Shown piece after piece: positions 1 to 64,000 of a DNA stretch of 64,000 nt. A program made the position numbers and the translations under genes. The DNA is from an uncultured bacterium. GTDB lineage: Bacteria > Patescibacteriota > Minisyncoccia > Moranbacterales > UBA2206. Position 1 is the first letter of the stretch; the number at the start of each line of letters is the position of its first letter. The DNA lies in assembly GCA_903937035.1 (NCBI GenBank), contig CAIZXS010000020.1, positions 3,443 to 67,442 on the forward strand. The letters are read 5' to 3'. The notes below the pieces were generated by a model. It was not told the DNA's origin, did no database searches, and was given only the letters and a program-made list of their open reading frames with translations.

Positions 1-397
1 CATCCGAGGACATGGCTACGCTAGACCACTCACGATTAGAATCTTTAGCTGTCCAGGTGTTCCCCGTATCACTAGAGATATAGATTTTATCATTATACGC
101 GACAGCTGTTTGGACTGAACCGTTTGAAGACATGGCGATACCCCTCCATTCGCGACTATCCCCTTTCGCTGTCCAAGTCTGACCAGAATCAGCAGAAACA
201 TAGATTCTGTCACCAGCTGCAACAGCTGTTTGAATTAAACCGCTTGAAGACATGGCGACATCTTTCCATGTGAGACTAAGCCCCACTGCTGTCCACGTAT
301 CACCGATGCTGCAAGTTGCGCCAATTGCCGATCCAGCGCTAAGAAAAGATAATGAAATTAAAAGACACAAAACAGGAAAGCTTTTTATTTTTATCAT
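1..397 (-). CDS. secreted BNR/Asp-box repeat protein (5'-complete, runs off the window start)
   Basis: Reverse translation from ATG at 395-397 gives a signal-peptide-like MIKIKSFPVLCLLISLSFLSAGSA, then S-x-D-x-G-x-T-W Asp-box motifs roughly every 40 aa (YVSADSGQTWTA, YISSDTGNTWTA). The DNA has ~120-bp tandem periodicity. It is absent from the ORF track because it has no in-window stop; track ORF 16..222 is an off-frame artefact. Confidence 0.6.
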   Translation of the reverse strand, partial: MIKIKSFPVLCLLISLSFLSAGSAIGATCSIGDTWTAVGLSLTWKDVAMSSSGLIQTAVAAGDRIYVSADSGQTWTAKGDSREWRGIAMSSNGSVQTAVAYNDKIYISSDTGNTWTAKDSNREWSSVAMSSD

Positions 398-453
398 TTT
401 TCTATTTATAATAAAATTATTTTGACTAAACATTGTTATCCAGACCAACAATC

Positions 454-945
454 CTATTTATTGAATTCCCCACCTTCAACTGAAACAGAAATTATATCAA
501 CTCTCTTGGTCAAATTGTCATATTCAACCTTTGCAAAATCACCAACTCGCAAATCAGATAGCTTTTTTCTTTCTATTAATCCCCCTTTCCCCATGAAAAA
601 TACCGAGGTTGCTTCAGTCGTTTTGAGAGAAACTGTCGGACTAGTACCATCTTTTATCAACTTTTTGAGCGGGCTACTATCATTCGCAATCACCAAACTA
701 TCACCCTTAATCGTGCTTATCACGCCAATCACCGCTAACTTGAGTGACTCAGAAGCATCCCTATTCTTCGTCAGATTTTCCTTTAGAAATGCACCCGTCA
801 AAGCTCCGCTCATATTTCCACGACTCCTTTTTTTTACAAAAAGCACAGCCGCCACAAAAACAGCTATGATCAATAATAGCAATAGAACTAGTTTCTTTTT
901 ATCCATACTTTTTATCTTTATTTTATATTTATCGTCTTGTCTCAA
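454..945 (-). CDS. small membrane-anchored protein of unknown function (paralogue of 12367..12798)
   Basis: N-terminal TM segment KKLVLLLLLIIAVFVAAVLFV (ATG at 945 or internal MDKKK near 906). C-terminal LRVGDFAKVEYDNLTKRVDIISV matches LKKGDLVKVTYDKTTKNVLMISV of ORF 12367..12798. The antisense ORF 422..973 was rejected. Confidence 0.55.
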   Translation of the reverse strand: MRQDDKYKIKIKSMDKKKLVLLLLLIIAVFVAAVLFVKKRSRGNMSGALTGAFLKENLTKNRDASESLKLAVIGVISTIKGDSLVIANDSSPLKKLIKDGTSPTVSLKTTEATSVFFMGKGGLIERKKLSDLRVGDFAKVEYDNLTKRVDIISVSVEGGEFNK

Positions 946-1046
946 ATTTTATTACAAAAATATTTCCAACTAAAAAAAGAAAAGCAACAATCAAAAAGAC
1001 TTATATTTAGCTAAATTATACTACGCTAACCCACTTATGACAACTG

Positions 1047-2057
1047 CTATAATCCAGCTTTTTTCTTATTTACAAGATGTTCTTCATACGTCTTAGCATA
1101 AAAAGTCTTCTTATCCACACCCTTTCCAGCTGTTAGAAAGAAGGAATAATCTGATTCCTCTGGATGGACTACTGCTAAAATTGCTTGCATCCCTGGATTA
1201 GCGATCGGTCCTGGCGTCAAGCCCTTAGTGTTATATGTATTATATGGTGAGATTATCTTGGTCTGCTCGTAAGTGTGACTATCAATAGTATCATCTAGAA
1301 AATATGACAGTGTCGCATCACTTTGTAAGGACATATTAATCGCTAACCTATTTTCAAAAATACCCGCTACAATTTTCATGTCCGCTGCCGTTGGCACTTC
1401 TTTTTCCACAATGCTAGCTAAAATAATAACATCCCTAAGTTCTTTTTTTTGCCTCCCTATTTCCGCCAAAATCGAATTGTCAATCCTATTTTCAAAATTA
1501 TCCAACATCTTTTTTATGATATTCTCCGCCGTTAACTCTTTTTTTAAAAAGTAGGTATCGGGGAACAAATAACCCTCAAGACTGGTAACTTTTTTGTCGC
1601 TGAGAAATGCATAGCGAGTGCGAAAACTTTCCGGAACATTACTCACTAGTTGCATAAATCCTTCGCTATCGAAACTATTTTTCTTGAGGAGCCCTGCCAT
1701 ATCGCGCGCAGTCAAACCTTCGGGAAAAGTAATTTTCACAGCTTGCGCTTCTGGGTTAGTGATTACATGCGCAATCTCAGGAATGCTTAAATTTCCACTT
1801 AGCATATATACCCCAGGCATAATTTTGTCCAGCAAGTGATTCGTATAGAAATAGTAATAAAAATATAATTCATTGGAAATAATTTTTTTGTCGAGCAAAT
1901 TAGCTGCAATCAACTTATTCCCCTCGCCCCTCTTAACTTCAAAAATCACCACCTGATTTTGCACCCCACGCGAATAATAAACCTGATTTCGAAAATAAAA
2001 AAAGCCACCAAAAAAGAGGATTAAAACGATTGCTAAAAAAAATATTATTTTACGCAT
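1047..2057 (-). CDS. mltG: endolytic murein transglycosylase MltG (YceG-like)
   Basis: N-terminal TM anchor and YceG-like core including the GLTPGPIANPG motif. Confidence 0.8.
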   Translation of the reverse strand: MRKIIFFLAIVLILFFGGFFYFRNQVYYSRGVQNQVVIFEVKRGEGNKLIAANLLDKKIISNELYFYYYFYTNHLLDKIMPGVYMLSGNLSIPEIAHVITNPEAQAVKITFPEGLTARDMAGLLKKNSFDSEGFMQLVSNVPESFRTRYAFLSDKKVTSLEGYLFPDTYFLKKELTAENIIKKMLDNFENRIDNSILAEIGRQKKELRDVIILASIVEKEVPTAADMKIVAGIFENRLAINMSLQSDATLSYFLDDTIDSHTYEQTKIISPYNTYNTKGLTPGPIANPGMQAILAVVHPEESDYSFFLTAGKGVDKKTFYAKTYEEHLVNKKKAGL

Positions 2058-2061
2058 TTGC

Positions 2062-2679
2062 TTAATTACTAATTAGAGGCACGAAAGAAAAGCCAGGATA
2101 TTCTTCTTTGGCAAATTCTTCCTCGCTTTTTTTCTCAAGATAGATCAAATTATTCCGAATTGGGATCACCAGCTTACCCCCGATTTTTAGTTGTTTTTTT
2201 AGTTCTTCCGGAATCTCTTCTGCTGAAGCCGACACCAATATTCGATCAAATGGGGCCTCGGAGGACAAGCCAAGGCTACCATCCCCAAGAACCATCTTCG
2301 CGCGTCCATCTTTAATGTATTTAAATTTATCCACGTTATACTCCCCCATCTCGAGCAATCCCGCCTTTCTCTCCACAGCAAAAACCTTTCCTTTTTCACC
2401 GACAATATATGACAAGAGCGCTGTTGACCAACCAGAACCAGAGCCAACATCCAAAACCTTGTGTCCTTCTTGAGGGTCAAGGAGCTCAAACATTAAAGCC
2501 ACTGTTGATGGTTGTGAAATTGTCTGACCATGGCCAATCGGCAAAGCCACATCGGCGTCTGCTTGCATGACAAACTCTTCTGGTACAAATTCCAGTCGAC
2601 TTATTTCTGAGAAAGCATCAACGGTCCGACTAGTTCTCAAACATCCCTTCCTAACCAGGTCATTTACCAATTTACTCAT
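2062..2679 (-). CDS. pcm: protein-L-isoaspartate O-methyltransferase
   Basis: GHGQTISQP and SAM-binding VLDVGSGSGW motifs. Confidence 0.85.
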   Translation of the reverse strand: MSKLVNDLVRKGCLRTSRTVDAFSEISRLEFVPEEFVMQADADVALPIGHGQTISQPSTVALMFELLDPQEGHKVLDVGSGSGWSTALLSYIVGEKGKVFAVERKAGLLEMGEYNVDKFKYIKDGRAKMVLGDGSLGLSSEAPFDRILVSASAEEIPEELKKQLKIGGKLVIPIRNNLIYLEKKSEEEFAKEEYPGFSFVPLISN

Positions 2680-2742
2680 ATATAAAATTCCCCTTTGTAA
2701 ATTTAACTATTCGTTCTTAATAGAAGATTACCAAAGCCCCAT

Positions 2743-3183
2743 CTAAAGCCCCATCACCTGAACGATTATCTCCCTTGTCCTTGCACCATCCATTTCTGCC
2801 ATAAAGATATTTTGTTTTGCGGTAATCATCATATGCCCCTTTTCAATCGGCAAGGTTTCACTAATCCCGAGAAGCATCACTTTGCAATGTGAATGACCAT
2901 TGCTCCGACCATCGGATTTATTTTTCTTAGCTAGTTCAAATAGATCATGAGAATAACGATCTTCAACTGGTGCTATGCGACATAGGACGCGCATAAAATC
3001 CTGAATTAACATCGACTCATTATGATTAACAAAAATTCCTGTTGAAGTGTGTGGGGAATAAACAAGAACCGTTCCTTCTCTCACACCGGACAAACCAATA
3101 ATTTCTTCTACTTTACTTGTGATGTCTATTATTTCTATACTGCTAGAGCTTTTTATTTCGATTTTTTTGCGATAAATTTTCAT
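2743..3183 (-). CDS. YjbQ/UPF0047 family protein (secondary thiamine-phosphate synthase-like)
   Basis: YjbQ-like sequence (VYSPHTSTGIFVNHNE ... HMMITAKQNIFMAEMDG). ATG at 3183 (MKIYRKK) preferred over the TTG-initiated track start at 3216. Confidence 0.7.
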   Translation of the reverse strand: MKIYRKKIEIKSSSSIEIIDITSKVEEIIGLSGVREGTVLVYSPHTSTGIFVNHNESMLIQDFMRVLCRIAPVEDRYSHDLFELAKKNKSDGRSNGHSHCKVMLLGISETLPIEKGHMMITAKQNIFMAEMDGARTREIIVQVMGL

Positions 3184-3193
3184 TATATTTGTC

Positions 3194-4318
3194 TTATTTT
3201 TTAAAAACATTGGCAACTTTTTTCACAACATTTCTATCCAACGCTCTTGGTATTATTTTATCACGAGTCGGCTTTTTTATCAAACTAGCAATAGCATAAG
3301 CGACTTTAATTTTATGCTCCTCGGTTATTATTTTCACTCGATTATCCAGAACTCCTCGAAAAATCCCCGGGAAGGCCAGAACATTGTTGATTTGATTGGC
3401 ATAATCGGAGCGACCTGTCGCCACAATCCATGCTCCGCCCGCGAATGCTCTTTCTGGCATAATTTCCGGCACCGGGTTAGCCATGGCAAACACGATTGAT
3501 TTCTTAGCCATGTGGGTAATATCTTCTTCAGTGAGAATGTTCGGCGCTGAAACACCAATGAACACATCCGCGCCAGTCAGCGCGTCGCGCACATTCCCCT
3601 TAGCATTTTCCGGGTTAGTAATTCCAGCAATTTCCATTTTTGATCCATTGAGGCCCCCAGCTCTTTCTTTATAAATAATGCCCATACGATCCAGCATAAT
3701 AATATGTTTCGCTCCAGCTCTAATGAGAAGCTTCGCGATTGCCACCCCTGCCGCGCCAGTTCCGGAAATAACAATTTTGATTTTCGCCAAATCTTTTTTG
3801 ACAACGTTGAGTGCATTGATAAGTCCGGCGAGAACTACAATAGCTGTTCCATGCTGATCATCATGAAAAACTGGAATATCCAATTCTTTTTTCAATGCTT
3901 CTTCCACATCGAAACAACGTGGAGCAGAAATATCCTCAAGGTTAATTCCGCCGAATGTTGGCGCTAAATATTTTATTGTTTTTATAATTTCTTCCGTATC
4001 TTGCGTCGCAAGCACAATCGGAATTGCATCCACTCCGCCCAGTTCTTTGAATAGAAGCGCTTTTCCTTCCATCACCGGCAATGCCGCTTCCGGACCAATA
4101 TTGCCCAACCCCAAAACTGCCGAGCCATCAGAGATAACAGCCACGGTGTTTTTGCGGATAGTATAACTAAAAGATAATTTTTTATCTTTCGCAATCGCTT
4201 TTGACACTTCCGCAACACCCGGAGTATACAAAACCGCCAGATTTTTCTCTGTCAGTTTTTCCTTGCTCCGAATTTCTATTTTGCCGCCGATTTTTTTGGA
4301 AAGCTGGATTGAATTCAT
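3194..4318 (-). CDS. NAD(P)-dependent malic enzyme (short, MaeB-type)
   Basis: Malic enzyme signatures: TPGVAEV, VISDGSAVLGLGNIGP, and the NAD-binding ISGTGAAGVAIAKLL. Confidence 0.85.
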   Translation of the reverse strand: MNSIQLSKKIGGKIEIRSKEKLTEKNLAVLYTPGVAEVSKAIAKDKKLSFSYTIRKNTVAVISDGSAVLGLGNIGPEAALPVMEGKALLFKELGGVDAIPIVLATQDTEEIIKTIKYLAPTFGGINLEDISAPRCFDVEEALKKELDIPVFHDDQHGTAIVVLAGLINALNVVKKDLAKIKIVISGTGAAGVAIAKLLIRAGAKHIIMLDRMGIIYKERAGGLNGSKMEIAGITNPENAKGNVRDALTGADVFIGVSAPNILTEEDITHMAKKSIVFAMANPVPEIMPERAFAGGAWIVATGRSDYANQINNVLAFPGIFRGVLDNRVKIITEEHKIKVAYAIASLIKKPTRDKIIPRALDRNVVKKVANVFKK

Positions 4319-4324
4319 AATAGT

Positions 4325-5035
4325 TTATGATAAATTTTTTATCTTTTTCATCTTGTAACATAATATACCAATATCCGCATACTGATTCACTAATAAAGGA
4401 TAAAACTTCTCTCCTTGCAGCTGCACTTCCTGAAAGTCCTTTATCCTACTAAGATAATTCGCATTTTTTGTAACTTTAATTTTTCCATACACATAAAAAA
4501 TCTGCTTTGGATTACTACTGCATTTTTCACCATCCATGTTTTCAATGAAGTTCTTAACTATGTCCACTGCCTTGCGCACTGCAATTTTTCTATTTCTATT
4601 TTTCATCCCAAACTCCAATTCCACCGCATTTTCAACCACACCACCAAGGGGTCCTCTGGGATTTGGCCACAACAAAACTCTATCCAAATTTAAACTGCCC
4701 ACCGGAAAATTTTCAGGCAAATGTTTCTTGGGAATAATAATAAAATCATCATAGCCTTCTCGCGCCTCATGGAGATCAATTACAAACTGATATTTTTGGG
4801 CGATTGATAAAATCTTTGAAGCTCTCCTTTTTTCGTATGAAGAAGCGAGTTTATCTCCTGGATACGCTCGATTTAGGTCAGTATCTAAAAAACGAACGTT
4901 TCTCTTTTCTGCTCGAGGATTAGCTATTATAAAATCAAAAGATGCTTCATAGCCTTGCTTCAACAGCTCGTCAATAACTTCAATTCCGATTTTTTCATCA
5001 CCATGAGTCGCAGCTATGATGAGTATTTTTTTCAT
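4325..5035 (-). CDS. succinylglutamate desuccinylase/aspartoacylase (AstE/AspA) family zinc hydrolase
   Basis: N-terminal ATHGDE zinc-binding motif and family-like length. Confidence 0.65.
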   Translation of the reverse strand: MKKILIIAATHGDEKIGIEVIDELLKQGYEASFDFIIANPRAEKRNVRFLDTDLNRAYPGDKLASSYEKRRASKILSIAQKYQFVIDLHEAREGYDDFIIIPKKHLPENFPVGSLNLDRVLLWPNPRGPLGGVVENAVELEFGMKNRNRKIAVRKAVDIVKNFIENMDGEKCSSNPKQIFYVYGKIKVTKNANYLSRIKDFQEVQLQGEKFYPLLVNQYADIGILCYKMKKIKNLS

Positions 5036-5042
5036 ACAAAAA

Positions 5043-5966
5043 CTATTTCAATTTAAGCATCTTATACGCCCCGTTCGCCGCCACAGCGCCTTCTGAACAG
5101 GCCGTTAAAATCTGGCGAAATTTATTTGATCCAGTTGTAATGTCCCCTGCTGCAAACACGCCCAACACATTCGTACTCATATCTGCATTCACTCTGATAA
5201 ATCCCTGTTCATCTGTTTCCACGCCCAGTCTTTGCGCCAATTCCACACCGGGATCCGATCCGATTTCCACAAAGACACCATCCACTTCGAGATACGTCTT
5301 GTCATTGTAGGTATTATCCAAAATTATTTTTTCCACTTTCTGCTCACCCTTGATTTCAATAATATTAGTATTTTTAATCACTTCGATTTTTGGGTTCGCC
5401 GCTATTTTATCCAGCCACACTGGTTCCGCTGGTAAACGGTCTCCGCGATAGACTAGATAAACTTTTGACGCAAAATCCGTAAGCCCTAAAGCTGATGTCA
5501 CCGCCGCGTTTCCTCCACCCACAACGCAAATGACTTTTTCTCGGAAAAACATCGCGTCACAAGTTGCGCAATATGAAACACCCTTGCCGGTCAGCTCCTT
5601 TTCTCCAGGAATATTCATCTTACGATACTCCGTTCCCATTGCCATAATCACAGCGCGCGCCTTGTGAGCATTTTTTCCTGTTTCAACTTCAAAAACATTT
5701 TCTTCATTTTTTTTCACAGAGACCACCGATTCGTTTTGTGGTGTAATTCCAAGGTTCTTAGTATGCTCCACAAACCGAGAAAGCAAATCAAGTCCCGAGA
5801 CAGACTTGTCCCCCGGCCAATTTTCCAATTGCCGTATTTCATTAATTTGCCCGCCAATCGTCGCGCCCAAAAGCAAATGATTGAGTTTATAACGCGAAGC
5901 GTAAATCGAAGCAGCAAGACCAGCTGGTCCCGCGCCAATAATAATTAAGTCGTATGTTTCTTGCAT
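5043..5966 (-). CDS. trxB: thioredoxin-disulfide reductase
   Basis: FAD motif DLIIIGAGPAGLAA, redox-active CATCD and NADPH-binding GGGNAA. ATG at 5966 (MQETYDLIIIG) preferred over the long track ORF to 6059. Confidence 0.9.
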   Translation of the reverse strand: MQETYDLIIIGAGPAGLAASIYASRYKLNHLLLGATIGGQINEIRQLENWPGDKSVSGLDLLSRFVEHTKNLGITPQNESVVSVKKNEENVFEVETGKNAHKARAVIMAMGTEYRKMNIPGEKELTGKGVSYCATCDAMFFREKVICVVGGGNAAVTSALGLTDFASKVYLVYRGDRLPAEPVWLDKIAANPKIEVIKNTNIIEIKGEQKVEKIILDNTYNDKTYLEVDGVFVEIGSDPGVELAQRLGVETDEQGFIRVNADMSTNVLGVFAAGDITTGSNKFRQILTACSEGAVAANGAYKMLKLK

Positions 5967-6192
5967 AATGATATTTTGAGAAATTCTATTTATATCCCCT
6001 TCTCCATTAGGGAGAAGGTGTACGAAGGGCGGATGAGGGAGAAACCTTTTGATAATCAACCAGCAATATTCATATAGCTTTTCTTTTTTATCAACGCCCT
6101 TTTTCCCTCACCTGTCACGAGTACGTGACATCCTCTCCCTAAGGGCGAGGAGAATATCTTAAGCGAGATAAATTAAAACTTAGACTGTTTAG

Positions 6193-6248
6193 ATGAAACT
6201 TGTTTCATGTTTCATGTTTCATGTTTCATGTTTCATGTTTCATGTTTT
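6193..6248. repeat. heptanucleotide microsatellite (TGTTTCA)x6 with inverted 5' copy
   Basis: atgaaac-t-tgtttca tgtttca tgtttca tgtttca tgtttca tgtttca tgtttt, immediately 3' of the trxA stop and 5' of trxB. Confidence 0.7.
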
Positions 6249-6561
6249 ACGCCTTCTCCAGCGCCTCCTTCAAGGTCTCCTTCGCCTGCATTCCCACAAA
6301 TTCCTGAACAACCTTTCCGCCCTTGAAGATTTTAAGTGCTGGGATGGACATAATAGAAAATTCTTGCGCTGTTTTGGAATTTTCATCGACATTGATTTTT
6401 CCCACTTTAGCTTTTCCATCAAATTCTTTGGCCAATTCTTCGATAATTGGACCCATTGCTAGACATGGCCCACACCAAGGTGCCCAGAAATCCACCAAAA
6501 CAGGCTTATCACTTTTTAAAACTTCCGCCTCAAAATTTTGATCCGTCAAAACTAGTTCCAT
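6247..6561 (-). CDS. trxA: thioredoxin
   Basis: WAPWCGPC active site. ATG at 6561 (MELVLTDQNFEAEV) preferred over the TTG-initiated extension to 6579. Confidence 0.9.
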   Translation of the reverse strand: MELVLTDQNFEAEVLKSDKPVLVDFWAPWCGPCLAMGPIIEELAKEFDGKAKVGKINVDENSKTAQEFSIMSIPALKIFKGGKVVQEFVGMQAKETLKEALEKA

Positions 6562-6701
6562 AAAAATATAACTTATCAATTGCAGTCTTTACTGCAAAGA
6601 ATAAGTGTTAATTAAAAAATTAAAACGTTACGTTGTTAGTCACTTGTTCACACATTCACATAAATTCGCCTGCCTGCCGGTAGGCAGGTAATTCGTAGGG
6701 A

Positions 6702-7415
6702 TCATGCCCCAAACCTCCTCTGCCTCCTCATATATTCTTCAAGCGCCTCCTCAAATTTCACCTCATCAAAATCAGGAAATTTTTCAGGTGAAAAAAATAG
6801 TTGCGCATCAGCCACATCCCACATCATAAACCCTGCGCTATTATGTGGCTCCCCTCCGGTTCTAATCATATAATCCACAGACGGAATCTTAGCTGTCATC
6901 AGATTCTCTTTTATCATTCCCGCTGTGATCTTCACGCCTTTTTCATATTTAGCACGAATTTTTTCAATCGCATAAAGCATCTCGTCTGTTCCTCCATATG
7001 CTAACATAAAGTTTAGCATTCGTTTTTGGTAATTTTTTGTTTTTTCAATTACTGCATAGATTATCTGCTTTAGAGAATCTGGAAATTGCTCCTCCCACCG
7101 CCCGATAAAATTCACTTGAACTTCATTTTCATAAATTTCCTTTCCCTCCAACATTTTCTTGAAATAATGTTTATAGATATTCAGCAGCGCTTTTTTTTCT
7201 TCCAAAGGCCGTTTTGTCAGATTATCAATAGACGAGCCCCAGATGGAAAGACATGCGATTCCTTTTTTGAGAGAATAACTGATTATTTTTTCAAAATTTT
7301 CCGCCCCAGCCTCATGCCCCTTCCATGGCGGAAGTCCCCTTTCGCACGCCCAACGCCGATTAGCATCGGGAATGATTGCAACATGCTTTGGCAAATTTTC
7401 CAACGTTTTTTCCAT
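6702..7415 (-). CDS. uppS: isoprenyl transferase (undecaprenyl-diphosphate synthase)
   Basis: HVAIIPDANRRWA signature and cis-prenyltransferase fold motifs. Confidence 0.9.
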   Translation of the reverse strand: MEKTLENLPKHVAIIPDANRRWACERGLPPWKGHEAGAENFEKIISYSLKKGIACLSIWGSSIDNLTKRPLEEKKALLNIYKHYFKKMLEGKEIYENEVQVNFIGRWEEQFPDSLKQIIYAVIEKTKNYQKRMLNFMLAYGGTDEMLYAIEKIRAKYEKGVKITAGMIKENLMTAKIPSVDYMIRTGGEPHNSAGFMMWDVADAQLFFSPEKFPDFDEVKFEEALEEYMRRQRRFGA

Positions 7416-7424
7416 AGTTTAATA

Positions 7425-8513
7425 TTACACTTCTCTTTTAATGATATATTCCGCAATACCCTCTAGAAATTTCTTCGCTTCATTATTCTTAAATTCAATA
7501 TTCTTCAAAGCCGCGAGCGATGTCGCAACCAGCTTCTCGGCTAATTTAAGTGAATAATCCAGAGAGCCAGTTTCTCGAATAATATTTCTAAAATCCCCGA
7601 TCTCACTTTCCGTCAGATCTCTTTTCCCAAGCAACCTTTTTATCTCGCCAACTTGTCGCGCGTCTCCATTTTGAAGAGCCTTAAAAACCAATAACGTTTG
7701 CTTTCCTTCTATTATATCAGCTCCCACAGATTTGCCTAGCTTAATCTCATTCCCAAAAATTCCCAAAATATCATCCTGAATCTGGAATGCCTTTCCGACT
7801 GGCAATGAATAGGCTGAAAAAGCATCAAATAGCTCAGTATTCTCGTGTCCCGCCAAAATACAGCCAAAGTGCAACGGCCCCTCGAAAGTATAGCGCGCGG
7901 TTTTTCCCTCATGCATTCGAATTATTTCTTCTTCGGTAGATGACCCTCTTGCTCCCATCAATATATCCAACATCTCCCCAGGAATAGTATGTGAAACAAT
8001 TTTTTGAATCTTCCTTAAAGCATTTAGGATTATTTCTGGCGTGAAATCTATATCGTACAGAATTTCATTAGCCATCGCATGCGTATAATCCCCTGCTGTA
8101 ATTGCCATGGAATTCCCAAAATGCACCGCTTCGCCTTCCTCAAGCTTCAGTTTTTTTCCCCAGGACCTATAGGTCTCATGAACCGTCTCAATTCCATGAC
8201 GAGTATCATCACGATCAATAATATCATCGTGAATAAGCAAAAACGCATGCGCTAACTCAATTGCCATCGAAGCTTCAACTATCTTTTCGCTATCCTCTCC
8301 TCCTCCGGCAAGATAGCCATAATAAGTCAGTGCTGGACGCAACCTTTTTCCACCAGAAAGTACAAATCGCTCTATGATTTCCAATGTCCTTACAGCTAAT
8401 GGGTCAAGTTTCTCTGCCTGCGCCATCTTTGATGATAAATACACTCTTAAAAAAGGATCCAACCGCTTTTTATACGCTTTCAACATTTCGATAGCTTGCA
8501 GATTATGTTCCAT
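7425..8513 (-). CDS. polyprenyl diphosphate synthase (trans-IPPS, IspA/IspB family)
   Basis: Aspartate-rich motifs LLIHDDIIDRDD and FQIQDDILG. Confidence 0.85.
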   Translation of the reverse strand: MEHNLQAIEMLKAYKKRLDPFLRVYLSSKMAQAEKLDPLAVRTLEIIERFVLSGGKRLRPALTYYGYLAGGGEDSEKIVEASMAIELAHAFLLIHDDIIDRDDTRHGIETVHETYRSWGKKLKLEEGEAVHFGNSMAITAGDYTHAMANEILYDIDFTPEIILNALRKIQKIVSHTIPGEMLDILMGARGSSTEEEIIRMHEGKTARYTFEGPLHFGCILAGHENTELFDAFSAYSLPVGKAFQIQDDILGIFGNEIKLGKSVGADIIEGKQTLLVFKALQNGDARQVGEIKRLLGKRDLTESEIGDFRNIIRETGSLDYSLKLAEKLVATSLAALKNIEFKNNEAKKFLEGIAEYIIKREV

Positions 8514-8641
8514 TCATTTACTCTTTAATGTTATTATCCACTACAACAAAATCAGAGCCTGATTTTACAACTATACTATAATATACAAGCAAAATCATCA
8601 CTTGTCGAGCAACTCCTTTTGTCTATGCGATTAGCTCAAAT

Positions 8642-9406
8642 TCACCGCAAATAATGCTCAAGTGTAAAAATCCAATTCTCATCATTTCCCTCACCCTGAT
8701 CCCTTACCCTAATTTTTTCGTTCAAAAGCCATTGTAGATAGCCCCGATCACGCCTGGCAACATCCGCCACACTCACACCAACATATTTCCCAAAATTAAA
8801 CTTCTTAACTAAAATTGGGCGAGAAGATATGTCTAACATCTCCCCAATTAAAGCCACCTCATCTTTCCCTTCAATCAACATTTTTTGAAAATAGTAATCA
8901 AACAATTTTTGGAGAACTCTAATATCTCCCAATGCATCATGCGCCGGGGCATCTAGTACTTCTAGGTCGTGGTAATAGCGCAAATACTGAAGAGCATATT
9001 TAGGAATCTCACCGCTGACATCAAAATATTGCGCCAACTTGAAAGTATCAATCATTGATTTCGGTTCCAAATTTTCCCGCCTGAGCATTTCTGCATCAAA
9101 CCCAACATTGTGCGCCACTAAAATATGTTCTCCGGAAAAAATTTCTGCTAAATGTTTTCGCATCTCAGAGTCGATAAAAGGCTCCTTGTCAGCCACCATT
9201 TTATTGGTAATATGCGCCACAGCCATCGCATCGACACCAATAGGAACAGGCGGTTTAAAGAGAGCTTCTTTCTCCAGTCCTTGAAATTTATACGCTACTT
9301 GGCATAAACGATCATCCGGTCCAATGCCAGTCGTTTCTGTGTCTAAAAAAATTAAGTGCGATTTGTTCATTGTTTTTCGAAAGTTATTATTTACTTGCAA
9401 CCTCAT
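8642..9406 (-). CDS. DEDDh 3'-5' exonuclease with ExoX-like C-terminal domain
   Basis: FLDTETTG exo motif I, HNVGFDAEML motif II and HDALGD motif III; C-terminal KFNFGKYVGVSVADVARRDRGYLQWLL. The start may be the internal ATG at 9370 (MNKSHLIFLDTETTG). Confidence 0.7.
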   Translation of the reverse strand: MRLQVNNNFRKTMNKSHLIFLDTETTGIGPDDRLCQVAYKFQGLEKEALFKPPVPIGVDAMAVAHITNKMVADKEPFIDSEMRKHLAEIFSGEHILVAHNVGFDAEMLRRENLEPKSMIDTFKLAQYFDVSGEIPKYALQYLRYYHDLEVLDAPAHDALGDIRVLQKLFDYYFQKMLIEGKDEVALIGEMLDISSRPILVKKFNFGKYVGVSVADVARRDRGYLQWLLNEKIRVRDQGEGNDENWIFTLEHYLR

Positions 9407-9476
9407 CCATTATGCCACATTATTTCTCAGTAGCAAATCAAAATAAAAAAATCCCAAGCAACTTGGGATTTTTTCT

Positions 9477-9497
9477 ATTTGTAGCCTCAGGGGGAAT
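9477..9497. repeat. partial duplicate of the 3' ~21 nt of the tRNA-Glu-like gene
   Basis: gtagcctcagggggaatcg at 9478-9497 matches gtagcctcaaggggaatcg at 9667-9686, with one A/G difference and one extra g. Confidence 0.5.
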
Positions 9498-9564
9498 CGT
9501 TCTTCATCCGTCTTTCGGCGTGCCTACGGCACATGCTTCACTCCTCCCTCAGAACCTGGGCTCT

Positions 9565-9592
9565 TAAAAAAGCAAAGCGGTTTGCTTTTTTA
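9565..9592. terminator. bidirectional intrinsic terminator
   Basis: aaaaaa-agcaaa-gcgg-tttgct-tttttt: a 6-bp stem flanked by an A-run and a T-run, downstream of smc and the tRNA on the minus strand. Confidence 0.55.
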
Positions 9593-9667
9593 ATTTGCCC
9601 GTCCGACTCTATAAAAAGTCATAGACCGAAAAACTCTTTGATTACAACTGCCTTTGAAAATAATACG

Positions 9668-9739
9668 TAGCCTCAAGGGGAATCGGACCCCTGTTTCCAG
9701 GATGAGAACCTGATGTCCTAGCCGCTAGACGATGAGGCC
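9668..9739 (-). tRNA. tRNA-Glu-like (anticodon CUC), 72 nt, no encoded CCA
   Basis: Reverse complement folds as a cloverleaf: acceptor GGCCTCA/TGAGGCT, D arm GTCT-AGCGGCTA-GGAC, anticodon stem TCAGG/CCTGG with loop TTCTCAT, T arm AGGGG-TCCGATT-CCCCT. The T loop has C where U55 is expected, so isotype and function are uncertain. Confidence 0.5.
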
Positions 9740-9798
9740 AAAATATCCAAAACTTAGCTTATCAGCAATTGGAAAAATTATCAAGTAAGTGACTCAAG

Positions 9799-12147
9799 CT
9801 ACTCAATTATCTTTCCGCCCTTTCCTACCTGATCAATTTTTACAGAAAGCATCTTCGACATTCCATCTTCTCCCATTGTAACGCCATAAAGCAAGGATGC
9901 TTGACGCATTGTTTCACGATTATGCGTAATAATCACAAATTGCGTGGAATCGGAAAGTTCTTGGATAATCCGACCAAAACGCTTTGAATTTGCTTCGTCA
10001 AGCGCCGCCTCCACTTCATCAAGAATTGAAAAAGGAGGTGGATTATGAGCAATTATGGCAAAAAGTAAAGCTAGCGAAGTAAGCGAACGCTCTCCACCAG
10101 AAAGCATCGCAAGGCTCGCTATTTTTTTGCCCGCAGGACACGCTGAGATATCAATACCAATTTCGTCCTTATCATCCTCATCCTCCGTAACAGCCTCATT
10201 TTCAACTTCGCCGTCCTGCTCATTAGCTTCACCATTCTCAGTAGAATCATCCTTCGTTCTGCGCGTTTTTATCTTAACCTTAGTCAGATGAGCGTCTCCA
10301 CCACCAAAAATAATGCGAAAATATTTGGAAAACTCTCTATTAATTTCATCAAAAGTCTCGTGAAACTTCTCATTAACTTTTTTCTCCATCTCTTTGATCA
10401 CTTCCCGAAGTGAAACCAAGGCATTTTCCAGATCGGCAGATTCAGTCGTCAAAAACTGAAAGCGTTTTTCAGTTTCATCATATTCAGTCACAACCAACGG
10501 ATCTATCCCGCCGATTTGCTCCATTTGAAATTTCAACTTAGCAATATCTCTTTCTAGTGAAAATTGATCAACAACCTCCAATGTTGTAGCTAGAAGTGCT
10601 ACATCCATCTTCAATTCTTCCAAAATACGCGCTCGCAAATCTTCTTCCCGCACTTCAATCTTTGCTAACGAAATTTTAAAATCATTGTACCGATCCTTGA
10701 AAGAATTGGCCTCCTCCTGTTTTAAGCGGAGCTCGCGCTCTATCTGAAAAAATTGCTGACGTTTATTGCGATCTAGTGCAATTTCGGCTTGAATTTCTTC
10801 AACTATTTTTCGCAAATCCTGCTCAAGCACGCTGATCTCCTCACGCACACGAAGCAACCTTGCTCGAAGATCAATAATCGCCTGAGAATCGACAGGCGCC
10901 GCCACCTCGACTGGTTTTATTTCCACTTTTTTCTCTGGAGCAGGAGCATCCTTCTTACCCTTTTCAATATCCCCCTTGAGCTCAGTTAACTTTATCTGAA
11001 TTTTTCGAGCCAATTCTCGCACAACCTCAAGATCATTCAAATCCTTGGCTGCGTTCAACTTTTGCACCAATGTTTCCTGATCACGCCGAATCTCCTCCAA
11101 ATTTCCCTTAACATAACTAAGGTCTACTGGTTGACTTTGAATCTTAATTTCTTCAATAATTTGAATACTTTTTTGCTTTTCCTTTTCGAGCTCAATCCGT
11201 CCTTCCGAAATAATCAACTCACGCTCCAAGTCATTTAGACTGCTCCGCTTTTCTCTCTGCAATTTTTCCAATTCCTGCAAAGCCTCATTCGTTTTTTCTT
11301 CCTTAGAGCGTCGATTTACTTCATCCACAAGTTTATCAGCTTCCCGCTGAATATTATTCATCTTCGCTCCCAAGGCGTCTTTCTCTTCATTCAGATTAAT
11401 CTTATCAGCATTAAACTTATTCCAAAGGTAGGTATAGAGCTTCGTTTGTTTTTCTTTCAGTTCCTTAGCGACAATCTCTCCCTGTGCCGCTTTTTCTGCT
11501 TGACGCTTAAGCACCTTCAGATGCGGCCGTATCTCTTCAATAAGTTCGCCCACTCGCACTAGATTTATCTTTGTTGTTTCTAATTTTCGGAGTGATCGTT
11601 CTTTTTTGATTTGATATTGCTTCACCCCTGCCGCTTCCTCAATCACAAATCGACGTTCGAGCGGCGTCGCATTGAGCACTGAATCTGCCATACCCTGATT
11701 GATGATGGCGTGACTTTCTTTGCCCACACCAGCTTTCGCCAAAATATCCACAATATCTTGCAATCTCACTCTTGAGCCATTGACCAAGTATTCACTTTCA
11801 CCACTGCGAAAAATTTTTCGAGAAATCGCCACCTCATCAAATTCCAATGGCAATCTTTTTTCGCTATTATCGAAATATAGTGTTACGACAGCGCTGCCCA
11901 ACTTGGCCTTTTTTCCTGATCCGGCAAAAATAATATCTTCCGATTTTTTACTCCGCAAGTTTTTCATCGATTGCTCACCAATCACCCAACGCATCGCATC
12001 GGCAATATTAGATTTTCCTGAACCATTCGGCCCGACAATAGCAGTTATCCCACGAACAGCGCCCTCCACGGGAGACGACGAAAAATCCAACACTGTTTTT
12101 GTTGCGAATGATTTAAATCCATTAATTTCCAATTTTTTCAAAAACAT
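9799..12147 (-). CDS. smc: chromosome partition protein SMC (short form)
   Basis: N-terminal Walker A (IVGPNGSGKSNI), long coiled-coil region, C-terminal LSGGERSLTSLALLFA signature and Walker B (ILDEVEAALD). ATG at 12147 (MFLKKLEINGFKSF) preferred over the track start at 12183. Confidence 0.85.
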   Translation of the reverse strand: MFLKKLEINGFKSFATKTVLDFSSSPVEGAVRGITAIVGPNGSGKSNIADAMRWVIGEQSMKNLRSKKSEDIIFAGSGKKAKLGSAVVTLYFDNSEKRLPLEFDEVAISRKIFRSGESEYLVNGSRVRLQDIVDILAKAGVGKESHAIINQGMADSVLNATPLERRFVIEEAAGVKQYQIKKERSLRKLETTKINLVRVGELIEEIRPHLKVLKRQAEKAAQGEIVAKELKEKQTKLYTYLWNKFNADKINLNEEKDALGAKMNNIQREADKLVDEVNRRSKEEKTNEALQELEKLQREKRSSLNDLERELIISEGRIELEKEKQKSIQIIEEIKIQSQPVDLSYVKGNLEEIRRDQETLVQKLNAAKDLNDLEVVRELARKIQIKLTELKGDIEKGKKDAPAPEKKVEIKPVEVAAPVDSQAIIDLRARLLRVREEISVLEQDLRKIVEEIQAEIALDRNKRQQFFQIERELRLKQEEANSFKDRYNDFKISLAKIEVREEDLRARILEELKMDVALLATTLEVVDQFSLERDIAKLKFQMEQIGGIDPLVVTEYDETEKRFQFLTTESADLENALVSLREVIKEMEKKVNEKFHETFDEINREFSKYFRIIFGGGDAHLTKVKIKTRRTKDDSTENGEANEQDGEVENEAVTEDEDDKDEIGIDISACPAGKKIASLAMLSGGERSLTSLALLFAIIAHNPPPFSILDEVEAALDEANSKRFGRIIQELSDSTQFVIITHNRETMRQASLLYGVTMGEDGMSKMLSVKIDQVGKGGKIIE

Positions 12148-12207
12148 CCTGTCATGAAGTATGAAACATAAAACACGAAACAAAAAGGCTTGAGCCTAAT
12201 TCGTCCT

Positions 12208-12256
12208 ATGTTATATGCTTCATGTTATATGTTACATGTTATGCTACATGTATTTT
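12208..12256. repeat. imperfect tandem 12-14-bp repeats (ATGTTATATGYTWC x3)
   Basis: atgttatatgcttc / atgttatatgttac / atgttatgctac / atgtatttt sit 60-110 bp upstream of the smc start. Confidence 0.5.
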
Positions 12257-12304
12257 CATTCTACAACACTTTTGAAAATAAATAAACTCAAAGTCACAAT
12301 TAAA

Positions 12305-12334
12305 CAAAAACACTAGATTACTCTGGTGTTTTTG
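12305..12334. terminator. intrinsic terminator after the Cys-rich protein operon
   Basis: aacactag-attact-ctggtgtt followed by ttttt; also a hairpin on the minus strand, downstream of ORF 12367..12798. Confidence 0.5.
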
Positions 12335-12366
12335 CCCTATCTTTTATCTAAATATCAAAGTCTCGA

Positions 12367-12798
12367 CTATTTTTTCTTCTCTACTGTCTGTGCTCTTGCG
12401 ACGGAAATCATTAAAACGTTTTTGGTTGTTTTGTCATATGTCACCTTAACTAAATCACCCTTCTTTAAGTCGGCCATCTGGCCAGCAGTTGGTTGATCTG
12501 CGCCCAAGGTGATTATGACCGGCGTGGCACCATTAATATTGACTAACGTTGATTCTTGGGGGGTTTTGATGGTAAGGGTCTTCTCAGCGATAACCTCTAC
12601 GCTACCCGAAATATCCACCCTAGCATTCTCATTGACTTTCGTCGCTTCTTGACCAAACATATTGTTTTTGACAATTGTTTTTTGGTCCACTGGCTTATTT
12701 GCTACGCTCTTATCTCGAATACTTTTGGCGATAATGAAAATTCCGCCAAAAAGAACAATGAGTGCAAAGACAAGAATGATTGTTTTTTTTGTATTCAT
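12367..12798 (-). CDS. small membrane-anchored protein of unknown function (paralogue of 454..945)
   Basis: N-terminal TM segment TIILVFALIVLFGGIFIIA and the conserved C-terminal GDLVKVTYDKTTKNVLMISV block. Confidence 0.55.
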   Translation of the reverse strand: MNTKKTIILVFALIVLFGGIFIIAKSIRDKSVANKPVDQKTIVKNNMFGQEATKVNENARVDISGSVEVIAEKTLTIKTPQESTLVNINGATPVIITLGADQPTAGQMADLKKGDLVKVTYDKTTKNVLMISVARAQTVEKKK

Positions 12799-12835
12799 GT
12801 TTTTTATTTACTATAAATTAACTTAAATTATTTAT

Positions 12836-15796
12836 CTACTTTTCTTGCCATTGACCAGAACCGCAAGGACCACAATATGCGGAATCACAAGTATTTGCCG
12901 GACAGCTCGCACAGATGCGAGGTTGTGTTCCGCAAACCCCCGCCCCACACGGATCCGAACAACCTGTAGTACAAGCTCCAGGTATACAGTCTATCACACA
13001 AGAATTTCCACTCCGTTTGAATCCAGCTTTGCAAGTGTATTCACATTTTCGAGCGCTGCCCGCCGGGAAGCTACAAGAGTCAACAACCAATCCGTCCATA
13101 TTTGCCGCTAAATAATCGTCATCACCAGGGCAAAGGTCGGCATTGGCAGGCGGATTGACGCAAGTAGCAGTGTTCAAAACACAAGTTCCAGCAGCGCCAT
13201 CCCAAATATAGCCATTCGCGCAAGAATAGCATTTCTGAGTACCACAGCAAACTGAACCATCAGTTACTATTTTGACGTTATATGTAGCTTCATCTATTGC
13301 TGAAAGCGGATTAATGCACGCCCGCATATCAGCACCAATAGGCTGACAAGTTGCTGCGCAAACACTTGCCGAAGTCATGCAGGGAGTTCCTGTAACTGTC
13401 CCATTGTAGGGCGTAAGTGAACAGCTGACCGTTCCAGTATCATTCAACATAACACCAAAGTTAGTATATTCCGAAGGGACATTGAGCCCATTGACTTGTG
13501 GCGTAAGCCCTGTGCAAGACAATGTGCAACCCTTAGCTTTCGTCGTTGTCCAGCTCAGAGGGCCCCAAGTGTCCTTAGAGTACGCTGTGCTACTAAAAGA
13601 AAAGGTAGTGCAAACAGGGGTTTGTGTATAATACTCACATGCCCCAGCCGCTCCAGTGCAACCGGTGGTTGCCACATCCTTCCAAAGAGTAACGCTAGGC
13701 AATCCTGATGTTTTCGTGCTAGGACAAACTTCTTGAAATTCAATCGGATCAGGCGGAGTGCCGGTACATGAATGAGGTACTGCCGGACCAACGGTTGTTG
13801 AGGCATAGCAAGGTGCACCTATAACTGCGCCCCTGCGAGGCAAAAGAGAGCAATTCACAGATCCTTCTCTATTTAGCATCACGCCATAATCAGTATATTG
13901 TTTATCAACAGTATTGCCAGAAAACTCAGGATCAAGACCCGTGCAAGACAGCGCGCAATCATCGGCATTCGTAGTTGTCCAGGTTAGTGGCCCCCAGACA
14001 TCCTTGACGTAGCTGCTACTACCAAAAGAAAATGTATTGCAAACAGGCGCTGCCACAACTTCATATCCATAATATAGCTCACCATAAGTTTGCGCAGTAT
14101 ACATGTAAGTAGAATATTGACTACCCCTAAAAAGTGCGGCATAATGGCCAGGCACTGATTGTGCGATACCAGTAGCAGTAGCTAACTGAGTGGTAGACTG
14201 TCCTGCCATTGGAGTTGAAGCTGAGAGCATGCCATATCTAGCCGCATTTATTTCCACATCCAATCCAACATAAGCCAATGCATTAGAACAAGTCGCTGCC
14301 CACGCCGTACCAGTAGCTTTAATCGCTTCTTCTGGTTTATAGACAGAGTTATTTAGACTTACAGTAAATGTAACCCCCCCAGCCGAGTCAGTAAACGTAA
14401 GCCCCTTCACGCCACTCGAAACTGATAACCCTGAAACGACCAAGATTAAAAGAATAAACGCATTAATATTCTTTTTTTTAATAAAAATGACCGTAAAAGA
14501 GATTATCGAAAGTAAAACGATGAAAGAAATTCCATAAATCAGTAAACTATTTTTTTGATTTTCTTTTTTTTGCGCCGGATCAATTGTAGCATTCCCTGAT
14601 ACGCTCTTGCTAATAAGCTTATAATCATTTTGATCAAGAATTAAACCTTTCGCATCTTGGATTGCGACACTGATTTGGGGGTTAAGACAATCAGTGGTGA
14701 TGGGAAAATCAAAAGATGGAGTTTTTTCCTTAGAATCAAGTTCTTTTTTACCATTTGCAGTAGTGCAATTGGCGTTGTTTTTATCTTTTATGGAAATTGT
14801 TACAAATAATTTTCCGCCATCTGTTGCACCAAAACGAGAGCCAGGAAAACTATCAGCAGAGGGAGTCCAAAAGAAAGAAGCCTTAGCAGTATCACCTTTT
14901 TGATAATAATCCTTGTCTAAGCGAAGATTCTGAATTGTAGCACTAGCTCCTCGCAACACATAATGAAAGACTACTTTATTAGAAATTACATCACCTTTAG
15001 TGTTAGCTAAATTAACAACAGCGTCATAAGCTTGAGGCATGATAGCTTTGGAAAGAGTAAAACTAACTTGCTTTTTTTCTTGTGGATTTAGTGCTAAAAC
15101 TTTTTGAGGCTCTTGGTTATCTGGAACAACTCGTCCAAAAGTAGTCCGCCAATGTGTTTCAATTTTTGGAGTAGCTGTCAACGCTACGCTGGAATGATTA
15201 GTGATTTCACAAGTCGCGATTAGCTTTTCTTCATTTTTAATATCCACACCCTGCCCTAACGTATATTGCTTGCCCCCCGCTTCTCCATCAACTTTCAAAA
15301 AGCAAGATTTAGCATTAATTTCCGCGTATTGCCCATCTCCATTTAATATCACATCGCCAGGATGAACCATCGCCAACATGAGGCCATTTTGATTTCTGGC
15401 GACAATCCAAAGTTGTAGATTACCAGAAAGATAAGCAGGGGCAACGTAAGCTATCTCTTTTGGAATTGTCTCATTTTCACCGAGATTGACTGCTTCTGGA
15501 TAAATCTGTTCGTCCATGACCACCTGAATACCCTTTTCTTCCTTAACTAGCCGTACAGCATATTTAACGTCCGGCTGGATATTGGCATGATTAGAAAGAT
15601 CAAAAAATAACTTGAACTTATTTTTATCTTGGGAAACTATTTTTGCGTTATAAACATCAACCATAGCCACAGTGACCTTATTTTTTTGTGTTGGCGCCGG
15701 AATTTCAGCGGCTTGAACACTTGAAACAAAAAATGTCAATACAAAAACGACCAAGATATTAATAGTTAATTGCTGGAAAACATTTTTTTGTTTCAT
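12836..15796 (-). CDS. large bipartite cysteine-rich surface protein, unknown function (paralogue of 15927..19352)
   Basis: Signal peptide (VFVLTFFVSSVQA), ~400-aa N-terminal domain, TM segment LLIYGISFIVLLSIISFTVIFI followed by KKK, a second signal-peptide-like segment AFILLILVVSGLSVSSG, then a ~520-aa Cys-rich region with two ~90-aa internal repeats (CNTFSFGSSSYVKDVWGPLTWTTT / CTTFSFSSTAYSKDTWGPLSWTTT) and CP..W..V...C....CEY modules. Confidence 0.7.
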   Translation of the reverse strand: MKQKNVFQQLTINILVVFVLTFFVSSVQAAEIPAPTQKNKVTVAMVDVYNAKIVSQDKNKFKLFFDLSNHANIQPDVKYAVRLVKEEKGIQVVMDEQIYPEAVNLGENETIPKEIAYVAPAYLSGNLQLWIVARNQNGLMLAMVHPGDVILNGDGQYAEINAKSCFLKVDGEAGGKQYTLGQGVDIKNEEKLIATCEITNHSSVALTATPKIETHWRTTFGRVVPDNQEPQKVLALNPQEKKQVSFTLSKAIMPQAYDAVVNLANTKGDVISNKVVFHYVLRGASATIQNLRLDKDYYQKGDTAKASFFWTPSADSFPGSRFGATDGGKLFVTISIKDKNNANCTTANGKKELDSKEKTPSFDFPITTDCLNPQISVAIQDAKGLILDQNDYKLISKSVSGNATIDPAQKKENQKNSLLIYGISFIVLLSIISFTVIFIKKKNINAFILLILVVSGLSVSSGVKGLTFTDSAGGVTFTVSLNNSVYKPEEAIKATGTAWAATCSNALAYVGLDVEINAARYGMLSASTPMAGQSTTQLATATGIAQSVPGHYAALFRGSQYSTYMYTAQTYGELYYGYEVVAAPVCNTFSFGSSSYVKDVWGPLTWTTTNADDCALSCTGLDPEFSGNTVDKQYTDYGVMLNREGSVNCSLLPRRGAVIGAPCYASTTVGPAVPHSCTGTPPDPIEFQEVCPSTKTSGLPSVTLWKDVATTGCTGAAGACEYYTQTPVCTTFSFSSTAYSKDTWGPLSWTTTKAKGCTLSCTGLTPQVNGLNVPSEYTNFGVMLNDTGTVSCSLTPYNGTVTGTPCMTSASVCAATCQPIGADMRACINPLSAIDEATYNVKIVTDGSVCCGTQKCYSCANGYIWDGAAGTCVLNTATCVNPPANADLCPGDDDYLAANMDGLVVDSCSFPAGSARKCEYTCKAGFKRSGNSCVIDCIPGACTTGCSDPCGAGVCGTQPRICASCPANTCDSAYCGPCGSGQWQEK

Positions 15797-15926
15797 TTTA
15801 TTGTTTTATTTTATTTATTAATCAACGAAAGTTTTTTACATTAATATATTACAACACATTTGAAAATTTGTCATTTTTTCCAATCAAGATTTACAATTCC
15901 GCCCTCAAAAAACTAAATTTTCTCAC

Positions 15927-18900
15927 CTATTGAATCTCCCGCCATCCGCCAGAATTACAAGGGCAATAAATTGATCCCGTGCAGCTACTAGCGGTACACG
16001 GATCGGCACAGCCAGAACCAATTGGTGCTGATGATGTGCATGTTTGATATTTATTTCCACAAATTCCTGCGCTGCATGTAAGCGTAGCGGGAGAACACAG
16101 AGCGCCAGGACATGCGATATATTCGCAAGAACCACCTACATTGCAAGTACCAACTGGTCCCCAATTTTTTGCCACTGCCAATCCAGTCTCTATCGTACCT
16201 GGGCATTTGTAAAAACCTGGGGGTACCGACAACCCGCAATCAAATAATGCTGGTGGCGTATAGTACTCGCAATTTCCTCCTGAGATACAGCTAAGTGCAC
16301 TGGGTCCCACATTATGCCATGGATTAGCAACATTTGTCAGTGTGGCTGGACACATCATTGAGCCTGCAGGGATAGAGCCTGTGCAAGAAAGTGATGTTGT
16401 GCAAGTTGCATTCGTTGGATCAAGAGAATTGCGACACACACCCGTTTCATATGAATAAGGCGCAACTTCTCGTCCAAGAGAAGTGCTGTAACAAATTCCA
16501 TTGGGGATATTTCTACAGGCATAACTTTGATTATCCACATGCCAATAGTTCAAGCCACAGGGCTCATTACAGCTAGCAGCATCTTTACAAGTAGTGCTGT
16601 CCAAAACATTGCCGGTATTGCGACAATAACAAGTACTAGTTCCGTCGCAACCATCCATTCCACCATAACAATCCATAGGGTAACTGCACATAGATGTGTC
16701 AGTGCATGTGCCATTGCAAGGTTCTTTTGTTACGCAAGGGCTACATGTTGGATCACCAGTTCCATTGCAAGTCGTAATGCAACCAAAAATTGGATAACAA
16801 TCAAGACCGGCCTGACAGTCACTGTCAGTGGAACAAGCTCCGCGACAACCAGATGGTACGACTAGCGGAGTATAATACTCACACTTTCTTGGGTCCGAAC
16901 AACTCCCATATGAAGTTCCCACATATCGCCAAGGAATAACTACCGTCAATCCAGTGTCATCCCCCGGGCACATTATGGAATCAGCAGGAACAGATCCAGT
17001 ACATGCTGTCGACGGAACACAATTGCAACCATCACAAGTCGTCCCAGAAGGACAACTTCCACCACTGAAAACCAAGCTGCACGCACAGTTTTTCGTACAC
17101 ATCGTTCCATTCCAGGTATAACCAGCAGCAGTGTCACATTCATAGCAAGATGTTCCACCGCAACAAGTAGCGGAGGTCGTAATGCCATTAGTCAAAGACG
17201 CCATACAGCCAGGACCAGTGGAGCATGTGGCACTACAACAATTTTTGATCGAATAATCGATACTACCTTCGCCAATTTTGTCATAGTCCGCTGCCACATC
17301 ACTAACATAACCATGTTTAAAAGCATACGTAAATTTAGCTGAGTAATTTCCGCAAGTCCAACCACTGGTACTGAAATTATATGCACCAGCACTGATAGCG
17401 CCCTCGTTAGTGATATAGGACGAATTAATAATCCACTGCGCGGGGTTACTTCCTGTTGTTTGCACAACCATTCCCGTTGTCACGCCGTTATTGCAAATAT
17501 TGGCCCCGATTGAGAGGCCAGCAGCCTGAATGGTGGTCCCTTGATCAACAGAGCATCCGCTACTATTGCAACTGCCGCCGGAGCCATTATTCAAATTATA
17601 GGAGAACTGAACAATATCCCTATAACAACCATGAACTTTACCATCAACAGAATACCAATAAGCGTTATTATTACTAAATCTACACAGAGAGACAGACTGG
17701 TAGTCCACAGGGCACACTGGAGTGGCATCTAAGGTCGCCTGCGAAACTCCACAATTGAGCATACTAACAAACTGTGTCCCCGTCGCAGCAGATTCATCGA
17801 ATGTTTGCCAAAAAGAATCCCCCTCCAATACTGCCACCGATATCGCCCAGGACTGATTTGTCCATAAAAAAGAAGCTGCGAAAACCAAAAAGAAAATACC
17901 AGTCTTGGAAATATTTGCGATTCTCCACTTCTTCCAATGAAACCAATTCACGATTACCAATATTAAAACTAAAATTAAACCGATGATTACCACGAGAAAA
18001 TTATTTTTACCTTCCCGCTGAACAGCTGACTTAGCCTGCTCTTTTCCCGGCTCAGTCTTGATGATTTTTTCATATAAAAGCTGCCCTTCATTAATCAATT
18101 TAATGGTAACAATAGGATAGAGACAATCTTTTTCCATTGGAACAGTCAGGATGGTTTTAAATTCTCCGGTTTTCTGAGTTAATTTCCCACCACAAGAATT
18201 TCCCTTAACATCTCTAAATTCAACTTCAAAGCGAGGATCTTTTAAATAGCTTCCACCAGTCCGAGAATCACGAAAAGTGTCCGCCGATCCTGCCCATAGC
18301 AAAGCTAGCTGAGCATTCTCTCTTGCTTTATATTGATTTTTGTCGAGACTGGCATTGATAATGGTGCCGCTTTTGCCAGAAAGAACAAAGTGAGCGAAGA
18401 CTGGATTGGAAACAATTTTTCCCTCTTTCTTGAAAACAATCTTGGCATCATAGGCTTGAGGATTTTCCGGCAAACGAATAGCGAGCTTGACCAATTTTTC
18501 CTCATCCTTGTTGAAAGTAACGGCTTCGTTTTGCGATACTTCTAATTCTCCAGTTTTTCTCCCATAGAAATCTCTTTGATAGAATTCAACCGTGGGCAGA
18601 ACTGTCACGTCCTCTCCGATAAGATTTTTAATCTGACAGTTGAAAAAAAGTTTTTCTTCTTTTTTCAAATCCACTCCTTGACTCAGATTATATTTCTTGT
18701 CATTTTCTCCTTCAATTGTCAAATAGCACGAACTACTTTGCTCGATGAATTTTTTTGATCCAGCTAGATTGACATTGAACGATTGACCAGCCAAGACCAT
18801 TCCGCTTTCATCTTTAACTTTGAGCCAAAGAACAAAAACGCCATTCAAGTATTCTGGAGCTTGATAGATAATCTCTCGGCGAACTGACTTATTTTTTTCG

Positions 18901-19352
18901 ATTGTAATTTTATCTTCTGAAAAAATTTTGACATCCGCAAGGCTAGTCCCATTATTCTCTCCCTCTTTGAACAACTCCAAGCCATAAATCAAGTTGGATT
19001 GAAGTTCCATAGAATTATCCACATTGAAAACTAGCCTCAACTGATCCTTTTTTAATTCGCTTATTTCAGCATTGCTAATGTTAACATCAGCAATAATTTC
19101 GACTTTTGCCTTGGAACCATTTCCTATCTTAGTCAGATCATCAGCGGTCAGAATCTCCTCTGCGCTACCGCTCTCAACTGGCTTCGCCAACTCCTCAAAA
19201 ATAGCCTTAGTATCATCAACTGCCAAAGTAGTTTTTCCGGAGCACAATAAAATGATTACTAAAAAAACCGGGAGGACTAATTTATTTTTCATTTTGTTTT
19301 TTAAATTTAAATTAATTTTAACTACCCCAATTATTTTCAAACAATAGCACAT
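15927..19352 (-). CDS. large bipartite cysteine-rich surface protein, unknown function (paralogue of 12836..15796)
   Basis: Same architecture: signal peptide (probable start at internal MKNKLVLPVFLVIILLC), homologous N-terminal domain (YQAPEYLNGVFVLWL vs YVAPAYLSGNLQLWI; PQAYDAKIVF vs PQAYDAVVNL), TM segment FLVVIIGLILVLILVIV, second signal-like segment GIFFLVFAASFLWTNQSWA, and a ~640-aa Cys-rich region with repeated CPGDD/CP...W..VG...C.....CEY modules. Both proteins end in CPC.SG.W.E. Confidence 0.7.
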   Translation of the reverse strand: MCYCLKIIGVVKINLNLKNKMKNKLVLPVFLVIILLCSGKTTLAVDDTKAIFEELAKPVESGSAEEILTADDLTKIGNGSKAKVEIIADVNISNAEISELKKDQLRLVFNVDNSMELQSNLIYGLELFKEGENNGTSLADVKIFSEDKITIEKNKSVRREIIYQAPEYLNGVFVLWLKVKDESGMVLAGQSFNVNLAGSKKFIEQSSSCYLTIEGENDKKYNLSQGVDLKKEEKLFFNCQIKNLIGEDVTVLPTVEFYQRDFYGRKTGELEVSQNEAVTFNKDEEKLVKLAIRLPENPQAYDAKIVFKKEGKIVSNPVFAHFVLSGKSGTIINASLDKNQYKARENAQLALLWAGSADTFRDSRTGGSYLKDPRFEVEFRDVKGNSCGGKLTQKTGEFKTILTVPMEKDCLYPIVTIKLINEGQLLYEKIIKTEPGKEQAKSAVQREGKNNFLVVIIGLILVLILVIVNWFHWKKWRIANISKTGIFFLVFAASFLWTNQSWAISVAVLEGDSFWQTFDESAATGTQFVSMLNCGVSQATLDATPVCPVDYQSVSLCRFSNNNAYWYSVDGKVHGCYRDIVQFSYNLNNGSGGSCNSSGCSVDQGTTIQAAGLSIGANICNNGVTTGMVVQTTGSNPAQWIINSSYITNEGAISAGAYNFSTSGWTCGNYSAKFTYAFKHGYVSDVAADYDKIGEGSIDYSIKNCCSATCSTGPGCMASLTNGITTSATCCGGTSCYECDTAAGYTWNGTMCTKNCACSLVFSGGSCPSGTTCDGCNCVPSTACTGSVPADSIMCPGDDTGLTVVIPWRYVGTSYGSCSDPRKCEYYTPLVVPSGCRGACSTDSDCQAGLDCYPIFGCITTCNGTGDPTCSPCVTKEPCNGTCTDTSMCSYPMDCYGGMDGCDGTSTCYCRNTGNVLDSTTCKDAASCNEPCGLNYWHVDNQSYACRNIPNGICYSTSLGREVAPYSYETGVCRNSLDPTNATCTTSLSCTGSIPAGSMMCPATLTNVANPWHNVGPSALSCISGGNCEYYTPPALFDCGLSVPPGFYKCPGTIETGLAVAKNWGPVGTCNVGGSCEYIACPGALCSPATLTCSAGICGNKYQTCTSSAPIGSGCADPCTASSCTGSIYCPCNSGGWREIQ

Positions 19353-19490
19353 CTAAGCAAAATCCTTTTTGAGAGTCACTCTCCCTACTAGCTTTTCTAT
19401 TTCTAAAATATTCACACGCTCATTGCGCCACCAATCCCTTTTCTTATTTAAGTCATTTCTAATAAATATATTCTACATCATTTCGAAAAA

Positions 19491-19519
19491 TTGGACAATG
19501 AGCCTTTTGCTGATATAAT
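19491..19519 (+). promoter_or_regulatory. sigma70-like promoter for corA
   Basis: ttggac(a) -35 at 19491-19497, 16-17-bp spacer, consensus TATAAT -10 at 19514-19519. Confidence 0.55.
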
Positions 19520-19564
19520 TAATGTGCGCTTAAAAATAAATAAAAAATGACACTACAAACCTCC

Positions 19565-19599
19565 TTCGTCCGCCCTGGGCGGACTATGGCGGTCGAAGC
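19565..19599 (+). promoter_or_regulatory. GC-rich leader hairpin overlapping the corA Shine-Dalgarno
   Basis: cttcg-tccgccc-tgg-gcggac-tatggcggt-cgaag: the outer cttcg/cgaag stem pairs the gaag SD 4-8 nt before ATG 19603. ccgcc has two alternative ggcgg partners. Confidence 0.4.
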
Positions 19600-19602
19600 A
19601 AG

Positions 19603-20508
19603 ATGCAAGAAATAAAAACCGAAAAATTTAGCTGGATTGATTTTCAAGAACCGAATGCTGATGATGTTCTCCGAATCCAGAAAAGATTCAAACTCCACCC
19701 CCTGGTCGTGGAAGAATTTTCCACCCCGACACTAAGGCCCAAGGCGGCAGAATATGACAACTGCGTCTATCTCGCCATCCATATCCCCCTCTACGACAGC
19801 GAGAATAAAACCACCTATCCCGGAGAATTGGATATCGTAATTTGCGAAAACACGCTCATTACCTCTCATGACGTGGAGATATACCAATTGAATGACTTTT
19901 TCAATGAACTGAAAAAAAGTAAAAAAAAGCGCGAGGTCTATATGCAACAAAGCCCAGGAGCACTCCTGCGTTATCTTCTTGAAATGCTCCTCGAATCCTG
20001 CTTTCCACGCCTAGATCACATCTCCCGAAAACTGGACAACATTGAAAGAGAAATTTTTGCCCAACATGAAAAGGAGATGGTATTTGAAATTTCCTTAGTC
20101 AAAAGAGACATTCTCAATTTTCGTCGCACCATGAAACCACAACGTAGTGTTTTCGAGTCTCTCACTCAAGAACACAAATATATCGAAAAAGAACTCAGGC
20201 CATATTTCCAAGACCTCATCGGCACAAACATTCGCATCTGGAATATGTTGGAAAGCGCCAAGGAAACGATTGAGTCTCTGGAATCCACCAACAATTCCCT
20301 CCTTTCCAACCAGCTCGACATGACCATGAAAGTGCTCACGATTTTTTCCGCTGTAATGCTCCCGATGACTGTCTATTCCAATATCCTTGCTATGAGCGCC
20401 GATATCCCGTTTGGAAAGGATCCTAACGCTTTCTGGATTCATTTAAGCATCATGCTTGCGTTATCACTGATTACTATTACTTTTTTTAAAGCAAGAAAGT
20501 GGCTATAA
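19603..20508 (+). CDS. corA: CorA-family divalent cation transporter with non-canonical AMS in place of GMN
   Basis: CorA-like cytoplasmic domain plus two C-terminal TM helices. The segment LPMTVYSNILAMSADIPFG aligns to the canonical LP.TFIAGIYGMNF..MPE. Confidence 0.75.
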   Translation: MQEIKTEKFSWIDFQEPNADDVLRIQKRFKLHPLVVEEFSTPTLRPKAAEYDNCVYLAIHIPLYDSENKTTYPGELDIVICENTLITSHDVEIYQLNDFFNELKKSKKKREVYMQQSPGALLRYLLEMLLESCFPRLDHISRKLDNIEREIFAQHEKEMVFEISLVKRDILNFRRTMKPQRSVFESLTQEHKYIEKELRPYFQDLIGTNIRIWNMLESAKETIESLESTNNSLLSNQLDMTMKVLTIFSAVMLPMTVYSNILAMSADIPFGKDPNAFWIHLSIMLALSLITITFFKARKWL

Positions 20509-20525
20509 TTATGAAAAGTTAAATT

Positions 20526-22001
20526 ATGCTAAAACTCTACAACACCCTCTCTCGGACAAAAGAAGAATTCAGGCCAATTAACCCCGGTAAAGTTGGTTTT
20601 TACACTTGTGGCCCCACTGTCTATGACTATATCCATATCGGAAACATCAAATCCTACATGACTGCTGATACGCTGCGTCGCTACCTAACCCATCTTGGCT
20701 ATGAGGTAAAACACATTAAAAACATCACGGACGTTGGGCATCTCACTGAAGATGACATCGCTCAAGGTGACAGCGGTGATGACAAGCTGGCAAAAAAAGC
20801 CATAGCGGAAAAAAAGTCTCCAGCTGAAGTAGCCAAATTCTATGAAAATTATTTTCACGAAGCAGAGAAAAAAATAAATATCCTGCCGGCACATTTTTTT
20901 CCCAGAGCAACAGCACATATTCCACAGATGATCAAAATTATCACTGCACTCATTGAAAAAGGATTCGCCTATGAAAAAAATGGTAATGTTTTTTTTAGTG
21001 TTAAAAAATTTCCTGATTATGGAAAACTTTCCGGCAATACCCTGTCCAATTTGAAAGTCGGCGCACGTCTAGAAGAGCACCCCGACAAGGACGACCCATG
21101 GGATTTCGCTCTCTGGCTGCGCGCACCCAAAGAACACTTAATGAAATTTGACTCTCCTTGGTCAATCGGCTATCCTGGCTGGCACATTGAATGCTCAGCC
21201 ATGAGTTCAGACTACCTGGACGACACTTTTGATATTCACACTGGAGGTGAAGATAATATTTTTCCTCATCATGAAGCAGAAATCGCACAAAGTGAATGTT
21301 TTTCTGGAAAAAAATTCGTTAATTATTGGCTACACACTCGACTACTCTTGGTAGATGGGATAAAGATGTCCAAATCTAAGGGTAATTTTTATCGACTAGA
21401 TGATGTCCTGGCGAAAGGCTACGATGCCATGGCCCTGCGCATCTTGATTCTATCTTCTCATTATCGAAGCCAGATGAATTTTACCTGGGAATCGATGGAC
21501 CAAGCCAAAAGTAATTTCGAAAGAATAGTGTCCTGGCTCAATAATTTAAAAAATATTGCCACAGATACCCCACAGACAAAAACCGAGATTAGTTTTACCC
21601 ATATCTACCAAAAACGCTTCGAAGAGGCGATGAATGATGACCTCAATACTCCACTCGCACTCAGCGTGATTTATGATTTGATTACCGAAACCAACAAGCT
21701 ATCATCGGAAGATAAGCTTTCTCCTACCACCGCCAAAGAAATCTTATCTTTTTGGAATCGAATCAATAAGGTTTTTGGACTTATTATTTCTAATCAAGAA
21801 AAAATTCCTGAAAATGTAATTCTTATCGCCGAGAGGAGAAAGCAAGCGAGGAATGAAAAAGATTTTCAACTCTCCGATGATTTGCGTGGAGAAATTGAAA
21901 ACCTTGGTTATTCGATAGAAGATATTAAAGATAATAATTATTCACTTAAACCTGCCCGCAATGCTTCGCATAGCGATGCAGGTGTGGAAAAAATAATATG
22001 A
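20526..22001 (+). CDS. cysS: cysteine--tRNA ligase
   Basis: HIGN (HIGH-type) and KMSKS motifs, plus Cys-binding GWHIECSAM. Confidence 0.95.
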   Translation: MLKLYNTLSRTKEEFRPINPGKVGFYTCGPTVYDYIHIGNIKSYMTADTLRRYLTHLGYEVKHIKNITDVGHLTEDDIAQGDSGDDKLAKKAIAEKKSPAEVAKFYENYFHEAEKKINILPAHFFPRATAHIPQMIKIITALIEKGFAYEKNGNVFFSVKKFPDYGKLSGNTLSNLKVGARLEEHPDKDDPWDFALWLRAPKEHLMKFDSPWSIGYPGWHIECSAMSSDYLDDTFDIHTGGEDNIFPHHEAEIAQSECFSGKKFVNYWLHTRLLLVDGIKMSKSKGNFYRLDDVLAKGYDAMALRILILSSHYRSQMNFTWESMDQAKSNFERIVSWLNNLKNIATDTPQTKTEISFTHIYQKRFEEAMNDDLNTPLALSVIYDLITETNKLSSEDKLSPTTAKEILSFWNRINKVFGLIISNQEKIPENVILIAERRKQARNEKDFQLSDDLRGEIENLGYSIEDIKDNNYSLKPARNASHSDAGVEKII

Positions 22002-22228
22002 ACGATTTCTGCGATTGCTCACAATGTCCACATCATTGCTCGGGAGATGACGAGTCGATAGATTCACCTACTGCTGCAACTTCAGTTTTTGATGATTCCG
22101 AGGAAACATCAAATGATAAAGATACCAAAGCTTCAGCCGAAAAGAAGGTTAAAAAACTCAAAAAGGATATCAAGGCTCTCGGCTTTAAGTTAAAAGATAC
22201 GGATAAAGGAATTAGGGTAACGATGTAG
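21998..22228 (+). CDS. small hypothetical protein with N-terminal CxCxxCxxxC motif, translationally coupled to cysS
   Basis: ATGA start/stop overlap with cysS. N-terminus MNDFCDCSQCPHHC, acidic middle, lysine-rich C-terminus. Confidence 0.4.
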   Translation: MNDFCDCSQCPHHCSGDDESIDSPTAATSVFDDSEETSNDKDTKASAEKKVKKLKKDIKALGFKLKDTDKGIRVTM

Positions 22229-22235
22229 CTATATG

Positions 22236-22439
22236 TGTCATTCCCGCGAAGGCGGCCTGCCTGCTGGTAGGCAGGGAATCCAGTCTCTAGGCCATAGCAA
22301 AAACGAGCATCGTCCTGATTGGCGATTCTTTGTTTGTAAAAATTCATTTTTTGCACCTATTTTCTCAGCTTATCAAAATACAAAGTTAGTAATTCTTACT
22401 AAGTCTTTACACTGGATCCCCGCCTGCGCGGGGATGACA
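22236..22439. repeat. GC-rich hairpin-pair composite element (MITE-like), copy 1
   Basis: Left end tgtcattcccgcgaaggcgg[cctgcctgctggtaggcagg]gaatccag (22236-22283); right end ctggatccccgcctgcgcggggatgaca (22412-22439) in inverted orientation. It fills the whole cysS/small-ORF to dus intergenic gap. Confidence 0.6.
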
Positions 22440-22452
22440 ATTTTTTATTTAT

Positions 22453-23436
22453 ATGACCAAAAACTTCTGGCAAAAAATTAAAAAACCGATTTTAGCATTA
22501 GCCCCAATGGCCGGAATCACTGATAGCGCTTTTCGTCAGATTTGTCGTGAAAATAGCGCTGATGTGACATATTCCGAGATGGCCAGCGTGAGTGCGCTAT
22601 TCTATAAGCCGCAAAAAACCCTAGAGTTAGTTAGATTTAATAAGAAAGAACGGCCCTATGTCGTGCAACTCTTTGGCAATAAGCCGGAACATTTTGCTGT
22701 CGCCACGAAAATTATTAGCAAAGAAGTCAAGCCGGACGGCATCGACATTAATTTCGGCTGCCCTGCTAAAAAAGTTTTTAAACATGGTAGCGGTTGCGCT
22801 CTCATGCCTCAGATTGAACTGGCGCGCGAAATCATTTCTGCGGTTTGCGGAAATACTACTCTGCCAGTTTCGATCAAAATTCGTGCAGGAATTGGAGGAA
22901 AAGACGCATCGCAATGCGTCTCTACGGCCATTAAATTTATCAAAAAGACCAAAGACCTTCCCTACTCGGCCGTTATGGTTCATGGCCGCACCTATGAAGG
23001 CGGATTTTCTGGTCCGGTTGATTGGGAAATAATTTCCCAGATCAAAAAAATCATTCCCGAAAAAATTGTTCTGGGCAATGGCGGAATCACCACCCCCGAA
23101 AATGCATTAGAAGTTTTACAAAAATATCCCAACATTGACGGCCTCGGCATTGCCCGCGGCGCCTGGGGCAAGCCCTATCTTTTTGAACAAATTAAAAAAT
23201 ACGTCCATACCATAGGGGCGGTTCATGAACCGCCCCTACCACCGGTTTTTTCCAAAATCAAAAAAATAATGCTCACCCACGCTAAACTAATTTTTGCCGA
23301 CAAATCAGAAATGGGGAAATTTGAAATCCGAAAACACCTTGCCTGGTACATTAAAGGCTTCCCCGGCGCCTCCGAGCTCCGTCAAAAGCTAGTTCGAGCC
23401 GAAAGCGTCAAAGAAATCAAGGAAATTTTAAGATAA
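22453..23436 (+). CDS. dusB: tRNA-dihydrouridine synthase
   Basis: LAPMAGITD FMN-binding motif and DINFGCP Dus family signature. Confidence 0.9.
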   Translation: MTKNFWQKIKKPILALAPMAGITDSAFRQICRENSADVTYSEMASVSALFYKPQKTLELVRFNKKERPYVVQLFGNKPEHFAVATKIISKEVKPDGIDINFGCPAKKVFKHGSGCALMPQIELAREIISAVCGNTTLPVSIKIRAGIGGKDASQCVSTAIKFIKKTKDLPYSAVMVHGRTYEGGFSGPVDWEIISQIKKIIPEKIVLGNGGITTPENALEVLQKYPNIDGLGIARGAWGKPYLFEQIKKYVHTIGAVHEPPLPPVFSKIKKIMLTHAKLIFADKSEMGKFEIRKHLAWYIKGFPGASELRQKLVRAESVKEIKEILR

Positions 23437-23440
23437 CAGG

Positions 23441-23582
23441 ACTTACGCGCTTGCCAAGAGCAAGCTTTTCTATGGCCAAGGTTAATTCTGAAAAACTTTA
23501 ATGGCTTCAGCTGTTAAAATAGATTAAAATAACCTCTAAGCAGCCATGCGCTTTAAAGATTGCTCTTGGTAAGCGTGTAAGT
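23441..23582 (+). promoter_or_regulatory. candidate structured RNA element / dnaB leader
   Basis: 23-nt arms acttacgcgcttgccaagagcaa (23441-23463) and ttgctcttggtaagcgtgtaagt (23560-23582) are complementary except for two positions that give G-U pairs only in the plus-strand RNA. ttgctctt recurs at 23642. Confidence 0.4.
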
Positions 23583-23671
23583 CATACATAAATAATGTGC
23601 ACAATCAGCGCATAAGTTGGGCAAAAGTGCAAGTTGCCGAGTTGCTCTTCTCTTGCTAGAATAGATTAGCT

Positions 23672-25033
23672 ATGGCAACAGCTGAAAACAAAGACTTGAA
23701 ACTTCCACCCCAAAACATCGACGCGGAAAAATCCGTGCTCGGTGCTTTAATGTTGGACAAAGACGCCATTATCCGTGTCGCTAACCTCGTACGCCTCGGT
23801 GATTTCTATAAAGACACACACAATCTGATCTATGAAACAATGATTGATCTCTATGAAAAGAGAGAGCCAATCGACGTACTCAGCCTTTCCAACCGTCTTG
23901 AAGAAAAGGGTCAACTTGACACTATTGGCGGATCAAGTTATCTTGCCACGTTAGTCAATACTGTTCCTTCAAGTTCGAATGTTTCTCACTACGCGAAAGT
24001 CGTACAAAAAAAATCAACACTGCGAAAATTAATTGAAACAGCCAGTGAAATTGTTGAGCTCGGCTATCATGAAGAAGAAGACGTGGATAAACTGCTTGAC
24101 GAAGCTGAGCAAAAACTTTTTGCTGTTTCGCAAAAGTACATCAAGCAAGATTTTGTGCCAATCCGTTCCATTCTGGAGGCAGCCTTCAATCGCATTGATG
24201 AGCTGCATAAAGGTGACCATCAGTTGCGAGGAATTCCGACTGGCTACACCGACCTCAATAATGTTCTCGCTGGTTTCCAAAAATCCGACCTCATCATTTT
24301 GGCAGCGCGTCCTAGTATCGGAAAATCCACTCTAGCCATGGACTTTGCCAGAAGCATTGCCGTGAAAGAAAAAATCGGTGTCGGTGTCTTTTCCTTGGAA
24401 ATGGGCGCTGATCAATTGATTGATAGGATGCTCGCCGCTCAATCAGGAGTGGACTTGTGGCGTTTACGCACGGGTCGCCTCAAAACTGGCGATGGTGATG
24501 ACGACTTCCAGCGAATCGGCGAAGCAATGGGAGTGCTTTCAGAGGCGCCAATTTTCATTGATGACTCTGGTTCTGCCAACATTATGGAAATTCGCACCAT
24601 GGCAAGGCGCCTTCAAATGGAACATAATGTTGGGATGATTATTATTGACTACCTGCAACTTATGGAAGGTCGCTCATCTAGTGGCGATAACCGCGTCAAT
24701 GAAATTTCCGAAATATCTCGCTCCCTAAAACAGCTAGCCCGTGAACTCAACATCCCCGTTATTGCCCTCTCGCAACTCTCCCGTAACGTCGAATCACGCA
24801 GTCCGCAAATTCCAAAGCTATCCGACTTGCGTGAATCTGGTTCGATTGAGCAGGACGCTGACATCGTGCTATTCCTCTATCGTGAAGACCGTGAAAAACC
24901 AGACACTCCTAATAAAAATATCGTCGAGGTTCACATCGCCAAACACCGCAACGGTCCCGTTGGGAAAATATCCCTCTATTTCGATGAGTCATCCGCAACC
25001 TTTAAATCACTGGAACGAGTGCATACGGAATAG
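23672..25033 (+). CDS. dnaB: replicative DNA helicase DnaB
   Basis: DnaB N-terminal domain, Walker A (GARPSIGKST), and the H2, H3 and H4 motifs. Confidence 0.95.
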   Translation: MATAENKDLKLPPQNIDAEKSVLGALMLDKDAIIRVANLVRLGDFYKDTHNLIYETMIDLYEKREPIDVLSLSNRLEEKGQLDTIGGSSYLATLVNTVPSSSNVSHYAKVVQKKSTLRKLIETASEIVELGYHEEEDVDKLLDEAEQKLFAVSQKYIKQDFVPIRSILEAAFNRIDELHKGDHQLRGIPTGYTDLNNVLAGFQKSDLIILAARPSIGKSTLAMDFARSIAVKEKIGVGVFSLEMGADQLIDRMLAAQSGVDLWRLRTGRLKTGDGDDDFQRIGEAMGVLSEAPIFIDDSGSANIMEIRTMARRLQMEHNVGMIIIDYLQLMEGRSSSGDNRVNEISEISRSLKQLARELNIPVIALSQLSRNVESRSPQIPKLSDLRESGSIEQDADIVLFLYREDREKPDTPNKNIVEVHIAKHRNGPVGKISLYFDESSATFKSLERVHTE

Positions 25034-25165
25034 CCTAAAAATCCAAAGCCCAAATGACAAATGTCAATTCAAATCAAAAGTTCAAATATCAAATTTTCTA
25101 TTTTTGCATTTTGTCATTTGATATTGATTTGAAATTTGGATTTTGAAATTTGAAATTTATAGCAT
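25034..25165. repeat. long AT-rich imperfect palindrome (aaatttcaaa / tttgacattt family), copy A
   Basis: aaatccaaagcccaaatgacaaatgtcaa ... ttttgtcatttgatattgatttgaaatttggattttgaaatttgaaattt, between dnaB and recR. Confidence 0.5.
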
Positions 25166-25759
25166 ATGTATCCCAAATCTTTCAAAAAACTAATCGACAA
25201 CTTCGCGGCTTTGCCCTCCATCGGTCCTAAAATGGCCGAACGCTTGGTATTGTATTTATTCAAAGAAGATAATCAAAAATTATCTGAGTTTGCCAAAAGC
25301 CTTGAGGATTTCAAGAAGAATCTTCGTCACTGTAAAAAATGCTGGAATATCAGCGAAGAAGAATATTGCTCAATTTGCAAAGATAGCTCACGCGATCAAG
25401 CCACAATTTGCGTCGTAGAAGATGCACTGGATGTTTTTGCGATCGAAAAAACTAAAAAATATAACGGCATATACCATGTTCTCGGCGGAGTGCTTAACCC
25501 AACAAGAACCGTCGGATCGGACAATTTGCATTTCAAGGACTTGGAAAATAGAGCTGAAAAAGAAGAAATCAAAGAAGTGATTCTAGCCATGAATCCAACC
25601 ACAGAAGGCGACGCCACAGCGCTCTATATCACCAGAAACCTAAAAGATAAAGGCGCGAAGATTACCCGCCTCGCAAGGGGCCTCGCCACTGGCGCTGACA
25701 TTGAACATGCGGATGAGCTAACACTCAGTTCGTCTCTTGCCAATAGGAGGGAAGTTTAA
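25166..25759 (+). CDS. recR: recombination protein RecR
   Basis: C4 zinc finger CKKCWNISEEEYCSIC and a Toprim domain. Confidence 0.9.
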   Translation: MYPKSFKKLIDNFAALPSIGPKMAERLVLYLFKEDNQKLSEFAKSLEDFKKNLRHCKKCWNISEEEYCSICKDSSRDQATICVVEDALDVFAIEKTKKYNGIYHVLGGVLNPTRTVGSDNLHFKDLENRAEKEEIKEVILAMNPTTEGDATALYITRNLKDKGAKITRLARGLATGADIEHADELTLSSSLANRREV

Positions 25760-25764
25760 AAAAA

Positions 25765-25799
25765 CAAAAAAACTCGGATCCTCTCGGTCCGAGTTTTTA
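25765..25799. terminator. bidirectional intrinsic terminator between recR and rplU
   Basis: aaaaacaaaaaa-actcgga-tcctctcgg-tccgagt-ttttaa. Confidence 0.6.
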
Positions 25800-25816
25800 A
25801 TATTTCAAAAGAAAAC

Positions 25817-26137
25817 TTAAGCAATCTTAGTAATTTCCACTTCTGTAAAGATTTGGCGATGTCCAAATTTAACCTTGTATCTTTTCTTGGCTTTAAATTT
25901 AATACCAGTCACTTTGTCGCCTTGCTCAGTGCGCAGAATCTTGCCTTCCACTATTGCGCCAGTAAGAAAGGGTGTTCCGACTTTTATTTCTTTTTCATCA
26001 CCCACAAAAAGGACTTCGGAAAAAACGATTGTGCTTCCAACTGCATCTTCTAGTTTTTCAACCTTAACCTTATCCCCCACTTTTACTTTATACTGCTTGC
26101 CACCAGTCTTGATAATTGCCAACATAATAGAATTCAC
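25817..26137 (-). CDS. rplU: 50S ribosomal protein L21
   Basis: MLAIIKTGGKQYKVKVGDKVKVEKLE L21 signature. No rpmA is adjacent. Confidence 0.9.
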   Translation of the reverse strand: MNSIMLAIIKTGGKQYKVKVGDKVKVEKLEDAVGSTIVFSEVLFVGDEKEIKVGTPFLTGAIVEGKILRTEQGDKVTGIKFKAKKRYKVKFGHRQIFTEVEITKIA

Positions 26138-26166
26138 TAAATTTAATTAAAAGCTTTAACTTAGCC

Positions 26167-26195
26167 ATTGTACCGTACTTTTTGGCTCCTGTCAA
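26167..26195 (-). promoter_or_regulatory. consensus sigma70 promoter for rplU
   Basis: Minus strand TTGACA-ggagccaaaaagtacgg-TACAAT: -35 at 26190-26195, 17-bp spacer, -10 at 26167-26172. Confidence 0.65.
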
Positions 26196-26244
26196 TAACC
26201 AGCCCGCAACTTGTCCGCCTTGGGCAAAAAACTCACAATAAATC

Positions 26245-26976
26245 CTAAATTTCTGACCGGTCGATACCAATGCTCGCAAGAAGCTCTAACTGCTCAGGGC
26301 CTTCAATTTCTCGATATTCTCGCGTTTTAAGGCCTCCCAGTTTAATATTCATAATTCTCACTCGCTTAAGTTCAGTCACCTTGCGCTCTAATTTTTCACA
26401 CATTCGCCTAATTTGTCTTTTTTTGCCTTCTGTAAGCACGATAGAAAAAGCTAAATCATTAACTTTTTCGACCACGCAAGGCCTTGTCCTGTATCCATCA
26501 TCTAAAATTACCCCTTCAGCCATATTCTTTATAAACGCCGGGCTAATCGTCCTGTCAACTTTGACCAAGTATTCCTTTTCGTGATAATGGTCAGGATTGA
26601 GAAGTCTGTCTGTCACGCGACCATCGTTTGTGAGAATAATCAGTCCATGCGAATCCTTGTCGAGCCTGCCAACCGGAAAAACTTTTTGCGAATAGTTGAA
26701 AATATCCTCAATACTTTTCTCCCCCTTCTGAGGACTATGCGTCACGATGCCTTGTGGCTTATTATAAGCCAAGTACACCATTTTTTTATTACGGCGGATG
26801 TCCTTGTCGATTGTCACTTCATCAGCTTCGTTAACCTTAGCACCAAGAACTGCCACTTGACCACTGATTTTGACTCGGCCAGATTTAATGATTTCATCTG
26901 CTGCGCGACGTGTGCAAAAATTATTATAAGCCAGATACTTATTAATTCTGATGGGATAAATTATTTCTTTTTTCAT
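26245..26976 (-). CDS. rluB: rRNA pseudouridine synthase (RsuA/RluB family)
   Basis: N-terminal S4 domain (RINKYLAYNNFCTRRAADEII) and catalytic GRLDKDSHGLIILTNDG. Confidence 0.85.
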   Translation of the reverse strand: MKKEIIYPIRINKYLAYNNFCTRRAADEIIKSGRVKISGQVAVLGAKVNEADEVTIDKDIRRNKKMVYLAYNKPQGIVTHSPQKGEKSIEDIFNYSQKVFPVGRLDKDSHGLIILTNDGRVTDRLLNPDHYHEKEYLVKVDRTISPAFIKNMAEGVILDDGYRTRPCVVEKVNDLAFSIVLTEGKKRQIRRMCEKLERKVTELKRVRIMNIKLGGLKTREYREIEGPEQLELLASIGIDRSEI

Positions 26977-27000
26977 TTAATTATGATAGACCGCCATATT

Positions 27001-27158
27001 TGTCATTCCCGCGAAGGCGGGAATCCAGGCTCCACTAGTTATAAATTACAAACAATCAAGTTATAAATCCCCTAACTTCTTATTATCAACCAGTAAATTC
27101 TGTTTTTCTTTTTCTTAAAACCTGAGGTGCCTGGATCCCCGACTTCTCGGGGATGACA
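27001..27158. repeat. GC-rich hairpin-pair composite element (MITE-like), copy 2
   Basis: tgtcattcccgcgaaggcgggaatccag (27001-27028) ... ctggatccccgacttctcggggatgaca (27131-27158), between rluB and ispH. Confidence 0.6.
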
Positions 27159-27195
27159 CGGAAGAGAGAATCGCACTAAAAGATTAAACTCTACC

Positions 27196-28032
27196 TTAGC
27201 ACAAACTCTCAACCTTGTCCACCACCTCATCAATTAGAAACTGCGCTGTCGAAGCGCCAGCGGCGATGCCAACCTTTTTGACCCCTGCAAACCATTCAAG
27301 TTGTAACTCGGAAGCTGTTTCAATGTGTTTGGTGGGTGTTTTTTGCGCTTCACTCAATTGCACCAACTTTCCAGTATTACTGGAATTCCTTCCTCCAATC
27401 ACGAGCACAATATCCACCTCTTTTGCTAATGCTGAGACTTCTGCTTGCTTGGTCGAACTATCAAGGCAAATCGTATTTTCAATAACCAGGTGCTTTGTTT
27501 TTTTCAATAGCTCTGCAACAATATCCTGCAAAAGCTCTACCTTTTGGGTAGTTTGACTAAGAATCCCAACGGTTCCCTTGAATTTCATGCTACTCACTTC
27601 ATTTGCATCATGGATTATTTTCGCCGAATTACTAGCCCAAGCATTTATTCCGATCACTTCAGCATGCTCCGGATCGCCACAAATAACCACATCGAAGCCA
27701 TCATTATGAAATTTCTCCGCAACCATTTGTGCGCGCCGCACAAAAGGACAAGTTGCGTCTAAGATTTCTCCGTTCTGAGCAATGATATCCTTCACAATAT
27801 TCGGATCAATCCCATGACTACGCACCAAAAAAAGACTCCCTACTGGAACTTCCGCCGGATCTTTGACGGTCACAAGTCCCCGTTGCTCCAACTTTTCAAT
27901 CACTTGCTGATTATGAATAAGGGAGCCCAAGCAATAAACTCTGCGCCCGCCCTCCAAGGCTTTTTCCGCCATGTCCACCGCACGCCTAACTCCGAAACAA
28001 AAACCAGCATGCTTAGCAATTATAATTTCCAT
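27196..28032 (-). CDS. ispH: 4-hydroxy-3-methylbut-2-enyl diphosphate reductase
   Basis: LytB family: N-terminal GFCFGVRRAV and conserved Cys and His ligands. Confidence 0.9.
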   Translation of the reverse strand: MEIIIAKHAGFCFGVRRAVDMAEKALEGGRRVYCLGSLIHNQQVIEKLEQRGLVTVKDPAEVPVGSLFLVRSHGIDPNIVKDIIAQNGEILDATCPFVRRAQMVAEKFHNDGFDVVICGDPEHAEVIGINAWASNSAKIIHDANEVSSMKFKGTVGILSQTTQKVELLQDIVAELLKKTKHLVIENTICLDSSTKQAEVSALAKEVDIVLVIGGRNSSNTGKLVQLSEAQKTPTKHIETASELQLEWFAGVKKVGIAAGASTAQFLIDEVVDKVESLC

Positions 28033-28559
28033 ATTTTAGAATAAAATTTATTGACAAAATAAATCGCAATTACACCATAAACGATTCCCAAGGTTGATCC
28101 CGCTAAAACATCACTTGGGTAGTGCATACCATCATGCATTCTAGCAAAAGCCATAAATAATACAAACATACCCATCACCGGCCAAAATTTTCTATAATAA
28201 TAGAAATACACCGAAAGCACAGCGAGAGTGCTCGCCATATGACTAGAGGGAAAGGATGAATCGGCATATAATTTTCCAAGCGGGAGAATGCTATGATCAA
28301 AAATATATGGCCTTATTCTAAAAAAATAGTCAGCTAGAAAATGCTTTATGAAACCTTCACTGATAGAGAAATGCAAAATCAAAGCTATCACAACTGCCAA
28401 TAGCACCTTCTTGCCACTACGCTTATCCAAAAATAAGATTGCGAGAGTAATCAATGTCCACAATACGATCAAGAAGAGTTCATTACTGACAAAAACAGTA
28501 ACGGGATTCACCCAACCAAACCACACGTGATTTAAATATTCAACGATTGATAGTTCCAT
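28020..28559 (-). CDS. PAP2-family membrane phosphatase (PgpB/undecaprenyl-diphosphatase-like)
   Basis: PAP2 motifs KxxxxxxRP (FRIRP), PSSH (SFPSSHMAS) and ARMHDGMHYPSDV; multi-TM. Confidence 0.7.
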   Translation of the reverse strand: MELSIVEYLNHVWFGWVNPVTVFVSNELFLIVLWTLITLAILFLDKRSGKKVLLAVVIALILHFSISEGFIKHFLADYFFRIRPYIFDHSILPLGKLYADSSFPSSHMASTLAVLSVYFYYYRKFWPVMGMFVLFMAFARMHDGMHYPSDVLAGSTLGIVYGVIAIYFVNKFYSKIWKL

Positions 28560-29646
28560 ATTCTTTAATTGACCTATTAATTTCAGCTAAAATTTTAGCA
28601 TTATCCTCTTTTGGATATTGTTCCAAATTTATCTGATACTCAGAAATTTTATCCAAAAAATCATTAATCACTCGCATGGTCATTTTTTCACAAAACACAC
28701 CATAACCCATCTTTTCTAAATAATAGGCATTAATAATTTGCTCAAAATGATTTTTGAGTGGAATCGCGAAATAGGGTTTTCCCAAATATAGTGCTTCGCT
28801 GATGAGACCAAAACCAGCGTTAGCGATAATTCCTCGGCACCGGCACAAATCATCCAAAAATCCTTCCTGGCTAGGCTTTTTGTAAACTATATTTTTTTCA
28901 CGTCCCACTCTTCCTAGACCATAGACAATAAATTGGCAATCAATCCCTTTTAAATATTCCACAGCGCCCTCAAAACCTGCTGTCAGATAAACTAGAATAT
29001 AATCCTCTGTAGTAGGTTTTAGTGCAAGAATTTCTTTTCGTAAAATTGGAGAAAACAGGAGGACTTTTTTATTAATTATCCGCTCTTTTACAAAAGTAAG
29101 GGCAAGATATTTCTTCGCATTAGGCACGAATAGCTGGACAAAGGCATTGGTCATCAAAGCCTCCTTTGCATATTTTTTCGGATATTCTATCGCCGTTCCC
29201 GAAATGAAATGTTGATTGTCAATTGAGATAAGCGGAATGCGATTAGTTCTCGCCGCCACCGCGCAAGTTGGCTCAAAATCAGTGATTATAATATTTGGTC
29301 TAAACTCCTTCACGAGCCTATCAACATCAACATAACTTCCCAATATTTCTTTCAGCTTTTTACCATTTTTGATAAATGTCTCAATATACTTAACCTGATT
29401 ATTCTCAAAACTAAACCCAAGTCCTTCAATTTCCATAACGTCAAACAACAGACTCAAGCTTTTATATCCCCGATCATATGACACTACCCTTACTTGGTGA
29501 CCAACTGAAAGCAAATAATTTATAATTTCTTTTGCTCGCATCGCGTGGCCAGTTCCCTCTCCCGCTACGCCATAAAGAATTTTAGCCATAAGTATTATTG
29601 CTTTAAAAGAAGATCGCTTGTAACAGCCAACTCCGTTCTCTTCCAA
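28540..29646 (-). CDS. GT28-family glycosyltransferase (MurG/MGDG-synthase-like)
   Basis: N-terminal GVAGEGTGHAMR glycine-rich motif and C-terminal GT-B nucleotide-binding region. The start may be the internal MAKILYG. Confidence 0.65.
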   Translation of the reverse strand: MEENGVGCYKRSSFKAIILMAKILYGVAGEGTGHAMRAKEIINYLLSVGHQVRVVSYDRGYKSLSLLFDVMEIEGLGFSFENNQVKYIETFIKNGKKLKEILGSYVDVDRLVKEFRPNIIITDFEPTCAVAARTNRIPLISIDNQHFISGTAIEYPKKYAKEALMTNAFVQLFVPNAKKYLALTFVKERIINKKVLLFSPILRKEILALKPTTEDYILVYLTAGFEGAVEYLKGIDCQFIVYGLGRVGREKNIVYKKPSQEGFLDDLCRCRGIIANAGFGLISEALYLGKPYFAIPLKNHFEQIINAYYLEKMGYGVFCEKMTMRVINDFLDKISEYQINLEQYPKEDNAKILAEINRSIKEYGTINR

Positions 29647-31319
29647 CTCTGGCGAAAACCTTCCAGATCACCAAAAAATGATTTTTTGGTTTTCTCATCC
29701 GCATCAATAAAATATATCAGATCAAAAAGCTTTTTCTGCTGCTCGTATTTTTCATCAAAATCCTCCGCAATATGATTGGAACTCAAGACCATCCGACCGG
29801 AGACTGTGCGCAATTGATAACCCATCATCGGATACGCCTTATAGAAAAGTTCGGAACATACGATAGAATTGTCTGTCAAAAAATCGAAGTCAAAATCATA
29901 AGGCTTTCCAAATTGTTCAAAAGCATAAATCAAAGCTTTCAATTTTTCTTCCTGAGAAATTTTTGGTCGAAGAACCACCGCATAATCTGCTGACATACTT
30001 TTCTCCAGGGTAAAAGAAACTACCCCTTCGCTTTCCGCCTCAAGTGTTCTTTTTTTATTATCCTTCAATTCTTCGTATAATTTCGGAAAATCTCTCTCGA
30101 TATATTCACTCATCGAAAGACCTTTCGTTAACTCCGACGGAGGGAAACTCAAATCCAAATCAGCCAGACTTCCTATGTAAATCACGGTGTGTTTCCAAAA
30201 TCCCGGCAGTCCCGCGTTACTCAGGTACCAATTCCTTCTTTGCAAAAAGACATCTCCGGGCAGAATATTGCTCTCGATTTGCTTGATTTTATCAGAATCG
30301 ATAAAAACAACATTGTCCAAAGGTATTCGCGTATCCCCAACTTTCTTCGCCACTTCTTTTTGAACAGGAAACCACCCTACAAACATATTCTTTTCGAAAT
30401 AATCGATTGCCCCATTGAAACCTATTTCCGGATTCTTACCAGTTCTTACTAGAATGTTCTTAAAATCCTTCTCAGCATATTGCTTAAGCCTAGCTAGGCC
30501 TCCCTGACTAATTTTTTGCCCATAAGCCTGCCCCGCAATTGTCTGAAGCATATTCTCTGATCGTAGCAAGTTTTTTTGAATCCTATAATAACTATTTTGA
30601 GGAATCTCATAGCTCGCAACTTCCTCATTTAATATTGTCTCGGTCAAAGGAATCGCTTCCACTTGCTTGACCAGATTCAATGAAGATGAGTAGTTAGCCA
30701 AAAATGTCGCATAAGCCAACATAAAACTGCGCTCATTAAGCTCCCGATCTGTCAGATAATTTATTTGATAAAAATAGCGATTCTCATTAGTAATATCCTC
30801 AAGGGCCAAGGAATAATTCAAATAATCTTGCCAAAGCTCCCTAGTCTTATTTTTATCTTCTAGGGTCAAAGCACTCAAGGAGTTGCTTTTAATTTGCCCC
30901 AGTAATAGCTTTTCTGTTTCGCGTAATTTTTGGATGTAATTTTCGGCGTACACTTGCTCTGAATTCATTTTTTCCGTCAAAGCGATTTTGTCTGCCTTAG
31001 CCATTTCAAAATTATCGACAGGGAAAAAACTCAAAATCATCCAAAGCGTCACAAATAATCCAAGCGAAATCACTAAAAACGGCAACCACCTCAAAAGAAC
31101 TTTCTTGTGTTCATTGTATTTTTTTGACAGAGCCATTATCAGCGCATAGATAAATATAGCCCAAGAAATTCCATACACAACAAAAGCCAGCGTTCGATGA
31201 TAGGGATAGAGCACCTTGAGCATTAAAATCGATAATGCGGTTATATTTACCACGTAACTCAAAACAATCAGCCAAGCGATTTTTTTGATGTTTACCTTTT
31301 TTTTGCTATTTTTTTTCAT
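29595..31319 (-). CDS. multi-TM membrane protein with C-terminal permuted papain-like (YiiX-like) putative hydrolase domain
   Basis: Four to five N-terminal TM segments. C-terminal GDVFLQRRNWYLSNAGLPGFWKHTVIYIG ... IVCSELFYKAYP has a His-then-Cys order. Start moved to MKKNSKKK at ~31319 because the longer track ORF (to 31481) overlaps the tRNA-Gln gene. Confidence 0.45.
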   Translation of the reverse strand: MKKNSKKKVNIKKIAWLIVLSYVVNITALSILMLKVLYPYHRTLAFVVYGISWAIFIYALIMALSKKYNEHKKVLLRWLPFLVISLGLFVTLWMILSFFPVDNFEMAKADKIALTEKMNSEQVYAENYIQKLRETEKLLLGQIKSNSLSALTLEDKNKTRELWQDYLNYSLALEDITNENRYFYQINYLTDRELNERSFMLAYATFLANYSSSLNLVKQVEAIPLTETILNEEVASYEIPQNSYYRIQKNLLRSENMLQTIAGQAYGQKISQGGLARLKQYAEKDFKNILVRTGKNPEIGFNGAIDYFEKNMFVGWFPVQKEVAKKVGDTRIPLDNVVFIDSDKIKQIESNILPGDVFLQRRNWYLSNAGLPGFWKHTVIYIGSLADLDLSFPPSELTKGLSMSEYIERDFPKLYEELKDNKKRTLEAESEGVVSFTLEKSMSADYAVVLRPKISQEEKLKALIYAFEQFGKPYDFDFDFLTDNSIVCSELFYKAYPMMGYQLRTVSGRMVLSSNHIAEDFDEKYEQQKKLFDLIYFIDADEKTKKSFFGDLEGFRQSWKRTELAVTSDLLLKQ

Positions 31320-31381
31320 AGTTACCACACTCAAACAAGATGCAAAAAACCACTCAGACAAGAAAGGCGCTATATTATTAG

Positions 31382-31452
31382 TTCGGAGATAGGGATTCGA
31401 ACCCCAATTAACAGAGTCAGAGTCTGTTGTCCTACCGTTAGACGATCTCCGA
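31382..31452 (-). tRNA. tRNA-Gln (anticodon CUG), no encoded CCA
   Basis: Reverse complement: acceptor TCGGAGA/TCTCCGA, D arm GTCT-AACGGTA-GGAC, anticodon stem ACAGA/TCTGT with loop CTCTGAC, T arm TGGGG-TTCGAAT-CCCTA, discriminator A. Confidence 0.8.
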
Positions 31453-31548
31453 ATATTCCATTTTATTACAACGCTATCCATATCCGGAAGTCTTATTTAC
31501 CTTACTTCGCTCCGCCGCAGTGCCGAGTACTCTCGGGACGAAGGAGAG

Positions 31549-31568
31549 CCGTTAGACGATCTCCGAAT
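31549..31568. repeat. duplicate of the 5' 19 nt of tRNA-Gln, embedded in a GC-rich palindrome
   Basis: ccgttagacgatctccgaa at 31550-31568 is identical to 31434-31452. Adjacent cttcgctccgccgcagtgccgagtactctcgggacgaag hairpin at 31485-31523. Confidence 0.55.
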
Positions 31569-31603
31569 GACTCCTAAATCATATTACAAAACAACTGCTT
31601 TGG

Positions 31604-31634
31604 CAAAAAAATTCAGGCCTGCTTGGCCTGAATC
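31604..31634 (-). terminator. intrinsic terminator downstream of ftsZ
   Basis: attcaggcc-tgctt-ggcctgaat, followed on the minus strand by ttttttt. Confidence 0.65.
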
Positions 31635-31657
31635 TTAAAAGCTAAAATAATTCCTGC

Positions 31658-32890
31658 CTATTTCCCCATTTTTCTGCGAATAAAGGCTGGGATTTCCAAC
31701 TCGTCGTCGTCATCCTCATCGGACAATTCCTTATCTTTTTGCATGAAAGCTGTTGATCTTTGAATTTTTGGTGGAACCTTTTCTTCGATAATCATTCTTG
31801 ATTCCTCTCTGACTGAAAAAGTGTTTTTCAAATCTTCCTCTGGCTCATCGCGAATAATGGAAATTTCCGGCTCAGCTGCCACTTTCACTCTTGATAATCT
31901 TTCCATCGGAGACAAGCGAGACTCACTAATCATCTCCTCATCAAATCCAGTTGCCACAACGGTAATTTGCACCTCACCTTTTTTGAGCGTTTCATCAACC
32001 ACCGCTCCAAAGATAACCTTCGCATTTGGATCGATTGCTTCCGTGATGATGTTAGCCGCTTCATTAATCTCGAGCATCGTAAGATCAGAAGATCCAGAGA
32101 CATTGAAAAGCACGCCTTTAGCACCATCAATTGAAAGCTCTAGTAGCGGACTGTTAATTGCCGCTTTCGCTGCTTCGGCTGCACGATTCTCACCAGTACC
32201 AATTCCGATTCCCATAAGCGCTGAACCACTATTACTCATAATGGCCTTCACGTCAGCAAAGTCAACATTAACGATACCTGGCTTAGTAATTAAATCAGAA
32301 ATACCTTGCACACCTTGACGGAGTACATCATCAACAATCTTAAAAGAATTAATAAGGGTGGTTTTCTTGTCAATTATTTGCAGCAACTTATCATTAGGAA
32401 TCGTAATTAGCGTGTCCACTCGTTCTCGCAAATTCTGCAGACCTTCCTCAGCAATTGCTCTTCTTTGCGCACCCTCAAAGCTAAAAGGTTTCGTAACAAC
32501 AGCCACCGTAAGAGCGCCTAGCTCCTTTGCGGCCTCTGCAACAATCGGAGCAGCTCCGGTTCCCGTTCCTCCACCGAGTCCACAAGTAATGAAAACCATA
32601 TCAGCACCTTTCAGCACATCCAAAATTTCATCACGATTTTCCTCCGCTGCTTGACGACCGATATCCGGGTTCATTCCTGCGCCAAGACCCTTGGTCAAAT
32701 TCTTTCCGATGTGCACTTTCTCAGCTGCTTTATTATGATGCAAATCTTGAGCATCCGTATTGATTGCAACAAATTCTACTCCTTTAATTTTAGTTTCGAT
32801 CATGCGACTGATTCCATGCCCTCCTGATCCGCCGACACCAACCACTTTGATGCGCGCAAAAGTTTCTACCGGTGGTTTTATTTCTGCCAT
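31658..32890 (-). CDS. ftsZ: cell division GTPase FtsZ
   Basis: Tubulin signature GGGTGTG, T7 loop, acidic C-terminal tail. Confidence 0.95.
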   Translation of the reverse strand: MAEIKPPVETFARIKVVGVGGSGGHGISRMIETKIKGVEFVAINTDAQDLHHNKAAEKVHIGKNLTKGLGAGMNPDIGRQAAEENRDEILDVLKGADMVFITCGLGGGTGTGAAPIVAEAAKELGALTVAVVTKPFSFEGAQRRAIAEEGLQNLRERVDTLITIPNDKLLQIIDKKTTLINSFKIVDDVLRQGVQGISDLITKPGIVNVDFADVKAIMSNSGSALMGIGIGTGENRAAEAAKAAINSPLLELSIDGAKGVLFNVSGSSDLTMLEINEAANIITEAIDPNAKVIFGAVVDETLKKGEVQITVVATGFDEEMISESRLSPMERLSRVKVAAEPEISIIRDEPEEDLKNTFSVREESRMIIEEKVPPKIQRSTAFMQKDKELSDEDDDDELEIPAFIRRKMGK

Positions 32891-33120
32891 ATATTTTTAT
32901 TGATGAATAGAAAATTTAAATAAACAAAAACACAGATTCTTCGAAATCTATTTTAAAAATTTTATTTTTTATTTTGGTTTTACTGACTGCCAATCGGCAT
33001 CGATTCTCAGCCCTTTTTTCGTTAATTAAATCTAGCATATTAGATTAGTAACTGTCAAACAGAGAATTAATACCACTTAACGACAACTTCAAAACCCAAA
33101 TCGCCCAATTTTAGGGCAAA

Positions 33121-34386
33121 TTAGGGTAAAAATTTTCCAAACCATTTCTTCATACCATCTACCTTTCCTCCCATATCCGAGATAACCCCTCCAACCATTT
33201 TATTTCCAAAACCACCCCCACCCTTCTTGGACCCCTGACCCTCCTCAAGTCCCCATAAAATCAGACCAACCACTGTCGCGAAAGCGGGATCATCAATTTT
33301 ATCCACCAAACCACCTAAAGGAATAGGGAAACCAGTTTGCGAAGGCAGGGCTAAAATGTTCTTTGCCAAATCAACACAACCCGGCAATTTCGCAGTACCA
33401 CCAGTAATCACCGCTCCAGCAGGAAGTAAACGTTCCTTTCCAATTAGCTTTAATTCCTTATTTACCATCGTGAAAATCTCTTCCAACCGAGCTTCAATTA
33501 TTTCTGCCACATGATGCCGAGAAACAATCCCTTCTTCACTTGAATCCATCTGAGAAAGATCGATATTTTCTTTTTTTCCAATCTCTTTTGGACTCGCGTT
33601 GCCAAATTCTAATTTAATTTTCTCCGCCACATCAATTGAGGTGCGAAGACCAATCGCGATATCATTGGTAATATGATTGCCACCAATCGGGATAACTGAA
33701 ACACGAAGTAAGTCATTTTCCTCAAAAACAGCGACCGACGTTGAGCCACCGCCAATGTCAACAAGCACCACTCCAAGTTCTTTTTGTCTTTTGGAAAGCA
33801 CTGCCTTGGCAGCAGCCAAGGGAGAGAGAACGAAACTTTCCGCAACAACGCCCGCCTCCTCAATACATTTATTCAAATTTTTAATATGCGGGGTTGATCC
33901 TTCAATGATCATGGCGTCAACTTCAAGCCTCACACCACTCATGCCAAGCGGATCGCGAATATTTTTTTGATCATCCAATGAATAGTTTTTGGGAATTATA
34001 TGGATAATTTCCTTATTTGGCGGAATCGAAATGGCTTGTGCAGCATTAATCACACGAGCGATATCATCAGATACCACTTCTCCATCAGCCCTACCAACCG
34101 CAATCACACCCTTGGAATACTGTGAAGATATGTGATTTCCTCCAATTCCCGTAATGGCATACTTGACTTCAACACCAGCAGTCCTTTCTGCAACCGCCAT
34201 AGATTCATTGATTGATTTAATAATCTCCTCAAGATCGACAATAATTCCACGCCGCACACCAAACGCAGGCGCCATTCCAACGCCAATCACTCGCAAGTTT
34301 TCTTCCGTAGGAATAATCTGAGCAATCACTGTGCGAACAAATGAAGAGCCGATATCTAGGCCCACAATAATCTCTTTTTTTGACAT
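33121..34386 (-). CDS. ftsA: cell division protein FtsA
   Basis: Actin-like ATPase fold (DIGSSFVRTVIA, VDIGGGSTSVAVF) and Gly-rich C-terminus. Confidence 0.9.
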   Translation of the reverse strand: MSKKEIIVGLDIGSSFVRTVIAQIIPTEENLRVIGVGMAPAFGVRRGIIVDLEEIIKSINESMAVAERTAGVEVKYAITGIGGNHISSQYSKGVIAVGRADGEVVSDDIARVINAAQAISIPPNKEIIHIIPKNYSLDDQKNIRDPLGMSGVRLEVDAMIIEGSTPHIKNLNKCIEEAGVVAESFVLSPLAAAKAVLSKRQKELGVVLVDIGGGSTSVAVFEENDLLRVSVIPIGGNHITNDIAIGLRTSIDVAEKIKLEFGNASPKEIGKKENIDLSQMDSSEEGIVSRHHVAEIIEARLEEIFTMVNKELKLIGKERLLPAGAVITGGTAKLPGCVDLAKNILALPSQTGFPIPLGGLVDKIDDPAFATVVGLILWGLEEGQGSKKGGGGFGNKMVGGVISDMGGKVDGMKKWFGKFLP

Positions 34387-34463
34387 GCCTTATTTTTATT
34401 TCTTAACTCGCATTATAAATTATATTACATTTAACCATAATCAACAACACCCAGAAACGTAGA

Positions 34464-34844
34464 CTAAAAGCGCCAAAGAGCAAAAATGTACGGTAAAAAA
34501 ATAATAAAACCAATAATCACTGCAAAAATCGCCGATATAAGGACAATTGCCGCCATCAAATCTTTGATCAGTCGCGCATAAGGATGTATCCTTGGCTTCA
34601 AGATATCCACCACTCTTTCTACTACGGTGTTTAAAAGCTCCAAGATCAAAACGCCAGCAATCACCAAAACCAGAGCGACTGTTTCTGTGCGCGTTACATT
34701 AAAATAAATCATGGCCAAGATAACCACGAAAGATATCACTAATTCATTTTGAAAATTCTTCTCATTCTTGATAACATGCACCAGTCCGCGCAGCGCACAA
34801 GAGAGGCTTTTGACAAATTGATCAATTCGGTTTATTCCAGTCAT
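34464..34844 (-). CDS. dgkA: diacylglycerol kinase (prokaryotic DgkA family)
   Basis: Three-TM small protein with the ELLNTVVERVVD motif. Confidence 0.8.
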   Translation of the reverse strand: MTGINRIDQFVKSLSCALRGLVHVIKNEKNFQNELVISFVVILAMIYFNVTRTETVALVLVIAGVLILELLNTVVERVVDILKPRIHPYARLIKDLMAAIVLISAIFAVIIGFIIFLPYIFALWRF

Positions 34845-34891
34845 TATATAAATAAATTACCAGTTAATAAGATCTACTCTAAAACTCTTCT

Positions 34892-35356
34892 TCACACTGT
34901 AGTTTCAGCGAAGGAGGATGCCACGGCATCCTGAAGAGCGAACATCTTCTTGCCATGCAAAAATCCAAGCAAATGCAAAACACCATGAGCAATAATTCTT
35001 GCCAGTTCTTTTTGCAAATCATTTTCTGAGGAACACTGGGTGGCAGATTCTTTAATATAATTATAACACAAAATAAGCTCTCCGAGAAATAGTTCCGATT
35101 CAAGATTTTTTCGCAGCTGACTTGTGTCGTCATATTCACAAAAAGACAAAACGTCTGTGGCTTTGTTTTTCTTGCGATAAAGCTTATTAATCTCTCGCAT
35201 CTCACTTTCCGAAACCCAGGCCATGCTCAAATTAAGACTCTTATCAGCCAATTCAAAATAGCCACTCTTCTCCAGCGTTCTTGAGACTACTTTTTTGATA
35301 AAAGCTTTTCTGACTGGACTCTTATCGGTATTATTAATTTCTAGGATTAGTTTCAT
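34892..35356 (-). CDS. ybeY: rRNA maturation RNase YbeY
   Basis: HGVLHLLGFLH zinc-binding motif. Confidence 0.9.
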   Translation of the reverse strand: MKLILEINNTDKSPVRKAFIKKVVSRTLEKSGYFELADKSLNLSMAWVSESEMREINKLYRKKNKATDVLSFCEYDDTSQLRKNLESELFLGELILCYNYIKESATQCSSENDLQKELARIIAHGVLHLLGFLHGKKMFALQDAVASSFAETTV

Positions 35357-35359
35357 AGT

Positions 35360-36070
35360 CTATTTTTTCCTTGCAATTAAAATAATATTTTTTCCACTGG
35401 CCAAAAAACATTTTTCAATTTCAAATCCCGCTGATTGAAAAATATTTGAGAGGCTTTTTGTGGTATACATGCGATGATAACGATTGAACACCTCGCCTTG
35501 ATTTATTTGAAATGGAATGAAAATATCACCAAGCCCAAAACCACGATATTTTCCTGATTGAAAAATTTTTCCAAAAAAAGCCGGAAAATTGAAGATATCT
35601 TTGCGTCTTTTCTTTTGCCAAAGATTCCAGGCTGTAATCACAACCGTTCCACCAGGCTTCGTAATGCGAAAGAGTTCTTTTGTTATATCGCCGGCATGTT
35701 CCTTTGGAAAGTGATGAAAAACTGCCACGGAAACAATTCTATTGAAAAAATCCGCCGGAAATGCTAGACTAGCTTGACTGGTGATCTTAGAAATAGACGC
35801 CACATGTTCAGGATACTTTACCTTTGCCAAGTCAATCAGTTTTTGCGAAACATCCACTCCGACATATTCGATTTTTTTGTCTTTCAAAATTTCCAAAAGT
35901 CGACCATTGCCACAGCCATAATCAAGAATCTTGTCCCCATCATGGATATAATCGGCAATAAAAGCTAAATCGCCCCAAAAGTTTTTTCGAGTATGCGAAA
36001 ACTTATCAGCTACCAAATCATAGCCACTCTCCGTTTCCTTGAGAATATTTAATATTATCTCTTGTTTCAT
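35360..36070 (-). CDS. class I SAM-dependent methyltransferase
   Basis: ILDYGCGNGRL motif I. ATG at 36070 (MKQEIILN) preferred over the TTG-initiated track start at 36109. Confidence 0.7.
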   Translation of the reverse strand: MKQEIILNILKETESGYDLVADKFSHTRKNFWGDLAFIADYIHDGDKILDYGCGNGRLLEILKDKKIEYVGVDVSQKLIDLAKVKYPEHVASISKITSQASLAFPADFFNRIVSVAVFHHFPKEHAGDITKELFRITKPGGTVVITAWNLWQKKRRKDIFNFPAFFGKIFQSGKYRGFGLGDIFIPFQINQGEVFNRYHRMYTTKSLSNIFQSAGFEIEKCFLASGKNIILIARKK

Positions 36071-36072
36071 AT

Positions 36073-37701
36073 ATGCTTCAATCCTACGACGAATTTGTAA
36101 AATGTGCAATGAAAGAGCTTATATCCACCTCTGGTGAGTTTTTGCGTATCAAAAAAAATGTCTCTAAACTCTTACAAATTCCCGTCCCAACCAACGCTGA
36201 CCTACGCGAAGCTTATGAAAAATTAATCCTAGTAAAAAAAATTAAAAGAAATCTGGCTTTTGAAAACGTCCTTATTAGCAAAAAAATTCGCACACGCTCT
36301 GGTGTTGCTGTTATCGCAGTTCTCACTAAGCCTTATCCTTGCCCAGGAAAATGCCTCTATTGCCCCAGTGAATCCAAGATGCCCAAGAGTTACCTTAAAA
36401 ATGAGCCAGCTGTTATGCGAGCCATCTCCGTCAAATTCAATCCCTACGCCCAAGTGCAAAAACGCTTGCACGCGTTGGAATTAAATGGACACAAAACGGA
36501 CAAAATTGAACTGATCGTGATGGGTGGAACCTTTTCCTATTTTCCCAAAAAATATCAAAGTTGGTTTATTCTGGAATGTTTTCGGGCAGCGAATGATTAT
36601 GGTCATAAAACATATAACATAAAACATAAAACAATAGATGCAAAGACGCCCCAGCGTGGCGTCTCTACCACATTAGGCCGCGAACAAAAGAAAAATGAAA
36701 CCGCCAAACGCCGAATTATTGGGCTAACATTAGAAACTCGACCAGATTATATCGATGAAAAAGAAATTCTCAATTTTCGTGCCCTTGGTTGCACAAGAGT
36801 AGAACTGGGCGTGCAAAGTATTTTTGATGACGTGCTCGAAAAGAATAACCGCGGGCATGATGTGTCCGAAACAATCCGCGCCACAAAGTTTCTCAAAAAC
36901 GCCGGCTTCAAAATCAACTATCACATGATGCCGGGACTTTATGGGTCGGACGCCAAAAAAGATTATCAAATGTTCGAAAAATTGTTCTCCTCGCCAGATT
37001 TCCAACCTGATATGCTTAAAATCTATCCAACGGTTGTTCTACGCGATAGCGCGCTCTATGCTGTTTGGAAAAAAGGAAAATATAAAGCGCTAAGCGACAA
37101 ACAATTTGAAGAATTCATTCTTCGCGTAAAAAATAATCTCATCCCCCCTTACGTCCGAATTGCTCGCCTTGTGCGCGACGTCCCAGCTGAATCAATCATT
37201 GCTGGACCGATTGTTTCTAATTTACGGCAATTGATTGCCGAAAAATCCCAGTGTCAATGCATTCGTTGCCGAGAGGTTGGTGGAAATTTCAAGCCCAAGG
37301 AAAGTATAATTCTCAACCGCATCGATTATGATGCATCAAATGGGAAGGAAATATTTTTGGAATACGTAACGAAAGACACAAAAAAACTTTTTGCTCTTCT
37401 ACGCTTGCGCATAAATCCACTTGAGACGAGAAATCAAAAAACTGGCGTTCCCGCTCTCAAAAATTCCGCCATCATCCGCGAAGTACATACTTATGGAAAA
37501 ATGACACAGCTTAATAAAAAAGATCTAAAATCACCTCAACATATTGGCCTTGGAAAAAAACTCATTGCCGAAGCCCAAAAAATTGCCAAGGATGAATTTG
37601 GCCTCAAAAAAATTGCTGTTATTTCCGGCATCGGCGCGAGAGAATATTATAGAAAGCTGGGATATAAACTAAAAGATAGTTATATGCTAAAATATCTTTA
37701 A
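36073..37701 (+). CDS. elp3: Elp3-family radical SAM / GNAT tRNA modification enzyme
   Basis: KPYPCPGKCLYCP radical-SAM cluster motif and C-terminal GNAT fold (GLGKKLIAEAQKIA). The start may be the internal MKELIS at 36109. Confidence 0.8.
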   Translation: MLQSYDEFVKCAMKELISTSGEFLRIKKNVSKLLQIPVPTNADLREAYEKLILVKKIKRNLAFENVLISKKIRTRSGVAVIAVLTKPYPCPGKCLYCPSESKMPKSYLKNEPAVMRAISVKFNPYAQVQKRLHALELNGHKTDKIELIVMGGTFSYFPKKYQSWFILECFRAANDYGHKTYNIKHKTIDAKTPQRGVSTTLGREQKKNETAKRRIIGLTLETRPDYIDEKEILNFRALGCTRVELGVQSIFDDVLEKNNRGHDVSETIRATKFLKNAGFKINYHMMPGLYGSDAKKDYQMFEKLFSSPDFQPDMLKIYPTVVLRDSALYAVWKKGKYKALSDKQFEEFILRVKNNLIPPYVRIARLVRDVPAESIIAGPIVSNLRQLIAEKSQCQCIRCREVGGNFKPKESIILNRIDYDASNGKEIFLEYVTKDTKKLFALLRLRINPLETRNQKTGVPALKNSAIIREVHTYGKMTQLNKKDLKSPQHIGLGKKLIAEAQKIAKDEFGLKKIAVISGIGAREYYRKLGYKLKDSYMLKYL

Positions 37702-37722
37702 CCTAATTTTTAATAAAAAACT

Positions 37723-38121
37723 ATGAACCCAAAAATCATCATCGCATCTGGTCCAGTCATTGTAGAGGACAATAAAGTTCTCCTTGCTGTTCAAGGAGAA
37801 GATAATTTCTGGAAGTTTTGCGGAGGAAGAGTGAAGGAAGGCGAGACGCTTGAAGAAACTACCAAGAGAAGAGCAAAAGAAGAATTAGGAATTGAAATTG
37901 AAATCACGGACGAAAAACCACAACTCTTTCACACCACAAAAGAATCCGCAGATGGACCAATTGATGTTATCCTTGTACACTACGCCGCAAAACGGATCGG
38001 GGAGATACGGCCAGGATCAGACATTCGCGAATGGAAATGGATTGTAATCGAAGAATTGGAATCAGAAAATCTAGCACCAAATATTCTTCCAACACTCATG
38101 AATTTTGGACTTTTCGCATAA
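37723..38121 (+). CDS. NUDIX hydrolase
   Basis: Nudix box GGRVKEGETLEETTKRRAKEELGIE. Confidence 0.8.
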   Translation: MNPKIIIASGPVIVEDNKVLLAVQGEDNFWKFCGGRVKEGETLEETTKRRAKEELGIEIEITDEKPQLFHTTKESADGPIDVILVHYAAKRIGEIRPGSDIREWKWIVIEELESENLAPNILPTLMNFGLFA

Positions 38122-38163
38122 AACGCGACCCTTAAACCACAAATCGCATTAGAAAAACCATCA

Positions 38164-38193
38164 AACGCCACTCTTGACAAGATGGCGTTTTTG
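38164..38193 (+). terminator. intrinsic terminator after the NUDIX gene, overlapping a promoter
   Basis: acgcca-ctcttgacaaga-tggcgt-ttttt. Embedded TTGACA (38174-38179), 17-bp spacer, tagtat (38197-38202). Confidence 0.5.
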
Positions 38194-38251
38194 TGCTAGT
38201 ATTAAGGGCTATAAAATAAAACAAACCACAAACAATAAAAGGAGGCAAAAA

Positions 38252-38533
38252 ATGAAATTTCCAGATAATTTCATTAGAAAGGTTATGGCAACATACGCCA
38301 ATCCCAAGTACCCAGGAGCATCAAGAAAGCTTAGAAGGATCCTGGTCAATGGGAATGTTGCGTATCTGGAACTGTTTCTAAATGTTGGAGCGAAAAGTCT
38401 TGAAATGGGCTTCTACGAGGAACTCGTCGCTGCCATTGAAGACAGACCAAGGCTAAACGCCAGAAAAATTGCCCACGCACAGCGGGCAAAGTTATACCAA
38501 GAATTCAAAGAAATGTTTGAACACGCGAGCTAA
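38252..38533 (+). CDS. hypothetical protein (93 aa)
   Basis: Strong AGGAGG RBS 7 nt upstream of ATG 38252 (MKFPDNF); the track ORF starting at 38174 was rejected. Confidence 0.45.
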   Translation: MKFPDNFIRKVMATYANPKYPGASRKLRRILVNGNVAYLELFLNVGAKSLEMGFYEELVAAIEDRPRLNARKIAHAQRAKLYQEFKEMFEHAS

Positions 38534-38555
38534 TATACTGTCCGCATTCACATTT

Positions 38556-38594
38556 CGAAAACCGCCAAATTCTCTCAAGGATAGGCGGTTTTTC
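38556..38594. terminator. bidirectional terminator between convergent genes
   Basis: aaaaccgcc-(17-nt loop)-ggcggttttt. Confidence 0.45.
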
Positions 38595-38606
38595 ATTGAT
38601 TGAAAC

Positions 38607-39269
38607 CTAAATACTGTCAAAATATTCAATTACTTGTCCAAAATCCTTGGCCACATAATCAGCTTCTCTGGCGACATTTTCGCGAAAAACATTTTCAACA
38701 TAAGCGATAAACTTATTTGCCACGCCAGACTTCCTAACCTCAAAGTCTGTCCAACCATCTCCAACAATAACAATCTCTCCCTGCAAGCCCAAAGCCTTAA
38801 TTTGATTAGATTTTCCATTAACATTCGCCAGCAAAGAATTTTTATCCACCCCAGTTAAAATTCCTTTTTCATCAAACACAAATCGATTGGCTAGAACATG
38901 ACTTCTCTCTATTCCCAATTTATCAGTCGTAGGAAAAATTAAATCTTCAAACCCGCCAGTAATAATGAAAATATCTTCTTTATTTTTTCTGAAATATTCC
39001 AGATTAGCCAAAACAGAATTGGAAATCTCCTGCTCAAAAGTTTTCGCCACTTCCGCCACTGTTTTACTATTTGTCCGGATAAGTGCAATTCTTCGACTTA
39101 AAGATTCAGGAAAAGTAATTTCACCGACCATTCCCAGCTCAGTTATGCTTTTTATTTCGCAAAGAATCTTCTCGTAATTGGCATTATTCTCCAGCGCTTT
39201 TTCCGCCAACTTATCCAAAGTTTCAACCTTAACTAATGTGCTGTCAAAATCAATAATCAGTTTTTTCAT
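38607..39269 (-). CDS. HAD-family phosphatase (phosphoserine phosphatase-like)
   Basis: DFDSTL motif I, HAD motifs II and III (GDGWTD). Confidence 0.75.
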   Translation of the reverse strand: MKKLIIDFDSTLVKVETLDKLAEKALENNANYEKILCEIKSITELGMVGEITFPESLSRRIALIRTNSKTVAEVAKTFEQEISNSVLANLEYFRKNKEDIFIITGGFEDLIFPTTDKLGIERSHVLANRFVFDEKGILTGVDKNSLLANVNGKSNQIKALGLQGEIVIVGDGWTDFEVRKSGVANKFIAYVENVFRENVAREADYVAKDFGQVIEYFDSI

Positions 39270-39289
39270 ATTTTTTAATCAATATATTT

Positions 39290-40396
39290 CTACTTTCCAG
39301 CCAACTGTCCACAAGCCCCTTCCACCTCTTGCCCAAGACTTTTTCTGATTGTTACACTCATTCCACCTCTTTCCAAATAGTCCCTAAAGAGATGCGTTTT
39401 ATTGCCAGAAGAAGCCTTGAGTTCTTTCCCAGTTTCGTTATAGGCAATTAAATTGACATGCAAAAGCTGACGATTGCCAATTGATTTTAAATAGGTCGAG
39501 AGTGCATAGGCATCTTCTTCACTATCATTTATTCCAGAGAGCATTACATATTCCACGAAAACTTGTCTGTTAGTTTTGGAAAAATAATCCTTGAGCGCTT
39601 TTTTTAGTTCTTCAAGATTATATTTTCGATTGATTGGCATAAACTGACTTCTTTTTTCATCTGTCGCAAAATGCAAAGAAATCGCCAAATTTATTTGCGG
39701 AAATTCTTCAGCCAAGTTCTTGATTCCCTCCGGAATCCCCGCCGTCGAAACGGAGATGCTCCGTGAGCCAAATGCAAAAAGATCCTTATCAATCAAATCT
39801 CTAAGACTTCTCTTAACCTCCTCCCAATTCAAAAACGGCTCCCCCATCCCCATATAGACAATATTACTTATCACTCCCCTCTCCTTTATAAGGAGATTCT
39901 GTTTCTGCCAGGTGGCGGAAGCAGAAGGGTAAGGTGGATTTTTTTCCTGATCACTATTCACTGTTCCCTGTTTTTTGAGGTACTGCCTCCAAAACAAAAC
40001 CTGATCACTGATTTCTTCCGCCGTCAGATTTCTTTGAAATCCGCTTTTCCCTGTCGCGCAAAAACCGCAATTCAGTGGACAACCAACTTGCGATGAAATA
40101 CAAACTGACCATTTATTTTCCACAGGCGAAAGCAAGACCGATTCAATCTTATTCCCATCAGCTAATTTCAAAAGTGCTTTCAGAGATTTTTCATCTTTCG
40201 AAACTAGAACTTTTTCCACTTCAAAAGACAAGATTTTCATTTCTTTTTCCAGCTGTTCACGCAAGTTTTTGGAAATAGTTGAGATTTCCGAAAAATCAGA
40301 AACGCCATCCTGATAGATGGCTTTTTGAATTTGGCTCAGACGAAATTTCGGTTCGCCGTTTTCAGTGAGAATTTTTCTTAGTTTTTCTAGCTGCAT
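39290..40396 (-). CDS. rlmN: 23S rRNA/tRNA adenine C2-methyltransferase RlmN (radical SAM)
   Basis: CPLNCGFCATG cluster motif and conserved C-terminal catalytic Cys. Confidence 0.9.
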   Translation of the reverse strand: MQLEKLRKILTENGEPKFRLSQIQKAIYQDGVSDFSEISTISKNLREQLEKEMKILSFEVEKVLVSKDEKSLKALLKLADGNKIESVLLSPVENKWSVCISSQVGCPLNCGFCATGKSGFQRNLTAEEISDQVLFWRQYLKKQGTVNSDQEKNPPYPSASATWQKQNLLIKERGVISNIVYMGMGEPFLNWEEVKRSLRDLIDKDLFAFGSRSISVSTAGIPEGIKNLAEEFPQINLAISLHFATDEKRSQFMPINRKYNLEELKKALKDYFSKTNRQVFVEYVMLSGINDSEEDAYALSTYLKSIGNRQLLHVNLIAYNETGKELKASSGNKTHLFRDYLERGGMSVTIRKSLGQEVEGACGQLAGK

Positions 40397-40432
40397 ATTA
40401 TTATTCCAAAACTCGTGTGCTCAAAATTAAAC

Positions 40433-40572
40433 TGTCATCCTGAGCGAAGTCCTGTACTCAGGGCGAAGCCGAAGGATCTGCCCACTAAAACCTCAAGCTT
40501 TACAAATATAAATAAGATCCGATTAACCCAGAGCAGATTCTTCGACTCCGCTACGCTCCGCTCAGAATGACA
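40433..40572. repeat. GC-rich hairpin-pair composite element (MITE-like), copy 3
   Basis: tgtcatcctgagcgaagtc[ctgtactcagggcgaag]ccgaaggatc (40433-40478) ... gattcttcgactccgctacgctccgctcagaatgaca (40536-40572), between rlmN and ogt. Confidence 0.6.
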
Positions 40573-40586
40573 AAAAGAGTTTAGTT

Positions 40587-40916
40587 TTAATTGAAATGAA
40601 AAATTTTCTTCTCAAAATCCACAATCTTACCGTCTCTTACTTTTACCCCATCTCTCCTCAAAAGTCCAGCCTTGACTTTTGAGCCACTTACAAACCCACC
40701 AATTTTTCCATCAGTTTTCACCACCCTGTGACATGGAACAACTGGCGCATAAGGATTGCAATTAAGCGCATTGCCAACAGCGCGCGACGCACCAGGTCTT
40801 CCAATTGCCTTCGCAATCTGACCATAGGTCACTACACGACCACGCGGAATAAGACTAGTTTTCTCATAAACTAAATCAGCGAAAGAATTTGAGGTATTTT
40901 GGGTAAAATATTTCAT
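40587..40916 (-). CDS. ogt: methylated-DNA--protein-cysteine methyltransferase (DNA-binding domain only)
   Basis: VPCHRVV active-site motif. Confidence 0.85.
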   Translation of the reverse strand: MKYFTQNTSNSFADLVYEKTSLIPRGRVVTYGQIAKAIGRPGASRAVGNALNCNPYAPVVPCHRVVKTDGKIGGFVSGSKVKAGLLRRDGVKVRDGKIVDFEKKIFHFN

Positions 40917-40985
40917 TCGGTCCTTAATCGCAAAATATCCAAAAAAACACTTTACTCACTGAAGTAAAAACACCAACTTTCCTGC

Positions 40986-41300
40986 TCACTGATTAATGAA
41001 ACGTAAAGCATATGAAATGAGTAGTATAGCAGCTATCCCAAAGGAAATCCAGCACCAAAGCAAAGCTCTCTTGGAATATTTTATTGCTTCCTCAAAATTA
41101 CCTTCTTTGATCTTATTATTTACTTGAAGAGAACTTATCAAAGCAACTAACCCAGTGGGTAGAAAAAAAAGAATCATTGCCACAATGGACGCCTTCGTGT
41201 ATGAAGGAATATTTGGAACATTTAATTTTACTCCGCAGTGAGCGCAATTTATTTCATATTTTTTTGTTTCTTGGCCACAGCCCTGACAGAATGTTTTCAT
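40986..41300 (-). CDS. zinc-ribbon membrane protein
   Basis: N-terminal CxxC...CxxC (CQGCGQ...CAHCG) followed by two TM helices. Confidence 0.5.
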   Translation of the reverse strand: MKTFCQGCGQETKKYEINCAHCGVKLNVPNIPSYTKASIVAMILFFLPTGLVALISSLQVNNKIKEGNFEEAIKYSKRALLWCWISFGIAAILLISYALRFINQ

Positions 41301-41304
41301 AAGT

Positions 41305-41664
41305 TTAATACATTATTCTTCCCTTTACTAAAAGTAAATATACCAAAGCGGCCGTTCCTATGGAGCCAGCAATTAAGCCAAAAATTATCCTGCCCTTTCC
41401 AAGTTTTCCCGGGTTTTTCTGAAACTGTACCCAGGCAATAATAGAAACAACTAACGCAATTGGCGCAAGCGGAGGAACAAGCGCGCAAAGTCCCAAATAT
41501 CCCGACACAATGGAAAGACCAGTTCTCCCTATCGGCACAACCGAACTGAGATTGACTGATTCATTTTTGTCTATCAATTGACTAGGAGTCTTCAAGTTCA
41601 ACTCACATTTAACACAAAACTCCGCGTTATCATCATTCTGCGCACCACAATTTGGACAAAACAT
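41305..41664 (-). CDS. zinc-ribbon DUF4190-like membrane protein
   Basis: MFCPNCGAQ...CVKCE zinc ribbon, then GLSIVSGYLGLCAL...GKGRIIFGLIAGSIG, typical of DUF4190. Confidence 0.55.
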   Translation of the reverse strand: MFCPNCGAQNDDNAEFCVKCELNLKTPSQLIDKNESVNLSSVVPIGRTGLSIVSGYLGLCALVPPLAPIALVVSIIAWVQFQKNPGKLGKGRIIFGLIAGSIGTAALVYLLLVKGRIMY

Positions 41665-41694
41665 ATTTTTTATTTTTATTTTATTATTAGAAAA

Positions 41695-42249
41695 CTACTT
41701 AATTTTATTACAACGCGAAGATAATTTTCCACTATCAATAATTTGATTCAATTCTTTTTCCAGTTCTCCAAATTCACTGCGACTACCGCAATCATAAATT
41801 TCCAAAAAAGGATCACTATCCACTAGCATGCCAAATAGTTTTTCGGGAGACGGCAATTCCTTCAAGGCCGCGTATTCTTCCATAGTAAGCTTTAAAAAGC
41901 CACTATTGACACTTACATTTCCGAAAAGGTAACCCTTGTTCAGCTTTTTCGGGTAATTATTTGGCAACATATCCGTCATATTAGGATATGAAACGATCGA
42001 TTTCTTGTCTTGGGAAACGCCAACAGGAACCAACTTAGCATAATCTGCTTTTGTTTTATAGATAATAGTTGGGGGTCCTGCTACTGGAGTGACGTCCGAT
42101 TTTTTCATCTCCGTTCCTTTTTCATTCTTCTTACCACTCTCACCGCCCAAAAAACCAGCCCTTCGCAGCAAAACAAAAACGCCGACCGCAACAACCAGTA
42201 ATAGTACAATTCTAATAATATTTTTCCTAGTAGCCATATCTGTTTCCAT
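41695..42249 (-). CDS. membrane-anchored hypothetical protein
   Basis: Single N-terminal TM segment IIRIVLLLVVAVGVFVLL; no recognisable domain. Confidence 0.45.
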   Translation of the reverse strand: METDMATRKNIIRIVLLLVVAVGVFVLLRRAGFLGGESGKKNEKGTEMKKSDVTPVAGPPTIIYKTKADYAKLVPVGVSQDKKSIVSYPNMTDMLPNNYPKKLNKGYLFGNVSVNSGFLKLTMEEYAALKELPSPEKLFGMLVDSDPFLEIYDCGSRSEFGELEKELNQIIDSGKLSSRCNKIK

Positions 42250-42280
42250 TTTTTAATTCAATGTAAATCCTTTTAAAATT

Positions 42281-43186
42281 TTAAAGCCCACACAAACTCG
42301 CAATCCTCGCGAACTCATCATTAACTATTTTTTGAATCTTACCTAGAATCAATTTATTCTTAGGAAGAAATAAATGCTTAAAGCGTCCTTGGGTTTTCAA
42401 GAATTCCGTCACCGGCTTTATTGTTTTCGGTTCCCAGCTTAGCTTATATTTACCATTTTCAATTTCATAGAGTGGCCAAAAATTGGTTTCCGTCGCCAGT
42501 TTGGCAATCGCCACATATTGCGAAGTGGGAAATTTCCAATTATTCGTGCAAGGTGAAAAAACCGTGAGAAAACTCGGGCCATCCACTGCTAAGGCTTTTT
42601 TGGCTTTCATTTTGAGGTCAGCCAAATTTGCAATATTAGCTTGCGCGGCATAAGGAATGTTGTGCGCTGCCACGATTCCCATGAGATTTTTCCGCATTTC
42701 CACCTTACCAAAAGACTCATCTCCAACCGGTGTCGTTTCTGTCCCAGCGCCATAGGGAGTCGCTGATGATCTTTGATTACCAGTATTCATGTAACCACCA
42801 TTGTCATAGACAACATAGAGAAAATTATGTCCGCGTTCGAGTGCACCAGAGAGTGCTTGGAGCCCAATATCATAGGTTCCACCATCTCCACCAAAAGCAA
42901 CGAATTTGATTTTCTTCTTAATCTTGCCTTTTTTTCGCATTGCCAAATACGCCCTTTCTACACCAGAAATAGTCGCCGCCGCGTTTTCAAAAGCACTGTG
43001 GATATATGGCACGTTCCATGCGGTGTAGGGATAGATGGTCGAAGTCACTTCAAGACAACCCGTCGCATTGGAAATCACCACTGGCGTGGTCGCTTCGCCC
43101 AAAATCGTTCGCACAATTGAGGGAAAAGCGCATCCTGCGCAAGCACTGTGACCGGGAGCTAAATTTTTTGCTAAGTCTTTGTTCAT
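42281..43186 (-). CDS. porB: pyruvate/2-oxoacid:ferredoxin oxidoreductase beta subunit (TPP-binding)
   Basis: TPP motif GGDGGTYDIGLQAL...YDNGGYMNTGNQ. Confidence 0.85.
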   Translation of the reverse strand: MNKDLAKNLAPGHSACAGCAFPSIVRTILGEATTPVVISNATGCLEVTSTIYPYTAWNVPYIHSAFENAAATISGVERAYLAMRKKGKIKKKIKFVAFGGDGGTYDIGLQALSGALERGHNFLYVVYDNGGYMNTGNQRSSATPYGAGTETTPVGDESFGKVEMRKNLMGIVAAHNIPYAAQANIANLADLKMKAKKALAVDGPSFLTVFSPCTNNWKFPTSQYVAIAKLATETNFWPLYEIENGKYKLSWEPKTIKPVTEFLKTQGRFKHLFLPKNKLILGKIQKIVNDEFARIASLCGL

Positions 43187-43203
43187 GAATTTATCAATTT
43201 AAA

Positions 43204-43890
43204 TCATTTACCCATAAGTTCATCTTTAATTTTTGGAAAATACATCCTCCATGAGAAAGCAAAATCAGCAAATGTATTTACCGCTGCAACAAATAGAAAA
43301 ACACTCAGCCCGACAAGATATGTCAAATTCAAAAAATACACAATAATTAAGATTAAGGCACAAATCGAATTATTCAAAGCCCACCGCAGAGAACTTGCCA
43401 TTTCCAATCTATTGCGATTAACTGAATTTGTTTTAAAATATACAAAATATAACCAGGCTGAATTAATACAGAGTATGATAATGAGAATCTGATAAAAATA
43501 AACAAAATTCGTGATAGCAGAGGCGAGCATATAGAAAAATATGGAATGGATAACCAGGGAAATAAAATCTATAAATCTCGAGGCAGGACTATAATCTTCA
43601 ACATGGGAAGCACCGCGTTTAAATTCTAAATATTTCAAATCAAGATACCGCAAATCACCCAAAAAAAATCGAATAAAAAAAAGTAAAAAAACCACAAAAA
43701 GCAGATTGGTCTCTATGCTCAATTCTTGCCACGGCCGTATATCCCAAATTCCGGTCTTGGCATTAGTGTGCATGATCATATTTTGCAGAGCCACAATCAA
43801 AGGAGCGCTCATAATAACCGTATAAATGATTTTATAGTTCGATTCCAATCTCTCGAGGCTCTTTTTTGATTTTTCTGTAATCTGCCGCAT
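43204..43890 (-). CDS. polytopic membrane protein of unknown function inserted between porA and porB
   Basis: Six to seven predicted TM helices; no recognisable motif. Confidence 0.5.
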   Translation of the reverse strand: MRQITEKSKKSLERLESNYKIIYTVIMSAPLIVALQNMIMHTNAKTGIWDIRPWQELSIETNLLFVVFLLFFIRFFLGDLRYLDLKYLEFKRGASHVEDYSPASRFIDFISLVIHSIFFYMLASAITNFVYFYQILIIILCINSAWLYFVYFKTNSVNRNRLEMASSLRWALNNSICALILIIVYFLNLTYLVGLSVFLFVAAVNTFADFAFSWRMYFPKIKDELMGK

Positions 43891-43897
43891 ACGCTTT

Positions 43898-45040
43898 TTA
43901 ACTTAAATATTTTTCCCGAAATCTACCCTCCAAAATCTGCTCAATCTGTTTTTTGAACACATCTCGTCCGCCCAAGCCATAAACGATGCTGGAAACTTTT
44001 GTATTACTCGCATTTTGCAGACTGACCATAATTTCCGAATACAGTGGTGGATGCGAACCGATTGATTGCGCGCGATCCATCACAATTATTTCTTTGGCGT
44101 TTTTTAGCGCAATAGCAATTTCTGAAAATAGAAACGGGCGAAACAGTTCAATTTTCAAAAGTCCTACTTTTTGGTCTTTCTTTCGCAGGACGTCAATTGC
44201 ATCTTTAGCTGTGCCTGCAACCGATCCAATCAGCACTAAAACTTTTTCTGCACCCTCTAAATCATATTCTTCAAACAAAGCATATTTTCTGCCACTAATT
44301 TCAGCATACTCTTTTGCAATTTTCTTATATTCTTCAGCTACCGTTGCCATCGCCACTTCTTGATCAATTTTGAATTCAAAATAGGATTCTTGCAGTGCAA
44401 CTGGACCGTACGTCACCGGATTTTCAATATCGAGCAGTGATTTTTCTGGAGCATATTCTCCGACAAACTTTTTGACAATTTTAGCGTCCAAGATTTCCAA
44501 ATTCTCCACACTGTGCGAAGTGTTAAATCCATCCATAATCACCATCACCGGCAGTCCGACGCGTTCCGCTAGTTTCATGCCAATGATTGTTTTATCATAA
44601 ACCTCTTGCGGGTTTTCACAAAAAATTTGCACCCAACCAGCGTCGCGAGAGCCCATTACATCGCTATGATCACCGTGGATGCTCAGAGGCGCAGAAAGCG
44701 CACGAGCTGCCACAACCATCAAAATTGGCAAGCGCATACCAGAAGCTATATAGAGCATTTCGTGCATATAGGCAAGCCCCTGTGAGCTTGTGGCTGTTGC
44801 TGTGCGTGCTCCCGCGGCTGAGGCACCAATCGCCGCACTCATTGCGCTATGTTCCGATTCCACTTCAATCATTTCAGTTTCTACTTCTCCATCAGCCACA
44901 AATTTAGCATAAGTCTCAATAATTGGCGTCTGTGGTGTGATTGGATAGATCGGCATCACATCCGGTTCGATTTGTTTTAAGGCATACGCCGCAGCATAAC
45001 CACCGGTCAGCGCCAATTTTTTTTTATCTTTTATTAACAT
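43898..45040 (-). CDS. porA: pyruvate/2-oxoacid:ferredoxin oxidoreductase alpha subunit
   Basis: PFOR domain I (GGYAAAYALKQIEPDVMPIYPITPQT) and domain VI-like C-terminus. Confidence 0.85.
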   Translation of the reverse strand: MLIKDKKKLALTGGYAAAYALKQIEPDVMPIYPITPQTPIIETYAKFVADGEVETEMIEVESEHSAMSAAIGASAAGARTATATSSQGLAYMHEMLYIASGMRLPILMVVAARALSAPLSIHGDHSDVMGSRDAGWVQIFCENPQEVYDKTIIGMKLAERVGLPVMVIMDGFNTSHSVENLEILDAKIVKKFVGEYAPEKSLLDIENPVTYGPVALQESYFEFKIDQEVAMATVAEEYKKIAKEYAEISGRKYALFEEYDLEGAEKVLVLIGSVAGTAKDAIDVLRKKDQKVGLLKIELFRPFLFSEIAIALKNAKEIIVMDRAQSIGSHPPLYSEIMVSLQNASNTKVSSIVYGLGGRDVFKKQIEQILEGRFREKYLS

Positions 45041-45043
45041 AAG

Positions 45044-45304
45044 TTAATTCTTCTTCATAATTATAGCCCGAACCGGACAAATTTGCGCACAAACTCCACA
45101 ACCCTTGCAAAATTCATAGTCAATATCCGCCTTATCCCGCTTATCGTTTTTATGCTTTTTCATTTCAATGCATGCATCTGGACAAAACGGCACACAAGTC
45201 GCACAGCCAATGCACTTGTCCTTATCCACTTCCGGCTTCATATACCGCCAAGAACCAGTCCGGGGAGATTTTTTGATATCATGTTTGATGATTGCGCCTT
45301 TTTC
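45044..45304 (-). CDS. porD: PFOR delta subunit (2x[4Fe-4S] ferredoxin)
   Basis: CIGCATCVPFCP and CKGCGVCAQICP cluster motifs. ATG at 45304 (MEKGAII) preferred, which removes the overlap with the upstream channel gene. Confidence 0.85.
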   Translation of the reverse strand, partial: EKGAIIKHDIKKSPRTGSWRYMKPEVDKDKCIGCATCVPFCPDACIEMKKHKNDKRDKADIDYEFCKGCGVCAQICPVRAIIMKKN

Positions 45305-45314
45305 CATTATATTT

Positions 45315-46349
45315 TTATTCCATTTTAGTATTATCGCCAAACCATTTTACATATAATTCGTCATACTTTCCAGATTCTCGCAATTCCAATAATACTCTAT
45401 TTATGGCTTCTCGTAAAACAGTTGCGCCCTCTTTAGTTACAATCCCATAGACATGCGGATTAAAGACATCGCCCACAATTTCAAATTCCTTCATGCCAGC
45501 ATTTCTGACGAAATAGAGAAGCGATGGTGCATCAAAAACTACCGCGTCCACCAGGCCTGCTTTTAATTTCTCATAGGCTTTTTCAATACGCTTAACCGGC
45601 ACAATCTTAGCATTCAATTTTCTCAAAACCTCAACACTGATTGTTTTTTCTACTGTTGCTACGTTTTTTCCTGCCAAATCCTTATGCCCGCTAATATTGC
45701 CTTGCAATTTTGACATTGTGATAAGGGAACTAGTTTCAGCGATAAAAAAGCCAAAAATAATGTACCCGCCAAGAATCACCACTGTACTGAAAATTCTACC
45801 GATCCAAGATTGAGGAACAAAATCTCCATAACCAACCGTACTCATTGTCACAATAGCCCACCAAAATGACTCAAAAATTCCCGGAAAATAATGACTATTA
45901 AACGTTCCCGCATTCTTCTCCGCAAGCCAAATAATATTTCCAAATACTCCAATAAAAAGAGCAATGCCAAGGATAGCTTCCAATATTTTTTTATACCCAT
46001 TCTTAATCAGATTTCTAATCGTAATAAAAATATTAATATTTTTATCGCTAGAAACTAACACTAAGAGCCCTGACTCAAGCGTATTGTGGGAAAAATCAAT
46101 AATCTCTTCTCGCTCTTTATTGATGGTTATTCCAGCTAGTGCCAAATCCGCTTTTCCATCACAAACACTTTCAAGTATACTGGAAAACCCTACTTTTTTA
46201 TATTGAAAATCCAACTTTAGCCTTCGTGCAATCATGCCCCAAAGCTCGATTTCAAAACCAGAAAAATTCTTCCCTTTTTTCATCACTAAAGGTGGAATCT
46301 CGCTTACAGCAACGGTTAAAACTGCTTTCTTAGTAACACTATTTTTCAT
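45315..46349 (-). CDS. GluR0-like ligand-gated potassium channel (substrate-binding domain split by a K+ channel pore)
   Basis: SBP type-3 lobe 1 (FSGFEIELW...DLALAGITINKEREEIIDFS), M1 helix, pore TMSTVGYGDFVP with the K+ selectivity filter TVGYGD, M2 helix, then SBP lobe 2 (VDAVVFDAPSLLY). Confidence 0.8.
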   Translation of the reverse strand: MKNSVTKKAVLTVAVSEIPPLVMKKGKNFSGFEIELWGMIARRLKLDFQYKKVGFSSILESVCDGKADLALAGITINKEREEIIDFSHNTLESGLLVLVSSDKNINIFITIRNLIKNGYKKILEAILGIALFIGVFGNIIWLAEKNAGTFNSHYFPGIFESFWWAIVTMSTVGYGDFVPQSWIGRIFSTVVILGGYIIFGFFIAETSSLITMSKLQGNISGHKDLAGKNVATVEKTISVEVLRKLNAKIVPVKRIEKAYEKLKAGLVDAVVFDAPSLLYFVRNAGMKEFEIVGDVFNPHVYGIVTKEGATVLREAINRVLLELRESGKYDELYVKWFGDNTKME

Positions 46350-46383
46350 TAATTTTTGTTTTTATTTCCCACTTATCCATCCG

Positions 46384-46953
46384 CTAAATCGCGTCATAAG
46401 CCCTTTCAATCGCTAAAATATTTTTTTCGCAATTCTCTTTGCCGATTTTTTCTTCGAAAATTTTACGGAATTCTTCTAAAATACTCTTCAACTTAACAAC
46501 TTCCGTCACTTTGATAATTTTACCAAGAATTACCGTGTTTGGTCTTGGTTGACCAACGATGGCCATGGAAATTCCATTAGCATCCACGGCGTGAATTTTT
46601 CCGTCGAAACGAATCAAATCTCGAATTTCATGTGGGCTTTTGGCAGAATTGATAATCAGCGCCTCATTTCTATCCAACCCTTCAGTTACTTTCTGACTAG
46701 AAAGCAAAGTATCATCCAAAACTACCACCACATCCGGATCAACAACTGGCTCTTTGGTGCGAATAGCCTTATCGGAAATGCGCAAGTAGGTCTTAGTCGG
46801 CGCACCGCTTCTTTCCGGCCCAAAATTGGGAAAAGTTTGCACAAAATTTCCCTCGAGCACTGCCGCCTGCGCAATAATTTCTGCCGCGGTTTTTGCCCCT
46901 TGCCCACCCCGCGCAAAAAAGATGATTTCCATTGTGTCTTTGTGGTATTTCAT
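46384..46953 (-). CDS. porG: PFOR gamma subunit
   Basis: IIFFARGGQGAKTAAEIIAQAA motif. The start may be the internal MEIIFF. Confidence 0.8.
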   Translation of the reverse strand: MKYHKDTMEIIFFARGGQGAKTAAEIIAQAAVLEGNFVQTFPNFGPERSGAPTKTYLRISDKAIRTKEPVVDPDVVVVLDDTLLSSQKVTEGLDRNEALIINSAKSPHEIRDLIRFDGKIHAVDANGISMAIVGQPRPNTVILGKIIKVTEVVKLKSILEEFRKIFEEKIGKENCEKNILAIERAYDAI

Positions 46954-46988
46954 ATGGATAGTATAGCATAAATTTATTTATTATTGTA

Positions 46989-47019
46989 GAGACGAGCCCG
47001 CCGGCTGGCGGGCTCGTCT
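46989..47019. other. perfect 12-13-bp GC-rich hairpin upstream of the por operon
   Basis: agacgagcccgcc-ggct-ggcgggctcgtct. A second hairpin agacgag-acaatgc-ctcgtttct at ~47060-47083 shares the same stem sequence. Confidence 0.5.
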
Positions 47020-47097
47020 TAGCGCTATTGACTTACCGCCCTAACATTGTATGTTTTTTAGACGAGACAATGCCTCGTTTCTACAATTATTGCCAAA

Positions 47098-47128
47098 CTA
47101 AAAAAAGACGCCCTGGCAGGACGTCTTC
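47098..47128 (-). terminator. intrinsic terminator downstream of the DsbA-like gene
   Basis: Minus strand aagacg-tcctgccaggg-cgtctt followed by ttttttt. Confidence 0.6.
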
Positions 47129-47149
47129 ACAATCCAGGATAAACAAATC

Positions 47150-48202
47150 TTATTTACTCAGTTCTGCTTCAATTGATGATTTCAATTGTTCATAGGAAAC
47201 AGCACCCTCTTGGAATTGATCATTCACAAACACGCCTGGCGTTCCAGAAATAGCGAAACTATCTGCTTCTTTTTTATCGCTGTCAATCCTATCTTGATAT
47301 TTTTTACTATCCAAGCACTGGTTAAACTTAGCACTATCCAATTTTAAAATCCTCGCATACTCCTTAAATTTATTCACATCCTTAGTTCCACCCCAAACTG
47401 TTTGATCGGCATAAAGTTTGTCAGCGTATTCCCAGAATTTTTCTTGTTCTAAGGCGCATGCAGAGGCGAGCGCGGCACTATTGGCTTGGGGATGAATCTC
47501 AAGTGGCAAGAATTTATAATCAAAAGCAACCCTATCACCATAGTTTTTAATCGCATCCCGCATTGCTTTGTGAAAAAGCTTGCAATACGGACATTGAAAA
47601 TCAGAAAAAACTATTACCTTAACCTTGGTCTCAACTGCCCCGGCGATAGCATCACCTTCATTGATTGTAGGAGTGGCAAGATATTTTCCCACAGGAATCC
47701 CAATATCCTGCGTTCGCAGGGAAAACTGACTGTTCTTTTCATCAAAAAGAGTTTTTGCTTGTGTGTAGAAATCGGTTTTTGTCACAGGCTCTGCGAAAAT
47801 AAAAGCTGGCAATGTTTTTATTCCAAATCTCTCAATCAACTCCTTGCCGTTGTCTGATTTATAGTCGACTTTTTCAGTTGAAACAGTTGGCACAATACGA
47901 CGAAGCCAAACTAACACCTCGGAAACATCACATTTCTCACATGCATCATCATTAATTAATGAAACTGTGACAGCCGGCTCACTATAAGCCACCCATGTTT
48001 TTCCACTAGCTTCAAAAATATCAGATTTATTGAGATTTTTTTCAGAAAAACCACTCTTTCTCACAAGCTGCGCAGTATCAATAAAAAGGCTCCCTAAAAA
48101 CATTCCCAAAAGCAAGATGATAATGGAAATCAAATTTTGCGTTTTCTTTTTTTGCTCCAGAATCTCCTTTGCCTCGATTTCTTTTTGCATATCCTCTTCC
48201 AT
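47150..48202 (-). CDS. membrane-anchored DsbA-family thiol:disulfide oxidoreductase (tandem thioredoxin-like domains)
   Basis: N-terminal TM; second domain carries the CPYC active site (FSDFQCPYCKLF). Confidence 0.75.
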   Translation of the reverse strand: MEEDMQKEIEAKEILEQKKKTQNLISIIILLLGMFLGSLFIDTAQLVRKSGFSEKNLNKSDIFEASGKTWVAYSEPAVTVSLINDDACEKCDVSEVLVWLRRIVPTVSTEKVDYKSDNGKELIERFGIKTLPAFIFAEPVTKTDFYTQAKTLFDEKNSQFSLRTQDIGIPVGKYLATPTINEGDAIAGAVETKVKVIVFSDFQCPYCKLFHKAMRDAIKNYGDRVAFDYKFLPLEIHPQANSAALASACALEQEKFWEYADKLYADQTVWGGTKDVNKFKEYARILKLDSAKFNQCLDSKKYQDRIDSDKKEADSFAISGTPGVFVNDQFQEGAVSYEQLKSSIEAELSK

Positions 48203-48229
48203 AAGCTTATTTTAGATTATTTAAAAAAT

Positions 48230-48727
48230 TTAATTTCCTTCTTGATTAGTCGCCCCTTCAGGACTGGTCTGAGCACCGTCTGACGCCGGAGCATCTGAAT
48301 CATCGATGCTTCCTGAATCATCGACACTACCCTGCTCTTGCGATTTTGTATCATCCTCAATTTGCTTTTGCAATTTAGTCTGAATCTCATTGATATCAAA
48401 GCTTTGCGGTTTTATCTTCATCAAATAGTCATCATAGCCAATAGTAATTTTTTTCAGTGCTTCAGCTTTAAATGCAATACCAACCAAAAATCCAAGTATT
48501 AGCGTGAGAATAAGGCGTGAGCGCAGTTCCGATTTAGTTTTTTTAGCACGCGCTTCTTTCTCGATTTCATCATCTCCGCCAATAGCTTCTCCCGCATTTT
48601 CTTCCTGTGGATCATCTGCCTTGTCCGATTGGGAAATTTCAGCATCTTGAATCTTATTTTCTTCGTTAGTTTCCATACTTCGATACGACGAAGCGTTCTC
48701 TTGGTTTACCATAACTCTTTTACCCAC
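48230..48727 (-). CDS. acidic low-complexity membrane protein, unknown function
   Basis: Single TM (LILTLILGFLVGIAF) flanked by D/E/S-rich regions. Confidence 0.4.
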   Translation of the reverse strand: MGKRVMVNQENASSYRSMETNEENKIQDAEISQSDKADDPQEENAGEAIGGDDEIEKEARAKKTKSELRSRLILTLILGFLVGIAFKAEALKKITIGYDDYLMKIKPQSFDINEIQTKLQKQIEDDTKSQEQGSVDDSGSIDDSDAPASDGAQTSPEGATNQEGN

Positions 48728-48822
48728 CGCAACCCTAGGGTGGAGAGTTCCTGCAAAGAAGATTGGCGTAGTCGATTTATGACTTATACTTTCTTAAATT
48801 CCTTGCTAGCAGTCTACCACAA

Positions 48823-48853
48823 ACAAAAAAGCGCTACAACTTGCGCTTTTTTA
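48823..48853. terminator. bidirectional intrinsic terminator after the efflux cluster
   Basis: aaaaaa-gcgc-tacaactt-gcgc-tttttt. Confidence 0.55.
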
Positions 48854-48878
48854 GGATTTATTGTGTAATTTTTCAAGG

Positions 48879-50132
48879 CTAATCCTTGCGTAAAGCCTCC
48901 ATCGGACTTAAACGCGAAGCCGTGCGGGCAGGATAATAGCCAAAAATTACGCCTGTGGCGACAGAAAAACTAACTGCGAGACTAATCGCATTAGCACTAA
49001 GATTAAAATTAATAGGAAAACCAAAAGAAGCAGATGCATAGGAAAGAACCAGGAGCAAAAAATAACCCAAAATAATTCCGACCATTCCGCCAAAAAAAGT
49101 GATGAAAATTGCTTCCCAAAGAAACTGGCGTAAGATATTTTTCGACTTAGCCCCAACAGCTTTTCGCAAGCCAATCTCAAATGTCCGCTCCGCCACAGCC
49201 ACATACATCACATTCATAATTCCCACTCCACCTACAATCAAAGAAATTGAAGTAAGCGCCAAAAGCAAAATATTGATCGTTTTGAAAACTTTTTCAATCG
49301 TCGCTTGCGCTTCCTTGATCGAGGTCACGCCAAAATCATCTTTGTTGGGATCGGTGATTTTATGTAAACGGCGCATCTCTGCGGTGAGCTCAGCTGAGGT
49401 CACATCGATCAATTTTTCATTGCTCACCTTGACCATAATAAAACGGATGTAGTTGATGCCGAGAATCTTTTTTTGCATCGTCTGGACTGGGATATAGATG
49501 AGATCATCATAGTTAAAACCAGCCACCGCTCCCCGCTCACCAGCCAGTCCGACCACTTTGTAGTTTTGATTATTGATGCGAATGTTTTTTCCTAACGGAT
49601 TATCGTCACCAAAAAAAGCCTCTCGGATATTGCTACCGATAACCGCCACTTGCGCCAGACTTTCATCATCACTCTGTGAAAAAAATGCACCTTCGGTCAA
49701 TTTAGTGTTTTGATCAATTTGATTATATTGCGCGCCAACACCAAACAAAAAAACTCGCTTATTAGTATTTTGATAGCTCGCCAGTTCTTGTGTCATTGTT
49801 CCTGAAGCATAGGCTGCGATATTAGGCACTTTGCTGATTTCTTTCGCGTCGTCAATCGTCATGGTTGTGATTTGAATGCCCGACGCCTGACCAACGGCAT
49901 TTTGGGTTGAGGCTTTGCCGGTAGCGGGCACTTTTACTTCAATCTGAATCAGATCTGTGCCAAAAGCACCCACTTGACTCAAGATAAATCCCTTAACCCC
50001 CTGCCCGAGAGAACTAACTAGAATAACAGCAATCACTCCAATCACAACCCCGACCAAAGTCAAAATTGTTCGTCCCATATTAGAGCGAAGATTTTTAAAA
50101 GCTAATTTAATTGAGACTACTAGCTCATGCAT
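48879..50132 (-). CDS. ABC transporter permease (MacB/FtsX family)
   Basis: MacB_PCD-like periplasmic domain between TM1 and a C-terminal FtsX triple-TM bundle. Confidence 0.8.
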   Translation of the reverse strand: MHELVVSIKLAFKNLRSNMGRTILTLVGVVIGVIAVILVSSLGQGVKGFILSQVGAFGTDLIQIEVKVPATGKASTQNAVGQASGIQITTMTIDDAKEISKVPNIAAYASGTMTQELASYQNTNKRVFLFGVGAQYNQIDQNTKLTEGAFFSQSDDESLAQVAVIGSNIREAFFGDDNPLGKNIRINNQNYKVVGLAGERGAVAGFNYDDLIYIPVQTMQKKILGINYIRFIMVKVSNEKLIDVTSAELTAEMRRLHKITDPNKDDFGVTSIKEAQATIEKVFKTINILLLALTSISLIVGGVGIMNVMYVAVAERTFEIGLRKAVGAKSKNILRQFLWEAIFITFFGGMVGIILGYFLLLVLSYASASFGFPINFNLSANAISLAVSFSVATGVIFGYYPARTASRLSPMEALRKD

Positions 50133-50313
50133 GTTCTATAATATAAAAACCAATTAAAAATGATGCACCCCTTAATTTCAAAATCCTAATGCCAAATTTC
50201 CAATCAACCTCAAAATTCAAAGCTCAAAATATTTTTTGACATTTGGATTTTTAATTTTGTTTGACATTGGAAATTTGAGCTTTGAAATTATCTTGGATTT
50301 GGATTTAGCAATT
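50133..50313. repeat. long AT-rich imperfect palindrome, copy B
   Basis: ttaatttcaaaatcctaatgccaaatttccaa...aaattcaaagctcaaaat // ttgtttgacattggaaatttgagctttgaaatt. Shares 17-25-nt blocks with copy C. Confidence 0.55.
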
Positions 50314-51555
50314 TTACTCGTATCTCAGCGCCTCCATCGGGCTTATCTTTGAAGCTTTGCGAGCAGGATATATTCCAAAAATTAGGCCGATGGCAACAGA
50401 GACTGAAGTTGCGAGAAATATGGCGCTAAGAGTAATAATAAATTCCCAATCATATCCGAGACTTTTAATAATTACTGCGGCCAAGAACGCCACTAAAATA
50501 CCAAAAATTATGCCAAAAATCCCCCCCATCAGTGTGATAAAAATTGACTCAATGAGAAACTGCGAAATAATATGGATATTTTTTGCTCCAACTGCCTTCC
50601 TAAGTCCCACCTCTCTTACTCGCTGATGGACAGAAATAAGCATAATATTCATGATGCCCACGCCACCCACAATAAGTGAAATAGCAGCCACAGCAGCCAA
50701 GAAATATTTCAAAACATTTGTCACGGTTGTGAGCGTTTCAATCGCTTGAGCACTATTTCTTACAGAAAAATCGTCACTCGCATCTGCCCTTATTTTGTGT
50801 TGCTCACGCAAAGTTTTTTTCACATCAATAACGGCACGTTCTAAGTTATCTTTGGAATCAACCTTTATCCGCATAAAATTGATGTAATCAATTCCCAAAA
50901 GTAATTTTTGACCACTAAAAAGAGGAACGTAAATCATATTATCAGTATTGGAAAATCCAACTGAACCACGTTCAGCTAGAACGCCCACAACAGTAAAATT
51001 TGTGTCTTTCAAGGTAATTGTTTTTCCAATCGGATCAACATTTGGAAAAAGATCATGCACTCTATTGGACCCGAGAACTGCCACGTGTGCCAAATTTGTA
51101 TCTTCCTCTTTAATAAAAAATCGGCCGGATTTTAGCTTTATGTCCTCGACGCCCAAGAGGCTAGCAGTAACTCCTTGATAACTAGTTTGATATGAGCCAT
51201 TCTTATTCTTCAGCGTCGCAGAACCTGTCACGTAGGCCACAGCGTCTACCAAGCTTGGCACATTTCTTTTTTCTTGTAGAGCTTTAAGATCGGCGTATTT
51301 CAGAGTCGTCACAACGATTCCCATGGCTGATGCCGGCGGCCCCTCCTCTTCTGACGCTCCCGGCAAAACTCCAATTAGATTTGATCCAACGCCAGAAACT
51401 TGATTTAGAATAAGTTTTTGAGCACTTCCACCGATTGCCATCACCACAATCACGGAAGCAATTCCAATTATGATCCCCAGAATCGTCAAAAAAGAACGGA
51501 GCTTGGCCGCTACTAAATTTTTGTAGGAAATTTTAATTGGAGAAAGGATATTCAT
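50314..51555 (-). CDS. ABC transporter permease (MacB/FtsX family, paralogue)
   Basis: Same architecture as 48879..50132. Confidence 0.8.
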   Translation of the reverse strand: MNILSPIKISYKNLVAAKLRSFLTILGIIIGIASVIVVMAIGGSAQKLILNQVSGVGSNLIGVLPGASEEEGPPASAMGIVVTTLKYADLKALQEKRNVPSLVDAVAYVTGSATLKNKNGSYQTSYQGVTASLLGVEDIKLKSGRFFIKEEDTNLAHVAVLGSNRVHDLFPNVDPIGKTITLKDTNFTVVGVLAERGSVGFSNTDNMIYVPLFSGQKLLLGIDYINFMRIKVDSKDNLERAVIDVKKTLREQHKIRADASDDFSVRNSAQAIETLTTVTNVLKYFLAAVAAISLIVGGVGIMNIMLISVHQRVREVGLRKAVGAKNIHIISQFLIESIFITLMGGIFGIIFGILVAFLAAVIIKSLGYDWEFIITLSAIFLATSVSVAIGLIFGIYPARKASKISPMEALRYE

Positions 51556-51687
51556 AAATCAAAATGGAAAAATCAAAAATCAAAATGACAAAGCAAAATT
51601 AAAAATGAGTTTTAGCAATTTTGTATTTTACATTGTCATTTTCCCTACCTACCGGCAGGCAGACATTTTGAGCTTTGATTTTTCCAT
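51556..51687. repeat. AT-rich palindrome, copy D, plus degenerate GC hairpin
   Basis: caaaatgacaaagcaaaatt ... attttgtattttacattgtcatttt, followed by cctacctaccggcaggcag (related to the inner hairpin of element copy 1). Confidence 0.45.
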
Positions 51688-52416
51688 TTACTTTAATAGT
51701 TCCTTCTCTCCATCCGCAATCCGCCTATGCTTCACCGGATCATCTGCAATAATACTACCATCCTTAACATAGATTATTCTTTTTGCATGTTCGGCAGTAT
51801 ACGTCTCATGTGTAACCAAAATTACGGTATGCCCAGAATCATTTAATTTCTGTAAAATTTTCATCACTTGAAGCCCTGACTTTGAATCCAGATTTCCTGT
51901 TGGCTCATCAGCAAAAATCACCTCTGGATCATTGACTAGGGCTCTTGCTATTGCCACGCGCTGTTTTTCCCCACCAGACAATTGGTTGGAAAAATATTGT
52001 GCCCGATGTTCCATGTCAACAGCATTAAGGGCATCCATCACTTTTTTGGCATTGCTTTTATTTGGCTTTTCATCATAAAGCAAGGGAAGCTCGACATTTT
52101 CGAATACTGTCGTTCTGGACAGCAAATTAAAAGACTGAAAGACAAAGCCAATTTTTCTATTCCTAATCCTAGCCAAAGTATCATCATCAAATGTGAAAGT
52201 ATCTTTGCCTTCGAAAAAATATTTCCCCTCCGTCGGCCGATCCAGAAATCCCAAAATTTGCATCAAAGTTGATTTACCAGAACCTGATGGGCCCATAATA
52301 GAAATGAACTCACCTTTTTCAATTTCAAATGTCGCGCCACAAAGCGCCCGCGTTTCCACACCGTCATTAGAATAGGTCTTGCAAAGATTTCTAACTTGAA
52401 TTAGGGGGTTTGACAT
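51688..52416 (-). CDS. ABC transporter ATP-binding protein (MacB/LolD-type)
   Basis: Walker [10 protein letters not shown], signature [15 protein letters not shown], Walker [13 protein letters not shown]. Confidence 0.9.
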
Positions 52417-52491
52417 AAAAAATGATTAGACTATCATAGAATACAAGAAGCTGGTTCCTTTTTAAAACGCTTATTCGAAAGGAAGATGCCC

Positions 52492-52746
52492 ATGATATTC
52501 AAAACAGATACAATACTTTGCAGTTTGGCAAAATGCGAAAAATGCATTTACCGAAAAAATTGCGGTAGGACTTTTGAAGCGTGCAAGGGTAAATTTTTTT
52601 TCCCTGCATACTGCGGATATTGCACTAATGAAACAGGTAGTGGATGCTCAAAAAATCTGAGTATCTACAATCTTGACTCACCTCCAGATTGCTGGGATTT
52701 TTTTCCAAAAACAGTTTGGGGCGTAACAGTTGGCGCAAGAATTTAA
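52492..52746 (+). CDS. small cysteine-rich protein (84 aa) encoded antisense within the efflux cluster
   Basis: AGGAAG RBS 6 nt before ATG 52492; 11 Cys (CEKCIYRKNCG...CKGKFFFPAYCGYCTNETGSGC); own hairpin terminator; no signal peptide. Confidence 0.4.
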   Translation: MIFKTDTILCSLAKCEKCIYRKNCGRTFEACKGKFFFPAYCGYCTNETGSGCSKNLSIYNLDSPPDCWDFFPKTVWGVTVGARI

Positions 52747-52760
52747 GCTCCCACTCCGCC

Positions 52761-52810
52761 GAAAAGCATGCAGTATGTCAGCGAACATACATAAGCCATG
52801 CTTTCTTTTT
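52761..52810. terminator. bidirectional hairpin terminator shared by the small Cys-rich ORF (+) and the HlyD-family gene (-)
   Basis: aaagcatg-ca-gtatgt-cagcga-acatac-ataagc-catgcttt-cttttt. Confidence 0.5.
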
Positions 52811-52812
52811 AT

Positions 52813-54111
52813 TTAAATCGCTTTTGTAAAAGTAACGACTTTGTCACCATTTTTTAAGCCAGATTTTGCCTCAACCATCCCCCCATCACCCTCAAGTCCA
52901 GTGGTAATTTTCACTTCTTGGACCAAATTATTATCACTCAAAACATCCACAAATTTCTCTCCATTTCTGATTTTAATGGCTCTAAGAGGAATCATAAGCA
53001 CATCACCTTTTTCATTGGTCCGCACATCAACATTGGCACTCATTCCTGGCTTCAACCTCAAATCAATTGTGGAAAGTTTCAACTTAATCCCATAATAAAC
53101 TACGTCTTGAATAACAGTTTCAGCTGGATTAATTTCAATGAGCTCTGCCTCGAATTCATCGCCAGTTGGCAGCGCATCAAAAGTAACTTTGGCTTTTTGA
53201 CCAAGCTTTAGTTTCACAATATCCGACTCGGGAATATTAGACTCAATAATAAAATCATCAGCAATAATCCGCGCAAAGGATTCTTTAATCACGCCGGTAC
53301 CCAAAATTTCTCCCACCTTATTATTCACTTCCACGATTGTGCCAGAAACCGGTGCTTTGAGCACGGCTTTCGAGAGATTATTGAGCGCAATCTCATAATT
53401 GGCTTTGGCGTTGTCCACCGAGGCGTTCTTGGAATTGAGCGTGAAATCCGATTCAGTCGTTTTCAATCTAGCTTTCGCCGCGTCCAAAGAATTCTCCGCC
53501 GAAGTAATCGCCAAATCGCGAGATTTTTTAGCAGTATCCAATGCTTCCTCGGCCGCTTTCTTGCTGTTTAGGGCCGTAGTCAAAGTCAACTTATTATTCT
53601 TGGTCGGGCTGTCATTATAAAAATCCAACGCGTCAGAATAATAGTCCTTGGCATTATCGAGTGCCGTCTCCGCCGCGTCAACTCTTTGTTTTTCCAACTT
53701 CTCTGTTTCATCCAAAAAATTATCAGCATTATCCACCGCCACGTCTGATTCACGGATTGCATCATTATTTGATCCAGCATCGGCCACCGCTTTGTTGAGT
53801 GTTGCCTTCGCTACCGCGACTTGACCGGACAGATTGACATTGTCAAGCATCGCGATTGAATCACCCGCAGCTACCTTGTTGCCTTTTTTAATGAAGACTT
53901 TGCTAATTCTTCCACCCAATTCGAAATTAAGCACGATCTCAGAGTCATCCTTTAAATCCCCGGTCGCTGAAACAGTTTGCGATAGATTTCCTTTTTCCAC
54001 CGTTGCGGTCGTATATTCAACTTTGGGTTTTTTGGATTTGGAATAGAAAAAATAGCCTCCGGCAACAAACAAGATTAGGACAAATATGATGGTTTTTTTG
54101 TATCTAAACAT
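52813..54111 (-). CDS. HlyD-family efflux periplasmic adaptor (MacA-like)
   Basis: N-terminal TM, coiled-coil hairpin, beta-barrel and MP domain motifs. Confidence 0.8.
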   Translation of the reverse strand: MFRYKKTIIFVLILFVAGGYFFYSKSKKPKVEYTTATVEKGNLSQTVSATGDLKDDSEIVLNFELGGRISKVFIKKGNKVAAGDSIAMLDNVNLSGQVAVAKATLNKAVADAGSNNDAIRESDVAVDNADNFLDETEKLEKQRVDAAETALDNAKDYYSDALDFYNDSPTKNNKLTLTTALNSKKAAEEALDTAKKSRDLAITSAENSLDAAKARLKTTESDFTLNSKNASVDNAKANYEIALNNLSKAVLKAPVSGTIVEVNNKVGEILGTGVIKESFARIIADDFIIESNIPESDIVKLKLGQKAKVTFDALPTGDEFEAELIEINPAETVIQDVVYYGIKLKLSTIDLRLKPGMSANVDVRTNEKGDVLMIPLRAIKIRNGEKFVDVLSDNNLVQEVKITTGLEGDGGMVEAKSGLKNGDKVVTFTKAI

Positions 54112-54279
54112 GAGTTTTTAATTTCAAAATCCTAATTTCAAATGTCAAATCAATGCCAAAATCCAAATAACAAAATAATTCTAGTGGCTTACTTTTTTGG
54201 ATTTTGTTTGACATTGGAAATTGGAAATTTGGAATTATTATCGAATTGATTCAACATTAGGATTTTTAAATTTCATAGT
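54112..54279. repeat. long AT-rich imperfect palindrome, copy C
   Basis: Outer arms ttaatttcaaaatcctaat / attaggatttttaaatttcat; inner arms caaatgtcaaatcaa...aaaatccaaa / tttggattttgtttgacattgg. Confidence 0.55.
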
Positions 54280-54711
54280 TTACATTAAAATCCCTTGCTT
54301 TTTCTGTCCATCCAACGCTTCATTCACCAGCGCATCCGCAATGGTATTTTTCTCCCTAGGTATATGATAAAACCTAACTGATTTAAAATCAAGCATAAGA
54401 TTCCAAATTTCAATAAAATTCTTTTGAATATATTCCTCTTTCAATTTATACTCGTGATTCAATTGTTTTACAACCAATTCTGAATCTAAACGACATTCAA
54501 TCTCATATTGTCGCGTCTTATCCTTGCCTAAAAGTTGCTTTAGCTTTTTCAGTCCAAATATGAGCGCAGCGTATTCAGCGACATTATTTGTTGCAATGCC
54601 AATGCATTCGCCATATTTTTTGTCTAATGTTTCTACCCAAACACCAATTCCCGCCGGTCCGGGATTGCCCCTTGATCCACCATCGGTATAAATTACGATT
54701 TTATTTGACAT
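54280..54711 (-). CDS. rnhA: ribonuclease HI
   Basis: IYTDGGSRGNPGPAGIGV and DEDD catalytic residues. Confidence 0.9.
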   Translation of the reverse strand: MSNKIVIYTDGGSRGNPGPAGIGVWVETLDKKYGECIGIATNNVAEYAALIFGLKKLKQLLGKDKTRQYEIECRLDSELVVKQLNHEYKLKEEYIQKNFIEIWNLMLDFKSVRFYHIPREKNTIADALVNEALDGQKKQGILM

Positions 54712-54756
54712 AAAATGATGTATTAAATATTACATGATTTACGCGCTTGTCCTGTA

Positions 54757-56469
54757 TTATACAGATTGTCGCAAATCAATTATTTTCATTTGAATTTTTT
54801 TACTTCCATTCCATTCGTCCTCGCTTAAATTGAAAACAATATCAATCTGATCATCATTTTTTAAATCAGGAAATTCAGTTCCTAGCTTAAATCCGATCGC
54901 ATCAAATATCTTTGGATTTCCATCTGTTGACCGAAGTGCTAGTTTCAAATGTTTACTACCATTTCCCACCATTCTCACATCACTGATACGCATATTGCGA
55001 AGCATGAACACGGGCTCTTTGTTTCCCATTCCAAATGGTTCCATTTGCCTCAGTTCACTAATAAACTTCCATTCGATATCTTCTGCTTTTAGCTCAGAAT
55101 CAATTACTATGGTGGAAATTATTTCTTTTTCTGTAAGTTCAAGCTCAATGATCTCTGTCATTTTTGCACAAAATTGCAAAACGTTTTCCGGCACGATTCG
55201 CACACCAGCCGCCTGAGAATGTCCACCGAATTTAGAAAGCAAGTCAGCACACTGCTCCAAGCATTCCACAATATTAATCTCTGGAATACTACGAAGAGAT
55301 CCCACATACTCTTTTTCTTGAATTTGAAAAACAACTGCCGGTTTCTTATATTTGTCCACTACCTTTCCAGCAACAAGACCCAAAATTCCGACTGGCCAAT
55401 GTTCACTCTTAGCAAAAACGAATTTCTTGTCGGAAAAATCACGCTCAGCAACTTCTTCAATCTCTTTGACGATTTCTGCGGTCATTTTTTGTCTTTCTTG
55501 ATTTTTTTCTTCAACTTCCAATGCCAGAACTCGCGCTGCAACACGATCCTTTTCCATGATTAGCTTATAGGAGACACTAGCATGATCCATCCTGCCAGCC
55601 GCATTTATTCTCGGCGCGATCTGATAGGCAATTTTTTGCGTATCAGGAATATTATCCTCTGAAATTTCAATCCGCCCAACCTTAAACATTTCCAAAAGTC
55701 CCACGCGGCGCGTTTTGGAAAGCACAACTAGTCCGTATTTTACAAATGTACGATTTTCTCCAAGTAGTTGCACGCAATCAGCTACAGTCCCAATCGCCAC
55801 AAGATCAAGCATCCACTTCAGCTGATCAATCTTCTCTGGTGCCATCTTTTGATATAGAGCCTGAGCCAATTTAAATGCCACTCCAACACCAGCTAGATCA
55901 GAAAAATCGAAACCGGAATTTTCAAGATGCGGATTGATAACCGCGACTGCTTTTGGTAAAATTTCTGGCGCATGATGGTGATCAGTTATGATCACATCTA
56001 TTCCTAAACTTTTCGCTTTTTCTACTTCAGGGACATTGGTTATTCCCGAGTCCACAGTAATAATTAAAGTAACTCCCTCCTTTTGTAAAAATTCAATTGC
56101 CCTATCATTCATACCATAGCCCTCTAATTGGCGGTCAGGGATATAATAAGTCAGATTGGCGAAACCTAGACTTTCTAAGGTTTCATGAAGCAATGCTGTT
56201 GCGGTAACTCCATCGGCGTCGTAATCACCAAAAATAGCCACCTTTTCCTGATGTTTCTGCGCAATCACAATTCGAGCCACAGCGTCAGACATTCCAGAAA
56301 TCTTCAAAAGATTATCCGAAACAACATAATTAAAACTAAAAAAATCCTCAATTTCTTCTTGAGACACAATACCTCGTCCGGATAATAATTCCAAGATTCG
56401 AGAACTATACTTTTCCGACAAAGAAAAGGCGTTATTATTTTTTTCTCTCAATTCCCATTTTTTTTGCAT
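54757..56469 (-). CDS. recJ: single-stranded-DNA-specific exonuclease RecJ
   Basis: DHH motifs (IITDHHHA) and DHHA1 domain. Confidence 0.9.
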   Translation of the reverse strand: MQKKWELREKNNNAFSLSEKYSSRILELLSGRGIVSQEEIEDFFSFNYVVSDNLLKISGMSDAVARIVIAQKHQEKVAIFGDYDADGVTATALLHETLESLGFANLTYYIPDRQLEGYGMNDRAIEFLQKEGVTLIITVDSGITNVPEVEKAKSLGIDVIITDHHHAPEILPKAVAVINPHLENSGFDFSDLAGVGVAFKLAQALYQKMAPEKIDQLKWMLDLVAIGTVADCVQLLGENRTFVKYGLVVLSKTRRVGLLEMFKVGRIEISEDNIPDTQKIAYQIAPRINAAGRMDHASVSYKLIMEKDRVAARVLALEVEEKNQERQKMTAEIVKEIEEVAERDFSDKKFVFAKSEHWPVGILGLVAGKVVDKYKKPAVVFQIQEKEYVGSLRSIPEINIVECLEQCADLLSKFGGHSQAAGVRIVPENVLQFCAKMTEIIELELTEKEIISTIVIDSELKAEDIEWKFISELRQMEPFGMGNKEPVFMLRNMRISDVRMVGNGSKHLKLALRSTDGNPKIFDAIGFKLGTEFPDLKNDDQIDIVFNLSEDEWNGSKKIQMKIIDLRQSV

Positions 56470-56525
56470 TTCTTGTTTTTTTCAGATTATTCAGCCTGTC
56501 AGCAATATTGCACAAACTGTCAACA

Positions 56526-57095
56526 CTACGCTTGACTAGAATCACACCTCAAGCAAATAATTTTTCCTGTAAATTCTCTTCTTTCCACATTTGTCATTTC
56601 CATATTCAATACCAAATCCTCTCCACAATTTGTACAAGAAAAATCTTCTTTCAATCCCAAGTCATTTGTTAATTTAGAAATATCCCCACCCTTAATATTT
56701 AATTTCAATTTATATCTAACTCGACTAAACAAACCAACAACGCGTGCCACAACCTCCTTTGGCGTAATCATACCTGCTACGAAGAATTCCTTAACTCCCG
56801 CCTCGTCTGCTTTTTTTCGATCCTCTTCTCTTCCAATATGCGAAGACATCACTACTGGAATATTGCTTGTTGCAACATTTTTTGAAAGGGCCTCCTTCAT
56901 TCCAAATCCATCCATCTTTGGCATGATAATACCAGAAAAAATAACGTCGGGAATATTTGCAATTGCCTTATTTATTCCGTCCAGTCCATCTTCCGCTTCT
57001 ATTACCTTAAAGCCTTCCGCCCTAAACACATCTGAATATAGGCTTCTTGTCGCTGCATCATCATCAACAATCAAAATTTTATATTTCTTTTCCAT
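56526..57095 (-). CDS. orphan response regulator (REC domain) with C-terminal zinc-ribbon-like CxxC...CxxC
   Basis: ILIVDDDAATRSLY receiver motif with phospho-acceptor Asp; C-terminus CTNCGED...CLRCD; no HTH output domain and no adjacent kinase. Confidence 0.7.
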   Translation of the reverse strand: MEKKYKILIVDDDAATRSLYSDVFRAEGFKVIEAEDGLDGINKAIANIPDVIFSGIIMPKMDGFGMKEALSKNVATSNIPVVMSSHIGREEDRKKADEAGVKEFFVAGMITPKEVVARVVGLFSRVRYKLKLNIKGGDISKLTNDLGLKEDFSCTNCGEDLVLNMEMTNVERREFTGKIICLRCDSSQA

Positions 57096-57104
57096 ATATT
57101 AAAT

Positions 57105-59168
57105 TTAAATGATTATTTTAACGTCAACTCCGACCGCCTCATTTCCATTATTATAAACCAGAAGTGGATTTATATCAAACTCGGCAACATCTCCTGCTTC
57201 CTGCGAAAATTCACCCAAAGCCAAAATAATTTGCGCCAACTCCGAAACATTATATGTTTTCTGCCCACGCACGCCCCGGAAAAGAAAACCCAGTTTTCCC
57301 TCTCGCAAAGATTTCTCTATGGCCTCTTTTGAAAAAGGTGGGATAACCATCTCGGCTAATTTGAATACTTCCGTGTAAATTCCTCCTAGGCCGTAGACAA
57401 CAACTGGGCCAAAATTAGCATCTTTTTTGATTCCGAGGATTATTTCCATATCTCTTCCAAGCATTGGCTGGATAATCAATCTCGCCCCAGGAAAATTATT
57501 CCGCATCTTTTGAAATGCCATCTCCAATTCAAGCTGATTTTTTAGATTCAAAATCAATCCCTGCTTATCAGTTTTATGCAAAACCGCGTCACTATCCACT
57601 TTGAGCACTACTGGAAAATTATTATGAACCGGCAAGGCCTCGCCAACACAAACCTCAAAAGCATCAACTGTTTTGATGCCGTACATCTCCATAATTTTTC
57701 GACTTTCTGAAAAATAAAGCGCATGTCTATTTTCCGCTCTGGCAAAGTTGATAAATGCCGCCACGTGATCCTTTCGCCCTTGGTTCATATTGTCAGAAAA
57801 ATTTTCATCATGGCTATCTTCCTTCAAATTCCAACGATAATACGCATCCAAAACAGAAACAGCACCCTCGGGAAAAGCAAAATTAAAAATATTATCCATT
57901 CGCAATTTTTTTATTCCCTTTTCTACTTTCTTACCACCCACAAATGATGCCACGATTGTTTTTTCACTCTTTGCATTAAATCTCGTAATCACGCGAGCAA
58001 TTTTTTCCACGGGTGTTTGATCTTGAGGAGTCAAAAGACAAATAATCGCGCTAATCTCCGAGTCTTTTTCAATGACTTGTAACACTTTCTTGTAGCGGTC
58101 TTCCTTCGCATCACCCAGCAGATCAATTGGGTTTTCCACAGAGGCTTCTTCTGGCAAAATTCTCCTGAGAGCTTGCTTTGTTTTTTCACTAAGCTCCGCC
58201 AAAACAATCTCTTTTTGAAAAAACGCATCTGTCGTAAGGACGCCAAGCCCTCCTGCATTAGTAATGACCGCAATTTTATTTTTCTCCATTTTCTTGTTAT
58301 GTGAAATAAATCCGATCAGATTGAAAAACTCTTCCAAATCCTTGGCACGCAAAATTCCTGCCTTTCTAAATGCCACGTTCATTATTTCATCACTACCGGC
58401 TAAAGCTCCCGTGTGCGAAGCAATCGCCTTTTGAGAACGCTCCGTTTTCCCCGCTTTCAGAATTACTATTGGCTTGCTCTTCGAAACGCGACTCGCGATT
58501 TTCATGAATTCAACACCATCTTCGATTCCTTCAAGATACATTCCGATCACTGCTGTATCTTCGTCTTTTTCCAAATAGTCCAGCATTTCGGTCTCAGTTA
58601 TATTCATCTTGTTGCCAATCGAAACAATTTTGGAAAAATAGATTTTTTCCGCCTTGGCCAGATCCGTAAGCGCCACCGCGAGTGCCCCTGATTGAGTCAC
58701 GAAAGCGATATTCCCTGCTTCAGGCAGACCACTTGCAAACGAAGCATTAAGATTCAATTTGGGAATAATGAAGCCCAAACAATTCGGGCCTAAAATATTC
58801 AAATCATGCTCTTTTGCAAGCTGCAAAAGCTCTGCTTCACGCGCCTTACCCTCTTCGCCATTTTCCGAAAAACCAGCAGAAATAATCACAAAATTTTTTG
58901 CTTTACCCATATTTTCACGAATCTCACTAGCCACAAATTTGGCCGGAATTGCCATAATCACCAAATCAACCTCGCCTTCCACATCAGTTAGTTTGTGGTA
59001 ACATCTAGCATCAGAGATTTGATCATATTTTGGATTGACCAAGAAGACTTTTCCCACATAACCAAGTTCCAAAATATTTTTCGCGATAACCGTTCCCACT
59101 TTTCCCGCTTCCTGCGAAGCACCGACAATAGCAATGGACTTCGGGTTAAATAGTTTTTCTAGATTCAT
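57105..59168 (-). CDS. ADP-forming acetyl-CoA synthetase (fused alpha/beta, NDP-forming acyl-CoA ligase)
   Basis: CoA-binding IAIVGAS...GKVG, succinyl-CoA-synthetase-like ligase core, C-terminal ATP-grasp. Confidence 0.85.
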   Translation of the reverse strand: MNLEKLFNPKSIAIVGASQEAGKVGTVIAKNILELGYVGKVFLVNPKYDQISDARCYHKLTDVEGEVDLVIMAIPAKFVASEIRENMGKAKNFVIISAGFSENGEEGKAREAELLQLAKEHDLNILGPNCLGFIIPKLNLNASFASGLPEAGNIAFVTQSGALAVALTDLAKAEKIYFSKIVSIGNKMNITETEMLDYLEKDEDTAVIGMYLEGIEDGVEFMKIASRVSKSKPIVILKAGKTERSQKAIASHTGALAGSDEIMNVAFRKAGILRAKDLEEFFNLIGFISHNKKMEKNKIAVITNAGGLGVLTTDAFFQKEIVLAELSEKTKQALRRILPEEASVENPIDLLGDAKEDRYKKVLQVIEKDSEISAIICLLTPQDQTPVEKIARVITRFNAKSEKTIVASFVGGKKVEKGIKKLRMDNIFNFAFPEGAVSVLDAYYRWNLKEDSHDENFSDNMNQGRKDHVAAFINFARAENRHALYFSESRKIMEMYGIKTVDAFEVCVGEALPVHNNFPVVLKVDSDAVLHKTDKQGLILNLKNQLELEMAFQKMRNNFPGARLIIQPMLGRDMEIILGIKKDANFGPVVVYGLGGIYTEVFKLAEMVIPPFSKEAIEKSLREGKLGFLFRGVRGQKTYNVSELAQIILALGEFSQEAGDVAEFDINPLLVYNNGNEAVGVDVKIII

Positions 59169-59183
59169 AATTTTTAATTTAGA

Positions 59184-60161
59184 TTATTTTATTTTCAAAA
59201 TCCCCTCCTCATCCAACAGTCCATCAATCGAGCCATAAAATTGCACTTCATTAGAGCTATTAGCAATGCCCCAATCCAGACACTCTTTTAAGGTTTTTTC
59301 CTTAAGATAGCTCCCCAGAAAACCGCTAGCAAAAGCATCGCCCGCGCCAGTAGAATCAAGCGCTTTAACTTTCCGACCAGGCACAAAAAAAGTCTCCGTG
59401 CCATCACTCGCCCAAGCGCCACGCACACCGTCCGTCATCACAACAATTTCCGCTCCGATTTTTTTCAACCCTGCTAGAAGAAAATCTTCATTTTCTAATT
59501 CTTCAGTGGAAAAATCATTTGTCTGAGAAAGAATTTCTAATGCCTCATCTTTGTTAAGAAATAATATCTTTGTTCCCGCTATTATTTCTACTATTTTTTT
59601 TACGTCATCATGAATATTGATTTGCTTTGGATTATAGGCAAGCTTAACCTTATTTTCTCGCGCCACATTGAAAATCAAATCCAAATGCCCCTGCCAATTT
59701 CCATGTAAATCACCAATAAAAATCCACTCCGCGGAACTGATTTTTCCCGGAATTATTTCTAAATTAGCATTAGCTTTTTGATTGGAAAAAATCACCCGCT
59801 CAGCCGAGGCCCTGTCCACAATAATGGCTGACATATCGCTGGATAATTTTTCATCTTTAGTTATAAATTCCGTTCCAACATTGTTCTTTTTTAACTCCAC
59901 AAGAATCCAATCGGCGATGTGATCGTTGCCAATATGCGAATAGCACGAAACTTGAGTCCCTAAGCGCGCGAGTCCTACTGCCACATTAACAGCGCAACCA
60001 CCAAGTGCCTCATAACGATCCTCAATTTTATATTTAGCGCCCAGCTCAAACTCAATTTTCTTTTGACTCAGAATTTCGTCTGGCGTTTCCACGATCCTTC
60101 CTTCGGAAGTTGGAAAAAAAACATCCTTGCAAGCTGAACCGATACAAATTATTTTATTCAT
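59184..60161 (-). CDS. PfkB-family carbohydrate kinase
   Basis: GGCAVNVAVGLARLG and DSTGAGDAFASGFL motifs. Confidence 0.8.
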   Translation of the reverse strand: MNKIICIGSACKDVFFPTSEGRIVETPDEILSQKKIEFELGAKYKIEDRYEALGGCAVNVAVGLARLGTQVSCYSHIGNDHIADWILVELKKNNVGTEFITKDEKLSSDMSAIIVDRASAERVIFSNQKANANLEIIPGKISSAEWIFIGDLHGNWQGHLDLIFNVARENKVKLAYNPKQINIHDDVKKIVEIIAGTKILFLNKDEALEILSQTNDFSTEELENEDFLLAGLKKIGAEIVVMTDGVRGAWASDGTETFFVPGRKVKALDSTGAGDAFASGFLGSYLKEKTLKECLDWGIANSSNEVQFYGSIDGLLDEEGILKIK

Positions 60162-60182
60162 ATTTTTTTTACCTAGTTAAAT

Positions 60183-61736
60183 TTATTTTAGCAACGAATT
60201 CTTAGACATTAGTTTTGGCTTATCGATTCCCAGTATATCCAAGATAGTTGGCGCAATATTCCCCAGCGTTCCTCCATCACGCAATTTTTTGTCTTTAAAC
60301 TTTTCTGAAACGATGAGAAAAGGCACTGGGTTTTTGGTGTGATAGGTATTAGGCTGATCACTATCAAAGTCAATCATATCATCAGCGTTACCATGATCTG
60401 CGGTAATAACCAAATTACCGCCTAATTTCAAAACCTCGCGCTCTAAACTCTCTACTTGTTCATCCAAAAACTCAACTGCTTTTATCGTCGCGGCCAAATC
60501 GCCCGTATGGCCCACCATATCAGCATTGGCATAATTTATCACGATAAAATCGTATTCTTTCTTTTCCAAAGCCGCTAATGCTACATCAGTCACAAGCTTA
60601 GCTGACATTTCCGGCACATTTGCGTAGGAATCGACAACGGGAGACTTAATCATAACCCGCACTTCCCCATCAACTGGATCAGCATAGCCACCATTGAGAA
60701 AATATGTCACATGGGCAAATTTTTCAGACTCAGCGATATAGAGTTGGCGAAGTTGTCCAAGCGCCATCGGCAATGTTGCCAGAATCGTATGTTCAGGAAA
60801 AGCCGTGTGCTCATCCAACCCAGGACCAAAATCAGTGAGGGCTACGAAGTATAGATTTTTAATCTTATCGATAATCGGCATGTCATCATTTAAAATACTT
60901 TTTTCATCAACTGCAACAAATAGTTTGCTAAATTGCCTCGCTCTATCTGAACGAAAATTATAGAAAATAACCGAATCATCTCTTTTAATTTGAACGACGG
61001 GCGCACCATTTTCTAGGATTACCGTCGGCAAAAGATATTCATCCGTGAGACCAGCTGCATAGGCTTTTTCGATTGCCTCCTCGGCTGAAGCTGCCTTTTC
61101 GCCACGAGCAAACACTGCGGCGTCATAAGCCAGAGTTAGTCGTTTCCAATTTTTTGCTCGATCCATCGCATAAAACCGACCAGAAAGCGTGGCAATTATT
61201 CCAATGCCTTCTTCTGCAATAATGCGCCTAAAATATTTCAAATGCTCCAGTGCACTTTTGGGATAAGAATCTCGGCCATCGGAAAATAAATGACAATAGA
61301 CTTCTTTGATATTATTTTTCTTTGCTAATCTGAGAATTGCACGGAAATGCTCCGGATCACTGTGTGGACTATCCCCATTGCCCATTAGCCCCATTACATG
61401 AAGATTGCTTCCAGACTCTTTTACGTGTCTTATCGCGCCAGTCATAGCTGGATTCATGAAAAAGCTACCATCCTTGATGCTATCAGAAATATATTTTGAA
61501 TCTTGCGGCACGATCCTCCCAGCTCCAATATTCATATGCCCCGCTTCCGAGCCACTCATCTTATGATCAGGAAGTCCCACGCAAGTACCTGTCGCACAAA
61601 GCGTTGTTGATGGATACATCTCAAATAACCGATCAATCGTCGGTTTTTTCGCCAAAGTGATCGCATTGCCTTTCCCAGGCGGAGCAATGCCATAGCCATC
61701 AAGAATTACCAGAAGTGTCGGAGATCCATTATTCAT
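60183..61736 (-). CDS. gpmI: 2,3-bisphosphoglycerate-independent phosphoglycerate mutase
   Basis: LVILDGYGI N-terminus and the metalloenzyme and alkaline-phosphatase-like domains. Confidence 0.9.
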   Translation of the reverse strand: MNNGSPTLLVILDGYGIAPPGKGNAITLAKKPTIDRLFEMYPSTTLCATGTCVGLPDHKMSGSEAGHMNIGAGRIVPQDSKYISDSIKDGSFFMNPAMTGAIRHVKESGSNLHVMGLMGNGDSPHSDPEHFRAILRLAKKNNIKEVYCHLFSDGRDSYPKSALEHLKYFRRIIAEEGIGIIATLSGRFYAMDRAKNWKRLTLAYDAAVFARGEKAASAEEAIEKAYAAGLTDEYLLPTVILENGAPVVQIKRDDSVIFYNFRSDRARQFSKLFVAVDEKSILNDDMPIIDKIKNLYFVALTDFGPGLDEHTAFPEHTILATLPMALGQLRQLYIAESEKFAHVTYFLNGGYADPVDGEVRVMIKSPVVDSYANVPEMSAKLVTDVALAALEKKEYDFIVINYANADMVGHTGDLAATIKAVEFLDEQVESLEREVLKLGGNLVITADHGNADDMIDFDSDQPNTYHTKNPVPFLIVSEKFKDKKLRDGGTLGNIAPTILDILGIDKPKLMSKNSLLK

Positions 61737-61770
61737 AGCGATTATTCTTTAAAAATCTTTTAATAAAATA

Positions 61771-62700
61771 TTAGGAAGCTTTGCAATAACCCCTGAGCCA
61801 ATCCTTATCAGAAACCCAAGAGCATTGCATCTCCAAATTACAAGAAGCCGCATCACTAGAGCTGAAACATTTCACATCCGCCCCACTAGCATCAATACAG
61901 GCGCCATTTCGACAACCGTTAGTACATTTAAAGGTATCGCCACCGTAAGCGTAACCATTGTTATCACACATTGCCTCCATTAAAAGATCAGAATCAGGCA
62001 AGCAAAGATCATTGGTTTTATTTTTCTTCCCGTCTCTACTATACCATTCCACATATCCAAATTTATCTGGCCGGTATCCACCATCAGAATCAACACACTC
62101 CTTACCCGCCTTGGCCAATTCACCATTTTCAGCTTTGGAGATACTCGTTCTAATTCGCAATTCTCTCACAAATGACTCTCCTGGCTGAAGATCATTCACC
62201 TCAACTGTTTCATGAAACATTCGATCACTCTCATTAAAAAATTCTACCCAATAATTTTGAAATGGCTGCATATCGAAAAAATAGCATTCCCCATTGGCAT
62301 CCGTTTTTTTGCTATAGAGTCCAGTGGTTGTTAGATTTGGATTTTTCTGCACAACCGAAAGCTGGCACAATAGTCCGGGAACAACAGCTCCATCTAACTT
62401 CTTAACTGTTACCAAAATAGTTCCGTACTTTGAGTTATTATTTCCAGAAATCGACTCTTCTGATTGATGCGCAGGCTCAGCTTTTGGCACTTCAATTGAC
62501 CTTTGATCATTTCCATTATCCACAAGAGAATCGGCACCATTCATTGCCTCCCTGGAAAACAATGATTCACCATCTCTCAGCTCATCCGTTATGTTTCTTT
62601 TTGGCGGGTCATAAACAGACAAGAAATAAGCAAAAACAGCAACGACAAAAAACAGCATCATCCCTATTCCTGTAGCAATTATTTTTTTTCGGTGATCCAT
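61771..62700 (-). CDS. membrane-anchored protein with carboxypeptidase-regulatory-like fold and Cys-rich C-terminus, unknown function
   Basis: N-terminal TM (IGMMLFFVVAVFAYFL), GTILVTVKKLDGAVVPG transthyretin-like segment, 12 Cys in the last 90 aa. Confidence 0.45.
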   Translation of the reverse strand: MDHRKKIIATGIGMMLFFVVAVFAYFLSVYDPPKRNITDELRDGESLFSREAMNGADSLVDNGNDQRSIEVPKAEPAHQSEESISGNNNSKYGTILVTVKKLDGAVVPGLLCQLSVVQKNPNLTTTGLYSKKTDANGECYFFDMQPFQNYWVEFFNESDRMFHETVEVNDLQPGESFVRELRIRTSISKAENGELAKAGKECVDSDGGYRPDKFGYVEWYSRDGKKNKTNDLCLPDSDLLMEAMCDNNGYAYGGDTFKCTNGCRNGACIDASGADVKCFSSSDAASCNLEMQCSWVSDKDWLRGYCKAS

Positions 62701-62712
62701 CGGTGTTATAGA

Positions 62713-63966
62713 CTATATTTCTTCTTCAATTCGGAGAAGCCGATTATATTTGCAAATCCTCTCTCCGCGTGAAAGTGAGCCAGATTTAATATACTCCGCG
62801 GAAGTTCCAACCGCCAAATCAGCAATAAAATCATCTGTTGTTTCACCAGAGCGGTGCGAAACAACGATTTTCATCTTATTTTTCTTGGCCAATTTTATAC
62901 AATCAATTGTTTCGCTAAGCGTTCCGATCTGGTTAACTTTGATAAGCACGGCGTTACAAGCTTTCTTGGCAATTGCCATCTTGAGCCTTTTGACATTTGT
63001 CACCAGCAGATCATCTCCGATTGTCATCACCTTCCCTCCAATCTTATCATTCATCTTGGCCCAACCATCAAAATCATCTTCAGAAAGACCATCTTCCACG
63101 GAAATAACATTATATTTTCTGATCCATTCAGCATAGATATTAACCAAAGCCTCTCGACTCAAAACAGCATTTTCCGGCTTGAAGAGATATTGTTTTTCCG
63201 CTTCATTGAAAAACGAACTCGCTGCCGCGTCAATTCCCAAATTAACTTCTTGCCCTTTTTTATAACCAGCCTTTTCAATTGCCAGATTAATTAGTTCCAG
63301 TGCTTGAGCATTACTCTCAAGTTTTGGAGCAAACCCTCCCTCATCACCCACGCCAATGCTAAAACCCTCGGCAGACAGCAACTTTTGAAGGGCATGAAAA
63401 ACCTCACTACCCGCGCGAAGCTGCTCCTTGAACTTCTTAACTCCATTGGGAACTAGCTTATATTCTTGGATGGAAAGTCCTGAGTCACTATGTTGACCAC
63501 CATTGATAATATTGAACATTGGGATTGGCAATTTGAACTTTTTTGGTAGCTTATACGTCTGCGCGATATATTTATATAGCGGCAAATTAAGTTCATGAGC
63601 CATTGCGCGACAAACCGCCACGGAAACGCCCAAAATAGCATTTGCCCCCAAGTTAGTCTTATTTTCCGTTCCATCTAACACCAGCATTGCTTTGTCAATT
63701 TCCTTCTGATTTCCTGCCTCCATGCCAATGAGCGCTTTTTGAATTTTTTCATTGACATTAGCCACCGCATTTTGAACACCCAGTCCGTTATAGCGAGAAC
63801 TGTCACCATCTCGCATTTCTAGCGCCTCATGCACTCCTGTTGATGCGCCAGATGGAACCATAAAATTCCCCACCGCGCCAGACGCAAGTCTCACTTCCAC
63901 CTCCACAGTGGGATTACCACGAGAATCTAAAATTTCTCGCGCGTAAATTTTTTTGATTTTTGACAT
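62713..63966 (-). CDS. eno: enolase
   Basis: Enolase signature SHRSGETTD and Mg-binding residues. Confidence 0.95.
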   Translation of the reverse strand: MSKIKKIYAREILDSRGNPTVEVEVRLASGAVGNFMVPSGASTGVHEALEMRDGDSSRYNGLGVQNAVANVNEKIQKALIGMEAGNQKEIDKAMLVLDGTENKTNLGANAILGVSVAVCRAMAHELNLPLYKYIAQTYKLPKKFKLPIPMFNIINGGQHSDSGLSIQEYKLVPNGVKKFKEQLRAGSEVFHALQKLLSAEGFSIGVGDEGGFAPKLESNAQALELINLAIEKAGYKKGQEVNLGIDAAASSFFNEAEKQYLFKPENAVLSREALVNIYAEWIRKYNVISVEDGLSEDDFDGWAKMNDKIGGKVMTIGDDLLVTNVKRLKMAIAKKACNAVLIKVNQIGTLSETIDCIKLAKKNKMKIVVSHRSGETTDDFIADLAVGTSAEYIKSGSLSRGERICKYNRLLRIEEEI

Positions 63967-64000
63967 AGTTATTATAATAAATAAATTATTAAATTTTTAT

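Follow-up and report, generated by a model that had tools for sequence, protein, structure and literature searches.

In Clostridioides difficile, the secreted precursor SlpA gives rise to two subunits, a conserved one for anchoring and a hypervariable one that is exposed, which stand together on the surface of a monoderm cell. In viral glycoprotein polyproteins, a stop-transfer helix, a short cytoplasmic loop, an internal signal peptide and a cut by signal peptidase give rise to two ectodomains. In CPR bacteria, Pam pili are formed by secreted proteins that are specific to CPR, are Ig-like and have their cysteines in pairs, and which are proposed to reach the host (bioRxiv 10.64898/2026.03.03.709456). 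Their pilins, recognised from their structure rather than from annotation, measure 38-55 kDa, polymerise through donor-strand exchange and are found chiefly in Saccharimonadia and Microgenomatia (bioRxiv 10.64898/2026.03.03.709456). As described, they have no transmembrane (TM) hairpin, which sets them apart from the proteins considered here.

We analysed a window of 64,000 nucleotides from a genome of Candidatus Moraniibacteriota, in which two neighbouring genes encode the proteins P1 and P2. We consider it slightly better than an even bet (roughly 55 %) that both are polyproteins of the Sec pathway, cut by signal peptidase I into a membrane anchor and a displayed attachment cargo. The P1 ORF (15927..19352, 1141 aa) and the P2 ORF (12836..15796, 986 aa) lie on the minus strand, as do all their parts given below, and both are present with intact frames where the original prediction had placed them. 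With about 1000 aa each, P1 and P2 are large proteins, and the word giant used for them before was an overstatement. The probable start of P1 is the ATG at 19292 (M21), which matches its homologues and gives a protein of 1121 aa. The proposed paralogy holds, with 29 % BLASTP identity over 479 aa (E=1e-56) spanning the N-domain and the hairpin, and the C-termini, also described as similar, give a weak BLASTP match (E=1e-5). Both proteins have the predicted two-part layout of a signal peptide, a domain of about 400 aa, a TM helix, a K-rich loop, a second hydrophobic segment and a Cys-rich C-half.

The N-terminal signal peptide of P1, read from the sequence, lies at 19221..19292 (MKNKLVLPVFLVIILLCSGKTTLA, followed by VDD) and that of P2 (ending in FFVSSVQA, followed by AEIP) at 15710..15796. 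The N-half ectodomain of P1 (18003..19220) is modelled by AF2 as three tandem beta-sandwiches with pLDDT of about 85-97 and holds four cysteines conserved family-wide. Its counterpart in P2 (14549..15709, three beta-sandwiches, pLDDT above 90) has C165/C196 and C344/C370 in invariant alignment columns and the motifs PQAYDA, FHYVLRGxSATIQN and LDKDxY. In the family as a whole the conserved ectodomain covers about 370 aa, with three beta-sandwiches and two conserved Cys pairs (pLDDT>90). Its fold matches only generic Ig/FnIII/MG-like beta-sandwiches, and no enzyme fold was among the structural matches. It is followed by the stop-transfer helix TM1, located by hydrophobicity and AF2 at 17934..18002 in P1 (NFLVVIIGLILVLILVIVNWFHW, a strong TM near aa 450) and at 14480..14548 in P2 (about aa 417).

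Both proteins have a second hydrophobic segment, and hydrophobicity picks out exactly the segments quoted in the original prediction. Together with the basic loop it occupies 17844..17933 in P1 (KKWRIANISKTGIFFLVFAASFLWTNQSWA, followed by ISVAV; predicted cleavage point after A503 in ORF numbering) and, with a KKK loop, 14402..14479 in P2 (KKKNINAFILLILVVSGLSVSSGVKG, followed by LTF; predicted cleavage point after G465). Across the family the loop counts 4-10 residues and is Lys/Arg-rich, with a median of four K/R and no D/E. The alignment shows K/R at P2 positions 440-443, a hydrophobic core of about 14 columns and Gly/Ser at 456. The -3 and -1 residues stand 4-6 residues past the core, after a polar c-region in which charged residues are frequent. 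The -1 column is small in 88/88 aligned sequences (A77/G8/S2/T1) and the -3 column is A/V/T/S/G in 86/88 (A61/V14/T5/S4/G2). The anatomy of a signal peptide is thus complete (basic n-region, hydrophobic core, Gly/Ser helix breaker, polar c-region and family-wide A-x-A site), and the n-, h- and c-regions and small -1/-3 residues are those of a signal peptidase I substrate.

The same boundary is seen in split genes. Contig L008 carries two gene pairs, in each of which an N-half homologue (hhalign probability 96.4 %, E=1e-9 against the family profile) terminates in a single TM and KKK-COOH and is followed by a separate protein with its own signal peptide and a C-terminal tail (..LEEARP or ..FKEIAP). 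Genes for the N-half only were also found in L050 and L052. Because of the small -1/-3 residues and the split pairs with their own C-half signal peptide, the second hydrophobic segment is most likely an internal signal peptide that is cleaved, rather than a permanent hairpin arm. The topology predicted earlier, a helical hairpin with both large parts outside the cell, is supported by topology logic as to the placement of the two parts, whereas the permanent hairpin arm seems less likely than cleavage.

In a less likely reading, the second segment stays in the membrane as part of an uncleaved hairpin anchor, and a single chain displays the two ectodomains next to each other. The uncharged stretch of the segment (median 20 residues) would suffice to cross a membrane and falls little below that of TM1 (median 22), so that the segment could be retained as a TM. 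AF2 models a helix-loop-helix hairpin, and fusion would explain retention of the cargo without docking, even in members that lack a tail. The conserved small residues would then have to serve helix packing or another role. However, their pattern at -1 and -3 is the signature of signal peptidase I and not of a TM end, and in the split homologues an ordinary N-terminal signal peptide stands at the same place.

The predicted cleavage point is followed by a beta-sandwich domain, then by a highly variable region of adhesin-like type, Cys-rich in this window, and mostly by a short tail. In P1, a first cargo domain of about 205 aa, mostly beta (17226..17843, pLDDT 80-93), is conserved in the P1 subfamily, with 32-43 % identity to the seven P1 homologues that came closest in the comparison and 28 % to P0012. 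Behind it lies a Cys-rich variable region (15981..17225) with three CP..W..VG..C..CEY modules, which end at model residues 807, 1011 and 1059 (residue 1 being K20 of the ORF). The AlphaFold run suggested in the original prediction gave low pLDDT of 30-40 in this region. In P2, the first cargo domain is a beta-sandwich (14051..14401, pLDDT about 90), followed by two internal repeats at 13787..14047 (aa 584-670) and 13358..13618 (aa 727-813). These are the two repeats of about 90 aa noticed before; they measure about 86 aa, and their mutual alignment scores 287 (37 ± 6 for shuffles). The CEY modules are likewise real, with one clear and one degenerate copy in P2. The count of 60-100 cysteines was wrong, as the C-halves hold 67 of the 74 cysteines of P1 (mature C-half) and 39 of the 43 of P2. 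Both proteins end in a tail, CPCNSGGWREIQ-COOH in P1 (15930..15980), which follows the family tail motif, and CGPCGSGQWQEK-COOH in P2 (12839..12886).

P1 and P2 belong to a very large, unnamed family of predicted surface-protein precursors that is specific to the ultra-small Patescibacteria (CPR). The family profile retrieved 2796 cluster representatives with E<=1e-3, of which 1446 reach E<=1e-30. Almost all loci lie in Patescibacteria MAGs, in agreement with the lineage-specific, extracytoplasmic module that had been proposed. Searches for a named or characterised family in Pfam, NCBIfam and PDB gave no relative, the best Pfam/NCBIfam matches having E of 0.06 or worse, far under the cut-offs, and the conserved half of most homologues has no precomputed Pfam domain. 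In about 100 homologues examined residue by residue, the signal peptide, N-domain, TM, basic loop and second hydrophobic segment are conserved. What the family conserves is the N-half, the predicted hairpin and the C-terminal tail. The Cys-rich modules, on which the original prediction had centred, are present but do not define the family, being one putative cargo among many interchangeable ones; other members carry Pfam TSP1, PKD, Flg_new_2, CARDB, Kelch or F5/8C domains. Genomes hold several divergent paralogues, for example P1 and P2 in this window and at least three on the contig L008. Family relatives were not found on viral contigs. P1 and P2 do not appear to be targets of a diversity-generating retroelement; no DGR-type reverse transcriptase was found among the scanned window ORFs of at least 120 aa, only an RNase H/RVT_3-like protein of 143 aa (54280..54711).

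The fastest-evolving part of P2, by comparison with its orthologue, is the predicted first cargo domain, with 45 % identity against 77-82 % in the flanking regions and dN/dS of 0.43 against 0.12-0.17 elsewhere in the protein. Moreover, P1 is deleted in a close syntenic relative, where a scar is left behind. The loss of P1 and the fast first cargo domain together suggest the evolution style of surface proteins.

The loss of P1 also bears on the gene cluster, which had been described as an operon of three. The gap between P1 and P2 (130 nt) contains a promoter-like element, ATGACA-17-TAATAT (15846..15874, minus strand), which is retained in the relative without P1 (L007). P2 and the next gene, P3, could therefore be transcribed alone, and the genes form a co-oriented cluster that is not necessarily one operon; the conserved unit is the pair P2-P3, with P1 present or absent among close relatives. 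P3 (12367..12798, minus strand), 37 nt downstream of P2, is confirmed as a protein of 143 aa that is anchored by an N-terminal TM and has a small ectodomain rich in beta structure. In Moraniibacteriota it is found repeatedly downstream of family genes, as a lineage-specific small membrane partner. Its supposed paralogue at 454..945 does share a stretch with it (E=1e-6), limited to 28 aa, and the neighbour of that gene, called BNR before, scores under the Pfam thresholds. The terminator expected at about 12310 corresponds to a hairpin with a 13-bp stem after P3 (12305..12334), which the scan flagged on the plus strand only; read by eye, the minus (gene) strand shows the stem and then a T-rich stretch. 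The DsbA/Thioredoxin_4-like oxidoreductase gene mentioned before is confirmed at 47150..48202 (minus strand) and gives context for extracellular disulfide formation. The 64-kb window contains no gene for signal peptidase I, a point against the proposed cleavage.

An unlikely alternative is a two-component S-layer (SlaB/SlaA- or SlpA-like), with the N-half as membrane stalk and the C-half as outer lattice. It would suit the beta-sandwich arrays on a membrane-anchored base and the anchor-plus-canopy gene pairs of L008, and Luef and co-workers reportedly saw, in 2015, a surface layer on CPR cells by cryo-EM. However, the several divergent paralogues per genome, the dispensability of P1 in a close relative and the wholly different domain content of C-halves between members are untypical of a single abundant lattice protein.

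The C-terminal tail is one possible means of holding the cargo. Its usual motif is N-W-[KRQ]-E-V-x-P-COOH, and 128/197 members (about 65 %) have [WFY]xE among their final 10 residues, versus 3 % of internal 10-mers. Proteins of the P1/P2 type terminate 1-6 residues after W-x-E, and the spacing is fixed, with exactly three residues after E in 73 members and exactly one in 31. Among 691 neighbouring ORFs the tail was found in only nine, eight of which are at most two genes away from a family gene. Six of these eight encode proteins of their own that have a hydrophobic segment at the N-terminus, whereas the remaining two probably represent the C-half of a family gene that is broken (L026) or interrupted by a gap (L039). 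The tail is absent from about 25-35 % of members and so cannot be the sole means of retention. In AF2 models it has pLDDT of about 40-55, with no confident docking, and its strand pairs locally only.

If cleaved, the C-half would have no covalent anchor (LPXTG or C-terminal TM), and some members have no tail. This could mean that it is shed as a soluble binding protein or effector while the N-half serves a separate function. We find this quite improbable. The cargo domains TSP1, PKD, CARDB, Kelch and F5/8C are characteristic of adhesins rather than toxins; moreover, the fusion to the base is kept in the examined homologues of this family of 2796 representatives, and tail-bearing genes cluster beside family genes, which argues for a lasting functional link.

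A role as accessory of the type IV pilus/competence machinery is very unlikely. In L001, P0007 and P0012 stand in tandem between a ComFC-like gene and pilM, followed by two unnamed small genes, pilB, a response regulator, pilT and pilC. However, this arrangement comes from one metagenomic population only (L001; the short contigs L002 and L003 carry the same gene), all-against-all clustering of the neighbours of 54 loci gave no conserved partner gene, the 64-kb window has no pilus genes, and P1 and P2 have no class III (prepilin) signal motif. That the long ORFs are an artefact, in which a frameshift or contig chimerism has fused two genes, is refuted for practical purposes, despite real split pairs in distant relatives and the chimera-like P0021 (first 406 aa of P2 fused to a HipA_C fragment), by the intact frames, by P0018 (an ENA protein identical to P2) and a 1141-aa protein at the P1 position on independent contigs, and by the fused layout of all those of the about 100 checked homologues that are not contig-truncated, among 2796 profile relatives.

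We return to the polyprotein cut by signal peptidase I. The Sec machinery would export the N-half until TM1 halts transfer, and the internal signal peptide would restart export, now of the C-half. Signal peptidase I would cut after A-x-A, leaving a membrane-anchored base and a free cargo. The cargo could remain on the cell surface by binding to the base via the tail or via its first domain, might be stabilised by disulfides from the DsbA-like system, and would attach to host cells or substrates. The cleavage, the retention and the function are what we infer, the attachment role being suggested by the domain types and the evolutionary pattern. Gene neighbourhoods are not conserved and give no hint of the function. 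More tentatively, the three-domain base may serve a phylum-wide display of anchor and cargo, holding its own and separately encoded cargo through W-x-E-V-x-P-COOH as a docking tag. If true, tiny symbionts could swap host-binding modules on a common platform.

Compared with known systems, the best Foldseek matches are MG-domain arrays (complement C3, bacterial alpha-2-macroglobulin), which are strings of similar beta-sandwiches, with TM-scores of 0.09-0.2 and 7-11 % identity. P1 and P2 are not such proteins, having no thioester, bait region or sequence match, and the resemblance is one of domain class only. Sortase-anchored Gram-positive adhesins of the MSCRAMM type also combine an Ig-like/beta-sandwich stalk with a variable binding region. 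The P1/P2 family differs from them in its anchoring by an internal TM helix and in the tail that ends the protein; as sortase substrates P1 and P2 were rejected, since they have no LPXTG, C-terminal hydrophobic segment or basic tail. They were likewise rejected as type IV pilins or pseudopilins, the class III motif G|FTLxE being in neither hydrophobic segment.

The SlaB stalk and SlaA canopy of Sulfolobales pair a beta-sandwich membrane stalk with a separately exported outer protein encoded by an adjacent gene, an arrangement similar to that of the L008 pairs. They are archaeal, with no homology detected, whereas the P1/P2 family is normally fused, multicopy and with interchangeable cargo. SlpA of C. 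difficile (LMW/HMW) is alike in that one secreted precursor gives a conserved anchor and a variable exposed part. It differs in its cleavage by Cwp84 and not at an internal signal peptide, in its CWB2 repeats, which bind a wall polymer in place of a TM anchor, and in the reversed domain order, and has no sequence or specific fold relation to P1/P2. The viral polyproteins act in the eukaryotic ER, use host signal peptidase and have unrelated sequences, but bunyavirus Gn/Gc, alphavirus p62-6K-E1 and flavivirus prM-E follow the same logic of stop-transfer and internal signal that we propose for P1 and P2.

Three co-oriented ORFs on the minus strand of the window, P1 (15927..19352, 1141 aa), P2 (12836..15796, 986 aa) and the small anchored protein P3 (12367..12798, 143 aa), are flanked by a divergently transcribed CorA/CysS pair on one side and a short SMC gene on the other. 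The start codon of P1 is likely at 19292 (M21), because the homologues begin at the equivalent of this residue. None of the three proteins had a significant match in Pfam or NCBIfam. In BLASTP, P1 and P2 showed 29 % identity over 479 aa (E=1e-56), spanning the first ~400 aa and both hydrophobic segments, and their extreme C-termini gave a weak match (E=1e-5); judged by these alignments, the two are paralogues. The finding holds up, and it is broader than the original prediction had it. The best interpretation is a new and very large family of surface-protein precursors in Patescibacteria, whose members combine a conserved, anchored base with an internal signal peptide, a swappable cargo and a new C-terminal tail. 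We put the probability of the surface location and of the family architecture at about 0.85-0.9.

The proposed layout of signal peptide, TM helix, Lys-rich loop, second hydrophobic segment and Cys-rich C-half was upheld by hydrophobicity analysis, which revealed a strong TM helix in both proteins (..NFLVVIIGLILVLILVIVNWFHW in P1 and ..LLIYGISFIVLLSIISFTVIFI in P2). The predicted number of 60-100 cysteines in the C-half was too high, as we counted 67 in P1 and 39 in P2, with four in each N-half and totals of 74 and 43, respectively. CP..W..VG..C..CEY modules number three in P1; in P2 one is clear and a second is degenerate. Two repeats of ~86 aa are present in P2 (aa 584-670 and 727-813; alignment score 287 vs 37±6 for shuffled sequences).

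About 100 homologues were inspected residue by residue. All of them possess a signal peptide, a ~400-aa domain, the stop-transfer helix TM1, a short basic loop and a second hydrophobic segment, the sole exceptions being sequences ended by a contig edge. The invariant residues of the N-half are G125, C165, C196, Q255, Y257, G283, C344 and C370, and its motifs include QGVDI, PQAYDA, FHYVLRGxSATIQN, LDKDxYxKGE and SADxFxGSR. AlphaFold2 models of P1 and P2, built from family alignments, consist of three tandem beta-sandwich domains with pLDDT above 90 and a helix-loop-helix hairpin, followed directly by a confident beta-sandwich; the Cys-rich regions of both proteins were left without a confident model (pLDDT 30-50). 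The C-halves of other members carry TSP1, PKD, Flg_new_2, CARDB, Y_Y_Y, F5/8C or Kelch domains. By this domain content, the C-half is interchangeable and the Cys-rich modules are one among many types of cargo. One database protein, P0021 (598 aa, on a 14.5-kb ENA/JGI/NCBI contig), combines residues 1-406 of P2 at 100 % identity with a HipA_C fragment, and on its contig the P1 position is occupied by a protein of 1141 aa. P0021 is probably an assembly chimera with its junction just past the N-domain.

The second hydrophobic segment was characterised on an alignment of 88 sequences. The column of P2 G465 holds a small residue in 88 of 88 sequences (A77/G8/S2/T1), and the column two positions before it contains A61/V14/T5/S4/G2. 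Upstream of the site we noticed K/R columns (P2 440-443) and a hydrophobic core of ~14 columns (447-460) with a Gly/Ser column (456), and the residues preceding the site are polar and often charged (e.g. ..GRAQA|A, ..EQTRA|W, ..DAKA|D). Between the two hydrophobic segments, the loop contains a median of 4 K/R and 0 D/E. By these features the segment has the n-h-c anatomy of a signal peptidase I substrate, with predicted cuts after residue 465 in P2 (..SSGVKG|LTF) and after ORF residue 503 in P1 (..NQSWA|ISV). A search of the window for homologues of signal peptidase I, sortase and pilus ATPase found none.

Natural split versions provide independent support for the internal signal peptide. On the contig of one relative (L008, 4078..9891), two tandem gene pairs are located just upstream of a fused member, P0038. 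The first genes of the pairs (476 or 471 aa) encode proteins that possess a signal peptide, are distantly homologous to the N-half (hhalign probability 96.4 %, E=1.2e-9, 273 columns) and terminate in one TM with KKK or KKRR-COOH behind it. The second genes (454 or 452 aa) each have their own N-terminal signal peptide and end with the tail as ..LEEARP or ..FKEIAP. Genes consisting of the N-half only were also identified in two further loci, L050 and L052. By comparison with the split pairs, the fused proteins correspond to a type-I anchored protein joined to a secreted one. The alternative, that the second segment stays in the membrane, agrees with the hairpin depicted by AlphaFold2 and is permitted by the uncharged length of the segment (median 20). 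We regard cleavage at the internal site as somewhat more probable than not.

Regarding the C-terminus, the pattern [WFY]-x-E occurs in the last 10 residues of 128 of 197 family proteins (65 %), compared with 3 % of internal 10-mers, and the tail consensus is (N/G)-W-[KRQ]-E-V-[ATS]-P-COOH. Its spacing to the C-terminus is fixed, with exactly three residues after Glu in 73 proteins and exactly one in 31, the latter ending in ..E-F or ..E-K; further cases are variants with I/L/V replacing the aromatic residue. P1 ends in ..GGWREIQ and P2 in ..GQWQEK. Among 691 non-family ORFs of the loci compared, only nine carry the tail, and eight of these lie at most two genes from a family gene. Six of the eight are stand-alone proteins with a hydrophobic segment at the N-terminus, for example a 602-aa, 74-Cys protein after P0003 in locus L004, which has its own signal anchor and the end CGPCNSGTWKEVAP. 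The remaining two (L026 and L039) probably represent the C-half of a family gene that is broken or interrupted by a gap. As fusion and gene neighbourhood both tie the tail to the N-half, the base is proposed as the tail receptor. However, AlphaFold2 gave low confidence for the tail, with local pairing only and no confident docking, and the tail is absent from a quarter to a third of the members. Retention of the cargo on the base via the tail is thus a tentative and rather unlikely reading.

A word-indexed search recovered 17 relatives of P1 and 85 of P2. The family profile, built from 88 aligned members and run against 1.84 billion cluster representatives (50 % identity), had 2796 protein matches at E<=1e-3, of which 1446 reached E<=1e-30; the best 150 of the 2796 matches are mostly 650-1500 aa long and aligned from the N-terminus to profile position ~800. 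A frameshift or assembly artefact was rejected, given the fused layout across the ~100 homologues and the 2796 profile matches. The related genome records and named homologues are almost all from Patescibacteria/CPR, the closest being MAGs of Candidatus Moraniibacteriota. A 5.5-Mb record labelled Syntrophorhabdaceae, i.e. non-CPR (L033, OY762209.1), contains at 9845..13340 a family member of 1013 aa with the tail ..NWKEVAP and a P3-like gene, next to a 3245-aa ORF, and a few other loci carry Bdellovibrionales or Micavibrio labels. These labels could reflect mislabelling, chimeras or horizontal transfer. Searches of PDB sequences with the family profile and both Cys-rich halves returned nothing meaningful, and no relatives were found in IMG/VR viral contigs. 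In the literature searched there was no account of the family, the tail or the internal signal peptide in Patescibacteria; a preprint on the Pam pilus deals with different proteins.

About 20 homologues of P3 exist, all 134-147 aa long, and those with a named source are all from Moraniibacteriota. A P3-like gene lies immediately after a family gene in the window and in loci L004, L007, L054 and L055, not in L056, and small TM-plus-beta proteins resembling P3 come after family genes in L032 and L033. P3 and the ORF 454..945 have only a 28-aa C-terminal stretch in common. In L004 the P1 orthologue is located after YceG and is followed (13959..17774) by the 602-aa tail-bearing Cys-rich protein, a P3 homologue (44.5 % identity) and signal peptidase I (Peptidase_S26), with another Cys-rich secreted protein also 3′ in the same run. 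Clustering of neighbours over 54 loci recovered no other conserved partner. Adjacency to pilM-pilC/ComFC, seen in L001, represents one metagenomic population only and was rejected as a general pattern over the 54 loci.

In the syntenic relative L007 (GCA_049297495.1) the gene order is CorA, P2 orthologue (74 % identity), P3 orthologue (83 %) and SMC, and P1 is absent. In L007 the spacer between CorA and P2 (scar about 9843-9870; window counterparts 15930..15965 and 15797..15926) retains ~35 nt from the end of the P1 frame (..CNSCGWREIQQ) together with the complete P1-P2 intergenic region, at 83 % identity overall. The promoter-like element ATGACA-17-TAATAT of the P1-P2 gap is also present. The retained P1 end and intergenic region argue that P1 was deleted there and that P2 has its own promoter, predicted to be this element. 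Compared with its orthologue, P2 is most diverged and evolves fastest in the first cargo domain, the beta-sandwich after the internal signal peptide (P2 aa 466-582, window 14051..14401), which has 45 % identity and dN/dS of 0.43, against 77 % and 0.17 for the N-half and 82 % and 0.12 for the Cys-rich part; dS is near saturation, so the dN/dS values are approximate. A DGR target was rejected, as no DGR-type reverse transcriptase is present among the scanned ORFs of at least 120 aa across the window. The presence/absence variation and the local hotspot of change fit what one expects of exposed recognition proteins.

The remaining genes of the window are ordinary CPR housekeeping genes (FtsA/Z, DnaB, RecR, enolase, PFOR and others). 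A DsbA-like oxidoreductase is encoded at 47150..48202; an MdbA-like thiol-disulfide oxidoreductase family was reported as enriched in CPR (preprint 10.1101/335083). A tRNA-Gln gene (31381..31452) overlaps the 5′ end of a 628-aa ORF (29595..31481) with a C92 amidase domain at aa 408-575, and the true start of this ORF is therefore further downstream. A 344-aa protein (45315..46349) combines an SBP_bac_3 solute-binding domain with an Ion_trans_2 ion-channel pore, which is the predicted layout of a GluR0-like ligand-gated channel, here in a CPR genome. At 48879..54111, two MacB-type permeases (MacB_PCD plus FtsX) are clustered with an ABC ATPase and also an HlyD-like adaptor, a putative efflux set of the tripartite style in an organism assumed to have no outer membrane. 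GC skew is negative in every 2-kb bin of the window (cumulative -5.96) and most ORFs of at least 120 aa are on the minus strand, consistent with one replichore and a strong gene-strand bias.

Patescibacteria account for a large part of bacterial diversity, and their lifestyle is one of attachment to other cells; to our knowledge, the proteins behind this attachment are largely unknown. A role of the family in attachment is plausible. The family is large, radiation-specific, extracytoplasmic, often multicopy and completely unannotated, and it joins a highly conserved base to interchangeable adhesin-like modules. The predicted cleavage site and the neo-N-terminal peptides it would generate, along with the tail motif and the hypervariable first cargo domain, offer precise, testable handles for metaproteomics, cultivated Patescibacteria and host-range studies. 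Cleavage of the internal signal peptide would make these proteins, as far as we know, a rare instance of a bacterial Sec polyprotein, and a widespread one. The tail would be a new sorting or docking tag, useful for predicting the surface proteome of uncultivated CPR.

Follow-up and report, generated by a model that had tools for sequence, protein, structure and literature searches.

The Neisseria Transformation Sequence (NTS) is a repeat with the consensus CGTCATTCCCGCGMAVGCGGGAATCYRG, within which lies the long-known dRS3 repeat ATTCCCN8GGGAAT (Chenal 2025, PMC11893778). The NTS is recognized by SsnA, a small GIY-YIG nuclease that binds and cuts it solely in single-stranded form and solely on the forward strand, the cut being placed a few nucleotides to the 5' side of the motif, and the SsnA/NTS pair modulates natural transformation in Neisseria, as shown in N. 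meningitidis (PMC11893778). Homologs of ssnA in many phyla are flanked by related motifs that were given the name SRM, for "Ssn-related motif", and the resemblance of the NTS-ssnA-NTS arrangement to an insertion sequence was raised in the same work as speculation only (PMC11893778). That work surveyed RefSeq reference genomes and treated the motifs as individual repeats, and its main text makes no mention of MITEs, miniature elements, CPR or Patescibacteria (PMC11893778). A second described arrangement that involves dRS3 is the NIME (dRS3-RS-dRS3), in which copies of the 20-bp dRS3 are placed around an RS unit of 50-150 bp; isolated units have also been described, but NIMEs form long arrays, are reported to be Neisseria-specific, and contain RS units that are thought to be possibly inert (PMC1797815). 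In Neisseria, dRS3 is also a known target of a phage recombinase (PMC1797815, PMC11893778).

We compared with these systems three intergenic loci found in the window, by which we mean the whole 64-kb stretch of DNA that was analysed. Our verdict is that the three loci are MITE/REPIN-like members of the NTS/SRM class, the occurrence of which in Patescibacteria is newly documented here. We further consider it probable that they are non-autonomous miniature mobile elements bounded by two inverted SRM copies and, as we infer from the evidence set out below, mobilised by way of Ssn. The window lies on a metagenome contig of 72 kb, and the nearest named relatives of the Dus and RlmN proteins encoded in it belong to Candidatus Moranbacteria/Moraniibacteriota (Patescibacteria/CPR).

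An earlier note on this DNA had claimed three composites with TGTCAT...ATGACA ends, and all of them were found where it placed them, in intergenic DNA and with lengths of 140-204 bp (Table 1). They represent three families: A (27001-27158), A2 (22236-22439) and B (40433-40572). In composites 1 and 2 the arms share a 28-nt form (type A) that reads TGTCAT-YCCCGNNNNNNCGGGR-ATCCAG at the left end and appears as its reverse complement at the right end, while the arms of composite 3 are longer and of a different type (type B), TGTCATYCTGAGCG...CGAAGRATCTGC. The exact motif GTCATYCCCG is present at only four sites in the window, 22237 (+), 22429 (-), 27002 (+) and 27148 (-), all of them inside these arms, and the shorter TGTCATYC additionally marks both ends of composite 3, at 40433 (+) and 40565 (-). 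Motif scans of the 64-kb window found no solo arms, all six arms being paired. The terminal arms within the composites are 75-83% identical over 24 nt and are located 14-38 bp away from the neighbouring start or stop codons; the interiors of the three composites are mutually unrelated.

Table 1. Composite elements of the window, with their arms, interiors and nested module.
Feature	Position	Strand	Description
Composite 1, family A2	22236..22439	+	204 bp; SRM-type inverted ends; TTCCC-type arm at left; between a 76-aa ORF and dus
Composite 1 left arm	22236..22283	+	Canonical TGTCATTCCCGCGAAGGCGG^GAATCCAG, interrupted at ^ by the 20-nt nested hairpin
Nested hairpin module CCTGCCTGCTGGTAGGCAGG	22256..22275	+	20 nt; inserted between GGCGG and GAATCC of the composite 1 left arm
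Composite 1 interior	22284..22411	.	AT-rich, 128 bp, non-coding; about 79% identity over 95 bp to L306
Composite 1 right arm TGTCATCCCCGCGCAGGCGGGGATCCAG	22412..22439	-	Matches the SRM pattern; ssDNA fold dG -9.7, z -4.0
Composite 2, family A	27001..27159	+	158 bp plus a conserved C; between a rluF-like pseudouridine synthase gene and ispH
Composite 2 left arm TGTCATTCCCGCGAAGGCGGGAATCCAG	27001..27028	+	27/28 to the Neisseria NTS consensus; exact dRS3 inside; dG -8.9, z -4.6
Composite 2 interior	27029..27130	.	AT-rich, 102 bp; conserved in the family; minus-strand sigma-70-like TTGATA-N18-TATAAC
Composite 2 right arm TGTCATCCCCGAGAAGTCGGGGATCCAG	27131..27158	-	dG -8.3, z -4.4; compared with L127, an A-T pair is replaced in compensatory fashion by T-A
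Composite 3, family B	40433..40572	+	140 bp; between rlmN and an MGMT-like gene
Composite 3 left arm TGTCATCCTGAGCG...CGAAGGATCTGCC	40433..40482	+	Small internal hairpin; fold not significant (z -0.4)
Composite 3 right arm TGTCATTCTGAGCGGAGCGTAGCGGAGTCGAAGAATCTGC	40527..40572	-	Fold z +0.3

The hairpin module nested in the left arm of composite 1 (D18) had been reported to recur, and it does so at 6668-6692 and, in degenerate form, at 51643-51667; in other loci (L264, L294, L300 and L264a) a nested D18 module sits just 5' of GAT in the arms. The suspicion that translation of the elements gives spurious CHSREGG and IPACAGMT peptides was equally well founded, as the 82-aa ORF (MCHSREGG...WIPACAGMT) across composite 1 exists only as an artefact of arm sequence and is annotated as a gene in public assemblies. 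Elements of this kind produce spurious ORF calls (CHSREGG..., IPACAGMT) in CPR assemblies.

The left arm of composite 2 (27001-27028) differs from the NTS consensus at one position, T for C at base 1, and one mismatch is what the authors of the consensus allowed in their own matching (PMC11893778). The remaining type-A arms have ATCCCC/GGGGAT stems and are at least three changes away from the consensus. Searching with the SRM pattern (HGTCWYN(0-2)YYVSBRHN(0-5)WNVSBRGN(0-2)RNCYNB) matched two of the six arms, 22412-22439 (-) and 27001-27028 (+), compared with 0.18 matches per shuffled window, and left unmatched the arm at 27131-27158, the interrupted arm at 22236-22283 and both type-B arms. By sequence, the arms are best classed as NTS/SRM-type repeats, which is a class that has already been described.

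For three of the type-A arms, folding as single-stranded DNA predicts a hairpin with 8 bp in the stem and 4 nt in the loop (dG -8.3 to -9.7 kcal/mol, z -4.0 to -4.6); in the fourth, 22236-22283, the canonical stem is broken by the 20-nt insert and two adjacent hairpins are formed instead (dG -12.3, z -2.9). The whole element is also able to fold arm to arm (dG -28.8, z -5.8). The type-B arms were considered as hairpins and rejected, their folding being no better than that of shuffled sequences (z -0.4 and +0.3); a GTCCG/CGGAC stem inside the left arm of composite 3 covaries among six family B copies. For the analysis of covariation we used 113 distinct arms from all fetched loci, representing many genomes, with the register as the sole selection (TC at positions 24-25). 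Across these arms 97.1% of the cells of the 8-bp stem are paired, as opposed to 85.3% in shuffles, there are 95 cells with double changes where 18.7 were expected, and none of 500 shuffles reached the observed value for pairing or for double changes. Shifting the register of the stem lowers the pairing to 17-54%, and four stem positions each occur with three or four different Watson-Crick pairs. Positions G2-T6 (GTCAT) and T24-C25 are invariant over the 113 arms, in a set that was chosen by TC at 24-25. The type-A stem is maintained by compensatory substitution and is under selection. G-T wobbles are scarce (17 of 904 stem cells), and a DNA palindrome therefore fits the data better than an RNA helix. 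Compensatory pairs had been claimed for all of the window copies: those of the type-A stem are real and general over the 113 arms, whereas atcctgagcg/gaaggat amounts to a 5-bp closing stem and the fold of composite 3 is not significant.

Orthologous loci were retrieved by means of Dus and RlmN homologs that are 79-90% identical to the window proteins. The spacer between the small ORF and dus, which is 224 bp with composite 1 in the window, is 0 bp in L126, L127 and L128. The spacer between rluF and ispH is 219 bp with composite 2 in the window, 31 bp in L127 and 19 bp in L128, and it contains a family B element in L130. The spacer between the MGMT-like gene and rlmN is 190 bp with composite 3 in the window and 8 bp in L380; in other relatives it contains an orthologous family B copy (L379, where RlmN is 85% identical to that of the window), a family A element (L378) or an A2-like element (L377). 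At a fourth position, the recR-L21 spacer, the window has 57 bp with a bidirectional terminator and L127 has a family A element. Empty orthologous spacers of 0-32 bp were found in relatives at all three window sites, with the arms and the interior missing together; the spacers of the relatives are too diverged (proteins about 79-90% identical) for the exact insertion junctions to be recovered. Each whole composite is a discrete insertion that is absent from related genomes, and the units have moved.

Copies at other sites were found for all three composites. Along its entire length composite 2 has about 88% identity with L127 4780-4934, a copy at a different site, composite 3 is 86% identical, interior included, to the L130 copy at an unrelated site, and composite 1 has a second full-length A2 member at about L306 637-840, with which it has both subterminal regions in common. 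A search of JGI metagenomes with a 21-nt pattern that covers the left arm and the subterminal region of family A identified 53 metagenome stretches in all, three of them on one 144-kb contig. After de-duplication these gave 38 unique intact sites with elements of 156-169 bp, and there are additional family A copies in which the arms are broken by nested modules. When 36 family A copies were aligned together with 40-nt flanks, the information per column was close to its maximum inside the element and fell to background precisely at TGTCAT and ATGACA(C), and the six full copies of family B, all at different sites, have equally sharp ends. No target-site duplication flanks the elements (38 family A sites; 36-copy alignment), and the family A sites have no conserved target motif, their flanks being merely T-rich at the left and A-rich at the right. 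The composites are dispersed multi-copy families with exact TGTCAT...ATGACA ends and without target duplication. Their copies are 75-90% identical to each other, which indicates that the spread was not recent. The earlier note had read the loci as MITE-like or REP-like and had proposed looking for further copies and for insertion polymorphism. Both exist, the former as 38 family A sites, six family B copies and a second A2 member and the latter as empty spacers in relatives, and the reading is upheld by composites that are missing from orthologous spacers, by dispersed families with sharp ends and by arms of a published repeat type.

The elements keep a fixed orientation with respect to the DNA strand. 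If family A is read with its TTCCC arm at the left, 37 of 38-39 sites have a negative GC skew, and so do six of six family B copies, the L379 copy being an inferred seventh; L378 is a counter-example to the strand bias. Genes are also unevenly placed, with 80% of the coding sequence on the strand opposite to the family A orientation and 26 of 28 right-hand neighbour genes on the minus strand, the element usually being 4-40 nt from the stop codon of such a gene. Composite 1 is located in a block of + strand genes in which the skew is still negative (-0.063), and its absolute orientation is that of composite 2, a hint that orientation follows the replication strand and not local transcription; because 80% of the coding sequence is on one strand and informative sites are few, replication-strand bias is not cleanly separable from gene orientation. 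The statement that all copies are found between co-directional genes applies to the window, but not beyond it, as 6 of 27 classifiable family members have convergent genes on their two sides.

An exact scan for TGTCATYCCCGNGAAGNCGGGRATCCAGG in reference genomes, with one genome per species, gave at least 120 matches. The matches listed for Patescibacteria come from Moranii-, Falkow-, Roizman-, Magasanik- and Paceibacterota, Saccharibacteria, Berkelbacteria and Peribacteria, and those listed elsewhere come from Pseudomonadota, Planctomycetota, Nitrospirota, Chloroflexota, Omnitrophota, Bdellovibrionales, Rickettsia, Sporobacter and others. Among the matches listed that are away from locus edges, 46 of 104 arms are matched by an inverted arm such that GTCAT faces outward and 3 by one in the opposite inverted arrangement, from which we take the paired form to be the rule. 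Direct partners were found for 6-9 of the 104 reference arms among the matches listed, and solo arms are present in other genomes. The outward-facing reference pairs have a total length of 58-186 bp with a median of 84, again among the matches listed.

In other genomes, one CPR genome included, the same inverted arms enclose a GIY-YIG ssnA gene. We built an Ssn HMM from arm-flanked GIY-YIG (PF01541) proteins, and arm-ssnA-arm units were found at L108 7786-8164, L221 4563-4925, L221 6616-6970 and L365 10731-11228. L221 is from the Parcubacteria-group genome ARS125. The end of its first unit (4563-4925) is identical to 27001-27029 of the window at 29 of 29 positions, and the arms of its second unit (6616-6970), 24 nt long and perfect, are of a variant type; this arm type, with one or two differences per 24-nt arm, recurs in gene-less 75-bp composites on another ARS125 contig (L182). 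The L365 unit has an Ssn ORF between short type-B arms and is the sole unit found that combines type B with Ssn. A homolog search seeded with the CPR protein identified one further Ssn homolog named Paceibacterota and, among the best 120, none named Moranbacteria. In the window, tblastn with Ssn query sequences gave no match, and with the HMM a cd10448-type Ssn gene was found neither there nor in the remainder of the source contig nor in Moranbacteria-like DNA totalling 528 kb, which carries dozens of these elements. The sole HMM match, L271 11855-12160, scored 44 bits compared with more than 100 for most arm-flanked Ssn proteins, and judged from its sequence it presumably belongs to a different GIY-YIG subfamily, UPF0213-like. 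Between arms of this kind the fetched loci repeatedly had Ssn genes, and a transposase was seen in none of them.

We propose that the arms would extrude as hairpins in single-stranded DNA and that an Ssn-type nuclease supplied in trans would cut next to each arm, a few bases to its 5' side. Given the inverted arrangement of the arms, the cuts would land at both outer edges of the element and on opposite strands, which agrees with the observed element boundaries. Single-strand processing, probably at the replication fork, would then copy or move the unit. Secondary effects on neighbour genes are possible, and the candidate for such an effect is an outward-reading promoter in family A. GIY-YIG nucleases hydrolyse DNA, and enzymes of this group are not known to have strand-transfer activity; mobilisation by Ssn as modelled here thus leaves the route from a hydrolytic cut to insertion unexplained, and with neither a target duplication nor a target motif there is no anchor for the mechanism.

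Other explanations of the same observations have to be weighed against this one. The elements could serve the host, their arms being kept as Ssn sites that restrict or shape incoming single-stranded DNA in transformation, or as promoters; this would be compatible with our main explanation, and we regard it as unlikely. SsnA/NTS does modulate transformation in Neisseria (PMC11893778), a family B copy has been retained orthologously in the window and L379, and in family A a sigma-70-like promoter, at a conserved position and on one strand, is predicted in 15 of 36 copies as opposed to 4.6% of shuffles, with a consensus that may not be that of CPR. Close relatives, however, are without elements at every site that we examined, and the 528 kb of Moranbacteria-like DNA in which we looked for an Ssn gene of the lineage yielded none.

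It is quite improbable, in our judgement, that the TG...CA inverted repeats are conventional transposon ends of the DDE or IS110/Piv type, moved by another enzyme, and that the link to Ssn is incidental or regulatory. This would account for the absence of Ssn matches from 528 kb of element-rich related DNA, it draws on the precedent of dRS3 as a phage recombinase target in Neisseria, and it would do without a strand-transfer activity that GIY-YIG enzymes are not known to have. The fetched loci nevertheless have Ssn genes repeatedly and no transposase between the arms, the target duplication that most DDE transposons make is absent, and the strand-fixed orientation fits single-strand chemistry better.

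We hold it to be very improbable that independent solo SRM hairpins have inserted singly by gene ends, as in the NTS-gene-NTS arrangement of Neisseria, and so bracket a native spacer without the composite being a unit. Such insertions would explain why arms are close to start and stop codons, why the three window interiors are unrelated and why solo arms exist in other genomes, but not the conservation of interiors between copies at unrelated sites, the empty sites that are without arms and interior alike, or the excess of outward inverted pairs (46 as opposed to 3) among the matches listed.

At both the gathering threshold and E<=1, Rfam identified only two tRNAs in the window, and terminator and promoter scans of the six window arms gave no consistent signal and one T-run. 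The suggestion in the earlier note of a structured RNA or attenuator, in which the hairpins would act as such or as terminators in the transcript between co-directional genes, could call on the three of three window copies between such genes, on the covarying stem and on the T-run after the arm at 22416-22435, just upstream of dus, but it is very improbable and we do not retain it. No element matches Rfam even at E<=1, and of the six arms only the right-hand one of composite 1 precedes a T-run. Every element has one arm in each orientation, so that transcription meets its two arms in opposite senses, and only 17 of the 904 stem cells are wobbles. Close relatives can do without the elements, which are missing from their orthologous spacers, where the genes abut. 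The same arms also flank nuclease genes, and they are present in many phyla at unrelated loci.

Returning to mobilisation by Ssn, it is possible, and we put it forward as a tentative idea that may well not hold, that the arm-interior-arm and arm-ssnA-arm units together make up a widespread and formally unrecognised class of prokaryotic mobile element. If so, the sole enzyme of that class would be a small GIY-YIG nuclease of single-stranded DNA, its movement would be strand-specific, by way of single-stranded DNA and without target duplication, a near-invariant 28-nt end would have spread over Patescibacteria, Pseudomonadota, Planctomycetota, Chloroflexota, Nitrospirota and others, and the hairpin ends would themselves be insertion targets for smaller hairpin modules. 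The question of where dRS3/NTS-type repeats come from and how they spread dates back to the first meningococcal genomes. Our elements offer clean test material for the idea that the NTS-ssnA-NTS arrangement is IS-like, as they form short families and have exact ends, empty and filled orthologous sites and a fixed strand orientation, and the CPR-encoded Ssn gene with an identical end adds to this material. Our results add the implication that SRM pairs may act as mobile units.

The comparison with known systems summarizes these results. Elements of the MITE type, such as the Correia elements, resemble those of the window in being about 140-200 bp long and non-coding, in ending with inverted repeats, in being present in many intergenic copies and polymorphic for insertion, and possibly in carrying an outward-reading promoter; they differ in that the window elements have no target-site duplication and each of their terminal repeats is a hairpin. 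The candidate for an autonomous partner is the unit at L221 4563-4925, which has the 29/29 end, belongs to another CPR lineage and encodes a nuclease and not a known transposase. With IS200/IS605 the window elements have in common the absence of target duplication, and they would also share the recognition of hairpin ends in single-stranded DNA and an orientation tied to the replication strand, but the ends of IS200/IS605 are not inverted and are processed by Y1 on the same strand, whereas the window ends are inverted and their forward arms are on opposite strands.

The REPIN/RAYT system (PMC3116915, PMC3337134) is similar in that an inverted pair of palindromes with a spacer moves as an extragenic, non-autonomous unit, in that the gene of the enzyme is itself flanked by the repeats and in the absence of target duplication. 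It differs in the enzyme, since elements of the window type are paired with a GIY-YIG nuclease and not with an HUH/Y1 transposase, and in the head of the repeat, which is GTCAT in the window and GTAG in REPINs. No RAYT or Y1 transposase domain was found in the gene tables and ORF sets that we examined.

NIMEs share with the window elements the layout of GC-rich inverted repeats of dRS3 type around an AT-richer spacer, and the 102- and 128-bp interiors of the window are within the RS range. Unlike the arrayed NIMEs, the window units are isolated, have conserved interiors of their own and are discrete insertions. Only the left arm of composite 2 contains an exact dRS3, the right arms having ATCCCCN8GGGGAT and the left arm of composite 1 being interrupted. 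The NTS/SRM repeats themselves agree with the window arms in sequence (27 of 28 positions in one arm), in the hairpin with a directional GTCAT head, in their extragenic position and in the inverted arms around ssnA. The described combination of head and semi-palindrome is found in the type-A arms (z about -4) and not in the type-B arms (z about 0). The window unit differs from the repeats as described in being a pair of arms with a conserved interior, sharp ends, empty sites and a fixed strand, and in that no ssnA was found with the window elements (window, source contig and 528 kb of related DNA). The three loci are thus NTS/SRM repeats by sequence, like isolated NIME units by layout and REPIN-like by behaviour, and, lacking the duplication of MITEs and the arrays of NIMEs, they are placed in a known class, that of the NTS/SRM repeats.

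The spacer between rluF and ispH (26977-27195), which holds composite 2, and that between rlmN and MGMT (40397-40586), which holds composite 3, carry different element families across close relatives (loci L130, L377, L378 and L379 from other genomes) and are empty in others. Approximately 3 independent co-occupancies of the same spacer were observed, compared with approximately 0.5 expected, and this repeated occupancy of the two spacers by different families suggests that certain spacers are preferred sites for the insertion of these elements. The spacer between dus and dnaB is only 79 bp long in relatives, whereas in the window it contains a separate composite of 144 bp (see table). The terminal arms of this composite are 29 nt long (GACTTACGCGCTTGCCAAGAGCAAGCTTT) and 90% complementary, and each includes a GCTTGC/GCAAGC hairpin; copies with approximately 78% identity were found at L148 5506-5648 and L272 2617-2759. 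The spacer between recR and L21 (25757-25816) consists of a bidirectional terminator of compact form, with the sequence AAAAAAACTCGGA...TCCGAGTTTTT; in L127 a family A element directly adjoins the equivalent terminator.

Features of the window and of loci (L-numbers) from other genomes or metagenomes
Feature	Position	Remarks
Hairpin-pair composite, 144 bp	window 23440-23583	between dus and dnaB; distinct from composites 1-3
20-nt hairpin module CCTGCCTGCYGGTAGGCAGG	window 22256-22275, 6668-6692, 51643-51667; L264, L294, L300	
Further arm-nested modules	L221 4880-4905; L255, L274, L275, L278, L284, L289, L293, L299, L302, L306	
Long AT-rich palindromic intergenic elements	window 25037-25169, 50172-50301, 51562-51689, 54108-54274	units of TTTGAAATTTGGATTTT type
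GIY-YIG gene (MFYFVYLLES...)	L271 11700-12449	between tRNA genes

Insertion also appears within the arms themselves. The 20-nt hairpin behaves as a nested module: in different genomes it is inserted directly 5' of GAT/GAAT within arms belonging to family A2, A or B (those of composites 1, 2 and 3, respectively), and solo copies occur as well. At least three further small modules (CGGAGTTTATRCTCGT..., CTCYGCCAGCTGGCGGAT and CCACCGCTAAAGCTAAGGCG) were found repeatedly within the arms that carry the Ssn-related motif (SRM), and the SRM hairpin ends seem to be insertion hot spots in their own right.

The interior of family A contains a candidate promoter, a positionally conserved sigma-70-like TTGATA-N18-TATAAT directed toward the TTCCC (left) arm and the downstream gene. 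A score of 10/12 or higher was reached in 15 of 36 copies, compared with 4.6% of shuffled interiors, and on the opposite strand of the interiors by none of the 36. The window copy (27029-27130, minus strand) has TATAAC in place of TATAAT.

The four AT-rich palindromic elements of the window form a related group, to which copies in the relatives L128, L256, L275 and L300 also belong. The window also contains a tandem run of the heptamer TGTTTCA (6201-6249), with a similar stretch at 12216-12236 and the complement at 36604-36633. Directly past window position 64000, the same contig continues with a cluster resembling a diversity-generating retroelement (L252 1-6444), which includes bAvd and a large gene with a Fib_succ_major domain; a reverse-transcriptase gene at this position is annotated only in the sister contig L253.

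Flanking the GIY-YIG gene of L271, which looks UPF0213-like from its sequence, are three repeat copies, each approximately 95 nt long and containing the hairpin CCACGTGATTGACGAAAGTCGATTTTACGTGG. Gene and repeats may constitute another nuclease-repeat pair, in addition to the GIY-YIG nuclease Ssn and its SRM target class.

What the first reader, a model, noticed from the sequence alone, without database searches (positions are those of the whole stretch)
42281..46953. Four-subunit PFOR operon interrupted by a GluR0-like ligand-gated K+ channel and a polytopic membrane protein
Minus-strand gene order is porG (46384..46953), a substrate-binding-protein/K+-channel fusion (45315..46349), porD, porA, a six-to-seven-TM protein (43204..43890), then porB. 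Intergenic gaps are 7-34 nt and the channel stop lies ~10 nt from the porD start, so the genes are probably co-transcribed. The channel has the complete iGluR-like S1-M1-P-M2-S2 topology with the K+ selectivity filter TVGYGD. Embedding an amino-acid-gated ion channel and an unknown membrane protein inside the central fermentative enzyme operon is unusual. It suggests coupling of ligand sensing or membrane potential to pyruvate oxidation.
Basis: partly seen in the sequence, partly recalled or inferred. Interest (0 to 1): 0.75.

Follow-up and report, generated by a model that had tools for sequence, protein, structure and literature searches.

The report
Accessory genes lodged inside a PFOR operon
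A tiny-genome (CPR) bacterium has a potassium channel gene and an unknown membrane-protein gene wedged between the genes of a core metabolic enzyme, but sister strains lack one or both, so they are optional passengers rather than enzyme parts; the channel itself seems to face inward, the reverse of its known relatives.

Summary
On the minus strand, porG, a GluR0-type channel, porD, porA, a 6-TM protein and porB follow one another with 3-34 nt gaps and no terminator between them.

The proposed functional coupling to pyruvate oxidation is not supported.
- Sister operons with Por proteins about 90% identical lack the channel. L100 is a clean porGDAB operon, and L102 lacks the channel but has the same TM gene.
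- About 12 other CPR channel homologs have no por gene within 8 kb.
- TM homologs outside this strain group are never next to por genes.
- In this Moranbacteria-like clade all three por junctions are cargo slots. They hold about 25 unrelated families, including an IVS protein, a PD-(D/E)XK nuclease, a BrnT/CopG toxin-antitoxin pair, NUDIX and a radical-SAM cassette. Neighbouring non-por genes also come and go.

The channel is intact: canonical TVGYGD filter, Arg/Thr/Asp amino-acid-binding triad, dN/dS 0.05-0.11. Like about 110 relatives, nearly all CPR where the source is named, it has no signal peptide and a reversed positive-inside charge bias. This predicts a cytoplasmic ligand-binding domain and a KcsA-like pore orientation, the opposite of experimentally mapped GluR0.

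Verdict: passenger genes that are probably co-transcribed with the operon, plus a probable new topological variant of GluR0.

The parts
46991..47128 (-). Upstream boundary: intrinsic terminator of the DsbA-like gene (47128..47104) plus two further GC-rich hairpins (the last at 47018..46991)
   Evidence: Terminator scan. RNA fold -73 kcal/mol, z = -7.0 against shuffles.
46960..46968 (-). Candidate extended -10 promoter element TGcTATACT just upstream of porG (inferred, not shown)
   Evidence: Read from the sequence. The consensus scan did not list it. Its position implies a leaderless or very short leader, or a true porG start at Met8 (ATG 46932). NCBIfam alignments start at residue 8.
46384..46953 (-). 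porG (gamma subunit of a POR/VOR-family 2-oxoacid:ferredoxin oxidoreductase)
   Evidence: PF01558 1e-35. TIGR02175 189 bits, above its cutoff of 81.
45315..46349 (-). Accessory insert 1: amino-acid-binding-domain/K+ channel fusion (GluR0 type, no signal peptide), 344 aa. S1 46041-46319, M1 45918-45989, P-helix and filter 45822-45890 (TVGYGD 45822-45839), M2 45732-45806, S2 45330-45698.
   Evidence: Pfam SBP_bac_3, Ion_trans_2 and Lig_chan. PDB phmmer: GlnH 1e-42, Nostoc GluR0-homologue LBD 1e-35. AF2 pLDDT 86. Foldseek: GlnH TM 0.94 at 1.4 A and AMPA-receptor LBD-TMD chains at E 1e-22. dN/dS 0.05-0.11.
45044..45307 (-). porD (delta subunit, two CxxCxxCxxxCP [4Fe-4S] motifs)
   Evidence: TIGR02179 91 bits, above its cutoff of 60. 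Fer4 families. Motifs read in the translation.
43898..45040 (-). porA (alpha subunit)
   Evidence: POR_N 3e-76 and PFOR_II 3e-25. PorA_Arch 454 bits, below its equivalog cutoff of 550.
43204..43890 (-). Accessory insert 2: orphan 6-TM membrane protein, 228 aa, in the hypervariable porA|porB slot
   Evidence: No Pfam, NCBIfam or PADLOC hit. 13 close clusters. Wider superfamily of 554 clusters. AF2 pLDDT 82. No solved-structure match. Present at this site only in the window strain and L102.
42281..43186 (-). porB (beta subunit; TPP motif GDG...NGGYMNTGNQ and cluster-binding cysteines)
   Evidence: TPP_enzyme_C 9e-20. PRK11865 352 bits, below its cutoff of 405. Motifs read in the translation.
40587..42249 (-). 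Possible continuation of the transcription unit: a 184-aa membrane-anchored protein, a 119-aa Zn-ribbon/DUF4190 protein, a 104-aa CD225 protein and a 109-aa MGMT-like protein. These are also variably present in relatives.
   Evidence: Gaps of 31, 30, 4 and 69 nt with no convincing terminator. Presence/absence map.

Best explanation
This is a four-subunit POR/VOR-family 2-oxoacid:ferredoxin oxidoreductase operon (most likely PFOR) of a Moranbacteria-like CPR bacterium. It has acquired two unrelated, independently inherited passenger genes at intercistronic junctions. In this clade the three por junctions (G|D, D|A, A|B) act as permissive cargo slots. New genes land directly after a stop codon, with no promoter or terminator of their own detected, and are probably expressed by read-through from the por promoter (inferred). 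Passenger 1 sits in the G|D slot. It is an intact amino-acid-gated K+ channel of the GluR0 architecture that has been kept under purifying selection in a patchy subset of strains. It has no signal peptide, and its positive charges lie on the ligand-binding-domain side of M1 and M2. Its GlnH-like clamshell is therefore predicted to sit in the cytoplasm with the pore in KcsA orientation. In that case binding of a cytoplasmic alpha-amino acid would open the bundle-crossing gate and let K+ flow (inferred). A plausible role is K+/amino-acid (osmolyte or charge) homeostasis, independent of PFOR. Passenger 2 sits in the A|B slot. It is a strain-specific 6-TM protein of an uncharacterised superfamily with conserved intramembrane polar residues. 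PFOR does not need either passenger.
For: Gene content and spacing. Dispensability: L100 has PorG/D/A/B 90-91% identical with junctions of 4, 0 and 7 nt. L102 (PorG 95%) has no channel but has the TM gene at 98% identity. L099, L101, L105, L107 and L149 also lack the channel. The channel occupies the G|D slot in 5 of about 45 evaluable operons with PorA at least 55% identical, plus L103, where the channel is present but porG lies off the contig. Lineage restriction: 12 CPR channel loci at 40-51% identity have no por gene within 8 kb and no shared neighbour. TM homologs lie among TrmB regulators, LAGLIDADG genes and unknown ORFs, never next to por genes. Cargo slots: 35 of 49 A|B junctions in the clade are 150 nt or longer and hold about 25 unrelated families. 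Relatives with PorA at 54% or below have tight junctions in 15 of 16 cases. Cargo includes the 23S-rRNA IVS protein (2e-35), PDDEXK_3 (5e-27), BrnT plus CopG antitoxin, NUDIX and a radical-SAM/SPASM gene. Flux is also seen in flanking non-por genes. Channel integrity: TVGYGD filter; R80 and D273 invariant and T75 near-invariant; dN/dS 0.05-0.11 with dS close to that of the por genes in L016; structure matches GlnH and AMPA-receptor LBD-TMD. Topology: no signal peptide, and the ORF cannot be extended upstream. K+R on the LBD-side linkers versus the pore-loop side is 6.6 vs 1.7 in 127 signal-peptide-less homologs and 2.5 vs 4.5 in 74 signal-peptide-bearing homologs (window: 6 vs 1). The contingency table is 110/17 against 2/72, with only 4 state changes on an NJ tree. 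PhoA mapping shows that signal-peptide-bearing Synechocystis GluR0 has its LBD outside and is opposite to KcsA (PMC13099474).
Against: Co-transcription is inferred from sequence only, and no expression data were available. The channel slot is conserved down to 74% channel identity while the flanks are reshuffled (L012). That conservation could reflect some benefit of por-linked expression. Whether channel-less strains carry the channel elsewhere in the genome is unknown, because most comparisons are metagenome contigs. The cytoplasmic-LBD topology rests on the positive-inside rule and on the absence of a signal peptide; there is no experimental topology and no dedicated topology predictor was run. 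No insertion mechanism was identified: no target duplication, repeats or mobility gene.
Confidence: 0.72

Rival explanations
1. Functional coupling. The channel, and perhaps the TM protein, are accessory or regulatory partners of PFOR, co-expressed so that amino-acid sensing or K+/membrane potential is tied to 2-oxoacid oxidation.
For: Tight co-directional packing without terminators. The channel slot is retained from 100% down to 74% identity while flanking genes change. Purifying selection acts on the channel. If the LBD is cytoplasmic, an intracellular amino-acid sensor next to an enzyme that consumes transamination products is at least conceivable.
Against: Operons with about 90% identical Por proteins lack the channel, the TM gene or both. 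The channel and TM gene occur independently of each other (L102, L016). All other CPR channel homologs sampled are unlinked to por genes. The same slots hold toxin-antitoxin, nuclease, IVS-protein and NUDIX genes in sister genomes.
Confidence: 0.1
2. The channel has the classical GluR0 orientation, with the LBD outside sensing external amino acids. It would be inserted without a cleavable signal peptide, with M1 acting as a reverse signal anchor or through a CPR-specific route.
For: Homology to GluR0 and GlnH, whose binding domains are extracytoplasmic. From my own knowledge, solute-binding domains of this family are typically exported.
Against: About 110 homologs, nearly all CPR where the source is named, consistently lack any N-terminal hydrophobic segment, and their K/R bias is reversed relative to signal-peptide-bearing relatives. 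Translocating a folded N-terminal domain of about 100 aa that is followed by 4 K/R residues goes against the positive-inside rule (established knowledge). Other exported proteins in this window (DsbA-like, the 184-aa protein) do have N-terminal hydrophobic anchors. From my own knowledge, PBP-type-II folds do work in the cytoplasm, for example in LysR effector domains.
Confidence: 0.3
3. The TM protein is a membrane anchor or electron-transfer partner recruited to PFOR.
For: Its position between porA and porB with 7 and 17 nt gaps. A real, conserved protein family.
Against: It is found at this site only in the window strain and L102. L016, L100 and most relatives lack it. Its homologs elsewhere are never por-linked. 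It has no cysteine or histidine cofactor motif typical of redox proteins. Remote homologs are fused to nucleoside-2-deoxyribosyltransferase-like domains, which points to a different biology.
Confidence: 0.03
4. Assembly artefact or chimeric contig.
For: One related contig (L009) does switch abruptly to unrelated sequence inside porA.
Against: The identical arrangement appears on at least 8 contigs from independent samples and assemblers. Related arrangements appear in GTDB MAGs and JGI metagenomes.
Confidence: 0.01

Closest known systems
GluR0 (Synechocystis slr1257) and other prokaryotic iGluR-type K+ channels (Chen et al. 1999, cited within PMC2234077; Ger et al. 2010, PMC2950845; PMC13099474)
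   Same: S1-M1-P-M2-S2 architecture. TVGYG K+ filter. GlnH-like clamshell with the Arg/Thr/Asp alpha-amino-acid triad. The predicted structure aligns to AMPA-receptor LBD-TMD chains.
   Different: No signal peptide and a reversed positive-inside bias, so the LBD is predicted cytoplasmic and the pore is not inverted. The LBD is closer in sequence to GlnH (1e-42) than to Synechocystis GluR0 (3e-13). Ger et al. noted 4 signal-peptide-less cases and listed opposite orientation as one of three untested possibilities.
KcsA, MthK, MloK1 and KirBac-type K+ channels with cytoplasmic gating domains
   Same: The predicted orientation has the N- and C-terminal domains in the cytoplasm and the P-loop entering from outside. 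A cytoplasmic ligand-binding module would control the inner bundle-crossing gate (inference).
   Different: The sensor is a split periplasmic-binding-protein fold inserted around the pore. It is not a C-terminal RCK, CNBD or Kir domain.
E. coli GlnH (glutamine-binding protein, PDB 1WDN, 8HNJ, 8EYZ)
   Same: The best sequence and structure match of the S1S2 domain: TM 0.94, rmsd 1.4 A to the closed Gln-bound form. The main-chain-binding residues are conserved.
   Different: By alignment, the side-chain-specific residues differ: GlnH K115 corresponds to V233 and H156 to F272 (my mapping). The agonist need not be glutamine and was not determined.
Canonical porGDAB (porCDAB) operons of four-subunit POR/VOR enzymes
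   Same: The same four subunits in the same order. Full-length matches. Cofactor motifs intact.
   Different: Interrupted at two junctions. Relatives with PorA at 54% identity or below have tight junctions at all three positions, with one exception at A|B (L173).
Promiscuous small genes that colonise intergenic sites (23S rRNA intervening-sequence protein PF05635, PD-(D/E)XK PF13366, BrnT/BrnA toxin-antitoxin pairs)
   Same: These occupy the same por junctions in sister genomes. This shows that the junctions tolerate, and perhaps attract, foreign genes.
   Different: The window's own passengers are a channel and a polytopic membrane protein, not known selfish elements. No mobility signature was found.

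Membership tests
GluR0-type prokaryotic glutamate-receptor K+ channel | Solute-binding domain split by a two-TM pore (S1-M1-P-M2-S2) | tested here: met
   SBP_bac_3 spans residues 11-338 around Ion_trans_2 at 157-210. The AF2 model aligns with AMPA-receptor LBD-TMD chains at E 1e-22.
GluR0-type prokaryotic glutamate-receptor K+ channel | K+ selectivity filter T-V-G-Y-G | tested here: met
   TVGYGD at residues 171-176. 66 of 112 homologs with the LBD-side-positive charge bias keep a canonical filter.
GluR0-type prokaryotic glutamate-receptor K+ channel | Alpha-amino-acid binding residues (Arg for the carboxylate, Thr, and an acidic residue for the amine) | tested here: met
   R80 and D273 are invariant and T75 is near-invariant. 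They align to GlnH R75, D157 and T70.
GluR0-type prokaryotic glutamate-receptor K+ channel | N-terminal signal peptide, extracytoplasmic LBD and a pore inverted relative to KcsA | tested here: not met
   No hydrophobic N-terminus, and the ORF is already maximal. K+R is 6 on the LBD side versus 1 on the loop side. The class means are reversed in signal-peptide-bearing homologs. This is a prediction, not an experiment.
GluR0-type prokaryotic glutamate-receptor K+ channel | Tetrameric, amino-acid-gated K+ conductance | not testable with these tools
   Needs electrophysiology or flux assays.
Four-subunit POR/VOR 2-oxoacid:ferredoxin oxidoreductase | Alpha, beta, gamma and delta subunits with their characteristic domains | tested here: met
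   POR_N and PFOR_II, TPP_enzyme_C, POR and 2x Fer4. TIGR02175 and TIGR02179 score above their cutoffs.
Four-subunit POR/VOR 2-oxoacid:ferredoxin oxidoreductase | Cofactor motifs: the TPP GDG...N motif and cluster cysteines in beta, and two CxxCxxCxxxCP motifs in delta | tested here: met
   Read in the translations of 42281-43186 and 45044-45307.
Four-subunit POR/VOR 2-oxoacid:ferredoxin oxidoreductase | Pyruvate as the substrate (PFOR rather than VOR or another enzyme) | tested here: inconclusive
   The best NCBIfam models are PorA, PorB, PorC and PorD, but all score below their equivalog cutoffs (454 vs 550, 352 vs 405, 171 vs 270, 84 vs 120).
Functionally coupled operon member (conserved gene neighbourhood) | Co-occurrence with the por genes across independent lineages | tested here: not met
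   The channel is in the G|D slot in 5 of about 45 evaluable related operons, plus L103, and is absent from several of the closest ones. 12 other CPR channel loci are not por-linked. The TM gene is por-linked only in the window strain and L102.
Functionally coupled operon member (conserved gene neighbourhood) | Co-transcription with the por genes | not testable with these tools
   The sequence is compatible: gaps of 3-34 nt and no terminator. No transcript data were available.

The most novel reading that the evidence does not exclude
The window's channel represents a large, essentially monophyletic clade of GluR0-type channels, nearly all from CPR bacteria where the source is named, that sit in the membrane the other way round. 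The GlnH-like clamshell would be in the cytoplasm and the pore in KcsA orientation, making these intracellular amino-acid-gated K+ channels. One protein family would then exist in both orientations, differing by a signal peptide and a redistribution of K/R residues. That would offer a concrete route for how the inverted pore of glutamate receptors arose from an ordinary K+ channel.
Probability: 0.55. Interest if true: 0.7.

Novelty: new variant of a known kind. Interest (0 to 1): 0.45.

Why it matters
Three points.

1. It is a caution. In compact CPR genomes, tight same-strand packing inside a well-known operon does not imply shared function. Here a central fermentative operon tolerates, and may express, a changing set of passenger genes, some of them selfish.

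2. The channel points to an apparently undescribed clade of GluR0-type channels, nearly all from CPR bacteria, with a predicted cytoplasmic sensor. If confirmed, these would be the first inward-facing iGluR-type ligand-binding domains. They would bear on how the inverted glutamate-receptor pore evolved, and on how ultra-small fermentative bacteria link K+ flux to their amino-acid pool.

3. The 6-TM passenger defines an uncharacterised membrane-protein superfamily with no match among solved structures (Foldseek against PDB).

Tried and rejected
- **Defence-system idea for the TM protein, the channel and the downstream 184-aa protein:** no PADLOC hit.
- **Fold assignment of the TM protein:** Foldseek against PDB found nothing better than E 0.3. 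The afdb50 library was unavailable.
- **Internal promoters and terminators:** the consensus scans were no richer than shuffled sequence, so they are uninformative.
- **Integron-like or transposon-like insertion:** no target-site duplication, flanking repeats or attC-sized spacers. The gaps of 7-34 nt are too short.
- **Recent foreign origin by composition:** the channel and TM genes have lower GC (0.37 and 0.34 against 0.42-0.44 for por genes). Their GC3 (0.32-0.35) overlaps that of flanking native genes (0.35-0.36), so this is not diagnostic.
- **Conserved neighbour for CPR channels that might hint at function:** none found.
- **Homology between the window's TM protein and cargo in sister operons:** none.
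- **L009 as an alternative arrangement:** an abrupt junction inside porA and no annotation, so I treated it as a probable chimera.
- **Literature on CPR GluR0-like channels or por-operon inserts:** nothing in the searchable library.
Full report
**1. Observation**

The six minus-strand ORFs are present as described. Domain scans identify four of them as Por subunits:
- porG, 46384-46953: PF01558; TIGR02175 at 189 bits.
- porD, most likely ATG 45307 to 45044: TIGR02179; two CxxCxxCxxxCP motifs.
- porA, 43898-45040: POR_N and PFOR_II.
- porB, 42281-43186: TPP_enzyme_C; PRK11865.

The subfamily models pass their cutoffs, but the pyruvate-specific equivalog models do not. The enzyme is therefore a POR/VOR-family 2-oxoacid:ferredoxin oxidoreductase, probably PFOR.

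The ORF at 45315-46349 has a solute-binding domain (SBP_bac_3, residues 11-338) split by a K+ channel pore (Ion_trans_2, residues 157-210), plus Lig_chan. The filter TVGYGD lies at 45822-45839. The ORF at 43204-43890 has no hit in Pfam, NCBIfam or PADLOC.

The intercistronic gaps are 34, 7, 3, 7 and 17 nt. No terminator-like site lies between the genes. Upstream of porG sit a strong terminator and two more hairpins, with a fold z-score of -7. At least eight independent contigs show the same arrangement, so it is real.

Tight spacing is the norm for this genome. About half of all same-strand gaps in the window are 35 nt or less (counted).

**2. Organism**

The closest named relatives of the channel are Candidatus Moranbacteria / Moraniibacteriota and other Patescibacteria. 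GC is about 0.40, and most genes in the window are co-directional.

**3. Is the embedding conserved?**

I sampled relatives in two ways.

*Anchored on the channel.* A scan of one genome per GTDB species found 471 relatives, and the best 80 loci were kept. A tblastn of the window's Por proteins against these and the earlier loci found flanking por genes in only two of the 80, L015 (96% channel identity) and L016 (95%). The same holds for the earlier loci L010/L011 (89%) and L012 (74%). Twelve other CPR loci at 40-51% identity have no por gene within 8 kb. They also share no conserved neighbour.

*Anchored on PorA.* A metagenome scan returned 76 loci. The junction table shows:
- L100 has PorG/D/A/B 90-91% identical to the window, with junctions of 4, 0 and 7 nt. 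This is a clean porGDAB operon.
- L102 (PorG 95%) has no channel (an 11-nt G|D gap) but carries the same TM gene (98% identical) between porA and porB.
- L099, L101, L105, L107 and L149 (PorA 82-90%) also lack the channel.
- L016 has the channel but no TM gene.

The two inserts are therefore independent of each other, and at least at this location PFOR does not need them.

**4. The junctions are cargo slots**

Among operons with PorA at least 55% identical, 35 of 49 evaluable A|B junctions are 150 nt or longer. They carry ORFs of 60-506 aa. Cargo at the three junctions falls into about 30 sequence clusters, or about 25 families once the channel and the D|A and G|D cargo are set aside. In relatives with PorA at 54% or below, 15 of 16 A|B junctions are tight, and all evaluable G|D and D|A junctions are tight.

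Cargo found in sister genomes includes:
- A radical-SAM/SPASM gene with two small membrane proteins (L010).
- A 23S-rRNA intervening-sequence protein at D|A in L016, with tblastn matches at 66-73% identity to it at D|A in L139/L158, L140 and L143 (PF05635, 2e-35 for L016).
- A PD-(D/E)XK nuclease at G|D (L107).
- A BrnT toxin plus CopG antitoxin pair.
- A NUDIX hydrolase.
- Many small signal-peptide or TM proteins, and E/K-rich proteins with no family.
- Non-coding hairpin fillers in some relatives.

The region also shows mosaic ancestry. L142 and L164 have PorB 99% identical to the window, but PorA at 77-83% and different cargo. In L016, porA has a dS of 1.06 against 0.38-0.49 for the other genes. 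This points to recombination around the junctions.

Flux is not confined to the por genes. The window's 119-aa and 104-aa genes (40986-41664) are absent from all five close relatives whose loci extend past porB into the conserved downstream genes. The 184-aa, MGMT-like and HAD genes are variably present.

At the nucleotide level, the channel block (a 34-nt leader plus the ORF) sits immediately after the porG stop. The spacer after the channel stop (TAAaaatataATG) resembles the empty site (TAAaaatATG in L100). No target duplication is visible.

**5. The channel**

The channel is intact and constrained.
- dN/dS is 0.05-0.11 against L016, L010 and L012. Against L016, its dS matches that of the por genes.
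- R80 and D273 are invariant and T75 is near-invariant. They align to the GlnH residues that bind the alpha-carboxylate and alpha-amino groups.
- The AF2 model has pLDDT 86. Its clamshell superposes on closed, Gln-bound GlnH (TM 0.94, 1.4 A). The whole chain aligns to AMPA-receptor LBD-TMD chains at E about 1e-22.

The unexpected feature is topology.
- The ORF starts 10 residues before the binding fold and cannot be extended upstream.
- In a 201-sequence set, homologs without a signal peptide (n = 127, nearly all CPR where the source is named) carry 6.6 +/- 2.1 K+R in the pre-M1 and post-M2 linkers. They carry 1.7 +/- 1.2 in the M1-P and filter-M2 loops.
- Homologs with a signal peptide (n = 74, non-CPR) show the reverse: 2.5 against 4.5. 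The window's channel has 6 against 1.
- The contingency table is 110/17 against 2/72. Most of the 17 exceptions are borderline signal peptides or truncated N-termini.
- On an NJ tree only four state changes are needed, and one pure clade holds 94 sequences.

PhoA mapping has shown that signal-peptide-bearing Synechocystis GluR0 has its binding domain outside and is inverted relative to KcsA (PMC13099474). By the positive-inside rule, the CPR clade should be the mirror image, with a cytoplasmic binding domain and a KcsA-like pore. The clamshell attaches at the bundle-crossing end of M1 and M2 in either orientation, so the gating mechanism would be preserved and only the sensed compartment would change (inference).

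Ger et al. 2010 noted four signal-peptide-less cases and listed opposite orientation among three untested possibilities. I found no paper on the CPR clade.

The agonist is undetermined. By alignment, two GlnH side-chain contacts are replaced by hydrophobic residues (K115 by V233, H156 by F272).

**6. The TM protein**

The model shows six long helices plus an N-terminal helix (AF2 pLDDT 82). The close family has 13 clusters with invariant polar motifs: RFFxGDLRxxDxKYL, H115, N143, W146, R161, E163, NN173-174, D209 and a C-terminal YFP. A profile search extends it to 554 clusters. F75, G78, Y87, W146, W170, N174, D209, Y217 and P219 are kept across 22 aligned members of the wider superfamily.

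Several longer members carry a C-terminal domain of the nucleoside-2-deoxyribosyltransferase-like type (PF05014, DUF4406, DUF1937). No solved structure matches. Homologs elsewhere lie among TrmB regulators, LAGLIDADG genes and unknown ORFs, never next to por genes. Its function remains unknown, and a PFOR-related role is unlikely.

**7. Verdict**

The sequence observation is confirmed. The interpretation as functional coupling is not supported.

The best explanation is a por operon in a lineage where intercistronic junctions, and the neighbourhood in general, accept passenger genes that are probably expressed by read-through. One passenger is a conserved but patchily distributed K+ channel, and the other is a strain-specific orphan membrane protein.

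The most interesting by-product is the prediction that CPR GluR0-type channels face inward. That is a new variant of a known kind and needs experimental topology mapping.

Noticed in passing
window 43204-43890 (-); proteins P0172, P0190, P0191, P0212, P0213: The orphan 6-TM protein belongs to a 554-cluster uncharacterised superfamily with conserved intramembrane polar residues and no solved-structure match. Several longer members are fused to nucleoside-2-deoxyribosyltransferase-like domains (PF05014, DUF4406, DUF1937). This hints at a nucleoside- or nucleotide-linked membrane function.
   Followed up: partly
L016 9329-9706; D|A junctions of L139/L158, L140 and L143: A 23S-rRNA intervening-sequence protein gene (PF05635, 2e-35 in L016) sits between porD and porA in L016. 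tblastn matches at 66-73% identity to it lie at the same junction in four other por operons (L139/L158, L140, L143). It is absent from the window.
   Followed up: yes
L107 G|D; L119/L172 A|B; L110 D|A; L010/L104 A|B: Sister por operons carry other cargo at their junctions: a PD-(D/E)XK nuclease, a BrnT/CopG toxin-antitoxin pair, a NUDIX hydrolase and a radical-SAM/SPASM cassette with two small membrane proteins.
   Followed up: yes
L099, L149 and L105 G|D junctions; L099 and L149 A|B junctions; L016 10907-10955: Non-coding fillers of 100-205 nt with long inverted repeats (MITE- or REP-like hairpins) occupy por junctions in some relatives. L016 has tandem 'attcgta' repeats at A|B.
   Followed up: no
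L142, L164, L016: Mosaic ancestry. L142 and L164 have PorB 99% identical to the window, but PorA only 77-83% and different cargo. In L016, porA has dS 1.06 against 0.38-0.49 for its neighbours. This suggests recombination breakpoints around porA and the A|B slot.
   Followed up: partly
window 40986-41664 (-) and 41695-42249 (-): The 119-aa Zn-ribbon/DUF4190 and 104-aa CD225 genes downstream of porB are absent from all five close relatives whose loci extend past porB into the conserved downstream genes. The 184-aa membrane-anchored protein is variably present. So accessory-gene flux extends beyond the por operon.
   Followed up: partly
L044, L049-L051, L054, L055, L064, L065, L067, L068, L076, L078, L080, L081, L083, L088, L089, L091, L092, L094: Many cyanobacterial, Acidimicrobiia and deltaproteobacterial (Desulfobacterales and related) GluR0 homologs appear to be about 600-770 aa long when read as maximal ORFs, with an extra N-terminal region of about 270-440 aa ahead of the S1 domain.
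   Followed up: no
Channel homologs P0011, P0023, P0029, P0041, P0094, P0106; L026, L029, L030, L041, L045: Whole CPR sub-clades of the channel family have degenerate filters (STDSFGDY, LGLDGALFVY, LGSPA.., GGVGG). Some non-CPR members have ATQADQ-type pores. K+ selectivity is therefore not universal in the family.
   Followed up: partly
window 46932-46968 (-): A TGcTATACT extended -10-like element ends 6 nt before the first ATG of porG. All NCBIfam alignments start at residue 8. The true porG start may therefore be Met8 (ATG 46932), or the mRNA may be leaderless.
   Followed up: no
L009 1-1530: A contig that carries the identical TM gene switches abruptly to unrelated sequence inside porA. 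The unrelated part includes a 475-aa ORF with no Pfam hit on the opposite strand. This is probably an assembly chimera, possibly a rearrangement.
   Followed up: partly
L013 1726-2286; L014 and L095-L097 flanks: TM-protein homologs in other CPR genomes lie in variable regions rich in TrmB-family regulators. These regions also hold a PycTM-domain gene (L013), LAGLIDADG-like genes, and often a gene of 188-221 aa directly upstream (weak bPH_3 hit).
   Followed up: no
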